From Ophelia neglecta (taxonomy: Eukaryota), in assembly GCA_965285935.1 (NCBI GenBank), contig OZ260662.1:5208001-5272000 (forward strand): a stretch of DNA of 64,000 nucleotides, in the 5' to 3' direction. The notes under the pieces were generated by a model. It searched no databases. It was not told the origin of the DNA and saw only the letters and a list, made by a program, of their open reading frames with translations. The position numbers and the translations under genes are program-made. The stretch's first letter is position 1. Each line of letters begins with the position of its first letter. Shown piece by piece: positions 1 to 64,000 of this stretch.

Positions 1-429
1 TTTTGCGATAATTATTTTTTTCTCGCTATTTCATGCCATTTTCAGTGTTTTGAGCATATAACTATTTTGGGGGGTCTATGAGGGGAGTGGGGATACTACC
101 CTTGCTTTGACTTTGACTATAAGCCATAAATGTTTTTTTCGCCTGACATATTATTATTTATTTGTTTTTCCTCCACTTTCTGGAGAGTAAATTACATGGA
201 AATATTGGTAACAGAAAAAGAGTTGAGTATACATTGAAATATATAGAATATGCGAAAAATTACTGGGTAGATATATAATAATGATAAATATAATAATTTA
301 CACACGTCAAATATAATATTTATATATATGTATTAATAAGGTACGTTACATTGTTTATGTGCAGCAGTATTCAAAACGTCGGTATATAATAATAAGGGCG
401 TGATCCCTTGTCACAAATATAAGGCTTTG

Positions 430-3400
430 ATCAGTCTACAGATACGGGTTTTCTTTTAAAATACATGCAGCGAATTGTATCCAAAACTGTGCTTTTTGCA
501 TATGGTGGATACGTTTTTCGGTCCAATATTTTGGCACAGGAGCTTTTCTCTTTTACGCCTGTCGTAAACATCATGAATAAGGGTCCGTTGACTAGCGAGA
601 CCCGAGCACTGTAGGAGGAAATGAGTTAGGTCGTCCCCATCTTCTCCACATATAGGACACTGGTGTCTACTACCGGATATATATCTGCCTGCGTGACAAT
701 AGAGAGATTATGTTTGGGTAAGGAGTTTCAACAGGACTTGACACCCTCGAACTGACTGCATGGTATGAGCGTCTGTCCACCACTGAAAACCATGATAGTT
801 CTCTACTACCTCGTTGAAAATTGGCAGCCTTCGGTAGGTAATGCGTTGTACTGCCCACGTATCCTCCATGCGTTTGCAGGTTACTTTGATCGAGTGTGAA
901 TTCCACTGGGAGGCAGGTGGGACAACTCCAGTTTTCAGCCATGATAGGAGGGTCAGATCCAGCCCGTATATTTTATAGGTATTCCACATGACACCAAATG
1001 GGCTTTTGCTGGGTATCTGACCACCCAATTCAGCTATAGAGAGAGCTCGTATCGCCATCGACCTATATATGTTCGAGCTCGGCAGAGACATGATGTTTCT
1101 TAACATCTGCAGTCGCTTGTGGTCTAGATGTTGTTGGATTGTACCCCAGACAATTGAAGCCAATGCACCAGGATTTGCTGTCTGCTCCGCTAACCCCTGT
1201 ATTCGTTTGGCAGTAGTTCTATGAAATGTTTCAAGCATGTCCATGTGGCTAGTGTCCAAGTGGCGAACCTCGAGTCCATAGAGGTAACTTGGGGCGACAA
1301 CAGCCCAATACAGGCGGCTGAGTGCTTTCGTGTTGAACTTGCCGTTACTAAAACCGACCCCTAAAACAGCGTTCATTTGTTTGCGTCCCTTCTCTACTCT
1401 TTCCCGAATTGCCTGAGTAAGGGAAGCTGGTGTGGTGGTTAGTGGTACGCCAAGATGACTCGAGGCAGTCGTTTCATGTAGCTGTTCACTCCCCAATTTG
1501 AGTTCTGGCCACTTTCTTTGTCGCGTTTCACAAAATCGCAAGATTTCGCATTTGTTCACATTGAAGTCTATTCTCCATGTTTTGCTGAACTTATCTGCAG
1601 TGTCACAGAGTTTCTGTAGGCTTCCTTCATTTACTGAAAGCAGTGAGATATCGTCCGCGTATGTCGGGCATGAGACTTCAATTCCCAGGACTGGACTTGC
1701 CAAATAGCTCCCAAATACGCGGTGTGAGGTAGTGTCTGTCAGTGACTGCATAAGCTCGTTATAAAAGCAGATAAAGAGCAGCATAGACAGCTTTCCCCCT
1801 TGATATAGGCCCTGCAGCACGGGGTACCACTCTGATAACTTATTGCCAATATTTACCGCACTGTGAAACTCATTATAGCATTTACTGATGAGTCTGAATA
1901 GCTTTCCTTTTAACCCAATACCATAGAGTTTGTACAAAAACCGTCTGTCCACACAGAATCGAAAGCTTTTCTACAATCAAGTAGTGCCACATGGACATTC
2001 TTCCCCTTCACTACATGTTCCTCCACTGCCTGTCTGAGCAGAATTGTTGAGTGAAGATTGGAGCATCCTGCTTTGTCGGCACCTTGTAAAGGGTGAATAA
2101 TGTTATTCTCTTGTATCCATTTTTCTATCCTCAGAAGAATAGCACATTCAAACAATTTTCGTAGCACACTTAACAAAGTTATTTTCCTGTAATTATCTTT
2201 ATCTAGGGGATCTTTCTTCCCACCTTTGAAAATTGGAACTTCAATACCTCTTCTGAAGGACCTAGGTATGTATTCGTGCGCTACTATGTAGTTCATCAAT
2301 TTGGTCAGAGCTCTGATTGTCACAATGCCGCCGAATCTGAGAAGGCCTCGGTGCCTTTCCAAGCTTCATGTGTTTTATAACATGTGTTATCTCATATTTT
2401 TCCAGACGGTCCCCGAGGATCACGTCTCTCGATTGAAGAGACTCAAATTCATAGACCTTAAGGGCGTCTTCCACGTGTTGTTTAAAAATGTCATCGTAGC
2501 CCCGATTTTGTGGGGTTGCTAGTCTCTCAAGGTACGTTTTCCAGTCATTACGTACGTCATCCAGATTTGTTAGTACTGTGTCTCCCGAGCGAATTGTTGT
2601 ACTTCTTTTGCCAGTTTTCAAGCCTCGACGCTGATTGACGAGTCGCCAGTAATAGCGGGTATTTATTTCACCAGTTTCTATTAACTCGTCCTGTTCTTTC
2701 TCATCTTCTTTATGCTCTCCCTTTCGTCTTTCTCGTCGATAATCCGGTTTTGCGGCTTTATAAGCTTTACATTCAGGGTTTACAGGGTCTCTTGGCTTTC
2801 CGGCATTCTTCCATGCTTGACAAACCTCTATGTATTCGTGTTTTACAGCAGATAAATGGCTGGTCTAATAAGGTTTTAACCACGGCTTGTAGGTTCTCAA
2901 AGGTATGCTCAATTTAGCAGTTTGGGTAATTATTCCAATGAGTTGTTCAGTTAGGGATTCTATATCTCTAGACGAGTTAATTTGAGGGTGGTTACTCATG
3001 AGTAAGTCGAGCCGTTGTGACAGTCTGCTAGTATATGCATTTCTGACTGTGCAGTCTGAGAGTTTATTCCAGTTTGGGCAGGCCTCTGGTGCATCGGCTA
3101 CCGTAGATTGTTTGTTATATGGTATCTCTGTATGGGTGTTGATTGGAAGGTGGTCTGATGTAACTCGTATGTTGTCTTCGACGATCATGCAGTTTTTAAT
3201 ATTCTCGTACAATTGTGCAGATATCAGACAGTGGTCTATGTAGGACGAGTACCCGTGGTAGCCTATGTATGTATAGTCAGGGCCATTGCATTTACATGTT
3301 ATGTCTACTGGTATCAAGGAGTTTCCTAACATCATATTCATTAAATACTGGCTGTGCTTGTCCATATTTACAGTACCCCTATGTCCAAATGATTTGCCAA

Positions 3401-3893
3401 TTACTGCATTCATATCACCAAGTACAATTACAGGAGCTACTTCACCATATTTCGTTATATTGTCATCCAGAATATCTGTGAAGCTGGCCTGTTTACATTG
3501 CCTATGAGGTAAGTACACTGATGATATACATAGATTAACATTATATGAAGACTGAAATGATATACCACATATTTTATCTGATGGGATGTCTCGTAGTTCA
3601 GTGACACAATGAGAAATATCTTTAGAGTATAGCAGAGCAACTCCCCCATGGCCTATGTTCCGTCCATAGTTCGTATCAATCAAAGAATCACTAATTTTAT
3701 ACACACAGGTAAACTTTTCATTTAAGGTATCAAGTTTATGAGTTTCACATGGATATAAGAAATGTTCGCACAGAGCCAATATATTACAGGTATTCAGCAA
3801 AACATTTACATAATCTTTTGATCCAGATAGACCTCGACAATTCCACTGGCCAATGCTAAGCAGTGTTTCACTATTGTTTTTCCCGACAGCCAT
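430..3893 (-). pseudogene. LINE ORF2 (endonuclease-reverse transcriptase), disrupted by several frameshifts/stops
   Basis: Continuous APE-RT-CCHC homology split over ORFs 2865-3893, 2262-2621, 1910-2362, 708-1952 and an unlisted frame at ~600-670. Confidence 0.9.
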
Positions 3894-3898
3894 GGTGG

Positions 3899-5725
3899 TT
3901 AGTATATATATGGGTTAGAGCTGTGATCGTACTCTGTCTGGTGTCGGCGGTAGTCCCTGTTATAATATGGCCGGTCAGTGTCTTCTCGGTGATCTCTGTA
4001 GGGCCTGCTTTCATAGAGCGAGCCTGTCATATCATTACCGTACTGGCGGTAAGACTGCTTGCGTCTTTGACTGTTGCGAACTTCCCATCTGCGGCGGGTT
4101 ATGTCATCGGGCCAGAATGTGTCTTCCAGTGCTTTAGGTACCTGCGTTTGTGGGCCATAGATTTTACATCCTACGGAGGTATCATTGTAGCGGTTTCTTA
4201 TTGTTTTCCCTGACAGAATATTCAGCCCTTTCTTACTTGCATAAGTTCTTACCATGTTGATGACCTGCGCATCCGTGTTGCTGCGGTTTAAGGCTACATG
4301 CTCCACGTATAGGTAGGATCCCTCCACCTGTGCACAGCCTCTCAGAGAGTTCTGTCTCTGGTGAGTGGGATTACCTTCAGGTGTAGCGATTGCCTGTGAG
4401 GGTGATAGTGTTTTTGCAAGAGCCTGCGCGGAGCGTCGCAGGTTTCTTTGAGTTCTTCTGCTCACTTTTTCTTCCCAGGAAAATGCGTCCTTTTCCTCGG
4501 GATATCTTTGACCAGACGTTATACTCAGCTGTGGGAAGTCTGTTGAGCCCAGATGTATGGTTGGTGGTCGCTCTCAGATTCCGCCGTACGAGCTTGGGTA
4601 CCTCTGGTGCTGGAATTTGTTACCTTGTCCAGGTATGTTATCGTGGGCGACCCCTCCGTTAGTTCTTTTTGTTCCTCATTATTCCCTTGTGCTGTATTTA
4701 ATCCTGAGCTTTTGTACAGTTCGCTGATCAGTGAATGAAGCGACTTGTTTTCTCCTTCGAGTTCGATTACCTTCATCTCAAGCTTTTTAATCAATTCGCC
4801 TTGGTTTAGCTTCAGAACTTCTATTTTGTCGTTCAATTCCTGTTGGTTTTCAGCTGTTTTCGCTATGAACTCGTTTAGTTTGAATGCGATGTCAACAGAT
4901 GAATTCCCGGTTATATTTTGTATTTCTTTCCCCGACACTGGCTTTATTATCCCTTTCTTATCCTTAAAGGTGGCCCGCGGGAATTCTTCGGTGATGTCTG
5001 CCGCGAACATGTACAGATTAATCAGATCCTCTGTGATAAGTGACGTCTTTCTTCTTTCTTTTACTTCAAAGGAGTTTCGGTCAAACTCTGTCAACTTTAG
5101 TGCTAAGCACACTTGTTCAAACTTAACTAAGCATTCTCTGGCTTGAAAATCTCTGCTGTCACTTAATGTTTCTTCTGCAAAATCGTGATTAAGCTCGTCT
5201 GCAACATCTTGCTTGCTTGCGTTTTGAATAGAACACAAGGTTCGTTTGATTCTGTCATCTAATCCCGTTACATGCGTTATATATATATATATATATAACA
5301 GTTTATTTCCTCCTTTACAGAGAGTGTGTGTTTATATATGTTATAATTTATGTTATACTACTACATAATAATACATTAGTGCAAATTTAGCTACGCAACT
5401 CTTATAACGGACAAAATTACTTGTTAAAGAGGTGCGCATGTAACACGTGTTTGCACGAGACACAATATATATATATATGGTTTGCAACTCTATACCAAAT
5501 TGAAGCATTGAGCATTATAAAGTCGCTTTGCAGGTTAGCAAATTCGTCTTTTAAATCACCACCGAGAATGGATAGTATTAAGTCAGTTGGCTCTTGATTG
5601 TTCAGGTAGGCAATATATGAGTCTGAGAACTGATTATTGACAAGGCTCCAGTACAGATGCCTAAGGTCCTGAAAGTATGTGCATTGAAACAGGAGATGCT
5701 CTACCAAATCATGCAATGGATCCAT
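3899..5725 (-). pseudogene. LINE ORF1, interrupted by nested insertion and frameshift/stop
   Basis: ORFs 4525-5238 and 3899-4465; removing the 5276-5709 insert and one GCATG copy restores an in-frame start MDPLH-VTGLDDRIKRTLCSIQ; the ORF1 stop abuts the ORF2 ATG at 3893. Confidence 0.75.
5276..5709 (-). mobile_element. 5'-truncated 3' end of a second LINE nested in ORF1
   Basis: Encodes ORF2 C-terminus-like LVEHLLFQCTYFQDLRHLYW, followed by GGAGGAAATAAA and a (TA)n tail; flanked by 5-bp direct repeat CATGC (5271-5275, 5710-5714). Confidence 0.8.
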
Positions 5726-6762
5726 TATCGCATATGGTGTTAATATATGGCGTAGTAGTTTCACCTGGTCTATTACTACTGCCGTAGAACTACTTCCTTG
5801 GGATAGGCACGTGCCGCCGGCTATGCTTGTCCACCCGGCATTCACACCACGCTGTGGCAGGCTTTCACACCTCGGCGAGGTTCCAGGCCGAAGATATTCA
5901 CTTTCACAGTTTTTATGTCCTACCGGGATTGTTAGCGGCAGATAATATTATTTTATCGTGGGCGATAAGATGGAATTTTGGCGGGGATGAGAGAAAAATG
6001 ACAGCAAATGGCAAATTTTACACCTACATTTGCCTCAGAAATTGGTCCGCAGTGTCCTTCTTTGCATACTCTAAGCTCATGTATTATTTGATTTCTCATA
6101 ATAAGTTCCGTGTCTCGTAGGTTTGTTGAATTCAGAGAGCTGCTGTTACCACACTGTTACCACACTGAATTACCATCACAACCTTGTGTCAGACTCACGC
6201 GTACTTGAATCTAGCCTAGATAGGGCGAAAAACAAAATGCAGAATATGGGCTATGCAAAGCATATATGAATATTGTATCCATATATGCTAACTAAACTCC
6301 TAAAAAATGTAGTGGAGCAAGGAGGAGTATAACATTTTTTGGGGAATTGTGGCCAGATGACATTTTCTGAGTATTGGCTTTCAGCAAATGCCATTTTCCT
6401 CGGGCTAACGCTCTCAGCAAATATCACTCACTTCAGTCCAATATAGCTTCATAGTGCTTCCTCAGCAAGCCAATGATTGTATAGTTAATGCATTGCTAGC
6501 AGCTGTGGACTAGATGACCTTATACCTTCATACTGAATACAATTACAATTTCATTTGAGCTATCATTTTTCATGTTTATGTTATGTCCAAATGAAATTTT
6601 CATACTTAAATTGGAAAATCTTTCTTAAATTTGATATTATTTTATTTCAGATTAATAGAAATACAATATACCCTGTTACCAGTGGTCAAGTCACCATGGT
6701 TACCAGTGGGATGAGAGAAATAGTCAGTTGTATGGAGTGCTCTGTGCGTATGGAGGAGTTAA

Positions 6763-8563
6763 GGGTATACCGAACCCCTAGTTGATGTTAAGTGTTATAA
6801 TTGATTTTTGTCGACGATTACAATATATACAACAAATTTTTCATAATATATAGTGCCCACTAGGTACCAAAAGGCCTATGAGTGGAAATTTCTGAAAAAA
6901 AAATTGAAAATTATGACTTTGTAGCACTTTTTGTCAGAAAATATAGGTATTTTTTTCAAAGGTTGCCATGAACCACTGAAATTATTTACAAGTGTGACAG
7001 TTGTGCCAATGTGTTCCTAAGAGTGTAAACTAGTAAACGGTCATTCAGATTTTCCAAATTCCTCTCCTAACCAGTGATTTAAATAGGCTTTGTAACTAGT
7101 CATCTAATATAGTACTCATTATTGGCTATTTCAACTTTGGCGATTGATTACTAATAGATGGAAAATCTTATAAAAATTCTGAATGACCGTTTACTAGATC
7201 TAACTCTTGTTGACAAGTTACCGTTTGCGGATTTTAATTCGGTTAAAGTTTGACGAGGCCAGCGTTGTTTGAAAATGATGAATAGCTTGCAATTTACACC
7301 AACTCATCTTCGCGGCTAATCAACAAAGAAGGCGCCGGAACACTGTTTTTCTCACTTGGACGTCTGGATTTGGCTTAATGCATTCTCACCTTTTCACTAG
7401 CCACTAGGGCAGTATAGTCCCCTACAATCCCACAAACTGTCATTTTCTTTCTACCAATCATAAGCGTAATTTTGAGAGTTTAGTCGGTGAGTTTTAGTCG
7501 GTTGAAATGTCACTCGTTCAGTTCCACGTGGTGAGACACACGGACACATTTTAATTGGCTGTGATGCCGTCGCGTCAGCCCTTATGGGCGGAGCCAAGTA
7601 GGGGAGATTAGTGGTATCAGACACATCATCTGTTTATATAAGTTTAGCGACTTTGTCAAATATAAATCATGCATCATCAGTTGGAATTTAATTAGCGAAA
7701 GAATAATATGTGACTTCAGACATCGATTGATTATTGCAAATACCGTGTACTTCATATACAAAATAACTGTGGATGGTGGGATATTCCTAAAGGATGCTAC
7801 GGAAAAAGAGACCCTTTTCAAACATTTGTTATTAGATTGCGGCCAATTGTGGGATAAACTCTGGTCTGTGCCTGTAGGAATGGATTAGCCTCTGTTGAAT
7901 TTGATATAGTGAAATTCTCGGCGATAAATATACATCTAGTAAGTTAGGAACGTTTGTTTCACGTTTTATCGCTCACATACATGTACATGCCTTCTGACAC
8001 ACGCTCTATAATAAAGCACGTAGACTACATGTACATGAAGCGCAATTATCTGTATTTGTCGTTGTTTTCATCGGGCTCTATGTCAAAGCTTGCTGTACAT
8101 TCTGTAGGCCTATTATATACTATTATTGACAAGTTTATTGTCATATGAAAATTCGGACACAGCCTCTTCCTTGGAGCCATTTTACATAAGTTCTATTAGT
8201 GATTTCTTGGGCACACTAACATATTATGTACAGGTATCCCACCTGTCATATTATTCAGTTTATCACAACTATCAGTGATCCAGTGAGAGTGGGGAGGAGC
8301 CTAATTGCCATTGCCTAATGCTTGGTCATGCATGGTTGATCACTATGGTCATGTGGCTAACAATACCATAACATGTCTTGTTTGTAAACAAACAATTAGC
8401 TGATGGGCATGAATAAAAACCCTTTTTTGAGTAAAATATAAAATGCTAAGAATGAAAATAAACACACCAATGGATAGAGCAGATCAAGCTCTATCTAAAA
8501 CAGTACATTTTCAAAAATCACCCAATTATGAAATTTAACATCCAGTAGGGGTTCGGTATACCC
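6763..8563. mobile_element. Non-autonomous DNA transposon, Kolobok-like (TTAA TSD, GG termini)
   Basis: TTAA|GGGTATACCGAACCCCTAGTTGATGTTAA ... TTAACATCCAGTAGGGGTTCGGTATACCC|TTAA: ~29-bp TIR with 2 mismatches; internal IR CTAGTAAACGGTCATTCAGA (~7030) / TCTGAATGACCGTTTACTAG (~7177); no transposase ORF. Confidence 0.85.
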
Positions 8564-11500
8564 TTAAAGGAAGCCAATGCCCTGCATTCTAAGCATTTCT
8601 TTGGTAAAGAATGTTTAGTAAAGGGTCGTAAGAATAACAATACCCTGTCTGTACAATAGAGCAAATTATTGAAGGTCAGCCTGGAATTAAAGAACTACCC
8701 GAGCCACTGAGAATTTACTGACAAAGTATAAAGCCACTCTGATCCAAAATGGTGCTAAAATTGGAGGGTCAGAGGGTGGACCTTTTTTGGCAACCCTAAA
8801 AGGGAAAATCATGTTCCCATACCAAATACAAAGATAGTATAATTAAAGGTTATACAGTAACGGGCAAAGTTGCGTTACTTATTTTCTGGTTCTGACGCAT
8901 ATCACTAGCAAAAAAACGTAATTAATTGAAGCACAGTTCTGCATTGAGGTTCTCTCTGAAAGGTAAAACACAGTACCAGGAATGAGTGCCAGTTAAATTG
9001 TCCCGGAGAGCCCCAGACTCCTGGCTGACTTGCTGGAGTCACCGGCTTGCATATATTGTAGACTTATCTGTGAACAAACATGGGCTCCGCCGTTCAATGC
9101 GCTCGTTTGCAATATTTCCACATATATGGGGACATAATATTACTACAACCAAGCTTCCTTGACATTTATGTGACAAATAATACTGTCCTACTTGATCAAA
9201 ATCGTTTAATATTCTTCGCCCAGTTCGTATTTTCTGAAGTAAATTCATTATATTTGCGAAAGTGAACTTAATCATCAAATCATGCTGTTGTCCCTCTGGT
9301 GTTTGTTATTCACTCTTTTTTTTTCCATTCTAGAGGCCGTCTCTCGTTAAAAATGCATCACATATAAGCAAAATACGCAATATATATTATATCTATTTTC
9401 TTGCTCCGCTCCGAGTCTTATTGGTTAATCAGTCCTATATTGAGTAAGAAAGCACTTCACTTTGATACATTCAGTCATACCGTACTTGCTGACAATCAAT
9501 CTACCTCGCGGTTAGTCCCGTTGTAAGGTCAAAGGGTAAAACCACAAATTAAGTGCACTTTTTGACTGTGGCCAACGAAAGCACATCGATTATATTAATG
9601 CATGCCTTATTTTCAGAACTTATATAAAAAGCAATTTTTCTACTATTCTTGAATTTAAATCATGTTTAGGAAACTGCCTAGAGCACTAAGGAAATTCTGC
9701 ACATCCTCAAATAATAGTCTCAGATTTCATTAGTGTTTGAGAAAAGACTGAACAATTGGTATTTCAAGTAAAAACATAGCAAAGGTTCTAGCACACGGGA
9801 CTAGAAGATTTACCGAGCTTCTGTGTTAGTATCAAAAATACGCTATATGGGGAAAGAGTCTAAAACAAAGAAAAGCTTTCTTTAAACAATGCTTTCATAA
9901 AGATGTCAGTGCTTGTAGGTACATAGCTAGTGGGGCAAAACAACAATTTCTATAATTCTCACCTAAGCCATGAAATAAACGGTCACATACGGTAAACCCT
10001 TATATGTCGCGATACGTGCTAAAACCGAGCAATTGTAATGCTTACACAAAACGGGCCCAAGGGTGAAACTGGTGTAAATATCCCTACAATGTATACTGAT
10101 TTTCCCAAATTTACACATATTAAAGAAAGCATAATTGAAGTATTCTGCAGTACCGGGAACAGTAACATAATTCTTTTTTGTACTGACAACGGTTATAAGC
10201 AAATGAGACGGAATTAACAATTGTGCATTTCTGCCTTCATGCTAGTATATTAAGGTTATCTTCTCAAGAAGGATAAACAAAAACACAGTATAGAACAAGT
10301 CAGATTGCCCATTCCTAGGTAACCGGCCAGAGTCTCAGGCTTGCATACATGTATATCACAGATTTCTGGGTGACTGGCTAGTCTTAGCCTTGCATATCGC
10401 CTTAACAATTTGTGCGAAAGTGATCGAAATCTTTAAAGCACACTGTTGTTCCTCTGGAATTTTTGTTCCTCACAATTTGTTTTCGTTCTTTAGATTACCT
10501 CTCTCATATTGGAATAAAATAGATTACTTTCATATACAATTTCATGAATCCACCCGCAGAGACATATAAGCAAATTATATTACCTATCTATTTTCTTGCT
10601 AGCAGGCCCATGTTAAACAGTCTTAAATTTAGTTAGAATTCGCCCAGGTGGCTTTAATTAGCCAACCAGGTTCGCGCTTACTATAGCACAGGGAACAGTT
10701 AGTCTGCACTTGATTTTTGGGTTTTCGCAGATTTCTACATTTTGAAGGGGATCCACTTATTTGAAATTCTCAACTGAGTACATTTCGGTACTGTTAAGCG
10801 CACCCTGTTGGTTGTAAAGGTCCACACAGAAAATGTTGTGAAACCGCCTTTGAAATCTTATCTCTCTCCCATAATGTCTAAATTTTACTAATTAACATGC
10901 TATTTTTTGAAAAAGGTACTGTAGATGTCTGAATGAAGCTATCTAGTCCACTGAAAAGTGTGTTTAAGTGCATCGCTATTCTTTACCATTTGCCAACGCA
11001 TTCCAAATAAAATTAGTTCATTAATCGACAAAACCACTAAAAATATTCTCTGAGAAATCTGAAAGTCCGCCACCTTGGATCATATAAGGCGTTGCTACCA
11101 TTTTGTTTAATTTGGATTCATTTTTGTTTCAATTCAAATAGGTTTATTGACATGAAAAACACAAAGAATACACAGTAAATGAACACAAAAAGCAAATAGC
11201 GAAAAGGTAAAGCTAAGAAAAAATCAGAAAAAAACACATACACGCACAAACAAAAAATAACAACAAATAAGCACTAAAGTGATAATGAGCTGACAATACC
11301 AACCCAAAAGCATATATATTAATATAAGCATATATTGTGAACTCCCCCCCCCCCAGCTTTTTTACATAAAAATAGCTGCAAAGCAACTATAATAGCCATC
11401 ACGATCAAAACAAAAAAAGTTCAATTTCTTAAAAATAGGAGTGTGTGTTTTTGATGGAGCTCAGGCAATAACATTAATAACACGTTTTTGTGCCTAAGAA

Positions 11501-12659
11501 AAAATAAATAAGTTAGTAGCAGTTGCTCCACCACATACTTCGATTCAAAAGATTAAATGTGGATTGACCAGTCAATTGCATAGAGTAATTTTGTTCCTGC
11601 CAATTCTATCGTTCATTATTGCCCATGATTTTCTCTAATTATTTTACGCCTGTTTAATAATGTATCATAATGAGTGCGTTCTTCAAATTTCAAAACTTAC
11701 AATTAACTCTTTAATAATGTAGGAAATATTTTATATTGAACAGCGTAGGAATATTCCTTGATTCCTTGACCTTTTAGAATTTTTCCTATTGTAATAGGAA
11801 ATCCAAGGTTTCCTATAACAATAAGCTAACGTAATCTGTTTAAGAGGAAAAACATCCTCCTGTTATCTAGAAACAGCGGTGTGGAATAAAGTATATGTTT
11901 GCTGCGCATCATTTCTTGCGATGATTGCTGACCAAGCAAGTTTTGTATTTGTTCACAGAAAAGAGTCATACACTGATGATGTTTGTTCATATTGTCAAGC
12001 CATTATGGACATTTGCTCGTCAGCCATTGTATATTTGGAACAAAATTTGATGCCATCTATCGTTTCAATGAGGTATTTTCAACTACTTATTGCAGTTCCT
12101 CGTTGACATTAATTGTTGTTGCGCGTGGTCGAGGCCGAGACCCGCAGACCACCGAGATAACATTAAATTCTACCATACATGCCGAATACCACTGGGAAGT
12201 TGTCGGTGAGAAACCTATCTCACGTTAAGTCCTGTTTAAGGGTAGTCGGTTTTAATAATGCATATTTAAATTTCAAACTTAAGCTTTAGAAATCTATTTA
12301 CCTTGCTTGAGTTTCAGTTTTCCTCAAGAAATACCGAGAGCAAGCTCTTCACAATCTGCTTCTCAAAATTTCCTCAACATTAAGAAGGACCTCGCCAAGG
12401 TTTACTAGTATACGGCTTCTTTCCTGGTGAGAAGCACAAAAATATTCCAGCTGTACAATTATTACGTAGGTTTTGTAAGATGTTTTGTACAGCATACATT
12501 TTGTTTAAACTGATAATGTGGGGGTGTGTGAATTAAATCAGTGGTAGGACTGAGCCGTGCACAGCATGATAATTAGTAGAACCATGGTGAAATTTTCCAA
12601 AAGAGTCTAAAATAAGCAAACCTTTCTTTAAAAAAGCTCCAATATACATATAAATTATC

Positions 12660-13444
12660 CGAAGGTACCCGACTTGTGTAGGCGGAAATGGTTCGGTTCT
12701 TGAAAGTTCATCCGGACGTTATCTTAAATGCATTAGATGTTTGTCTTTAATTATATAAATACTTATAGAATTGCCAAACATGTTATGAACCAATTGTAAT
12801 TAACTCCTCTAGTTGCCCATCATCACGTTGTGTCTTTACATGTCATGTATATCATTTCACATTTGACCTTGTCTTTCCGACACTGGTCTGTGTCATTTCA
12901 TTGATCTCAGCAAAATAACAATTATCATTATTATCACCTTAGCATTGAAGTTAACAGTTTGAAGTTTCGCGAGCCTTTGATATCGCGCATTCCAAGAGAA
13001 GAGCTACTGTTTAACATTATCAACTAGTGTCAATCAGTGCACCTCTTTGTCTTCTGTTAAGCTAGCTTGTAAGTCGTTTTATAGTAATTTACTCCTTGCA
13101 GAGGAGCAGTCAGAGTGTTCTTACTTCTAATCTGTAATGTGATATTACATATTTTATTGTCCTGTAAAATTTGAGTCTCAGGTCGGAGCATGGTTCGGGT
13201 AGTGTTGTCTTTTTGTTTACGGGACCGTCATGGAAATAAGTTATATGCAACTTTTGACGTTATCCTGCTCCATATTAGTAGAATTCTGTTTCTGTGCTGT
13301 GACGCTTGTGCTAACATAATATATACTGTGATGTGATTGGCATGGTACTTATTGCATGCAGATATGTATGATTCTAGTCTTTAATTTATATTTTAACCCT
13401 GTATATGCTTGTATGGTGCGAAAATAAATCAATCAATCAATCAA
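12660..13444 (+). mobile_element. Probable LINE 3'-end remnant with (TCAA)n tail
   Basis: Ends AAATAAATCAATCAATCAATCAA, preceded by a GGAAATAAG...CTTTT motif typical of L2/CR1-group 3' UTRs; 5' boundary uncertain. Confidence 0.45.
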
Positions 13445-14250
13445 CTTTGAAATTAAAAAGAATGCTATATAGGCACATGATGTCAGCCATGGGAATGTGC
13501 ATACCTATTATTTTAAATCGGGGCAAATTTCCAAATAGGAATCATGAAATGGGATTTATTTGAGCAGCGTTTTTAAACTCCTTCACATAGGTCTATTTTC
13601 AGCGTTCCAATTATCGCAATTGTAGTCAGCATTATTTATAGTAGTGATCTGCCCACACCAAAAGGTGTTAATAGGAAAGTGGGAATGACCACGCTGGTCA
13701 GCATTCGATCATCTCCAGTACCAAACGACCATACCCCGAGTCCGTTATTTATAAAGAAGAGTTAAGGGAACATTCGGCGGTACAGATCACTGAATGATGT
13801 GCATTTACACCATGAGGTAATACGACCCGATGATGTAATTTGCTTCTGTCTCTTACACCAGCACTTTTCAATATTTGAGAATTGGTAATATATCTAGACA
13901 AAAGCCCTGAGAAAAGTTATTGCTCGTAAATAGATAAAGAGTGTATAAGTAACGCCCTGATCGTTAAGTAATAATGGATAGCATTAATTGTTTTATTGTG
14001 TCTGTAGACTTAACACAATAAAAAAGGCCGTTGAGGGAAATTTTCCGTGAGCTTGAAACTGTTCGGGATTAAGATGTCGTTGACTACCCATTTTTAATAT
14101 AAGAAGGGGGGGGATGCAAGGGGGTGTCGTTGGAGATTTTGTGTCTAGTGGAGGGGGGAGAGTGGATGTTGGAGATTTCGGGTCTAAAGCAAAGGTTGAA
14201 AGCAAATTGTGAAATCAGTAATACGAAAGTATTTCTTTAAAATCTGCACT

Positions 14251-14395
14251 GCACAGGCCTGGCTGTCAGCGTCTTGCCGACTGTACTGTACATGTGCTGC
14301 TCGCACGGGCCTGGCTGTCAGCGTCTTGCCGACTGCGTCATACGAGTAGGCGCGAGCGCTATAAAAGGCCTGCTCGAGCATGCTCGAGCCATTCC
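14251..14395 (+). promoter_or_regulatory. Pol II core promoter of RGS gene: TATA box, Inr, CRE half-site, duplicated 33-bp element
   Basis: TATAAAAG 14360-14367; CCATTCC Inr-like with A at 14391 (31 nt from TATA start); TGCGTCA 14334-14340; CpG-rich patch; 33-bp direct repeat 14251-14283/14303-14335. Confidence 0.65.
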
Positions 14396-14521
14396 GACTT
14401 ATTGCCACTATACATCATATAGCTGTTTTGATAGAACGTGACATACAGGTAAAGGCTATAGACTATTATACCCTGCAAAGGCATCTTGATATCAGCGGTA
14501 TTGCTGTCAGGCATTGACAAC

Positions 14522-17500
14522 ATGGGTTCTACGGAAGTCGTGAAACGCAGGTTTATCTTAAGGTACTGATATCTTTACTAATTTGTTTCGATTTTATTTC
14601 TTGTTGTGTTACTGAGATTGGTGTTTTGTGGGCCTTAGCAAAGGCAAATGCTTCAAATCTAAATAAGTTCGAAACGATGTTCTCAGCACTGTAAATTCAA
14701 CAGCTATTATTTATAACATATTCGTTATCCCCTGTTTCCTTTATCACAGAGCCAAAGACATGAAGGGTAAGTTTGGCTTTCTACGGCGACGCCACACAGA
14801 ACCTTCGCTGTCCGGTATGAACGGGAAGAAATGTCAGCCTTCCCTTGATACGGCACTCAGCTGGGGCAGGAGCTTCGACGCCCTTCTGAAAAATAAATGT
14901 AGGTGTTAATCTTGGATATCAACTATCTTTGTCCGTTTTAATTATTCACATTAATTTCAATGCGTTCCATCTAGAATAATTGGTAACCTCAATAAAGATA
15001 AGATAAATTCCTGGTGCACATCTGTCTTTAAACCACGACGCTAATAACAAGCATGCAAAAAGAAAACAATATTGAGGTAAAACATTTGGTGACATATAAG
15101 TTTAACTAATTGGTTATCCTGCGATAGTTCCAGTGTTTGAGTGGGGTCGGCTTTGTTAATTACGTTGAGTCTGCCAAATTTGAGAACTCGTATTTCCGGT
15201 CCAATTTGTGCTGATATTAGACTTTATCTGATAGCAGGGATGAGAGTCGTTTTCAAGAAACGCAACAAGCATCTTATTTGGATGGACACCGGTAAAGCAG
15301 AAATCTAATTACCTAGCAGAGTAACAATTATAGGAAATGCAGGATTGTTTCAAACAGGAAACATAAAATTAAGATTGCTGACAGAGAACGCAACAAACTT
15401 TGCATGCCGACTAAATGACGTAAGCGTAGAGTACAATTGAATATCGTCTCACACGGTGTTGGAAACATTCCATTTAGAAAGAAATGATCATTAATAATTA
15501 ATTCATTAATTTTGCTTTCAATACACACGGGAAGTGTAATTGAGTTTTCTTCCACGCAAAACTCGTGAGTCTTTCTTATCAACAGCCAACACGAATAGAC
15601 AAACAAAAGGCTGCCACGTAACTGATGGCTAAAAGCATATAACTGATGATCCGCGCGTAGGCCAAGGGTCCAATTGATTAAACTATACTGAAATTTATCT
15701 CGTAACTATTGATACTAAATATAGAACAACATATATAATATTATTCCAAAATCAGTTAAACGGAATATCGTATGACCCATTAAGGATGGCGAGATTTGAA
15801 TACATGTAGAACACTTACGACATAAGTTTTCAGGTTGATTAATAATTGCTAATGTCTGCTACTTTCAAATTATGATATTTCACATTTACCCAAACTGCTA
15901 AATATACTGCATCGACGCGAATTCTACGAAGGCTGGATAGATAGACAGGATATGGGCCCCTTAGCGACCGGGTTTTGGAACTGGTCTTAAGTTTAGTGAT
16001 TAGATTAGCCGATTAGGCCAAAAAAATATATATTATGTTTCCGGTCGCCCGACCCTACCTAGTAAAAGGTGCCCGGTCCTAAAATTTTTATGAGCATCTT
16101 AGAAAAAATTAACAATTCTCGCCAAAGTCAAAGAATTATCGTCCCTCGCCGTCCGCTAGAAATTTCATTCTCGCGACTTACTCCAGTTGTAGTTAAGAAA
16201 TAAAACCTGTTCAATTGCAGTTTTAACATTGTAGTTCTCAGAATTGGTGAAGTTAACCACATTTAATGATAAAATACTGAAAAAATTACACCCACACCGC
16301 GAGGATCATTACAAAAAAAAATTCCCAAAAAATACTTTTTCCTACCTACCTACCCTATTTTTTTGTACATGTAATAGGAAACATAATATTTTTTTTTTTT
16401 GGCCTTACCGGTTAGCTGAGACCACGTTAATCGGTGTTTCCATTGACCAGGATTAAGTTTAACTCTAAAATGGCTAGGTTTAAGACCAAATCCATTTTAC
16501 TCCTGACTTTAAAACATTGTCAAGTTAAGAGTTAAGACTGCTTCCAGAAATCAGGCCCTGGCTACTACTACCATCACTACTTCTCCAGATCACGATTAAT
16601 GCCAGAAAAGCGTCAGCGATGTGAATATGATTTAGATCACCATAAGTAAATAAAAATTATTAAAAATAGAGTAGTAATGGTTTAACAGAACAGTTCTATA
16701 AAATTTAAATGCGGATGGCTGTGTCTTTCGATTATCCTTAGAATGACGGTGGAAAACAAGTACATTTAGACACTAGTTATTGTTTAATTCTGAATATTGA
16801 CTATAAACAAGTACATTTAGACACCAGTTATTGTTTAATTCCGAATATTGACTATCTTTCTTGTTTATTTCAGTTGGCTTAGATTTATTCCTCGAGTTCT
16901 TAAAGACCGAGTTTAGCGAGGAGAATATCGAGTTCTGGATCGCCTGCGAAGAGTACAAGTCAGAGAAATCCAGCAAGTTGACGGGCCGAGCTCAGCAGAT
17001 TTATCAGGAATTTGTGGTCGTTCATGCTCCAAGAGAGGTAACACACATACGTATATACACGAATAGCTGTCATGCAGGTTAGACTCAATATATAGGTCGC
17101 AATCTCTCTATGATGAAGTATTATATAGTAATCATAGTCGGTCACGATTCTGGCTATTTGTGTCGAGCAATAATAGAGATCCGAGACGTTGTATTGAAGT
17201 ACACTAACCAGGATCTGAAAGTAGTCCCTGGGCCAGGCAGTAATCCCAGGGGCTGATGGGTGGTGTGAAATGACACACGTAAACAAAACGACAGGGCATC
17301 AATGGTGACATTTTACTACCATGTACGTCAGAGTTAATATAGGTCGGATTCCATCTGAAATATGAAACATGAGATATCAGGATCTGCCAAGATTCTGTCT
17401 TGTTTATGTCTAGTAATATGAGGCACCTGCAGGTTTAATATTGCAGCACAAGTAAATCTAACTAGGGCTTAAATGACGTCGGTTGACAGAAAGAGGTTTT

Positions 17501-18991
17501 CAACAAAACATCAAAATGGATGGCTAATGGTTTCCTCTAAGGGACTAGTCAGGTCACCTTCCCCCTTGTTAGACAGTGATACTCTATCCCCACGACACAA
17601 GACTATATATGGCAGCCAGTAACGTCAGTCTCAATATAGCTCGACTTCTCCTGAGAGGAAATATACTATCTGAGAATCATTCTGTCACAATTCTGGCTTG
17701 TTGGCGTCCGGTGGTATGAGGCGCCGGCAGGTGTCGCATTGCAGTATAAGTAGTACTACCTTAGTCACGAGTTGACTTTAAAAACTGTCAACAGAACACC
17801 CCGACAACTACGGTTTTACATTGAAGTTCGTCATACCAAGCAGCCAAACTGCCACTCTTATAGCATAAAATATAACTGTTCAATATAAATGTTCATTTAG
17901 AAAACTTTCAAAAATATACCTCCTACACAGGCCGCAACATAACTATCGCAGTACAGTCAAGCAACAAACCCCTAGGCCATTAGAGTTTTGCCATCTGACC
18001 CCGTACCGTACCAAAACGTGGCCGAGTGGTTAGGGCGTCCCCCACGCAAGTGGGAGATCGGTGTTCGAAGCTCGATCGCGTCAAACCTAAGACGTAAAAA
18101 TAGGTACTGATAGCTCCCCTGCCAGGCGCCGGGTATATCGGGGGTAGTATCAGGACTGGTCAACCCGGTGTCAGTGACTGGGAGGCGTTCCCTGTCTGGT
18201 GTCTACGACAGGTACTCCAGTGACCCGGTGTCAGTATAATGTGACTAGGTGGGGTTCCCTGTCTGGTGTCTATGGCAGCTTCTCCAGTGAGGCAGCACAC
18301 TGTCACAAGTAGGCACCTTGGTGATTTGACAATATAAGTGTTTAAAGCCACGTAAAACCCAAACAATAACAACAACCGTACCTCCCCCCCCCCCCCCGCG
18401 CACTCTATCCTTTACCTGATGATTCATGGGGACCTCTCTGCGGCTAATATTAATTTTCCCCTTGGCAGAGTGTGCGAAGTGATTCCCATGATATGAGATA
18501 ATTGTTATATGGAAATATGGCTGAATTTATTATAGAGCGTTCAAATATATTTGTTTACTGGCGAATATGTTATCATATAATTTGATCTATAGAAAAGGCT
18601 GTCTTTAAAAATTGAGCCACGAAGATTTCGAATCGCAAATATTTGGGTTTGTCACCTTTGGTATACAATATACCTTTGGAATTGATTTAGCATAAACTAT
18701 TCACTATTTCGATGAAATATATAATAGTATATTAATTTAGATTACATTTTTGCATTTTTACTTTTCAAACAAAGGCTTAACGATGTCTCCCTTCTTTGAC
18801 AGATAAATATTGACTCTAAAACGCGGGAGTTTACAGGCCACGCCATGGCCGCCCCGGACCGATCAACCTTCGAAGTGGCCCAGAAACGGATACAGGCCTT
18901 GATGGCCAAAGATTCCTACCCACGATTCCTCGGCGCCGAGGTCTACCAAGAACTTATAGGAGATAAAAGGATCGATTCTAAGACATCGTGA
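14522..18991 (+). CDS. Regulator of G-protein signalling, R4 family (RGS3 short form/RGS4-like), ~180 aa; exons 14522-14562, 14750-14898, 16874-17037, 18803-18991
   Basis: Spliced with canonical GT-AG and consistent phases (2,1,0): [29 protein letters not shown]...[42 protein letters not shown]...[13 protein letters not shown]...[18 protein letters not shown]...[11 protein letters not shown] and DSYPRFL are diagnostic RGS motifs. Exon 1 is less certain than exons 2-4. Confidence 0.92.
16016..16404. mobile_element. PIF/Harbinger-type MITE in RGS intron 2, nested in an older TIR element (~15965-16558)
   Basis: TTA|GGCCAAAAAAA...TATTATGTTTCC ... GGAAACATAATATTTTTTTTTTTTGGCC|TTA; 3-bp TTA TSD. 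Outer imperfect TIRs GACCGGGTTTTGGAACTGGTCTTAA / TTAAGACTGCTTCCAGAAATCAGGCC. Confidence 0.75.
16754..16855. repeat. 51-bp tandem duplication just upstream of the RGS exon 3 acceptor
   Basis: AAACAAGTACATTTAGACAC(T/C)AGTTATTGTTTAATT(CT/CC)GAATATTGACTAT x2. Confidence 0.9.
18015..18376 (+). mobile_element. tRNA-derived SINE (central domain resembles MetaSINE) in RGS intron 3
   Basis: A box TGGCCGAGTGG, B box GTTCGAAGC, core CAAACCTAAGACGTAAAAATAGGTAC...CCTGCCAGGCGC, internal duplication of ACCCGGTGTCAGT...CCCTGTCTGGTGTCTA, (AAC)n-like tail. Confidence 0.8.
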
Positions 18992-19697
18992 GTGTTTGTG
19001 TCTCAATTGCCACCATTGATCCACACCTTTCCCATGAGCGTGGAGGTGGGCAGTGATCAAGCTGTACACTTCCTACAGAAACACAGATGTATGCGAACAA
19101 GCTCAGAACTAAGGAAAAAATGGTGAAGCTGCATCAAATGAATTAAATATGTCTAAAAAATATTTAATATGTGACAAAGTCGGTTTGACAATAAAAAGCG
19201 CACGCGTATGGCCGCCACGATGGGCCAAGGCCAGTTTGACAAGACAACTGGACCGTGGAGATACTCTCGCCTCCAACGGGACCGGATCTGCTCTGGTAAA
19301 CGGGAGCTATTCCTCGTTGATCAAGATATGATCAGGCGTCTTTGATATATATCCACGTCAGAGGGCGCTTCACGTAGAGGGCGGCACATCCTACACTTGA
19401 CACTAAGACTTGCTGTCGTCTGCTGACATTGTATCACACTATTATGGCTGGCTTGTAATATGATATACCTTACGGTGAGCCCTATCTTGTATAAAATATA
19501 TATGTAAACCGAGACAATGAATACCGAGACACATATAACAGTGGCCGAATTCAATCTATGTTATAGTACAATAATTATGATAGGGTAAAGTCTGACAATA
19601 ACGGTGTGCGCGGAATAAGGCTAATTACTACTTGGAATTAAACGATACGCAATACTACTACTTAACCGTCTTATACTACTACCTAACCGTCTTATGA

Positions 19698-20404
19698 AGG
19701 GTCCCCAATGACTACAATATCAAACATAGTCAAAAAGTACAAGAAAAAAAATCTATTGATTTGTAAGTTTTTAAATGAAAAAGAAGAATCGTAAAAGAAG
19801 TTATATCTATCTTGTTTGCCTGCCAGCTGGCAGACGTAAGAGCAACCAGCAACATATTTCGCTGCTCCCGAGCAGCACATACAGTACACATAGAGTTACT
19901 TTGGGTCAGTACAAGGGTGTCCACCACATACAGCTCCATCTAGTGGTCTCTAGGAGAAGCCCAGATGGTAACCAGTACAAGGGTGTCCACCACATACAGC
20001 TCCATCTAGTGGTCTCTAGGAGAAGCCCTGATGGCAGCCACCCAAGAAGTTTATAGTCTGATCTGTTCTTATAAGGGTATTTTGCCAGCCAGCTGAAAGT
20101 GGCATCAGAACAGATATTCATCAGAACAGATCGCCGGCGACTCCTGTTGCATCGATCACTTTCAGAAGTCACTATTGTCGTGCGTCAATACTTTTCTCTA
20201 AATGAAGCTTAACTATTTATTTATCTGGATTTAGATGTGATAGCAAGATGGACGTTGATGACGCAAAAATCGGCCCTAAATCTGTAAATGAATCATGGAA
20301 TGGACCAGAAGTTTATAGGCCGACCTGTTCTTATGAGGCTATTGCCAGCCAGCTGGAATTGTCACCAGAACAGATATTCATCAAAACAGATCGTCAGGGA
20401 CCCC
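19698..20404 (+). mobile_element. Interspersed repeat with short GGGTCC/GGACCC ends and internal 66-bp tandem duplication; inverted copy at ~60410-60780
   Basis: 66-bp unit CAGTACAAGGGTGTCCACCACATACAGCTCC... x2 from 19907; 20045-20135 repeated at 20308-20404; reverse complement aligns with 60410-60780. Confidence 0.65.
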
Positions 20405-21424
20405 GATACGGTGGGGTTAGAGTAAAGGGGATGAGGAAGTATGACGACCATTTAAAAAAGAATAAAATGGGAATACTAATTCTAACACTAATTGTTATTT
20501 ATGCTTTGACAAGAATGGACGGTTTGCCGGACATGTTTACTATCTTTTTCAATGAGCAGGGACCTGCCTTCTAAAGCCTTTTTAAGTCACCGTTGCTTCC
20601 AATTATGATGGAAGTATGTTCTACCTATAATTTTATTATAGCCTACAATTGTCCACTGGCATATATATGTAGGATATGTCAGACTACTAGAATGAGTCTA
20701 GTAGAAACTTGGCATATATGGGGAATTTATATTATTAAATACATTGGACAATATACAAAAATCTATACCAAAACTACATGTTGTTCAACAGCCGGATGTT
20801 TGTCTATTTATTCCTACCTGTAAAAGCGAGTGCAGAAATTCAAAAATATAGCTCTCAAGGAATTTATCGGACACCTTGGTTCGGATTCTTCAGGTAGAAA
20901 CCCTGTCTATTTTTCTTTTTTCCAACTCTCGTGAAGAAGAAAAAGGAATAGATGTCTAGAAAAATTACAATACATACACTATTAATCAGTTTATTATAAG
21001 CAGGTAAAACATGGCGTTTACGAACGAGAATCGTAAATATATCGCCGTTTATTTTAAATATCTTAAAATATATAGTACACATTTTATGCAGATCGGAAAT
21101 GATTTGAATGTTTGCCATGGAGTCTAATAAATCCTAACATGTATAAATACATTTGAATGGCATTTCTTATTTATTATTAATTTCTATTGGGAAGATATTA
21201 GAAATGCTGCTGGCATATTAACACATGGGATTCACAAAGTAAATCTATTATTGCTTGCCATCATTTCTTCAGATAGTGCTAGGTCATCGGAACATTTTAG
21301 TTAAGACCCACGGCAAACACTAGCAGTGATCTGGCCGTAATTTAGCTGTAAAATAAGCAGTGAAACAAATAAGTTGACACAGATAAATATCACTGCAAAT
21401 ATGTCTACAGCTAGTGCTGTTATA

Positions 21425-21581
21425 CCCTTCGAAGCAAAGGCCAATGCTTATCGCATAGCTTCTCCGCATCACCCTCTGCCGAAAACGGAGGGAAATTTAG
21501 ATAAGGGAATTCCCTATTGACGGATTTCGGCAGAGTGCTACAGGCGAAGAGAACGGAGCTGTGTACTCTGCTACGAAGGGA
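21425..21581. mobile_element. Palindromic MITE with long target-site duplication (MULE-like?)
   Basis: TIR CCCTTCGAAGCAAAG / CTCTGCTACGAAGGG, inner IR CTCTGCCGAAA / TTTCGGCAGAG, central GGGAATTCCC; flanked by direct repeat AGTGCTGTTATA (21413-21424, 21582-21593). Confidence 0.7.
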
Positions 21582-22141
21582 AGTGCTGTTATAACACACC
21601 ACTTTTCCCAGAGTCTATACTGGGTGTTCTCCTAACTCTTGCTGGAATTTTTCGACTTCCAAATTTTCCCCTACTGGGGAGAATTTCCCTTCGGTGAGGA
21701 GAATTTCCCCTATAGGTCAATGGAATATCTCGTTCTGATGGTTAATATCTACTTTAAAGTAGAAATTCTACTATAATAGGTAGCACTTTTTCTATTCAAA
21801 GGAGCTTTTTCCCATTGACATATATCATTCGCAGCTTGTGATGTACAATAAAAGTCCTGTTAGAGATGGTCAATGATCAGTACAAAGGGCTAAGTCGTAA
21901 TAACGGTAGTCAGCGGTACCAAAATCTGGTCAGCGGTGAGAAAAAGTGTCACATCCTGCTGCTAAGAAATATTCTAAAAAATAGACTTTTTCTAAGACAA
22001 ATGGGCAATGAAAGCATAGAAACAAATTTATGATAATCGGTCTAAACATTCAAAGGGTTCGGATCGTATCAATAACTACATAAAAATTATAAGCCCGAAT
22101 AATCATGAAAAGACAGATCGACTTAATATATATGAGCCATG

Positions 22142-22449
22142 AAAGCACATTTTAAGCCAGAGTAGTACAAAAGCACACTTTAAGCCAGAGTATTACAAAA
22201 GCACACTTTAAGCCAGAGTAGTACAAAAGCACACTTTAAGCCAGAGTAGTACAAAAGCAGACTTTAAGCCAGAGTAGTACATAAGCACACTTTAAGCCAG
22301 AGTAGTACAAAAGCACACTTTAAGCCAGAGTAGTACAAAAGCACATTTTAAGCCAGAATAGTACAAAAGCACACTTTAAGCCAGAATAGTACAAAAGCAC
22401 ACTTTAAGCCAGAATAGTACAAAAGCACACTTTAAGCCAGAGTAGTACA
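22142..22449. repeat. 28-bp minisatellite, 11 copies (AAAGCACACTTTAAGCCAGAGTAGTACA)
   Basis: Head-to-tail repeats with no spacers; 308 bp = 11 x 28. Confidence 0.95.
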
Positions 22450-23679
22450 AATCAAACGATGTTTCCATGCGCCCAATGGTTATATCCAAATATATACTAC
22501 CTGAGCCAAATTACAAATTATTTCATCCATATTTAATCATTTTAGATTGTTGATTTCATTAATGATAACAAGTAATGTACGAAAGCACAAACATTTCAGT
22601 CGCCTGACGGGGGCCAACAGAAACCACTTTCCAATCCTCCTACAGAGATTTGCAATTGGCATAAGCCAGGCACGTGAGAATAATCTGCCTACAGGAAGGA
22701 AAAATGACACAGGTCGGCCTTTTCGCATCAATATGCGTTTTCACTGTGATTTTTATGAAGTTGTTTAGGTCTCAAATATATCATGGTTATATTTGGAACG
22801 TTTAATTTCTGCGTTCTTGTTACCATGGCAAGTCATTAAAAAAAATCGACATTCATTCAACCTGTTAGGTTTTTTCGATCTGTTGAGTGTGGATAATGAC
22901 AACGTAATACAGCACCTAGCTAGGTTTATTCATAATGCATTTAATTACAAGAAACAATAAACTGAAAATTGTATTACACACTGATTCATTTATGTATATT
23001 TTCAAAGCTAAGTTACCCGGCTCGTCTTGCGGATTTTGGATTTTACGGGCCAACCTTCAGTACGGTGCTGATTCTTGTGAAACTTGACTATTTTAACAAG
23101 TGTTAATTCATGAGACACAATTAGGAATCATCTTTTGAAAAATAATCATGCACCTTGCAGGGAGCACTCGAATAATAATTTTAGGTGAAATTGTTTTTTC
23201 CAAGAAAACATTTAGACAGTGAACTAGTTGAAAATTCATAAAAAAGAAATTTACAAGATTATTTAGAAATAGAGACCTAATTCCCAACATTACCATATAA
23301 CCACTTGTTACATTTTGTGGGAATGTGCAATATTCTCAATTTTGGTTTCATAAACTGAAGGAATGCCGTCTGGCTATACCTTAATTTGTAAGTGAGTCGA
23401 CTCTTCGTATGGTCATTATTATTGTACATTGCAGTATAGATTTGATAACTAGTACAAAGCTCCTAAAACCTTATGAGTGATAGGGATTATTATCAATATA
23501 AATCTGTTGCTTACACTAAACGAATGATTTATAGTTAGGGTTTTAAGTCACTAGGTCATTTGAGGCAAGTTATATATAAGCCTGTTTATATAGTTGATTA
23601 TTAGATGATAGTATAAGGAAGATTCCCTCACCAAGGAAGATCTTAAAACAAAGTGTCTTGAATAATTTCCCCAGTTGCC

Positions 23680-26409
23680 TCAGGGGATCCACGTGAATGT
23701 CCCAGGCGATAGCCCCGTGGGGAACAGTAGTACCCCGTAAGGTTTACATGGGGTGAACTGAATGTCCCTGGGGATAGTCCCCTGGGGGTCAGCGTTACCC
23801 ACGAAGGTTGTGAGGGGATTCAAATGAAAGTCGCTGGCGCTAGCCCCCTGTGGTTCAGGGTTATCTCCCAGGGTTGTCATGGGGTTCACATGAATGTCCC
23901 TGGCGATAGCCCGTGGGGGACCAGGGATAACCCCTAGAGTGTCCTGGGGGTCCCCAAGTACAAATCGTAGTTTGGTAATAAGGTTAGCATCTTCTGCTAT
24001 CAGGAAGGGAATCTTCCTCAGAACCCGCCTCTGTTTTCTAGTGAATGCTCTGAGATTGACATGATCAAGTATCACTGGGACGATAGGCAGTGATTTGTTT
24101 CCGAGGATCCTCTCCTCTATGACAGCGTTGATCTCGAACCCACACCACTCGCTCTGAGCCGAGTTGGGAGACAGGACCAAAATGACCGCCCTGCTGCACT
24201 CCATGGACCTCATCACATTGTCAGCAATGTCCAATCCGGGAATAAAGTCTCTATCATTGACACACAGAGAGTAGGGTGGGTCACAGTCCTGCTCCAGTCC
24301 AGGGAGAATGGTTTGGAATACCCATCGATAGTCATCACCACAGTAACAGACAAAGGCGTCGTACCGAAACTGGCCCTGTTCTCGTCGTCTGCGGCAGAGT
24401 CTTAAACCAGTGACAATGAAAAGCCACAGTTGGAGGGAGAAACTCTGTCTTTTCATAATGATAATAAGGGCCAGCGTGAAAAAGACTCCTAGCACGGTAG
24501 AGGTGACAATTTTTACTACCATGGTACGATGAATATCGGCTGAACATTGATAAGGGTAGGGTCCCCCAATGTATTTGTCACATCTACTCATGGAAAAGAC
24601 TGACAATATGTCCTGCTGTCTGCTGCCTGACAACCAAAAAGTGTCCAGACTACATTCGATGGCAAGTGTGTTTCTGACCCCCATTGACTTCAGCCAGGTG
24701 ATGAACTCCTCACAGCCACAGTGGATGGGGTTGTGATGGAGGTAGAGGGTGAAGGAGTCCAGCACCCGGTCCAGTGTCTCCACCTCCCGCTGTCCAGCCA
24801 GTGGGATGTACTCTATACAGTTATATATGAGTTCTATATCCCCTTGCTTACCGGTCGCAATATGACTCCGATCCATTTGTACCATTGGAAGCAAACTATC
24901 ACTTGTCAGTTCATTTAACCACAAACCGATCACTTTCACAGTGTGAAATGATGTGGTAAGCAACTCAGCTGGGAACAGCCTCAGGTGGGTGCCACGTATG
25001 GAGATGTATATCAGGTGTGAACCCAAAATGTTTTGCGGAACTGCAATGTTTAAAAGGTCGTTATTGCCCATTTCAAAAACTAATAAGTTTTGAAGGGAAA
25101 ATAATTCCTTTGGGACGTGGGTAAAGCGGTTGCTTGCAACAAAGAGGCTTTTTAAAATTTTAAGATTCTGGTTGGCTACACTATGTAAAGATTTCAGATT
25201 AGAACCACGCAAATATAAGTATTCCAGCTGCTTACAGTTAGCAAAGAGGTTTTCAGGTAAATATTCCAGTGGGTTGTATGACAAATCCAGGCGCATAACA
25301 TTAGTAGCAAACGACAGATTAGATATACGAGATCCATGGAGGTCGTTGTGGGCTAGGTCAATGCGATCCAGCCTTTCAATTCCTTCAACATGATCTATAG
25401 AGTTTATAGAGTTATATTCCAGGTGCACTTCTATCAGGATATAGTGTGTATTTAACCGGTAGTAGCCTGTGTTCCACATTGGATTATCGCTGTATCTCAG
25501 TGGCGAGTCTGGACGTGAATCAGTGAGTCTAGTCCAGTAACTACTCAGCATTACTGCCGCAGCATCCTCAATTCCAGTTACCTTTATAAGTTGCCTAGTC
25601 TTTGAAATTTTCCACAGTGGAAACATCTTCAAACCACCATTAACCAGGGAAAGTTCGTTAATCTCTCCAAATCCTCTTAAGTCTGAAAAGGCTGATAGAT
25701 TCGTATCCGAAAAACTCACCTGTATAACATTAGGAAACAACTCCGTTGGAAACGTTTGGATGGACTTCTGATACTCTATGGCATTTTTATATGTTTTCAT
25801 CTGGCAAGGGATACACATACTGGCATAAGGTTCCTGGTAGATGAGGCCAGAGAGAAGCAGGTATACAGTATTAAATCCATCTGGGGAATCAGTGGTCGAG
25901 CAAAAGTAGATTAGCCGTGTTTTGTTACAAGCAGAGTTATTAGAGAGTGAAAACGACTCGGGTACATTGGTCTTCAGCTGCACGTCGTTTAAAGTGATTA
26001 CAGTTGGAGCGGTAAGTTTTGAAAGTTGGAAAATGTCTGCCCAACCGACGGCACATTTCCCTATGTAAAGTAGTTGTATATGTTTCCCACTGCATTGAAC
26101 TATTGTTTCTAAAGGCTGTGACACGTGTATGTGATAGCCTGGTAAATCACACTCAATTTGAAGTCTCGAAGGCCATGAACTGTTGAGTTGTTTAAATCCA
26201 TGACATATTCTCCGATAATGTTCTGTTGTAACCTTACAGAGGTTCGTGTCAGTCCTGTTCCTAGGGGCGATGATTACCATTTTGATCCACTCACGACTAG
26301 CAACACTGAAGGCTATTTGTGCTCGCTGGTAATAGAATAGACTCTCACAAAACTGGCTCCATCCAGAAGATATGAGGAGGGCAGCACTCAGAAACCATAG
26401 CAACGACAT
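23680..26409 (-). CDS. Toll-like receptor, intronless, 909 aa (copy 1)
   Basis: Signal peptide; LRRs (LDRIDLAHN, RLDLSYNPL, LEYLYLRGSNL); LRRCT NPIHCGC; TM VTSTVLGVFFTLALIIIM; TIR YDAFVCY, DRDFIPG, SEWCGFE. Confidence 0.97.
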   Translation of the reverse strand: MSLLWFLSAALLISSGWSQFCESLFYYQRAQIAFSVASREWIKMVIIAPRNRTDTNLCKVTTEHYRRICHGFKQLNSSWPSRLQIECDLPGYHIHVSQPLETIVQCSGKHIQLLYIGKCAVGWADIFQLSKLTAPTVITLNDVQLKTNVPESFSLSNNSACNKTRLIYFCSTTDSPDGFNTVYLLLSGLIYQEPYASMCIPCQMKTYKNAIEYQKSIQTFPTELFPNVIQVSFSDTNLSAFSDLRGFGEINELSLVNGGLKMFPLWKISKTRQLIKVTGIEDAAAVMLSSYWTRLTDSRPDSPLRYSDNPMWNTGYYRLNTHYILIEVHLEYNSINSIDHVEGIERLDRIDLAHNDLHGSRISNLSFATNVMRLDLSYNPLEYLPENLFANCKQLEYLYLRGSNLKSLHSVANQNLKILKSLFVASNRFTHVPKELFSLQNLLVFEMGNNDLLNIAVPQNILGSHLIYISIRGTHLRLFPAELLTTSFHTVKVIGLWLNELTSDSLLPMVQMDRSHIATGKQGDIELIYNCIEYIPLAGQREVETLDRVLDSFTLYLHHNPIHCGCEEFITWLKSMGVRNTLAIECSLDTFWLSGSRQQDILSVFSMSRCDKYIGGPYPYQCSADIHRTMVVKIVTSTVLGVFFTLALIIIMKRQSFSLQLWLFIVTGLRLCRRRREQGQFRYDAFVCYCGDDYRWVFQTILPGLEQDCDPPYSLCVNDRDFIPGLDIADNVMRSMECSRAVILVLSPNSAQSEWCGFEINAVIEERILGNKSLPIVPVILDHVNLRAFTRKQRRVLRKIPFLIAEDANLITKLRFVLGDPQDTLGVIPGPPRAIARDIHVNPMTTLGDNPEPQGASASDFHLNPLTTFVGNADPQGTIPRDIQFTPCKPYGVLLFPTGLSPGTFTWIP

Positions 26410-27379
26410 GGTGCTATTCTAGTCTCCTGACTTCTGTCAAGGCTTGTAGCAGTTAAAGCTGAGACTTATATATGGGTATTGGCAGACAAGAGGGAGAGGA
26501 TTGACACTCTTATAACACCACTGTGTACACCGATATCATGTCACAGTGTAATACGGGTCTGGTTCTCGACTGGTTGCTGGCCTCTAACAGTTAAAGCCGA
26601 GATTTATATATATATATATTGCCAGACAAACAGGACCTGTATCAGTAATATGAAACGTGTATGTAGATAGTGCCAGACGGACACGATTTGTAGCTATACC
26701 GTATTTAGACCCAATAGAAGACTCGCTTTAACATTTTTTTATGTGTAAAAAAGAATGAACTTTTGAGACAAAATTGGGAATGTGTTTAATAGTGGAATAA
26801 TAACATACATTTGTACGATTTTAATGATAAAATCCCAAACTAAGCTATGGTCCAGCCCTATTCTAAAACTACTGGTGTGTTCTTTATCAGATATGCGTCT
26901 CCTATTAGATCATTTACGGTAATATGTTAAATCACGGCTATGATTTACTGGTGTTATACTGTAAACCAAAAAGGGTTCGTGAGCCGAACATATTTGCCAT
27001 TATCGAAAAAATTCATGAAAATTTCAATGACCTGTAGCCATACTTCCAGAGAAATCACTCTACATTACTCTTGGACGAAAATTCAGGTAAAAAATATGTG
27101 GTGGAATATAGTTAACATAAATTGCCTGATCGCAGAAATGTGTACACATATCACCCAGTTGACAGTATAGACTTCCCTTTCCCGTGGTGTCGATCCCTCT
27201 TCTTTCGGTTCCCATTTTACAGCCCTCCTTCTACCGCCATCTTTCAGACTTTTTTCAGTCCCTTACTTTGAATCAGAATAGGGCCTACTTCTTCTAACTC
27301 ATAATTATAGGAAGTAGTTAGGCTCTCCCCGTACCCCAGTCACCAGTCAGGCTGTCACCATATTAATATGTATATTAGA

Positions 27380-27770
27380 TTGGGCTTACTCACAGGTACT
27401 CAACAGTATGGCGATATGGGTCTACTAGGGTTAGTCCACAGATACCTTACAATATGGATGTATGGTTGTACATGGGTAAATCCACAGATACCTGACAGTA
27501 TGTTGATTTGAGTGTACAAGGGTTAATCTACAGAGAGCTTACAGTTTGTACAGGTTTTAAATCCATAACATCAATCTTAAAGTGAAATCTTGAAAATGTG
27601 TCCATGTGTTAATCCACCGATACCTAACAGTACTGTGATATGTGTGTCCATGGGGTAATTTACAGGTATCTGACAGTATGATGATGTGGGTTTGCATGGG
27701 TAATCTACAGATACCTCAAATATGGTGATGTGGGTGTACATGGGTAATCTACAGATACCTTACAGTATGT
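27380..27770. repeat. Degenerate ~43-bp tandem repeat upstream of TLR (copies at ~37040-37430, ~47550-47780)
   Basis: Recurring GGGTAATCTACAGATACCTGACAGTATG...GTGTACAT. Confidence 0.8.
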
Positions 27771-27797
27771 TCAGCTGTTCCAATCCATAACATTTTC

Positions 27798-27952
27798 TAT
27801 AGTGAAACGTGCCTTAAAGACCACCTCTATAGTCAGACAGCCTGTCAATTCCGATCGTTAATATTATTATTAATATATGACCATAATATACACTTTTAAT
27901 CTAAATAACCTGTATCAGACCGCCTCTATAATCAGGCAAGGTTTCGCTGTAT
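27798..27952. mobile_element. Degraded CAGTGAAACC-family Tc1/mariner-type MITE (copy at ~37454-37608)
   Basis: TAGTGAAACGTGCCTTAAAGACCACC ... GGTTTCGCTGTA; same family as 39957-40134, opposite orientation. Confidence 0.6.
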
Positions 27953-28674
27953 ACCAACTAAACAAGCAGCACAAAGTGCATGAGACCATGAATCTCGTTA
28001 ACCGTGTGTTCGCTTTACATTTCACCCCACAGCTAACATCTTACCCTGCTCACAGGGGCAGGGTAACAAACAGGAACATTCTCGCGAGCTGGACATTTTA
28101 CATAAATCATATGTCACTATATATTTTCAGCATGAAGGTTCTTCGCAGAGCACAGATACGGTGATTTCCTGTTGAGAGTAGGTCTACTTAGCCTACTAAG
28201 TGATTTTCATTTAGAGCGCCATCTGGAGGGCGTTGCTGCGCAACCTGACAGGGTGGTGCAAACATTCGCTTCGGCCATACCAGATTAGCGAGAATGCAAT
28301 GCAGGTGCGGCTTGAAATCGTTCGGAATTTAACACAGTTTTAGTCAAGTAGATGTCATTTATTAAACTATTCTTGATATAATATGGTCAGATATCTTATA
28401 GTCATGACATAACTTAGGCCTGAGAGCCGTTTTGGCTTAAAGAACGGAGATTTCATGCGGATTTTATAGTAGCCGTTTGAAGGTAGCGCGGGCGATATTA
28501 TGGTATATTTCCATTACGTCGTGCCTAGTAATCAACCGGCGGTGTCGGAAAATGCTATTTCTTTGCTACAAAATTCAGTATTGTTCATTTTAAGATTAAT
28601 TGGCTATGACTTCACATTACTTCGCTTCTGAATGTATCCAAATTATATGATTTATTTATTTACAGTCGTCAGAA

Positions 28675-28845
28675 ATGGGCAACAAGCGATGTGCTCATGG
28701 CACTTGTAACAGTGACAGCAGGTATGGCCCAGAGGGGAAGAGACCAAGACCAGATATGGTGGGAGTAGAGTTTATACCATTTTGTAAACCTTCTGTTGAT
28801 GAAGCAAAATGCAAAACATATCGTGAGACTCTGAGACAAAGGTAA
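28675..28845 (+). pseudogene. THAP zinc-finger N-terminal fragment, probably from a DNA transposon (copy at 38331-38501)
   Basis: MGNKRCAHGTCNSDSRY...VEFIPFCKP...KCKT after acceptor TTTATTTATTTACAG; Cx4C plus F-x-F-(P) pattern of THAP; truncated by the LINE fragment; below the ORF-track length cutoff. Confidence 0.65.
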
Positions 28846-29665
28846 TTTTATCAGATAGATAATCGGGCGCTAAGCCGTATATACATTTAAAGGAAAGAAG
28901 TGATGTAAAATAGTCCCGTCGATGCCTAATTGTCATAATACCGAGATTCGAAGAAGGCCAGATGCGCTCGTATTCGTATTTAACATTAGGAAACCTTTCC
29001 CTCGGAAATGTTTGGATGGTTTTCTGATACACTAGAGCATTTTTATAAGTTTTCATCTGACAAGGGATGCACACATTGGCAAACGGTTCATAGTAAATGA
29101 GCCCTTCCATAAGTAGAAAGTCAGTATGAAATCCATATGGGTAATCGGTAGTCGACCATATACTGATGGTACTTGTTTTGTTGCAAGCAGAGTTATTAAA
29201 GAGGGAAATCTGTCCTAAATCACTAGTCGTCAGCTGCACATCTTCTAAAACGATATTAGTGGGAGCAGCGAATAGAGCAAGTTGGAAAATTTCTGTCCAA
29301 CCGACGGCACATTTCTTAATGAACAGTGATTGTATATGTTTCCCACTGCATTGAACTACTGTTTCTAAAGGCTGTGACACATGTATGTGAAAGCCTAGTA
29401 GATCGCACACGATGTGAAGTGGCGAAGGCCATGAGCTGTTCAGTTGTTTAAATCCGCGACATATGCTGCGTTGATGTTCTATTGTTAACTCACAGAAGTT
29501 TGTATCAATCCTGTTCGTAGGCGCTTTGATTGTCATTTGTATCCATTCAACGGTTGCAGCAGTGAAGGGTTCGGGCTGGCGCTCGTAACTAATTTGACTC
29601 TCACAAACATGGCTTTGACCAATAGACATGAGGAGGGCAGCACTCAGAAGCCATAGCCACGACAT
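28772..29665 (-). CDS. Truncated TLR paralog A: signal peptide + ~229-aa TLR N-terminus fused in frame to LINE RT C-terminal peptide (297 aa; putative secreted product or pseudogene)
   Basis: Aligns colinearly with TLR residues 1-229 (about 60% identity by eye), then MTIRHRRDYFTSLLSFKCIYGLAPDYLSD (CR1/L2 RT C-terminal motif); no TM or TIR. Confidence 0.6.
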   Translation of the reverse strand: MSWLWLLSAALLMSIGQSHVCESQISYERQPEPFTAATVEWIQMTIKAPTNRIDTNFCELTIEHQRSICRGFKQLNSSWPSPLHIVCDLLGFHIHVSQPLETVVQCSGKHIQSLFIKKCAVGWTEIFQLALFAAPTNIVLEDVQLTTSDLGQISLFNNSACNKTSTISIWSTTDYPYGFHTDFLLMEGLIYYEPFANVCIPCQMKTYKNALVYQKTIQTFPRERFPNVKYEYERIWPSSNLGIMTIRHRRDYFTSLLSFKCIYGLAPDYLSDKITFVSESHDMFCILLHQQKVYKMV

Positions 29666-30814
29666 GGCGATATTGTATTCTTCCTGACTTTTGTGTAGGC
29701 TTGTAACAGTTAAGGCTGAAATTTATGCGTATGTATTGCCAGACAAACAGGACCTGCATGAATAATAGGAGACTTATACATAAACATTGTCAGCCGGATG
29801 CGATTTGCATCTATACCGTAGTCGATCTAATATCATTTTTCAGGTCTAGAAGTAATTAACTTTTGTGGCTAACTCGGGGAATTGCGTCTAAAGTTTTAAT
29901 GGTAAATGTTTTAGAATAAGCTTTGGTCCACCTTATAATAAAACAAAGGGTGCATACTTTATTAGATACCTTTCTTCTATTAGATTATTTCGGTAATATG
30001 AAAAATCAGTGCTAAGTTTCCGTGGTATTATACTGTGAACCAGAAAATATTCGCGAACTGGACATTTTCGCGATTATTACATTCTCAAATTTATTTCTCA
30101 AGAAAACATCCCGTAGCTATCGTCCCTCGTTTATGTTAGATACATCTGAATGTTTTCATATACTCAGGGACAATATTACATGTTGAACAAAATTCCCCTG
30201 GTTGGGAAAATGTGTTGATTTACACCTTACACAGCCCACAGCCCGGATGTGGGAGGCTAATGATACGCCACTTCGAATTTCATAGAGGCTGAAGTACATA
30301 CTAGATATTGTAATGGGATGGAATTAGGTCTGTGTCTCGCCTGTTTATATCAAACCGGTACTTGAACATAAGTATCAATGAATGGTATTAAATATGGTCC
30401 GGGGTTGGAGGTGGGGGGGGGGGGGGGGGGCATTCGTAGGATAGGCCCGAACTTTCAAGCAAGTCGGGACGAGAACAAAGTTCGGCGGCAAGAGCAAAGA
30501 GGAGCATGACTAAATCCCAGTGACCGAAAAGCTCTTAGTATCTCATCACTAAAGATGCCAGTAATGGGTCGCCTCAGGCTCTGGTCCCCAATATACGTGG
30601 CCCACTCTTACTCAAGGCTTGTCATCTAGGTTTAACCAGTCTTAATATGAACATAGATTACAAGTCGTCATCCGGAGATTCAGACTAAAACACTCGGGAC
30701 CAATATCAACTGTAATATGAAGACTCTGTACCTGCATTATTAAAATAATCTAACAGTGTTTACTAAATATGCCTTTTCAATTTGTAACAAAGGGTGCTTA
30801 AATAGATATAATGT

Positions 30815-31030
30815 ATGCTTTATACCTATTGATCAAACCCATGGGTACCTTCTGGTTTTACCGTGCCTATTGGTCAAACCAGTAGGTACCTCTTAGGTAT
30901 ACCTAAAAGGTTCCCATTCATCAAACCTATAGGTACCTTTCAGGTATACCTAATAGGTATCTAATTTTCAAACCAAAAGGTACCATTCAGTTATTTCTAA
31001 AGGTACGTTTTATACCACGGGCGCGGTTTT
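30815..31030. repeat. GGTACC/TACCTA-rich palindromic repeat array (copy at ~41170-41390), probably a transposon end
   Basis: Repeated TCAAACC...AGGTACCT...AGGTATACCT motifs. Confidence 0.55.
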
Positions 31031-33401
31031 ACGGTAGCAGAAGCTTGTAGAAGCTTGCAAGTTCTATTATGAATACACTAAACCCCCAGGCCACGAATTA
31101 CCAATAAATCGATTCAAAGTCTTCAATGAGCATAAGTTGTACGTTCAACAAATATTAATATTTTGAACTCAAATCTAACCACCTTTTTTGAGGAGTTTAG
31201 TCCAAGGACACCACACTTAGATTGTAACAGCATCCCCATGGTAACATGGTATGAACAAAAAATAGACGAAAATCAAAAATTATACCAAATAATCCATACT
31301 TTTCATATTAAATGCTCTATTTAACTGTAATGGTTCCGTGTCAGACCAAGCGACCACTCAAATTATGGTTGTAACTAATTTATTGGTTGTCATGGTTACT
31401 GCAGAAAAATTGAATAAAACGCATTTTAATGACGTTTTCGAGCTATGTTATATTTGATTAACAATAGAAATGATTTCAAGAAAAAAAAATTATTGGTTAA
31501 ATAGTTATGGTATCCTGAATTTTCCATTGAGGCAAGAAATATTGGCAAAATGCTTTTTCGTCATTAGCATGCCATAACCGGTACATTTCTGCTGACGCTA
31601 ATTTCACACAAATACTGCATTTTGTGCAAAACAAAACAAAACTCATAATTTGCAACACGGTTTGGGACCGAAAGTGGGATCCGTTTTGGATATAGTGTCA
31701 AGCTAATTGTAGCATTTTTTCTGAAATCTTCTAGGCACCAAATGAAAATGGCTGGTCCCTATAAGCCCCTGGTTTCCTCCTCATACTTGCTTAACTATTT
31801 TCGACATCCGCATTCTCTGCTACTGCGGGAATTTCCCTTTTGGTGAGGAGAATTTCCCCTCCCCTATCATGGGAATTTCTCGACCTGATGGTTAATATTT
31901 ATTTTAAAGGAGAAAAATGCCCTTTAATAGGTAGCGCCTTTCCTAATCAAAGGAGCTTTTCCTCTTAATAAATATATATATATATAATTCTCAGTTTATG
32001 ATTAATGTTCTAAACATTTAAAGGGTTCGGATAATAAAAATAACTACATAAAAATTATAAGCCCGGATAAACATGAAAGGAAATATATACTCACAATATA
32101 TGAGCCAAAAAAGCACAATTTAAGCCAGAGTACAAATCAAACGATGTGTCCAAAAGGCTTATATCAAAATGTATGCTACCTGAGGCACATTACATCCTAT
32201 TTCATCCATATTTAATCATTTTAGATTGTTGATTTCATTAAAGATAAGAAGTAGTGAAAGAAAGCACAAACATTTCAGTCGCCTGACGGGGGGTAACTGA
32301 AAGGACAGATATTTGCTTATGGCATTAACCAGGCACGTAAGAATAATCTGCCTACAGGAAGGAAAAATGACGCAGGTCGGACTTTTCGCATCCATATGCG
32401 CTTTCATTGTGACTTTTTATGAAGTTGTTTAGGTCTCAAATATCATGGTTATATTTGGAACGTTTAATGTCTGCGTTCTCGTTACAGACAAAATGAACAT
32501 TCACTCAACCTGTTAAGTTTTTTCGATCTGTTGAGTGTGGATAATGACACCGTAATAATGAATCTAGCAAGGTTTATTCATAATGCATTTAACTACAAGA
32601 AGCAATAACCTGAAAATTGTATTACACACAGATACATTTATGTATGTTTTCATAGTTAAGTTACCCGGCTCGTCATGCGGATTTTGGATTTTAGGAGCCA
32701 AACTTCAGAACGGTGCTGATTCTTATGATACTTGACTATTTTAACAAGTGTCAATTCATACGAGACAATTAGGAATCATCTTTTGAAAAATAATCATGCA
32801 CCTTGCAGGGAACACTCGAATAATAATTTTAGGTGAAATTGTTTTTTCCAAGAAAACATTTAGACAGTGAACTAGTTGAAAATTCATAAAAAAGAAATTT
32901 ACAACCCAACTTATTAAGATTATTTAGAAATAGAGACTTAATTCCTAACATTACATTATAACCACTTGTTACATTCTGTAGGAATGTGCAATGTTCTCAG
33001 TTTTGGTCTCGTAAACTAAATAAATGCCGTATGGCTATACCTTAATTTGTAAGTGAGTCGACTCTTCGTATGGTCATTATTATTGTACATTGCAGTATAG
33101 ATTTGATAACTAGTACAAAGCTCCTAAAAGCTTATGAGTGATAGGGATTATTATCAATATAAATCTGTTGCTTACACTAAACGAATGATTTATAGTTAGG
33201 GTTTAAAGTCACTAGGTCATTTGAGGCAAGTTATGTATAAGCCTCTTTATATGGTTGATTATTAAATAATAGTGTAAGGAAGATTCCCTCACCAGGGAAG
33301 ATCTTAAAACATCATGTCTTGAATAATTTCCCCAGTGGCCACAGGGGATCCACATGAATGTCCCAGGCGATAGCCCCGTGGGGATCAGTAGTACCTAAGG
33401 T

Positions 33402-36068
33402 TTACATGGGGTCCTCCTGAATGTCCCTGGGGATAGTCCCCTGGGGGTCAGGGTTACCCCCGAAGGTTGTGAGGGGATTCACATGAATGTCGCTGGCGTT
33501 AGCCCCCTGTGGTTCAGGGTTATCTCCTAGGGTTGTCATGGGGTTCACATGAATGTCGCTGGCGATAGCCCCTGGGGGACCAGGGATAACACCTAGGGTG
33601 TCCTGGGGGTCCCCAAGTACAAATCGTAGTTTGGTAATAAGGTTAGTATCTTCTGCTATCAGGAAGGGAATCTTCCTCAGAACCCGCCTCTGTTTTCTAG
33701 TGAATGCTCTGAGATTGACATGATCAAGTATCACTGGGACGATAGGCAGTGATTTGTTTCCGAGGATCCTCTCCTCTATGACAGCGTTGATCTCGAACCC
33801 ACACCACTCGCTCTGAGCCGAGTTGGGAGACAGGACCAAAATGACCGCCCTGCTGCACTCCATGGACCTCATCACATTGTCAACAATGTCCAATCCGGGA
33901 ATAAAGTCTCTATCATTGACACACAGAGAGTAGGGTGGGTCACAGTCCTGCTCCAGTCCAGGGAGAATGGTTTGGAACACCCATCGATAGTCATCACCAC
34001 AGTAACAGACAAAGGCGTCGTACCGAAACTGGCCCTGTTCTCGTCGTCTGCGGCAGAGTCTTAAACCAGTGACAATGAAAAGCCACAGTTGGAGGGAGAA
34101 ACTCTGTCTTTTCATAATGATAATAAGGGCCAGCGTGAAAAAGACTCCTAGCACGGTAGAGGTGACAATTTTTACTACCATGGTACGATGAATATCGGCT
34201 GAACATTGATAAGGGTAAGGTCCCCCAATGTATTTATCACATCTACTCATGGGAAAGACTGACAATATGTCCTGCTGTCTCCTGCTTGACAGCCAAAAAG
34301 TGTCCAGACTACATTCGATGGCAAGTGTGTTTCTGACCCCCATTGACTTTAGCCAGGTGATGAACTCCTCACAGCCACAGTGGAGAGGGTTGTGCTGGAG
34401 GTAGAGGGTGAAGGTGTCCAGCACCCGGTCCAGTGTCTCCACCTCCCTCCGTCCAGCCAGCGGTATGTACTCTATACAGTTAAATACCAGTCCTACTTCC
34501 ACTTGGTTACCGGTCGCAATACGACTCCCCCGCATTTGTACCATTGGAAGCAAACTATCACTTGTCAAGTGATTTAACCACAAATCAATCACTTTCACAT
34601 TGTGAAATGATGCAGTCATCAGTTCAGCTGGGAACAGCCTCAGGTGGGTTTCACGTAAGGAGATGTAAATCAGGTGTGAACCCAAAATGTTTTGCGGAGT
34701 TGCAATGTTTAAAAGGTCGTTATTGCCCATTTCAAAAACTAATAAGTTTTGAAGGTAAAGTAATTCCTTTGGGACGTGGGTAAAGCGGTTGCTTGAGACA
34801 GAGAGGATTTTTAAAAATTTCAGATTCTGGTTAGCTACACTATGTAAAGATTTCAGATTAGAACCACGCAAAAGTAAGTATTCCAGCTGCTTACAGTTAG
34901 CAAAGAGGTTTTCCGGTAAATATTCCAGTGGGTTGTTTGATAAATCCAAGTGCATAACGTTAGTAGCAAACGACAGATTAGATATACGAGATCCATGGAG
35001 GTCATTGTGGGCTAGGTCAATGCGATCCAGCCTTTCCATTCCTTCAACATGATCAATAGATTTTATAGAGTTATAGTTCAGGTACACTTCTATCGGGTAA
35101 TATTGTTTATATAACCTGTAGTACACTGTGTTCCACATTGACTTATCTCCGTATCTCAGTGGCGAGTCTGGACGGAAATCAGTGAGTCTAGTCCAGTAAT
35201 TACTCCTCATTACTTCCATAGCAACCTCAATTTCATTTTTCTTTTTAAGTTGCCTAGTCTTTGAAATTTTCCACAGTGGAAACATCTTCAAACCACCGTT
35301 AACCAGGTAAAGTTCGGTAATCTCTCCAAATCCTCTTAAGTCTGAAAAGGCTGATACATTCGTATCAGAAAAACCCAGCTGTATAACATGAGGAAACAAC
35401 TCCGTTGGAAACGTTTGGATGGACTTCTGATACTCTATGGCATTTTTATATGTTTTCATCTGGCAAATGATACACACACTGGCATAAGGTTCCTGGTAGA
35501 TGAGGCCAGAGAGAAGCAGGTCTACAGTACTAAATCCATTTTGGGAATCAGTGGTCGACCTAATGTAGATAAGCCGTGTTTTGTTACAAGCAGAGTTATG
35601 AGAGAGTGAAATCGACTCGGAAACATTGGTCTTCAGCTGCACATCGTTTAAAGTGATTACAGGTGGAGCGGTTAGTTTTGAAAGTTGGAAAATGTCTGCC
35701 CAACCGACGGCACATTTCCCTATGTCAAGTTCTTGTATATGTTTCCCACTGCATTGCATTAAGGTTTCTAAAGGCTGTGACACATGTATGTGGTAGCCTG
35801 GTAAATCACACTCAATTTGAAGTTTCCAAGGCCACGAGCTGTTGAGTTGTTTAAATCCATGACATATTCTGCGATAATGTTCTGTTGTTACCTCACAGAG
35901 GTTTGTGTCAGTCCTGTTTTTTGAGGCGATGATAACCATTTTGATCCACTCACGACTAGCAACACTGAAGGCTATTTGTGCTCGCTGGTAATAAAATAGA
36001 CTCTCAGAAAACTGGCTCCATCCAGAAGATATGAGGAGGGCAGCACTCAGAAACCATAGCCACGACAT
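33402..36068 (-). CDS. Toll-like receptor, intronless, 888 aa (copy 2)
   Basis: Same signal-LRR-LRRCT-TM-TIR architecture; TIR almost identical to copy 1. Confidence 0.97.
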   Translation of the reverse strand: MSWLWFLSAALLISSGWSQFSESLFYYQRAQIAFSVASREWIKMVIIASKNRTDTNLCEVTTEHYRRICHGFKQLNSSWPWKLQIECDLPGYHIHVSQPLETLMQCSGKHIQELDIGKCAVGWADIFQLSKLTAPPVITLNDVQLKTNVSESISLSHNSACNKTRLIYIRSTTDSQNGFSTVDLLLSGLIYQEPYASVCIICQMKTYKNAIEYQKSIQTFPTELFPHVIQLGFSDTNVSAFSDLRGFGEITELYLVNGGLKMFPLWKISKTRQLKKKNEIEVAMEVMRSNYWTRLTDFRPDSPLRYGDKSMWNTVYYRLYKQYYPIEVYLNYNSIKSIDHVEGMERLDRIDLAHNDLHGSRISNLSFATNVMHLDLSNNPLEYLPENLFANCKQLEYLLLRGSNLKSLHSVANQNLKFLKILSVSSNRFTHVPKELLYLQNLLVFEMGNNDLLNIATPQNILGSHLIYISLRETHLRLFPAELMTASFHNVKVIDLWLNHLTSDSLLPMVQMRGSRIATGNQVEVGLVFNCIEYIPLAGRREVETLDRVLDTFTLYLQHNPLHCGCEEFITWLKSMGVRNTLAIECSLDTFWLSSRRQQDILSVFPMSRCDKYIGGPYPYQCSADIHRTMVVKIVTSTVLGVFFTLALIIIMKRQSFSLQLWLFIVTGLRLCRRRREQGQFRYDAFVCYCGDDYRWVFQTILPGLEQDCDPPYSLCVNDRDFIPGLDIVDNVMRSMECSRAVILVLSPNSAQSEWCGFEINAVIEERILGNKSLPIVPVILDHVNLRAFTRKQRRVLRKIPFLIAEDTNLITKLRFVLGDPQDTLGVIPGPPGAIASDIHVNPMTTLGDNPEPQGANASDIHVNPLTTFGGNPDPQGTIPRDIQEDPM

Positions 36069-38474
36069 GGTGCTATTCTAGTCTCCTGACTTCTGTCAAG
36101 GCTTGTAGCAGTTAAAGCTGAGACTTATATATGGGTATTGGCAGACAAGAGGGAGAGAATTGACACTCTTATAACACCACTGTGTACACCGGTATCATGT
36201 CACAGTGTAATACGGGTCCGGTTCTCGACTGGTTGCTGGCCTCTAACAGTTAAAGCCGAGATTTATATATAGATATTGCCAGACAAACAGGTCCTGTATC
36301 AGTAATATGAAACGTGTATGTAGATAGTGCCAGACGGACACGATTTGTAGCTATACCGTATTTAGAACTAATAGAAGACCCGCTTTATCATTTTTTATGT
36401 GTAGAAAAGAATGAACTTTTGAGACAAAATTGGGGATGTGTTTGGCAGTGGAATAATAAAGTTCATTTGTACGACTTCAATGATAAATTCCCAAACTAAG
36501 CTATGGTCCAGCCCTCTTCTAAAACTACTGGTGTGTACTTTATCAGATATGCATCTCCTATAAGATCATTTACGGTAATATGTTAAATCACGGCTATGAT
36601 TCACTGGTGTTATACTGTAAACCAAAAAGGGTTCGTGAGCCGAACATATTTGCCATTATCGAAAAAATTCATGAAAATTTCAATGACCAGTAGCCATACT
36701 TCCAGAGAAATCACTCTACATTACTCTTGGACGAAAATTCAGGTAAAAAATATGCGGTGGAATATAGTTAACATAAATTGCCTGATCGCAGAAATGTGTA
36801 CACATATCACCCAGTTGACAGTATAGACTTCCCTTTCCCGTGGTGTCGATCCCTCTTCTTTCGGTTCCCATTTTACAGCCCTCCTTCTACCGCCATCTTT
36901 CAGACTTTTTTCAGTCCCTTACTTTGAATCAGAATAGGGCCTACTTCTTCTAACTCATAATTATAGGAAGTAGTTAGGCTCTCCCCGTACCCCAGTCACC
37001 AGTCAGGCTGTCACCATATTAATATGTATATTAGATTGGGCTTACTCACAGGTACTCAACAGTATGGCGATATGGGTCTACTAGGGTTAGTCCACAGATA
37101 CCTTACAATATGGATGTATGGTTGTACATGGGTAAATCCACAGATACCTGACAGTATGTTGATTTGAGTGTACAAGGGTTAATCTACAGAGAGCTTACAG
37201 TTTGTACAGGTTTTAAATCCATAACATCAATCTTAAAGTGAAATCTTGAAAATGTGTCCATGTGTTAATCCACCGATACCTAACAGTACTGTGATATGTG
37301 TGTCCATGGGGTAATTTACAGGTATCTGACAGTATGATGATGTGGGTTTGCATGGGTAATCTACAGATACCTCAAATATGGTGATGTGGGTGTACATGGG
37401 TAATCTATAGATACCTTACAGTATGTTCAGCTGTTCCAATCCATAACATATTCTATAGTGAAACGTGCCTTAAAGACCACCTCTATAGTCAGACAGCCTG
37501 TCAATTCCGATCGTTAATATTATTATTAATATATGACCATAATATACACTTTTAATCTAAATAACCTGTATCAGACCGCCTCTATAATCAGGCAAGGTTT
37601 CGCTGTATACCAACTAAACAAGCAGCACAAAGTGCATGAGACCATGAATCTCGTTAACCGTGTGTCGCTTTACATTTCACCCCACAGCTAACATCTTACC
37701 CTGCTCACAGTGGCAGGGTAACAAACAGGATCATTCTCGCGAGCTGGACATTTTACATAAATCATATGTCACTATATATTTTCAGCATGAAGGTTCTTCG
37801 CAGAGCACAGATACGGTGATTTCCTGTTGAGAGTAGGTCTACTTAGCCTACTAAGTGATTTTCATTTAGAGCGCCATCTGGAGGGCGTTGCTGCGCAACC
37901 TGACAGGGTGGTGCAAACATTCGCTTCGGCCATACCAGATTAGCGTGAATGCAATGCAGGTGCGGCTTGAAATCGTTCGGAATTTAACACAGTTTTTAGT
38001 CAAGTAGGTATCATTTATTAAACTATTCTTGATATAATATGGTCAGATATCTTATAGTCATGACATAACTTAGGCCTGAGAGCCGTTTTGGCTTAAAGAA
38101 CGGAGATTTCATGCGGATTTTATAGTAGCCGTTCGAAGGTAGCGCGGGCGATATTATGGTATATTTCCATTACGTCGTGCCTAGTAATCAACCGGCGGTG
38201 TCGGAAAATGCTATTTCTTTGCTACAAAATTCAGTATTGTTCATTTTAAGATTAATTGGCTATGACTTCACATTACTTCGCTTCTGAATGTATCCAAATT
38301 ATATGATTTATTTATTTACAGTCGTCAGAAATGGGCAACAAGCGATGTGCTCATGGCACTTGTAACAGTGACAGCAGGTATGGCCCAGAGGGGAAGAGAC
38401 CAAGACCAGATATGGTGGGAGTAGAGTTTATACCATTTTGTAAACCTTCTGTTGATGAAGCAAAATGCAAAACA

Positions 38475-39135
38475 TATCGTGAGACTCTGAGACAAAGGTA
38501 ATTTTATCAGATAGATAATCGGGCGCTAGGCCGTATATACATTTAAAGGAAAGAAGTGATGTAAAATAGTCCCGTCGATGCCTAATTGTCATAATACCGA
38601 GATTCAAAGAAGGCCAGATGCGCTCGTATTTCAAGCATAAATCCAATTATACACCGAGCAGCTCTATTTTGCATGCTCTGTACCCTACCAACATATGACT
38701 CTGTGGAATAACCCCAGATAGATATACAAAAACAAAATGCGGTTGTATTATAGATTTATAAATTGTTACAAGTGTTTCACGGCTCACCTTGTGGCGCAAC
38801 CTACGCAAAACACCAATCTTAGGGGACACCCTTTGACATAGAAGGTTAATATGAGATTCCCAACTAAGAGTTTCATCGACAGTGCATCCGAGATATTAAG
38901 TTCTACGCATACATTCCACAGGGCTATCCTGAATGTAAATTGTAAGATCATTAAACCAGTCCACTTTATAAGGAGTACCAATTTTCATCACACAGCATTT
39001 TGTTGGGTTGACTGTTAGGTGAATGGTATCAAACCATCTTAATAAATTGTTAGCATGACACTGTAGAAATTTTTCGACTTAATTGTCTCCCATTGTATAG
39101 TGTTATCAGTGTAATCAGCAAAAAAGTTACAAAAA
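38475..39135 (-). mobile_element. Degenerate CR1/L2-type LINE RT fragment truncating the TLR paralog (only ~28820-28975 remains in unit 1)
   Basis: CNFFADYT (YADDT-like), LQCHANNLLRWFDTIHLTVNPTKCCVM, KIGVLRRL...IYKSIIQPHF, KCIYGLAPDYL in different frames. Confidence 0.8.
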
Positions 39136-39843
39136 TCTATCAGAAAAAACCAGCATTTTAACATTAGGAAACCTTTCCCTCGGAAATGTTTGGATGGTTT
39201 TCTGATACACTAGAGCATTTTTATAAGTTTTCATCTGACAAGGGATGCACACATTGGCAAACGGTTCATGGTAAATGAGCCCTTCCATAAGTAGAAAGTC
39301 AGTATGAAATCCATATGGGTAATCGGTAGTCGACCATATACTGATGGTACTTGTTTTGTTGCAAGCAGAGTTATTAAAGAGGGAAATCTGTCCTAAATCA
39401 CTAGTCGTCAGCTGCACATCTTCTAAAACGATATTAGTGGGAGCAGCGAATAGAGCAAGTTGGAAAATTTCTGTCCAACCGACGGCACATTTCTTAATGA
39501 ACAGTGATTGTATATGTTTCCCACTGCATTGAACTACTGTTTCTAAAGGCTGTGACACATGTATGTGAAAGCCTAGTAGATCACACACGATGTGAAGTGG
39601 CGAAGGCCATGAGCTGTTCAGTTGTTTAAATCCGCGACATATGCTGCGTTGATGTTCTATTGTTACCTCACAGAAGTTTGTATCAATCCTGTTCGTAGGG
39701 GCTTTGATTGTCATTTGTATCCATTCAACGGTTGCAGCAGTGAAGGGTTCGGGCTGGCGCTCGTAACTAATTTGACTCTCACAAACATGGCTTTGACCAA
39801 TAGACATGAGGAGGGCAGCACTCAGAAGCCATAGCCACGACAT
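39127..39843 (-). CDS. Truncated TLR paralog B: signal peptide + TLR N-terminus only (238 aa; putative secreted product or pseudogene)
   Basis: Two aa differences from paralog A over the shared part; TLR homology ends at NVKMLVFSD and the stop lies a few codons into LINE-derived sequence. Confidence 0.6.
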   Translation of the reverse strand: MSWLWLLSAALLMSIGQSHVCESQISYERQPEPFTAATVEWIQMTIKAPTNRIDTNFCEVTIEHQRSICRGFKQLNSSWPSPLHIVCDLLGFHIHVSQPLETVVQCSGKHIQSLFIKKCAVGWTEIFQLALFAAPTNIVLEDVQLTTSDLGQISLFNNSACNKTSTISIWSTTDYPYGFHTDFLLMEGLIYHEPFANVCIPCQMKTYKNALVYQKTIQTFPRERFPNVKMLVFSDRFL

Positions 39844-39956
39844 GGCGATATTGTATTCTTCCTGACTTTTGTGTAGGCTTGTAACAGTTAAAGCGGAAAT
39901 TTATGCGTAGGTATTGCCAGACAAACAGGACCTGCATGAATAATAGGAGACTTATA

Positions 39957-40134
39957 CAGTGATACCTGTGAATTAAGACCACCCAAGGGACTTGAAAATG
40001 CTGGTCTGATTTCAGAGGTGGTCTGTTTAGAAAGGTTATTTAACATTGAAAGTATACAGAATGGTCGTCATATTAGTGGTCTGAATTTACAGGTGGTCTG
40101 ATTATAGAGGTGGTCTTTAAGGCAGGTTTCACTG
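39957..40134. mobile_element. Tc1/mariner (pogo/Tigger-like) MITE, TA TSD
   Basis: TA|CAGTGATACCTG...AAGACCACC ... GGTGGTCTTTAAGGCAGGTTTCACTG|TA; empty site CTTATACATAAAC at ~29773. Confidence 0.9.
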
Positions 40135-42112
40135 TACATAAACATTGTCAGACGGATGCGATTTGTGTCTATACCGTATTCGATCTAATATCATTTTTCA
40201 GGTCTAGAAATAACTGACCTTTTTGGCTAACTCGGGGAACTGCGTCTAAAGTTTTAATGGTAAATGTTTTAGAATAAGCTTTGGTCCACCTTATAATAAA
40301 ACAAAGGGTGCATACTTTATTAGATACCTTTCTTCTATTAGATTATTTCGGTAATATGAAAAATCAGTGCTAAGTTTCCGTGGTATTATACTGTGAACCA
40401 GAAAATATTCGCGAACTGGACATTTTCGCGATTATTACATTCTCAAATTTATTTCTCAAGAAAACATCCCGTAGCTATCGTCCCTCGTTTATGTTAGATA
40501 CATCTGAATCTTTTCATCTACTCAGGGACAATATTACATGTTGAACAAAATTCCCCTGGTTGGGAAAATGGGTTGATATACACCTTACACAGCCCACAGC
40601 CCGGATGTGGCAGGCTAATGATACGCCACTTCGAATTTCATAGAGGCTGAAGTACATACTAGATATTGTAATGGGATGGAATTAGGTCTGTGTCTCGCCT
40701 GTTTATATCAAACCGGTACTTGAACATAAGTATCAATGAATGGTATTAAATATGGTCCGGGGTTGGAGGTGGGGGGGGGGGGTATTCGTAGGATAGGCCC
40801 GAACTTTCAAGCAAGTCGGAACGAGAACAAAGTTCGGCGGCAAGAGCAAAGAGGAGCATGACTAAATCCCAGTGACCGAAAAGCTCTTAGTATCTCATCA
40901 CTAAAGATGCCAGTAATGGGTCGCCTCAGGCTCTGGTCCCCAGTATATGTGGCCCACTCTTACTCAAGGCTTGTCATCTAGGTTTAACCAGTCATAATAT
41001 GAACATAGATTACAAGTCGTCATCCGGAGATTCAGACTAAAACACTCGGGACCAATATCAACTGTAATATGAAGAGTCTGTACCTGCATTATTAAAATAA
41101 TCTAACAGTGTTTACTAAATATGCCTTTTCAATTTGTAACAAAGGGTGCTTAAATAGATATAATGTATGCTTTATACCTATTGATCAAACCCATGGGTAC
41201 CTTCTGGTTTTACCGTGCCTATTGGTCAAACCAGTAGGTACCTCTTAGGTATACCTAAAAGGTTCCCATTCATCAAACCTATAGGTACCTTTCAGGTATA
41301 CCTAATAGGTATCTAATTTTCAAACCAAAAGGTACCATTCAGTTATTTCTAAAGGTACGTTTTATACCACGGGCGCGGTTTTACGGTAGCAGAAGCTTGT
41401 AGAAGCTTGCAAGTTCTATTATTAATACACTAAACCCCCAGGCCACGAATTACCAATAAATCGATTCAAAGTCTTCAATGAGCATAAGTTGTACGTTCAA
41501 CAAATATTAATATTTTGAACTCAAATCTAACCACCTTTTTTGAGGAGTTTAGTCCAAGGACACCACACTTAGATTGTGGCAGCATCCCCATGGTAACATG
41601 GTATGAACAAAAAATAGACGAAAATCAAAAATAATACCAAATAATCCATACTTTTCATATCAAATGCTCTATGTTAACTTTAATGGTTCTGTGTCAGACC
41701 AAGCGATCACTCAAATTTTTGATTGGAACCAGTTTTATTGGATGTCATGGTTACTACAGAAAAATTGAATAAAACGCATTTTAATAACGTTTGTTTTCGA
41801 GCTATGTCATATTTGATCAACAATAGAAATGTAAACTGCGCGATGAGATTAAAATAATGAATCTGAATATGATACTCCAGCGTTATTAAAACCTTCCTCA
41901 AGATTTCAAGAAATATTTTTTATTGGTCAAATAGTTATGGTATTCTGAATTTTCCATTGAGGCAAGAAATATTGCCAAAATGCTTTTTCGTCATTAGCAT
42001 GCCATAACCGGGACATGTCTGTTGGCGCTAATTTGACACAAGTACAAAACAAAACGAAACTCATAATTTGCAACACGGTTTTGGACCGACAATGGGATCC
42101 TTTTTGGATATA

Positions 42113-42283
42113 CAGTGAAAGCTGTGAATTAAGACAACCCTGGGGACTGGAAAATGCTGGTCTGATTTTGGAGGTGGTCTGTTAAGAGAGGTCATTAAAC
42201 ATTGAAAGTATACAGCATGGTCCTCATATTAGTTGTCTAAATTGACAGGTGGTCTGATTATAGAGGTGGTCCTTGAAGCACTG
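42113..42283. mobile_element. Same-family MITE, TA TSD
   Basis: TA|CAGTGAAAGCTGTGAATTAAGAC ... CACTG|TA; empty site GGATATAGTGTC at ~31689. Confidence 0.85.
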
Positions 42284-44017
42284 TAGTGTCAAGCTAATTC
42301 TAGCTTTTTTTCTGTTATCTTCTAGGCAGCAAATGAAAATGGCTGGTGCCTATAAGCCCCTGGTTTTCTCCTCATCCTTGCTTATCTATTTTCGACATCC
42401 GAATTCTCTGCTACTGGGGAAATTTTCCTTCGGTGAAGAGAATTTCCCCTCCCCTATCAAGGGGATTTCTCGACCTGATAGTTAATTTCTTTAAAGGAGA
42501 AAAATGCCCTTTAATAGGTAGCGCCTTTCCTATTCAAAGGAGCTTTTCCTCTTAATAAATATACATATATAATTCTCAGTTTATGATCATTGGTCTAAAC
42601 ATTTAAAGGGTTCGGATCATAAAAATAACCACGTAAAAATTATAAGCCCGGATAAACATGAAAGGAAATATATACTCACAATATATGAGCCAAAAAAGCA
42701 CAATTTAAGCCAGAGTACAAATCAAACGATGTTTTAAAAAGGCTTATATCAAAATATATGCTACCTGAGGCAAATTACAAATTATTTCATCCATATTTAA
42801 TCATTTTAGATTGTTGATTTCATTAAAGATAACAAGTAGTGTACGAAAGCACAAACATTTCAGTCGCCTGACGGGGGGCAACAGAAACCACTTTTCAATC
42901 CTCCTACAGAGATTTGCTTATGGCATAAGCCAGGCACGTGAGAATAATCTGCCTACAGGAAGGAAAAATGACACATGTCTGCCTTTTCGCATCAATATGC
43001 GTTTTCACTGTGATTTTTATGAAGTTGTTTAGGTCTCAAATATATCATGGTTATATTTGGAACGTTTAATTTCTGCGTTCTTGTTACCATGGCAAGTCAT
43101 TAAAAGAAATCAACATTCATTCAACCTGTTAGGTTTTTTCGATCTGTTGAGTGTGGATAATGACAACGTAATACAGAACCTAGCTAGGTTTATTCATAAT
43201 ACATTTAATTACAAGAAACAATAAACTGAAAATTGTATTACACACTGATTCATTTATGTATGTTTTCATAGCTAAGTGACCCGGCTCGTCGTGCGGATTT
43301 TGGATTTTACGGGCCAACCTTCAGAACGGTGCTGATTCTTGTGAAACTTGACTATTTTAACAAGTGTTAATTCATCAGACACAATTAGGAATCATCTTTT
43401 GAAAAATAATCATGCACCTTGCAGGGAACACTCGAATAATAATTTTAGGTGAAATTGTTTTTTCCAAGAAAACATTTAGACAGTGAACTAGTTGGAAATT
43501 CATAAAAAAGAAATTTACAACCCAACTTATTAAGATTATTTAGAAATAGAGACTTAATTCCTAACATTACATTATAACCACTTGTTACATTCTGTAGGAA
43601 TGTGCAATGTTCTCAGTTTTGGTCTCGTAAACTAAATAAATGCCGTATGGCTATACCTTAATTTGTAAGTGAGTCGACTCTTCGTATGGTCATTATTATT
43701 GTACATTGCAGTATAGATTTGATAACTAGTACAAAGCTCCTAAAAGCTTATTAGTGATAGGGATTATTATCAATATAAATCTTATGCTTACACTAAACGA
43801 ATGATATAAAGTGAGGGTTTAAAGTCACTAGGTCATTTGAGGCAAGTTATGTATAAGCCTCTTTATATGGTTTATTATTAAATAATAGTATAAGGAAGAT
43901 TCCCTCACCAGGGAAGATCTTAAAACATCATGTCTTGAATAATTTCCCCAGTGGCCACAGGGGATCCACATGAATGTCCCAGGCGATAGCCCCGTGGGGA
44001 TCAGTAGTACCTAAGGT

Positions 44018-46684
44018 TTACATGGGGTCCAACTGAATGTCCCTGGGGATAGTCCCCTGGGGGTCAGGGTTACCCCCGAAGGTTGTGAGGGGATTCACAT
44101 GAATGTCGCTGGCGTTAGCCCCCTGTGGTTCAGGGTTATCTCCTAGGGTTGTCATGGGGTTCACATGAATGTCGCTGGCGATAGCCCCTGGGGGACCAGG
44201 GATAACACCTAGGGTGTCCTGGGGGTCCCCAAGTACAAATCGTAGTTTGGTAATAAAGTTAGTATCTTCTGCTATCAGGAAGGGAATCTTCCTCAGAACC
44301 CGCCTCTGTTTTCTAGTGAATGCTCTGAGATTGACATGATCAAGTATCACTGGGACGATAGGCAGTGATTTGTTTCCGATGATCCTCTCCTCTATGACAG
44401 CGTTGATCTCGAACCCACACCACTCGCTCTGAGCCGAGTTGGGAGACAGGACCAAAATGACCGCCCTGCTGCACTCCATGGACCTCATCACATTGTCAGC
44501 AATGTCCAATCCGGGAATAAAGTCTCTATCATTGACACACAGAGAGTAGGGTGGGTCACAGTCCTGCTCCAGTCCAGGGAGAATGGTTTGGAACACCCAT
44601 CGATAGTCATCACCACAGTAACAGACAAAGGCGTCGTACCGAAACTGGCCCTGTTCTCGTCGTCTGCGGCAGAGTCTTAAACCAGTGACAATGAAAAGCC
44701 ACAGTTGGAGGGAGAAACTCTGTCTTTTCATAATGATAATAAGGGCCAGCGTGAAAAAGACTCCTAGCACGGTAGAGGTGACAATTTTTACTACCATGGT
44801 ACGATGAATATCGGCTGAACATTGATAAGGGTAGGGTCCCCCAATGTATTTGTCACATCTACTCATGGGAAAGACTGACAATATGTCCTGCTGTCTGCTG
44901 CCTGACAACCAAAAAGTGTCCAGACTACATTTGATGGCAAGTGTGTTTCTGACCCCCATTGACTTCAGCCAGGTGATGAACTCCTCACAGCCACAGTGGA
45001 GAGGGTTGTGATGGAGGTAGAGGATGAAGGTGTCCAGCACCCGGTCCAGTGTCTCCACCTCCCGCTGTCCAGCCAGTGGGATGTACTCTATACAGTTAAA
45101 CATCAGTTCTATATCCCCTTGCTTACCGGCACCAATACGACTCCCCCGCATTTGTACCATTGGAAGCAAACTATCACTTGTCAGTTCATTTAACCACAAA
45201 CCGATCACTTTCACATTGTGAAATGATGCGGTCATCAGTTCAGCTGGGAACAGCCTCAGGTGGGTGTCACGTAAGGAGATGTACATCAGGTGTGAACCCA
45301 AAATATTTTGCGGAACTGCAATGTTTAAAAGGTCGTTATTGCCCATTTCAAAAACTAATAAGTTTTGAAGGGAAAGTAATTCCTTTGGGACGTGGGTAAA
45401 GCGGTTGCTTGAGACAAAGAGACTTTTTAAAATTTTAAGATTCTGGTTGGCTACACTATGTAAAGATTTCAGATTAGAACCACGCAAATATAAGTATTCC
45501 AGCTGCTTACACTTAGCAAAGAGGTTTTCAGGTAAATATTCCAGAGGGTTGTATGACAAATCCAGGTGCATAACATTAGTAGCAAACGACAGATTAGATA
45601 TACGAGATCCATGGAGGTCGTTGTGGGCTAGGTCAATGCGATCCAGCCTTTCAATTCCTTCAACATGACCTATAGAGTTTATAGAGTTATAGTCCAGGTA
45701 CACTTCTATCAGGAAATATTGTTTATGTAACCGGTAGTAGCCTGTGTTCCACATTGGATTATCTCTGTATCTCAGTGGCGAGTCTGGACGGGAATCAGTG
45801 AGTCTGGCCCCGTAATTACTCATCATTACTGCCATAGCATCCTCAATTTCAAATTTCTCTTTAAGTTGCCTATTCTTTGATATTTTCCATAGTGGAAACA
45901 TCTTCAATCCAGTGTTAACCAGGGAAAGTTCGTTAATCTCTCCAAATCCTCTTAAGTCTGAAAACGCTGATACATTCGTATCAGAAAAACCCAGCTGTAT
46001 AACATGAGGAAACAACTCCGTTGGAAACGTTTGGATGGACTTCTGATACTCTATGGCATTTTTATATGTTTTCATCTGGCAAGGGATACACACACTGGCA
46101 TAAGGTTCCTGGTAGATGAGCCCTGAGCGAAGCAGGTCTACAGTATTAAATCCATTTGGGGAATCAATGGTCGACCTAATGTAGATAAGCCGTGTTTTGT
46201 TACAAGCAGAGTTATGAGAGAGTGAAATCGACTCGGAAACATTGGTCTTCAGCTGCACATCGTTTAAAGTGATTACAGTTGGATAGGTAAGTTTTGAAAG
46301 TTGGAAAATGTCTGCCCAACCGACGGCACATTTCCCTATGTAAAGTACTTGTATATGTTTCCCACTGCATTGCATTAAGGTTTCTAAAGGCTGTGACACA
46401 TGTATGAGATAGCCTGGTAAATCACACTCAATGTGAAGTCTCGAAGGCCATGAGCTGTTGAGTTGTTTAAATCCATGACATATTCTGCGATAATGTTCTG
46501 TTGTTACCTCACAGAGGTTTGTGTCAGTCCTGTTCCTAGGGGCTATGATAACCATTTTGATCCACTCACGACTAGCAACACTGAAGGCTATTTGTGCTCG
46601 CTGGTAATAAAATATACTATCACAAAACTGGCTCCATCCAGAAGATATGAGGAGGGCAGCGCTCAGAAACCATAGCCACGACAT
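44018..46684 (-). CDS. Toll-like receptor, intronless, 888 aa (copy 3)
   Basis: Same architecture as copies 1 and 2. Confidence 0.97.
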   Translation of the reverse strand: MSWLWFLSAALLISSGWSQFCDSIFYYQRAQIAFSVASREWIKMVIIAPRNRTDTNLCEVTTEHYRRICHGFKQLNSSWPSRLHIECDLPGYLIHVSQPLETLMQCSGKHIQVLYIGKCAVGWADIFQLSKLTYPTVITLNDVQLKTNVSESISLSHNSACNKTRLIYIRSTIDSPNGFNTVDLLRSGLIYQEPYASVCIPCQMKTYKNAIEYQKSIQTFPTELFPHVIQLGFSDTNVSAFSDLRGFGEINELSLVNTGLKMFPLWKISKNRQLKEKFEIEDAMAVMMSNYGARLTDSRPDSPLRYRDNPMWNTGYYRLHKQYFLIEVYLDYNSINSIGHVEGIERLDRIDLAHNDLHGSRISNLSFATNVMHLDLSYNPLEYLPENLFAKCKQLEYLYLRGSNLKSLHSVANQNLKILKSLFVSSNRFTHVPKELLSLQNLLVFEMGNNDLLNIAVPQNILGSHLMYISLRDTHLRLFPAELMTASFHNVKVIGLWLNELTSDSLLPMVQMRGSRIGAGKQGDIELMFNCIEYIPLAGQREVETLDRVLDTFILYLHHNPLHCGCEEFITWLKSMGVRNTLAIKCSLDTFWLSGSRQQDILSVFPMSRCDKYIGGPYPYQCSADIHRTMVVKIVTSTVLGVFFTLALIIIMKRQSFSLQLWLFIVTGLRLCRRRREQGQFRYDAFVCYCGDDYRWVFQTILPGLEQDCDPPYSLCVNDRDFIPGLDIADNVMRSMECSRAVILVLSPNSAQSEWCGFEINAVIEERIIGNKSLPIVPVILDHVNLRAFTRKQRRVLRKIPFLIAEDTNFITKLRFVLGDPQDTLGVIPGPPGAIASDIHVNPMTTLGDNPEPQGANASDIHVNPLTTFGGNPDPQGTIPRDIQLDPM

Positions 46685-48084
46685 GGTGCTATTCTAGTCT
46701 CCTGACTTCTGTCAACGCTTGTAGCAGTTAAAGCTGAGACTTGTGTATGGGTATTGGCAGACAAGAGGGAGAGAATTGACACTCTTATAACACCACTGTG
46801 TACACCGGTATCATGTCAGAGTGTAATACGGGTCCGGTTCTCGACTGGTTGCTGGCCTCTAACAGTTAAAGCTGAGATTTATATATAGATATTGCCAGAC
46901 AAACAGGACCTGTATCAGTAATATGAAACGTGTATGTAGATAGTGCCAGACGGACACGATTTGTAGCTATACCGTATTTAGAACTAATAGAAGACTCACT
47001 TTATCATTTTTATGTGTAGAAAAGAATGAACTTTTGAGACAAAATTGGGAATGTGTTTAATAGTGGAATAGTAAAGTTCATTTGTACGATTTTAATGATA
47101 AAATCCCAAACTAAGCTATGGTCCAGCCCTCTTTTAAAACTACTGGTGTGTACTATCAGATATGCATCTCCTATTAGATCATTTACGGTAATATGTTAAA
47201 TTAGGGCTATGATTCACTGGTGTTATACTGTAAACCAAAAAAGTGTTCGTGAGCCGAAAATTTTCGCCATTATCGAAAAATATAGTAAACATAATTTCCC
47301 TGATCGCAGAAATGTGTACACATATTACACAGTTGACAGTATAGACTTCCCTTTCCTGAGGTGTCGATATATAGATCTTTCGGGTCCCATTTTTACAGCC
47401 CTTCTTCTATCGCCATCTTTCAGACTTTTTTCCGTCCCTTACTTTGACTCAGAATAGGGCCTACTTCTTCTAACTCAAAATTATAGGAAGTAGTTAGGCT
47501 CTCCCCGTCCCCCAGTCACCAGTCAGGCTGTCACCATATTAATATGTATATTAGATTGGGCTTACTCACAGGTACTCAACAGTATGGCGATATGGGTCTA
47601 CATGGGTTAATCCACAGATACCTTACAATATGGATGTATGGTTGTACATGGGTTAATCTACAGATACCTGACAGTATGGTGATTGAGGTATACATGGGTT
47701 AAACTACAGATACCTGACAGTATGTTGATTTGAGTGTACATAGGTTAATCTACAGATAACTTACAGTTTGTACAGGTTTTAAATACATAGCATAAATCTT
47801 AAAGTGAAATCTGCCGTAAAGACCTTCTATAATAAGGACACCTGTCACATCGGATCATTTATATGAAGAAAATTATAAATACTTTACTTACAATATACGT
47901 TGTATAGATGGGTCGCCGAATTTATCGCTTTTCATGAGTTTGCAATTGCCGCTTGCAGTGTAACGCGTACGTCACGGCATTGGATACTGTTGTTAGGGAG
48001 ATTCCGTTCGGATGCCACTCCGCGCGTCGCCAATTGGCTGGACTACTGTTATGACGTCTCAGACTAGATTTTTCCGGGAATATA

Positions 48085-49430
48085 TTACAGGAACCGATGA
48101 CAATTGGGTTACCTTTGTATACTTCTACGCTTAGCCAACAAGCTTCCAAATCGTTGTTTAGATTAACAATATGACCGAATTATGGATATATTTAGCCACA
48201 CCTCCTTCATGTCGTGACCTGTCTTTACGATACAGGGTATATCCCACTATATCAATCAAACTGTCAGGAACAGATTCGTCAAGGAATGTTTCATTAAGAG
48301 ACAAAATATGAGATGACAATAGTATACGAATTTGTTCAATTTTAGGCAATAAACTACGATCATTAAGATGACAAATATTAAAACCATTTTTACTCGATTT
48401 AAAAACATTGGATACGAGAGATAAATAATTCGAGTGCTCCGCAGCCCCGCTATTGGCCTGTGAGTATAACCCAGCGAAGTTACGGGACGTTTATTTACAA
48501 GGCGATTGTTTCGCTCTGTTTGGTAAAAGAGGGCATTGCTTTTCCAATGTTATCTGAGAGGACAGAAGTCCCCTTGAAATTTAAGTGTACATTATCAGTC
48601 TGAAGATGTGTATCATTGATGTTACTGTTGTCAATGAAAGTCCATTTGTTGTCTTCACAAATACGTTCCAGTCCAGTATTTAGCTGGTCAACATATCTCT
48701 GTGTGAAGGGAGTGTCGCGGGGAGGGGTAATTCTATTGAAGGTTCTATTACCTTTGTCCATATTTATCATAGTTTGTGAAGGCAATTTCTCACATATTTT
48801 GTTCACCCTAATTGGTAACTGGCGACCTTCTATGCAGGTCTATATGGCTGCTCCGTATACCTCTTCATCTGAGCACAGTATCCACTCCATGCACATACAG
48901 CATCTGGTCCGTGAATGGTTATCTTGCTTCGGGCCCTTTCATTTGCACTATAAAGTACTCTGAGATGTCCTACAAGGAGGTGAAGTGATTATAACCGAGT
49001 CAGCGACACCAAGTATAGTCAAATGATTAGTTTCATTGCTACTTGACATAGTTTGCTTTCTAGAACTAGATTCAGTGGTCCTGCTCTCAGTTTGCACTGT
49101 CACAGGGCCCACAGGTGTTCTGACAACCTTCAGGACCTCGGTAGACTGTCATTTTTGCCAAGATTCCTCAGCGCATATTTGTTGGTCCTTCGTGATTAAG
49201 GAGTTTTAACAGCACTATACTGATGTGGGAATCTGACTCGGTTACAGTCATCACAAAGCCACAGTTCTCCATGGGACCAAATAGTTGCGTCACCTCTACA
49301 ATCTTCACAAGGGTGAGGTGCCATGTTCTGCTTGAATGGAATAGTAGTATCTTTTGTGAATAGCTTCTATCTATAGTGCAGAACTCCAATACAAATACAA
49401 CTTCTCTGCAAATCGGACAGCGGGTAGTTC
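48085..49430 (-). mobile_element. Decayed CR1/L2-group LINE 5' half: ORF1 (Zn finger, PHD, SGNH-esterase remnants) + ORF2 endonuclease start
   Basis: CEDC...GELWLCDDC (~49240-49320); RCCMCMEW...TC (~48830-48915); FIDN...DNVHLNFKG (48495-48806); HLNDRSL, LNETFLD, GYTLYRKDRSRHEGGVAKYI (48158-48390). Confidence 0.75.
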
Positions 49431-50062
49431 AAATATGTACCGTTCACGAAAACAAATGAATGAGCGATAATTTGGTACCTTTATAAATTGATGATAGAAA
49501 TTTGATAATTGTAGAAAGTATCATCCGAATTTCTAACCGATTAATGGCAAACCAGCTTCTAGAGATCCTTTAATATCCTCTGTACAGGGCACACTTCAAC
49601 CGTCCGAGATAAGTAAAATTCGCTCAGATTGGCTTGGGCCTGAATAGTGCACACTTTATTTCAGTCTCGTTTTGTGCATTAGTTTCGTTACCCTAAAAAA
49701 TGGAACATATTTATTGCATATGTTTTCTATGAAACAACACTGGAATACAATTACTATAGCACAGTAAACCATGACTTGTTAGTTAGCAAGATGTCACGAA
49801 ACACAGCCACATGAGACTTCATTCATATTTAGAAGTTATTTGTGTCCGTACAAGTCTAGTAAGAACACGTTATCAGGAGCCTGCTATTCAGCCACTTTTG
49901 ATCACATTAGCAGGTCGAGTTCCATCAAAAGGCCCAGACACATTTTTTTAATTAATTTAAATCATTTTGGGTACAGTTTTACTCGTGCTGAAAGTAAGGG
50001 TGTGTCAAAGGACAGATTATTGTGTACATACTACAACTTGTTAGATCCAAAATGTTAATCAC

Positions 50063-50137
50063 ACTACAAAATGTAAATCATACTACAAAATGTAAATCAT
50101 ACTACAAAATGTAAATCATACTACAAAATGTAAATCA
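50063..50137. repeat. 19-bp tandem repeat (TACTACAAAATGTAAATCA) x~4
   Basis: Direct inspection. Confidence 0.9.
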
Positions 50138-53100
50138 GCGTGTTTTCTTCAGAATGAACCGATATCTTTTTGAAAGCTCCATTAATATAAAGTTTGCTTG
50201 GTTTGGTATTATAAGATTACACCAGTGAAATAATTTTGAGAATGGAACCCAGTGCTGAGGCTACTTAACGCCACATTTCCAATGAAAATGGAGCTTTCAG
50301 GCTTGTCATAGCCTAAATATTTTATCCACGTACCTACATCAGTTTGAGCTTTTATTGACATAAAACTTTTGTGTTTTTGAAGACATTTTGTAGCGGTCAT
50401 GAAGTGGTTATGGGGTGTTCTGAGACCAAATGGGCACGCTAGGTCAGGCAAATATGTTAGTATATTTCCCAAGATGGACTCGAATGTGTGTATGATATGG
50501 GAAGGATATATAGTTTAAAATATATTGATAAACACAAAGAATAAAGAAACAGTAAACGTGTTTGTTTACTTTACTATTCACTGATTATAGTTTGAACAAT
50601 GTGACTATCTTAAAGGTATCAAGCTATCTTAAAGGTATGCAAAGCGGGACACATGTTCGGGTAACCCAGTAAAGTAGTTAACCTTCATAACCTTCATACC
50701 TTGATGTTTTCTGTGGCGCACCGCCGCCCCAAAGGCTTAATTCTATAGTGAAACTCTTGAATTGGAAACAGGGTTATCCATTTTATGTTTTGCGTAAACG
50801 TACCAGTTGCATTAAGCTGGTCGTAAACTATTGAACGCAGTTGGCATTTTTGAGCATCATTTGTGCGGCGGACATTTTGCGAAAGGGTGACGCGCATTAT
50901 CTACATCCGGTGAAAAGCCTTGAAGTTGACAACTATCCACTGGTTGATGTTTTACAAATGATATAGTCACTTGCCACTTCGAGACACGAAAAACTCTATG
51001 TCCTTGTGTGATAAAGAAAATAAAATTAACTTTTTTCCAAGCTTTTTAACTTCTTGAGGAGCTCACAAAAAATTTCATTTAATATGCAAATCATAAATGA
51101 GACAACAGTATATAAGCTGACTGGCGCCTTTTTGACGAACAATACTGTCTTAAACTTATTAATTTAAATATAATATACTGTCCTACACTTCAAAGCACAA
51201 AATATGCAAACCTTATATTTTGCAAGCCTCTGTTTATTGCAAATTGTACTATTGAACCTAGAAGGAGTGTTCATTAGTTAAACCCATGTAGCTGTTCGCA
51301 TTGGAGCTGGCAGCCATCTAAGTTTCGTGTTGGCCCTTTCGTTGCGCTGATATTTTGGGCACAGTCTAAAAAGACTTATCAAATGTGTGTCTCATCGCAA
51401 TACCAGGCTCTAATTATAAAGACTGTTTGAATATTTTTGATTGTTTGAGTCGTTTTGTGTCACCATTATACATTATCAATACATGTTAACATGCTATTGA
51501 TTAAACGCGGAGGTGCGGAATATATGCGGAGGCGGAGGTCATGATTATTTCTAAGTGGCATGAAGCGAAGAATCGTCAGCAAGGAAATGGTTAGGACAGA
51601 GGGTTAATTTTAGGGTTAGGGGAAGGGTTAGGGACAGGTTTGATAGGTCTAGTGCTCTGTTCTAATTTCTGGATTCACCTCCGCAAGGCTCCGTATTTTG
51701 AGAGCTGCACACGGACGCCAATTATTGCCCAGGCCTAACACACTAAATGTAGCTGAACAAAAAATTAATAGATATGTCTATTAATAATTTTATTTAACAG
51801 ATGAATAAATATATAAGCAAGTGGATTCTCATAAAAGAAATTAAGAATACATGGTAAATCTCATTAAGATTCAACTCAACACGCACAGCACTAAACCTTG
51901 AACATATAGTAATTATGTACACAGTGAATAAAAAAATATGAAAAAATGAAGCCTTGCAAACAGTGAATGTTTGGTGTTCTTGGGCAATACATGTCAATTT
52001 GACAGCACCTGTACCCCAAGGATCCTGCCCCACCCAGCACATACATCGCATTCATATACTAGCGTGTATATACCGTTCAGGGTGGGACCCCCAGTTGTCA
52101 TAAGCACCCGTGATAAATAAAGCATTTTGTAACTACACACCAAGAAGGCAGTGCATTTTCGGCACACATAACAGCTAAAATTGAAAAGTCGTTATTAAAG
52201 TAAAGCCTATTTTTTTACGGCCCATAAAATTTGTAGCTTCAGAGCCTCAATGAATTCATAACAAAAAGATTTCGTGTTTCAGATGTGTCTACAATAGGCA
52301 CTACAGTGTACATATTTGTCGCTCACCTTTTAATTTCTCTGTTTTTTTAACCCCCTCGTGAAATTCGCGAAACAAAGTATACGGGAAATATCAAGGTTTT
52401 GCATTATATCAATCGAGAAGTGCCTTTTCAGTTTAGTTTTACTTCAGGCCTGTCCACGAATTCGAATTGATAACAACATCAATAATATAAATTTTAAGAG
52501 AAAAACATTGGGGCATGGCATTTGTTCTTATTGCGATTAATTCAATACCGTTATCATTTCTGATATTATAAACATGACAATTTACATTAGATGCCAAACA
52601 CATAACTATGTATTCAGGGAGGTCACCAACAAGGTCCTCATTGGGTAATCTAATGCATTGCTTTAAACTGTTAAGTTTTAGGATTCCCTAGGTCTACCAA
52701 GTACGTGAAATATAACATGCCTTATCAATAATACGAATACACCCTTTTGTTTAGTAACTAATCTACTATTGTTATGGTTCTTTTATCTCATCAGCAAGCC
52801 ATATGATTGGGTTGAATCAAAGCAGAATATACTATTTCAAGGACATTGGTCTAGGCTTTAAAGCCATGTTTAATTAAACTAAAAGGCTACATCTCAAAGA
52901 ACCACTAATAACGCTTCCCTTGGAGGTCTCCAGCCGAGCGCCGACTCCAAGGAAAGCTTTCGCTTGTTCCCCGTCTTTTCCAGACAACAGGTGCCTGGCT
53001 TTGTTTGGTCAGGAACACCAACTTCTCTTAGGTCCTTTGCTCTATAGTGAAGAAGATACACGTATATCTGATTATTTTGGATAAAAAAAATAGGTCAATA

Positions 53101-53221
53101 CCATCATTGATACAGGTAAAAGGAAAATACGAAAAATCAGATAAAAAAAGGTATAAACCTACCTCGTTCTGGTTCTTGGATTTACTCGTCATGTCTTGGG
53201 TGGATGCTAGTTTAACCATTA

Positions 53222-53706
53222 TCACCATGACGTTCCTGTGTTACCATGACAACCCACTATTACCATGACAATCCTGTATTACCATGAAAATCCTCTGTTA
53301 CCATAACAATCTTCTGTTATCATGAAAATCCTCGATTATCACAATATGCCTCTGTCACCAAGACAATCCTCTCTTACTTTGATAATCATCTGTTACCATA
53401 CAAGTCCTCTATTACCATGGCAATGCTCTGTTACCATAACAATCTTCTGTTAACATGACAATCCTCTATTAATATTTTATGTCTCTATTACCATAACAAT
53501 CCTCTGTTACCATGACAATCCCCCATTGCCATTACAATCCTCTATTTCCATGACAATCCTCTATTACCATAACAATCTTCTAATACCATTACAATCCTCT
53601 ATTACCATGAAAAGCATCCGCTACCATGATTATCTTCTGCTACCAAGACAATTCTCTGTTATCATGACAATCCTCCGTTATCATGACAAAACGGTGTTAT
53701 CATGAT
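53222..53706. repeat. Degenerate ~20-bp tandem repeat (CCATGACAATCCTCTRTTA), >20 copies
   Basis: Direct inspection. Confidence 0.9.
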
Positions 53707-54544
53707 GATCATAGTCCTCCTGATTTACACATATCTTGCCAGTTACCACAGTTTAGTTTATATACTTCCATTATCATGACAAATCCCAACTGTCATTTAT
53801 TTATTACGTACAATTATGACTGTTCTCACACTCACGAGGAACCTTATTAGTCATTAGAAACAAGTGGCACCCTCTATGGGAGGTAACTTGCATCGTTAGA
53901 TGTCATGAAAGCCATCAAGTACCGACCTCTTTCGGATGAAACTTGTATTACTGGAAGTCATGGATACCGAACGGCAGCGCCCTCTTTAGGAAAGAATTTG
54001 ATTGGAGGTCATGGAATGCGAGAGGATCGCGCCGTATTGAGTGATATCCCGTAATCAGTAATCTTGGGCACCCCCCCATGCAGGGTATTTTATCACTAAG
54101 TGTTTCTGAAGTGTACTCCACTAGCGCCCTCTTTGGGGAGACCTGAGTTAGTGTTTTCTAGTCCTCCCAGAATTCACCTGGTGGTGAGTGATATAAGGAC
54201 ATAAAGCTTCCTTCACTGTCAGTACTGCTATCTAGGTCCTGGTAGCCAGGTTGCCATAGCGATGACCTGGCATCAGTTCCGGGGTCACCGGGTCGGAGAA
54301 ACTCGAGGGCAACACAACCTTTACTGTATCTGAAAGCAGTAAGATAATATGAATAGGTAGAACCTAGATGGAGAACTCATTGGGTCCAGATTCTATATGT
54401 ATAAATAACACATTTAATCTGCCGATGTGAAGTTTTGATGTTTCCTAATAATAATGCAAGAGAACCAACTGAATGTCAGTGTTCCACAATTCTATGAAAC
54501 AATATGCCTCGGTATGATAAATCCTTGGATTATACGCGTGACAA

Positions 54545-54600
54545 GCCGTGGCCGAGTGCTTAGACGTTTGGCTTGGCATTAAAGGTGTGGGTTCGACTTT
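54545..54600 (+). mobile_element. tRNA-like SINE head fragment
   Basis: GCCGTGGCCGAGTGCTTAG ... GGGTTCGACT (A and B boxes) without a complete acceptor stem. Confidence 0.5.
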
Positions 54601-55521
54601 TTGTTGATAAACAAAATAACCCTGTATAATCCGTGGCGTCATTTGTACTGTCCAATAAAGCCATAAATATGTTTTCCCTTGCGTTTGTCAAACGACTTGA
54701 GATACAGGAAAACTTCAAGGAATAATGCTAGGCACAAAATTTGGTTGCATGAAAACCTACTCGACGCGAGCTACGGGAGCCCAGCGCGCGCTGGGGTCAC
54801 ATGAAAGCCAGCGTCATTTTGACAACAGTCCATCTCTACACACGACTTCTTGAACAGTATTGATAATCTTTGCCAAACGTTTTCTCTCAAAAAGGGTTAA
54901 AAATATTTTAACCCGACACTTTCCTTATCCCGAAGCTTGCAGAGACCTACACAGTTCATAACCCCGAGACTGATTCTCAACCCACCCTAATCCGAGGGTT
55001 AATGTCGTTTACTGTATACGGATTGGGTTTAATTATGAGGGAAAAAAGATGTTTTGGAGGAGGCAAAAAAAAATGTGTTGAAAAAAAATTCTCACTCCCC
55101 CCCCCCCCCCCCTGCATTATCAAATGGTCGGCCCCTTAGAAGTAACGAACACATTTGGGCGATAATGGAGATTATTCATAGGAATATTGAAATGGTAAAA
55201 TTGTGCACGCAATAGGGCCAGTCGGATATGTTTCATACTGCTGACCAACAACCACTTTTCTTACCTCCAAAGCTGATTGCAATTAAAAGGCAGTGGTAAG
55301 GCTGGGATAAGTGGGGCTACTTTCAGCTGTTCATATGGGAATTTAACATGGGAATGATGTTTTAAAAGCCCTTACTTAGTGCACACAAAAATGGCACCTC
55401 GCAGGGGTAATTTTACATTAAATAAATGTATTGAAGTTTATATGAAATGACGTTCATATTTGATGATTCTTTTTACTTATTACCCAAAGAGTTCTGGGTA
55501 AAAAGACAAATCCCAAGGGTT

Positions 55522-55553
<32 letters not shown>

Positions 55554-56600
55554 CATATGGACTAGGTTTGGGTTAGGGTGAAGGGTTAAGGATTGAATGT
55601 TTCAGTTAGGTTAGTAGCTTAAACCTACCCCTAACCCCTCGGATCTCGTATCAGGTTTACCAGTATGCCCTTCCGTGGAGAGAGATGCTCTGGTGAACGA
55701 AAATGACAAAAAACAGTTAAAACAACGGGCCTCCTTACCCTGGTAATCTTTGATGTTTGCCGTGGTCCCCACGACGACGGTCTGGGGTGTCCAACATTAT
55801 GGCCATTGGTGTTGCCATGATAATATGGCGCCACCTTTTGGTGTTTTTTTCTTACCAGCAGACTCAGGGAGCAGGTGATACCAGCCGGAGACGTCCTGGA
55901 GAGGAATTAGAACAGCATTAGTGTCAGGTCGGGTCAGTGTGTCTAATGAATCCTTAAATATAACTCTGCCTACAAACACCCCTTTTTCCCTAATCGCCCC
56001 CCCCCCCCCCTACATTATCAAATGGTTGGCCCCTAACGGCCGCTGTCCTTTCCATGTTAAACAAAACAGAACAACTCACAAGCGGCCAGCCCTATCATTA
56101 ACTTCATATGATCCCCAGCCGGGGTCTCCAGGAACGCTTACTGGTCATGTAAAAGGCATGGAAGCAGATGTTCATTGAATATGTATTGGACACACGACAG
56201 AAACCCGCACACAAACCTCAATTTGTTCTGAAGGCGACCTAATAACAGCTCGGGACGGGGTTCTAGGCTTAATATGTATTCGCGAACGGAAGTCTGGGTA
56301 AATGTTTCGATTCCCGCCAGTAGGGCAACCCATTGCTAATTGTGGCGGAGGTCTGGCGTCTTTTAACACTGATGAATTTAAAACTAAAATAAGATATGTG
56401 CCAGGCATATAGTTAAGGGAATTATTGAATGTATTTTGGGTCTTTATAGGTGTCGATCCAGCTCTCAGGCAATGTATAAAACGATTTATTCTCACTTAAA
56501 ATATGTAATAGTAAATAGGAGAACGCACAAATAAGGCTGTACTACACACAACTACATTTCTGTACAAACAGCCATTCGGTAGTGTTTATTACGGGATCTA

Positions 56601-56879
56601 CGGTAAATCCTCCTGAATTAACCACCTCCTTAATTAAACCGCAGAGCCATTTTTGGGATCGTCACAAAAAATCTCCAAGTTTTAATGATAATATCAAAAC
56701 CCCCGGTATAAACCGCACCCCAAAAGCAGCCAAAAGGTGGTACATTTCTCAGTACAATTGATCGTCGACAACAGGAGTGTCACATTTGAACTCACCGGCC
56801 GACATCAACGCTGTCCCATTTGGGCATTTCTTCAATCTGAAATTGCTTCAAAACTCGGTTAGTTCGGGAGGCTTTACAG
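56601..56879. mobile_element. pogo/Tigger-like MITE, TA TSD
   Basis: TA|CGGTAAATCCTCCTGAATTAA ... TTAGTTCGGGAGGCTTTACAG|TA imperfect TIRs. Confidence 0.65.
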
Positions 56880-57091
56880 TATGCACCGTTTAATGCGTAT
56901 ACTACTCCGCTTACAAACAGCACAGTATAGAACGTCCTCACCAAGATAACCCGCTCTATGCATCAAAACACCTCTGTCAGTTGAGTATGTGGAACCCGGA
57001 TGTGTTAAAAGTGTCCAAACAGGATTTACGTGTAAGAGCGAAGGGATTTGCTGGCCTGGTGGACCCGGTTGATCTAATTTGAGGCTAATGG

Positions 57092-57351
57092 TGGGAAGGG
57101 ATCAGAGAGGGATGGGAGGGCATTGGAGAGGGGGGAGGGCATGGGAGAGGGAGGGGAGGGCATGGGAGAGGGAGGGGAGGGCATTGGAGAGGGGGGAGGG
57201 CATGGGAGAAGGAGGGGAGGGCATGGGAGAGGGAGGGGAGGGCATGGGAGAGGGAGGGGAGGGCATGGGAGAGGGAGGGGAGGGCATGGGAGAGGGCATG
57301 GGAGAGGGTGGGAAGGGACCAGAGAGGGAGGGGAGGGCATGGGAGAGGGAG
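57092..57351. repeat. Purine-rich 21-bp tandem repeat (GGGCATGGGAGAGGGAGGGGA)
   Basis: ~10 degenerate copies; source of the Pro/Gly-rich spurious ORFs. Confidence 0.9.
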
Positions 57352-59526
57352 CATTCTTCTAATCTCCTATTCTTTTGGGGATCTTCTATATCTCAATGTA
57401 TGTTTTTACATTAGTTAAGACCAGCGCAGTCAATGATGTAATTCTGTGAGGTAGGGAGGAGGAGGGGTGTACAACTAGCCCCTTATCGGGCTCCGCTCAA
57501 TATCACTTATAATTATAAGATTTTTATTGATATTTTTGTGTCTATCAGCAGTAAATCATAGTCTAAGGTTGAACGTATTTAAATGGAGAGATATGGTCTG
57601 TTGGGCTAAGGCCTCAGTTGATACTGACGAGCAGAGCTTATGGGAATGGACAACCGGTAGAAGAAAATAAATCAAAGAAGCAAAGGAATGGAAATCGACG
57701 ATCTTATCGTGTTTATTTAATTTATTTATTTTACTAATTGCATGAATTGCGCAGTTTATTTCATCCACAAACGTCAAAACTAACTTCCTTATATCCGAGT
57801 CCCAAAAAAAGACACAATAACAATGATGTACACCTTTTAATGTCGATGAACGAAATTTGTGCACTTACCTATACAAATAGCCTTCTATTCTCTTTCATAG
57901 TCTATGGACTCACAAGAAGACCCCTAATAGATTCTAATAGATTTGTAAAGTAGCTCCATTGTCAAAGATAAAGCATATAGAATAATGAAGAGCCAAAGTG
58001 TAATTCTCACCAACACGTTTTTCCATTATCAGAGTTTGTGTCATTTTCAACGAGGTCTAATGCTATAAACTCTTACCCTGTTATGGGCGGTCAGGAAAGA
58101 ACTTATAACCCATGTATTTGGTCTTCATAGGCAAATGAAATTAGACAAGAAGTTACTTTATATTCCGCTTTATGCCATACAGAATACACTGGTGCCGTGT
58201 TGACATTTTATAAATTATTAGATGATAGCGGGACTTCTACTTAATGTGTCCATCTGTGTTCTAGAGAGTAAAGAGTACATGTAAACGATAAATATGAAAA
58301 ATCCTCTTCTGAGTCATCAGAGGGATCCAGGTATACCCTCAACATCTGGCTTTATGCCATGCCAATACAACGAGAGTAAATTCCCTGCAGACAAAGCCTG
58401 TCAGGAACCAGCAGCCACAGGGCCACATACACCAATCCCCAGAACCCAGACAGTAAATAAACTTGTAATGAAAATGAAAGAGAAGAAAACATAAAATTGC
58501 CAGAAAAACCTCTGTCGTACATTCATGTATTTTTCTAGCCCTGTTTCTCTCTATTCGCCTATCCAGGTACATACAATTTTGTTCCGGTGGTATCTGTGTT
58601 CCATAAATCATCTATAACTGCAGGGTATTTTTCTATCGTTTACCGTCGCGATAGTCTCAATAGTAAAAGGTCATTCCTCTCAGGTTGAACCTTTATGGCC
58701 AATAGAAATAGTTTAGAATTGTTATTATTTGGACAATTGGCGTCTGTTATATCGTATTACATCGTATACATAGTGAGTCATATCTCCTGAAGTCTTATCT
58801 ACTTATGATAAGGCACTAAACCTGAGACAAATGGCCCGAGACTCGCGTATCGTCTATCTTACACCATGTATCAGTGTTGAGTTACTGGGGAGTAATTACC
58901 GTAATGGTTGCGGGCGCCTGTTGTGAGGTGTTCTATTGATTGCCACCCTCTCAGGTGACGACTCAGAGTCTGAGAATGAGCTGGGACATGTGTTGTGGTA
59001 TAATTACTGTAGAAGGAGGAGGGGTGTGTGTGGGGGGGGGGGGGGAGGGGTCCCACTAGTTCAGATGGGCTAGTCCAGGCATAAATGCGAAAGTTGTGAT
59101 TTTATTTTTCGAGGTGGCACCCCCGAGATATTGAGATGCCGGGAACAGGTTCACAGGTGCTGTTCTTGTAAGATAAGTACAAAATCTGTGTGATTTGCTG
59201 CAGAGGGGTCTGTGGAAATGTATATAAGGTACCATATATCGTAATCTGCCTTATCAGCTTAAGACGTCGGGCTGTCGTGCTCCCCAACCTTATCTCTCGG
59301 TTGTCCGACCTGGAGACATGCGGCATGTAGCTCTCCATAATCTTGGACAAATGTAATGGTCTTTTCTTGATCTTTTACGGTGGGATACATGAGAAAAATG
59401 GTGCCAGTCTAGGAGTGTAGGGAGGATGGGTAAGGAGGAATGTGTATCATGTGTTAATGGTTAGAGCTAAACAGGGGACCCAGAGCGGATAATTCAAAAT
59501 ACAGATGTCGATAATGATCTATTTAT

Positions 59527-59648
59527 GAATGACTATTTGTGAATGAGTATTGGTGAATGACTAATTTATTTGCGAATGACTAATTTATTTGCGAATGACT
59601 AATTTATTTGCGAATGACTAATTTATTTGTGAATGACTATTTGTGAAT
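59527..59648. repeat. 19-bp tandem repeat (GAATGACTAATTTATTTGC)
   Basis: 4 near-perfect copies plus shorter flanking variants. Confidence 0.85.
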
Positions 59649-60409
59649 CGTTTGGCTGATCCATAGAAGCATATTGGAAAATAACAACGACAGCGTAAAG
59701 TGAGAAAAGGATGTGATATCAGCTCCCGGTTTTTATATCAACCGAGCACACCATCCAATACGAATACAAATATTTAACTGCCTAATCACACTTCTTTGTT
59801 GTGTTTGTTTCTTTTGAATTGTTCATCAAAGACCAACTAGTCGGCACAACGAAGTTCTAAATATATCTTAACATTCACAGCCAGAACCAAGAAAACAGTG
59901 ATCAGTGAGGACACATCCGTACTGTGAGTTTGTTGGAAGAGATAAGCAAAGAGGGTTTGGAAGGTTGAGACAGGAGTAACTAAAATAATGATATCACACA
60001 TCCAGTCAAGGTTTGGTAATAGTTCCTTTAAATCATGCGAACTTTTGAATAGTAACAATAGAAGATGTCTTTATAATTTAGCTTTATTTCTTAAAAAGGC
60101 GCAGAAAATTCATCGGGATGCATAAAATGTTGTACTTATTACATTAACTTCATATAATGTCCTATATATTAACCTGCCTGTCTTATACAATTATTACTGT
60201 ATAAACTTATTTTTGGTATCTAAATTTTGTGGTATTATCTGTATACAGTTCATATGATTACTGCTGATATTGTTTCTTTTTGTTTACCTGTCTATATGTA
60301 CTATGGAAGGCACACAAGAATGTATTTTCTTATTGCCAATAAACAAACAATTAAACAGTAATTTAAGAATGTGGGGAAACATTAAGTATCAACCAAACAT
60401 GAGTGAGCG

Positions 60410-60780
60410 GGGTCCACAACGATCTCTACCGATGAATATCGGTTCTGATGACTCTTTCAGTTGGCAGGCAATTAACCTCATAAGAACAGATCTGCATATG
60501 ACCTTCTTGGCTGGCTGCCGCCAGATCATCTCCTAGAGATCACTAGATGGACCTATATGTGGTGCACACCCTTGTTCTAACCCAATGTAATTGTATAATG
60601 TGCTGTATAAGCAGCTAGGGAGCAGCGAATTGTGCAGATCTTCCAGCTGGCTGGCAAATAAGAACAGATTTTCGTTTTTTACAAAGCGTATTTGTAGCTG
60701 AAAAATAACAAAAAAAACGATATTTTACTTTTTTTTGGACTTTTGTTCTATATTTTACATTTTAGTTTGGAACACCCCAG
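60410..60780 (-). mobile_element. Inverted copy of the 19698-20140 interspersed repeat
   Basis: Reverse complement contains ACAAGGGTGTGCACCACATATAGGTCCATCTAGTGATCTCTAGGAGA, GATCTGTTCTTATGAGG, GATATTCATC and TTCGCTGCTCCC in the same order. Confidence 0.75.
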
Positions 60781-63244
60781 AGTGAGCAAAACATGGAATG
60801 TTGGGGAAACACAGAGTGTGAAAGAACATGCAGTTAGAAATAAACGCGGAGTTCATGCAAAACACGCGATGTGCACTCTGCTTTCGAACTAATCAATATA
60901 TTTGCCTAAAGGACTCCACGAGCTGGTAGTATACTTGCTACTCTCAGTAGTAATTGGAGAAAAGATGAAAAACACACATATATATGTATATAGGAATATC
61001 GTGCATCAACATGGAAGTCATAATTTTTTATTTAGATTTCTCTCACCGCCGTTACTGCCTAGCATCGCTATTTAATATATCTAACACGTTTCCATCAAGT
61101 AATCGATAATAAATATTTATAGCTGTATGGTTTTAAAACCGAAAGTGATCACTATAATGTGGCATCCTTGTGTGATAGGGTATGGTTTCGGCATTTAGCT
61201 CTACCCGTGAACCATGAGGAGAGCAGGCGTTTATATTACCTGACTATTAGTCGGTTGTCAAGAAGATTGGATCCATCAGCCGTAGTTATGGTTACCAGAA
61301 AGGTGGATAAATGTTCTCAGACCTACAGTTGTAGCTAGAAGTCAATTTGATGTGTGAAGGGGTTGTAGATGTCACAGCCAGTAACATGAAGATCTGTAGA
61401 ATTGAAGGTGAAGCTGGGAGGAAGGAACGGGTGGGCGGGGGGGGGGGAACTGGGCTTACTACTTGACCACCCGCAGCTAAGTGCAGGAATGGAAGCCTAA
61501 AGGGGACACAGTTAACACCTAGTGTGGGGATGGGACTGTGAGTGAGTTTGTGCCAGTGTGTGAAGAGGGGGGAGGGGAGGTCATTAACATATATACAAGA
61601 TATTGTGAAAATTGAGATAATGCAGCAATGGTTTACAGTTTCCCCCAGTGACACGTTTCAACCTGACCTAAACTGTATATAGGGCGTAACAAGATATGTC
61701 TAACACAATTTTGCCTGAAAATCCCCAATGATAATTTCAGACCGATTGTATTAGAGTATCCTTGACTAACGATTTTGCTTATTTGCCGGGCATCCATCCC
61801 CGTTTTATTAATTTAATATAAATTAATAATAAAAGCACATATGATATATAATTACAGTGAAAATTCATTCAGCTAGTGTACGTAATGCATTATATCTTTA
61901 TTTTAATATATATAACTTTGTTAGTAAACCAATGGCTCACTGTCCTTCTATCATTTTTTTTCAGCCTCTTATAAATGTTAAAAGTATCAGCACCGCCAAG
62001 ATTTTTAAGGAACATTCATTTAGATACCTCTATTGCCAATACACCTCGATGTTGATTTTGTAAACTATATTGTCTCTTTTGAAAGGTTATTTTACCAAAG
62101 AGAGCGCTGACATTAGGTACCCTTGGCGATCAAATTATGTTAGGGGTTTGGTGATTGCCAGGTAAACTATCTGTGACGTGCTAATATCCTACATGAGTAT
62201 GATTCTCGACAGGTGAAGACCGGTCACCTGCCACTGTCACTCATCTTTCCTAAGTAACCCTTTGATCTCGAAACAACCATATCTTACCTTTGTAAATCCT
62301 TTTACAATTCTACCTGATAGTAATCATTGTGATGAAGCCAAAAATCAAAAGCTGGCCCATTGTATTGTATTTATCTAGTCAGCTGAAAAATGGACATGCG
62401 GTACTCAGTGCAACAGGTTAATGTTAATTTCTACTATGGCCAGATACACTTTCAGAATCTACCCTTAGCCACAGGAACATAGCCTGGGCCTTCATAGACA
62501 TATTCGTAGGCATAATTTATCATTGGATCAGTTGTTTCGTTATGTGGTTTTGAAAAATAAATTATATCTAAATCTTATTATAAAGTATGTTGTCTCTCGT
62601 ACTAGCGATTCTTGTTTAAATCATACTGAAAATCTCCATAAGAAGTAATAGTATAGTACAGGGTATTACCTTTTATTTTTCTTGTCTCGTGCTAGCCAAT
62701 GGTTCCTGGTGATTTCTACAGATTGATATAATGAATAATTCTCGACTACTAGATGTTTAGTTTTTAAGGGTTATAGATTCCCATAAATATTTCTTTCTAC
62801 TTTTAAAGGAATTCTTATATGCAAAGGACAAAATTAACAGTCCGCTTGTTATTGTTCTGTTTCATTTCGCTTGTTCAAAGCATTATCAGGCTTCCATTGG
62901 GGGATGTACCCCCTCCCTCCTTAACCGTCTAAACTGCCATCAACTCGACACACTTTTACCTTCAAATTCCTATTATCACTTGACATATAGGTACATTGGA
63001 ATTCTTGTATATTCATGATGGGTTAAAGTGGTTTTAAATTCAAACATTAAATTACCTAACTCGACCACAACGCCATGCACCACTTGTTTCAGAAGAATGG
63101 TGACCTGCAATCTTCCATATTAATTAAAGGTCAGGGAAAAAGGTCAACCGTGTCATGGCCACCAAAGAGAAGTCATCCACTGAAGTACAGTAAAATGATA
63201 CACTGAAAAGATGCTTTAGGTAGAAATGAAAAATACCTGTAGTA

Positions 63245-63615
63245 CAGTGAAACCTGTGAATTAAGACCACCAAAGGGACTGGCAAATACTGGTCTGATTT
63301 CAGAGGTGGTCTGTTTATACAGGTTATTTTACATTGAAAGAGTACACTTTGGTCTTCATATCAGTGGTCTGAATTTGCAGGTGGTCTGAATATAGAGGTG
63401 GTCTTTAAACAAATTAACAAATAATTTAGTTTTATACTTTTGAACGCACGTACAGTGCAACCTGTGAATTAAGACCACCCAAGGGACTGGCAAATACTGG
63501 TCTGTTACAGGAGTAGTCTGTTTAGACAGATTATTTAACATTGAAAGAGTACACTTTGGTCTTCATATCAGTGGTCTGAATTTGCAGGTGGTCTGAATAT
63601 AGAGGTGGTCTTTAA
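63245..63615. mobile_element. Two tandem right-truncated CAGTGAAACC-family MITE copies (63245-63409, 63453-63615)
   Basis: TA|CAGTG(A/C)AACCTGTGAATTAAGACCACC...GAGGTGGTCTTTAA; highly similar to 39957-40134. Confidence 0.85.
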
Positions 63616-64000
63616 CACTTTGGGTGCCGTAGGTAAAATGCGAGTCGTAAATCTGTGGTGCCATGCATAAAATGCCAAAATGGCCTTAACAGTGCCGCGC
63701 GTTTTCTGGGATATTGGCGAAAATTCCTTCTTGCTGCGTTACAAATCTCACAAAATGTTTTATACAAATCACAGGTATATCAAACTATACATTTTCTGAA
63801 TCCTTATGTGCTCCTCTATGTTTTAAAATGTGGCTTATCATTGTGTGACCATTATGTGTCTATCAGTGGGGCCTTAATGGGATTCCAAACTCTATTATTT
63901 TGTAAACATTCAAAACATTGATTCATGTTTAATTTGTTTTCACCTTTGAGGATAACTTAAACAACAAATTTATGTACAACAAACATCATTTTAATAATCA

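Follow-up and report, generated by a model that had tools for sequence, protein, structure and literature searches.

PsGEF-type and RGS exon remnants opposite an intact RGS gene in Ophelia neglecta

In a stretch of 64,000 nucleotides of the Ophelia neglecta genome (the window), the minus strand carries PsGEF-type and RGS exons in the domain order of RGS3. We consider it somewhat probable (roughly 58%) that these remnants are the dead duplicate of a two-gene unit, made up of a short PsGEF-type C2-PDZ gene with an R4-type RGS gene behind it on that strand. PsGEF, the protostome-specific GEF (Drosophila CG14045), has a C2 and then a PDZ domain without RGS (Higuchi et al. 2009, PMC2684095). The original prediction described a single decayed C2-PDZ-RGS3-like gene of five exon-like segments. 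All five stretches are present where they had been placed, and two of them, the C2 end and RGS exon 2, are solid; the PDZ end is borderline, and the PDZ start and a segment encoding SKSKN did not hold up. Because invertebrates have the C2-PDZ half as a gene of its own, PsGEF, a two-gene unit is the better fit to the remnants. Taken by itself, the relic is an ordinary case of a decayed duplicate, and its value lies in pointing to a linkage between PsGEF and RGS.

Two RGS copies and the TLR array between them

The plus strand carries an intact short R4-type RGS gene of 180 aa (14522..18991), with exons at 14522-14562, 14750-14898, 16874-17037 and 18803-18991 and a TATA-like site near 14360. Its protein matches the Pfam RGS family (E 9e-16 and 3e-10) and is 70% identical to the nearest row of the comparison. 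In the RGS tree, it falls in no starred group, and its annelid affinity rests on its nearest neighbours, those of the annelids Capitella, Ridgeia and Lamellibrachia. The 14.5 kb upstream of this gene yielded no PsGEF exon, which counts against the two-gene reading.

On the minus strand, a decayed paralogue of its exon 2 lies at 52894..53041, with AKDLR at the start and SLESALGW near the end. As originally described, the two copies have phase 2 in common, and the minus exon runs 148 nt to its stop with three compensating frame shifts (near 53025, 52988 and 52969), which sum to zero; its TGA, at 52896-52894, occupies the place of the splice donor of the plus copy. Paralogy was borne out by a DNA test in which the minus exon was the best non-self match, ranking second among 592 acceptors after the plus exon itself (z 6.5; score 59.5 versus 29.5 for the next). 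With a protein profile built without the window, it ranked 2 of 1145 (28.3 versus 16.8 for the next). These scores are significant only when anchored at the acceptor, the unanchored exon being at chance level (32.1 versus a null median of 32.2). The two exons are about 52% identical in DNA, with identities by codon position of 26, 31 and 17 of 47; of the 20 residues that they share, 13 show synonymous changes. The codon-position identities and synonymous changes mark an old duplicate. The first frame shift is also present in the contigs X1 record 1 and X3 record 17. Another contig, X2 record 9, extends across the exon and has 9 gap letters. RGS-domain exons are missing downstream within the window, as had been noted, the best candidate on the minus strand scoring 44.6 against null values of 35.8-51.4. 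Among lophotrochozoan R4-type RGS genes ('RGS3-like'), the plus gene is an intact member and the minus exon its paralogue, which differs from them in its frame shifts, its lost donor and its lack of RGS-domain exons.

Between the two copies lies a tandem TLR array (22421..47864, minus strand) with three full single-exon LRR-TIR ORFs (23680-26418, 33402-36077 and 44018-46693), which have 89-92% identity to the middle one at the amino-acid level; two further copies (28772-29722 and 39127-39900) consist of the N-terminal part only. The array units are 94-99% identical, and the suggestion that the TLR cluster grew later, between the copies, fits this value set against the ~52% of the RGS exon pair. 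The decayed exons do face the plus RGS gene, in RGS3 order, as the original prediction had it; the putative inverted duplication proposed with them we infer from the orientation of the RGS copies alone. No flanking or intron DNA common to the two RGS copies was found. An inverted match between 19.7-20.4 kb and 60.4-60.8 kb was rejected as an edge of the duplication, as one of its arms is 3' to an RGS copy and the other arm 5' to the opposite copy.

Under the two-gene reading, the duplication would have set the two RGS copies face to face, and the plus copy would have been kept intact. The minus RGS part would have decayed first, with its DNA identity falling to the present level, its donor becoming a stop and its domain exons disappearing. 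The minus PsGEF part would have decayed more recently, its C2-end motif being about as conserved as in working paralogues, and repeats would have taken the place of the PDZ core, while the TLR array may have multiplied afterwards. The remnant as it stands would yield no working C2-PDZ or RGS protein.

The C2-end exon and the A6/A7 run

The C2-end exon of a PsGEF/RGS3-type gene is located at 55739..55895 on the minus strand and begins DVSGWYHLL; this last exon is the only part of the C2 domain found here. Its frameshift-tolerant profile score was 82.0, whereas 20 resampled strands of 64 kb peaked at 30.0-45.5, and homology to the C2 end of RGS3, one of the original claims, holds at this distance from the null maximum. 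By protein profile, the exon ranked 1 of 1145 acceptors, and its splice sites are a clean acceptor and a GT donor. When the window was searched by tblastn, the exon was matched 65 times with 150 C2/PDZ representatives and 58 times with 81 PsGEF-like and RGS proteins. The C2-end motif is identical to 12 annelid-type homologues at 9-13 of 21 positions, and those homologues share 10-16 mutually. Neither tblastn nor profiles revealed earlier C2 exons above chance at 56-64 kb (8 kb upstream); candidates near 57, 58.5 and 59.2 kb, suggestive by eye, were likewise not above chance and were set aside.

With the A7 run at 55844-55850, the C2-end exon measures 157 nt and has a stop at 55799-55797, whereas the A6 version is 156 nt long and open. 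A6 was read in the contigs of all three runs examined (depths 67.8/95.3, 22.1/30.2 and 41.5/41.5), which all come from a single sample in one study, perhaps another haplotype of the assembled animal. A second A6 version of the region, X3 record 22, shows 17 differences in 193 bases. The A7 run, which the original prediction had marked for checking in raw reads, is therefore a frameshift that is not fixed, with A6 in the contigs of one sample. Because the C2 exon is open in the sequenced sample, the PsGEF part may not be dead.

On a rival reading, the C2 exon is part of a PsGEF paralogue that is truncated but alive, with earlier exons beyond the 64 kb and a C2-only membrane-binding product, the PDZ and RGS pieces being dead and A7 an assembly slip or a rare allele. 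The occurrence of A6 in every run, including the second version, the near-paralogue conservation of the C2-end motif and the clean splice sites all favour such a gene. We nevertheless regard it as unlikely, given the lack of any further C2 exon in the 8 kb upstream, the fact that even with A6 every splice path from the C2 exon stops within 88 codons and the failure to identify a named C2-only family member. Whether A7 or A6 is assumed, all 32 splice paths fail to reach the frame of the PDZ end or of the RGS exon. No product of the PsGEF part would contain an RGS domain, as there is no open path to the RGS exon, and C2, PDZ and RGS do not share one frame here as they do in vertebrate long RGS3.

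From the PDZ segments to the RGS exon

The claimed PDZ start (55631..55689, minus strand), which ends in TAG 55633-55631, enters high-copy DNA and is unsupported. Its coding part (55689-55634) is not significant, as 0.5-2.5% of all positions score equally high; its phase does not match that of the open C2 exon, and it sits in a bin with ~25-120x the single-copy contig depth. Three X2 contigs diverge from the window at 55636 into letters that are not PDZ-like and are probably other copies of the repeat. At the place expected for the PDZ core, there is a repeat-rich stretch (54330..55630) with a poly-C/G tract at 55522-55554; no PDZ core was detected in it or, by profile searches, elsewhere in the window, in agreement with the original prediction. 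Few contigs cover 55431-55579, in part owing to the skipping of repeats, and this cover has no bearing on the PDZ core in the sample.

A probable PDZ-end exon follows at 54158..54329 (minus strand), with a phase-2 acceptor, an open frame of 56 codons that ends at TAG 54160-54158, and an alternative donor at 54177. Read in the right register, it ranked 2-4 of 1145 acceptors, as against 90-226 in three tests with the register off by one, and its acceptor was the best of 18 between the two solid exons (chance ~3-6%); scored unanchored, it was not significant. The exon stops 44 aa past the PDZ domain, and the best match of its tail had p 0.027 among 19 tried. A likeness of its acidic stretch to the first exon of annelid RGS, found in one of seven comparisons (p 0.026), was rejected. 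The segment may be the final exon of a short C2-PDZ gene, although the step that a short PsGEF ends here is soft because the exon is borderline. A short C2-PDZ form of PsGEF arises by early or alternative polyadenylation in the fly, and a short form also occurs in Daphnia (PMC2684095).

The RGS exon starts ~1.1 kb past the PDZ-end stop. In the interval are two AATAAA motifs (53805 and 53801) and a TATA-like hexamer run (53764), all within 53759..53805 on the minus strand and, taken alone, at chance level (0.9 and 1.5 such sites per kb in the window), and a 19-bp minisatellite of ~25 copies (53220..53705). The SKSKN stretch (53163..53206, minus strand) has an ATG at 53192, a good donor at 53162 and a weak acceptor. 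Its homology is not significant (17.9 versus null values of 18.3-23.6; shuffle p 0.16-0.67), and it ends in phase 0 whereas the next exon requires phase 2. Pfam recognized nothing in any minus-strand segment. RhoGEF (DH) and PH exons gave no match above 8 resampled controls in the window, and these domains are also absent from short PsGEF forms.

With just two of the five segments passing alone and high-copy DNA between them, the PsGEF and RGS pieces might also be unrelated fragments brought or left together by repeats, their order coincidental and the PDZ pieces due to chance. This seems very doubtful to us: the acceptors and phases are kept on one strand, in vertebrate RGS3 order, the best PDZ-end acceptor lies between the two solid exons and the parent genes adjoin elsewhere in consecutive database records.

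PsGEF and RGS as neighbours or fused genes in other animals

Vertebrate long RGS3 isoforms (C2-PDZ-PH-like-RGS) have the C2 end, PDZ end and pre-RGS exon in the same order as the remnant. A single fused gene of this kind, decayed after an inverted duplication, would account for the C2, PDZ-end and RGS exon 2 segments sharing a strand and spanning less than 3 kb, uninterrupted by any RhoGEF or PH exon. Donor 54177 is, moreover, in frame with SKSKN, and in RGS proteins of shark and Lingula an SKSKN-type motif directly precedes the AKD exon. However, the vertebrate isoform is one transcript, whereas the searched invertebrates have separate proteins and the remnant has no open joining path. RGS was present in none of 44 invertebrate homologues of the Owenia C2-PDZ-RhoGEF protein (proteins of 446-1421 aa among the best 7999 candidates), and no fused C2-PDZ-RGS protein was detected with Pfam among 30 chosen invertebrate proteins. 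Given also that SKSKN lacks support and does not match the RGS exon in phase, and that the PDZ-end exon continues to its own stop, we find the fused gene improbable, and the single C2-PDZ-RGS3 gene of the original prediction is not supported.

The two-gene reading draws on database records suggesting that one annelid and several molluscs have PsGEF and RGS side by side. By record order alone, PsGEF and an R4-type RGS are consecutive in Owenia, Batillaria and Haliotis rufescens (3 of 9 species), and in 3 further species of the 9 their records lie on contigs of equal size; against this reading, in Capitella, Ridgeia and Lamellibrachia, the C2-PDZ and RGS records are on different, sub-megabase scaffolds. 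Vertebrate RGS3 and Owenia PsGEF are 40% identical over C2-PDZ (E 4e-55) and 25% over the PH region (E 3e-8), and shark RGS3 has C2, PDZ and PH in common with Owenia PsGEF.

We see an even chance that PsGEF and R4-type RGS form an ancient head-to-tail pair and that vertebrate long RGS3 (C2-PDZ-PH-RGS, an ephrin-B effector) is this pair fused once the RhoGEF domain had been lost. In that case deuterostomes would not have lost PsGEF, nor would it be foreign to them, and the annelid relic, its PDZ-end exon moved to ~1.1 kb from the RGS exon by deletion, may be a snapshot of the same route. Higuchi et al. saw the likeness of C2-PDZ to RGS3 and proposed that protostomes gained the RhoGEF domain, with deuterostomes lacking PsGEF (PMC2684095); a fusion of neighbours would, if true, reverse that history. 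The word 'synteny' does not occur in the text of that article (PMC2684095), and no statement of a fusion or linkage of RGS3 and PsGEF was found in the literature searched, which comprised main texts and few subscription journals. If true, the fusion would also link a vertebrate regulator of neural progenitors to a Rac activator of mushroom-body axons in the fly, and would provide a clean example of domain gain through the joining of adjacent genes, a process described as the dominant route of domain gain (PMC2926785).

Set against PsGEF, the C2-end exon fits the family, but the remnant is reduced to the C2 end plus a probable PDZ end, has no PDZ core, RhoGEF or PH, and is followed past its stop by the RGS exon. 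Comparable genes are the annelid C2-PDZ paralogues without RhoGEF or RGS, which form one group (12 rows, 98/97) and include Capitella CAPTEDRAFT_223263, 223264 and 228128, Ridgeia NP493_34g00017, Dimorphilus DgyrCDS4464/5 and Lamellibrachia LSAT2_022000. Unlike the remnant, which is too short for placement in a tree, they have open frames with a whole PDZ, and the tails of RGS-less C2-PDZ proteins contain no remnants of RGS exons. Like the remnant as read here, these paralogues run from C2-PDZ through a short tail to a stop, 18-361 aa past the PDZ domain, and occur in several copies per genome.

The C2-end exon and PDZ pieces

Profiles built from database proteins were scored against both strands, with frame shifts allowed and resampled DNA as control. 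The minus-strand remnant (52894–55895) had been described in the original prediction as five exon-like segments of one decayed C2-PDZ-RGS3-like gene. Its C2-end exon (55895–55739, minus strand) was recovered at a profile score of 82.0, against control maxima of 30.0–45.5, and ranked first among 1,145 acceptors. The C2-end motif matches 12 annelid-type homologues at 9–13 of 21 positions, and these match one another at 10–16 of 21. The frameshift at the run of seven A (55844–55850) does not stand as a fixed lesion: contigs of three sequencing runs, all from one sample, are one A shorter (depths 67.8/95.3, 22.1/30.2 and 41.5/41.5 for the contigs without this A), so that the extra A would be either a minor allele or an error of the assembly. 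A living truncated C2 gene, with which the conserved motif is compatible, is nevertheless unlikely; no earlier C2 exons were detected in the 8 kb searched upstream of the C2-end exon. A second version of this exon and its acceptor (55769–55962; 17 differences in 193 bases) occurs in a contig of the third run at depth 11, and is either a divergent allele or another paralog.

The PDZ end was upheld in part, ranking 2–4 among 1,145 acceptors in the correct register (90–226 in the wrong one), yet with 18 acceptors in the interval such a rank has a chance expectation of about 3–6%. The proposed PDZ start and the SKSKN segment (53163–53206) failed profile scoring. As originally noted, neither the PDZ core nor RGS-domain exons of the minus copy were detected by profile scoring within the window, nor were RhoGEF/PH exons. 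By contig depth, high-copy DNA occupies the expected place of the PDZ core.

The stretch 55133–55430 reaches about a thousand times the single-copy contig depth. A 41-nt element with a G run lies at 55096–55136 and 55994–56034 and, judging by contig depth and loose contig ends, recurs very often across the genome. At 53220–53705 lies a 19-bp minisatellite; contigs show it about 400 bases shorter, through either length variation or repeat collapse.

The RGS-exon paralog

An intact short RGS gene lies on the plus strand (14522–18991; four exons, 180 aa), and the minus-strand segment 53041–52894 was claimed as a paralog of its exon 2. Scored unanchored, this segment is at chance level of the resampled-DNA control. 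Anchored at its acceptor, the segment outscores all other windows of the 592 compared with exon 2 at the DNA level, exon 2 itself excepted (59.5, z 6.5; runner-up 29.5), and an outside protein profile places it second of 1,145 acceptors, below only exon 2 itself. A chance juxtaposition of fragments is held to be very improbable. The paralogy is thus confirmed by the anchored tests. Aligned codon by codon, the two exons have 20 of 47 residues in common, 13 of these with a synonymous change; at the first, second and third codon positions, 26, 31 and 17 of 47 nucleotides are identical. Its TGA stands at the position equivalent to the plus copy's splice donor, and its first frame shift is present in the covering contigs of two runs (X1 and X3).

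The closest relatives of the plus-strand protein are a JGI protein (70% over 166 columns) and those of Capitella and Ridgeia; in the RGS tree, it falls in no starred group. Going by these neighbours, the animal is probably an annelid. The first exon of the gene (14522–14562) shows no likeness to its counterpart in Capitella, Ridgeia and database protein P0001, which is acidic and rich in lysine; no exon of that kind was detected in the 14.5 kb upstream of the gene.

PsGEF family and origin of the remnant

The C2-PDZ part of shark RGS3, used as query, gave many matches, either C2-PDZ-RhoGEF or C2-PDZ alone. Pfam found no RGS domain in 30 proteins selected among them, nor was one present in 44 homologues (446–1421 aa) of the Owenia C2-PDZ-RhoGEF protein; in invertebrate RGS proteins, RGS is the sole domain. 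The invertebrate C2-PDZ family is PsGEF (Drosophila CG14045), described as lacking RGS, having a short C2-PDZ form and acting on Rac in fly mushroom bodies (PMC2684095). The remnant differs from it in the RGS exon that follows the C2/PDZ pieces. This order would suit the single fused C2-PDZ-RGS gene originally proposed, which is distinctly unlikely for a family without RGS; of the 32 ways of splicing the candidate exons together, not one leads into the PDZ-end or RGS frame, with seven or six A. Since PsGEF lacks RGS and has a short form, the remnants are better explained by two genes, a short PsGEF and, after it, an RGS gene.

As a sequence feature, the remnant is most likely a decayed duplicate; that it derives from a two-gene PsGEF+RGS unit is the preferred reading, with a probability of roughly 0.6. 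Such a unit would have been duplicated with the two RGS copies face to face, the plus copy retaining its RGS domain. On the minus strand, the RGS part would have decayed long ago (about 52% identity, unalignable introns), and the PsGEF part later, or may not be wholly dead, its C2-end motif being near homologue conservation.

Several annelid C2-PDZ paralogs without RhoGEF form one group in the tree (98/97). PsGEF-like genes are multiplied in annelids and split into C2-PDZ only or PDZ-RhoGEF only, some on the same scaffold (Capitella P0242, P0245, P0247, P0407; Lamellibrachia P0232, P0406; Paralvinella P0273, P0401). PsGEF has been restated as protostome-specific in one paper (PMC5499878); a C2-PDZ-RhoGEF protein on record in the hemichordate Ptychodera flava (P0250; tree branch long and unsure) and a C2-PDZ protein in another deuterostome, Patiria miniata (P0322), run against this limit.

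In nine species, both PsGEF-type and RGS genes were among the search matches. Adjacency being read from record numbering, the records are consecutive in three of these: Owenia (CAH1786293/4 and CAH1786295), Batillaria (BaRGS_009882 and BaRGS_009883) and Haliotis rufescens (LOC124151085 and LOC124151086). In Liolophura, Lineus and H. cracherodii, both genes are on equal-sized contigs with non-consecutive accessions, and in Capitella, Ridgeia and Lamellibrachia on separate short scaffolds. Shark RGS3 resembles Owenia PsGEF over C2-PDZ (40%, E 4e-55) and the PH region (25%, E 3e-8), whereas the RhoGEF stretch is unmatched. One lead is that the long RGS3 of vertebrates may have arisen by fusion of neighbouring PsGEF and RGS genes, a fusion not found stated in the literature searched (mostly outside subscription journals). 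According to passages of PMC2926785 in which RGS does not occur, proteins gain domains mainly by joining of adjacent genes, and PDZ-RGS3 is reported to have a role in ephrin-B signalling (PMC2426945).

The TLR array and other surroundings

The tandem TLR array (22421–47864) comprises three full single-exon LRR-TIR genes, alternating with two copies of the N-terminal part only. Its units are 94–99% identical, against about 52% for the RGS exon pair, so TLR multiplication would be younger than the RGS duplication, as had been proposed. The N-terminal-only copies are 62% identical to the full genes, which carry a 22-residue (66-bp) tandem repeat at the C-terminal end.

GC content is about 40% across the window, whose DNA is of animal origin. 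Frameshifted ORFs at 708–5331 (minus strand) are putative endonuclease and reverse-transcriptase frames of a LINE element, and similar endonuclease-like ORFs lie at 48158–48839. An inverted match between 19711–20405 and 60408–60766 (71–83% identity) probably reflects a dispersed repeat, and a 122-codon ORF (20206–20574) overlaps one of the two copies.
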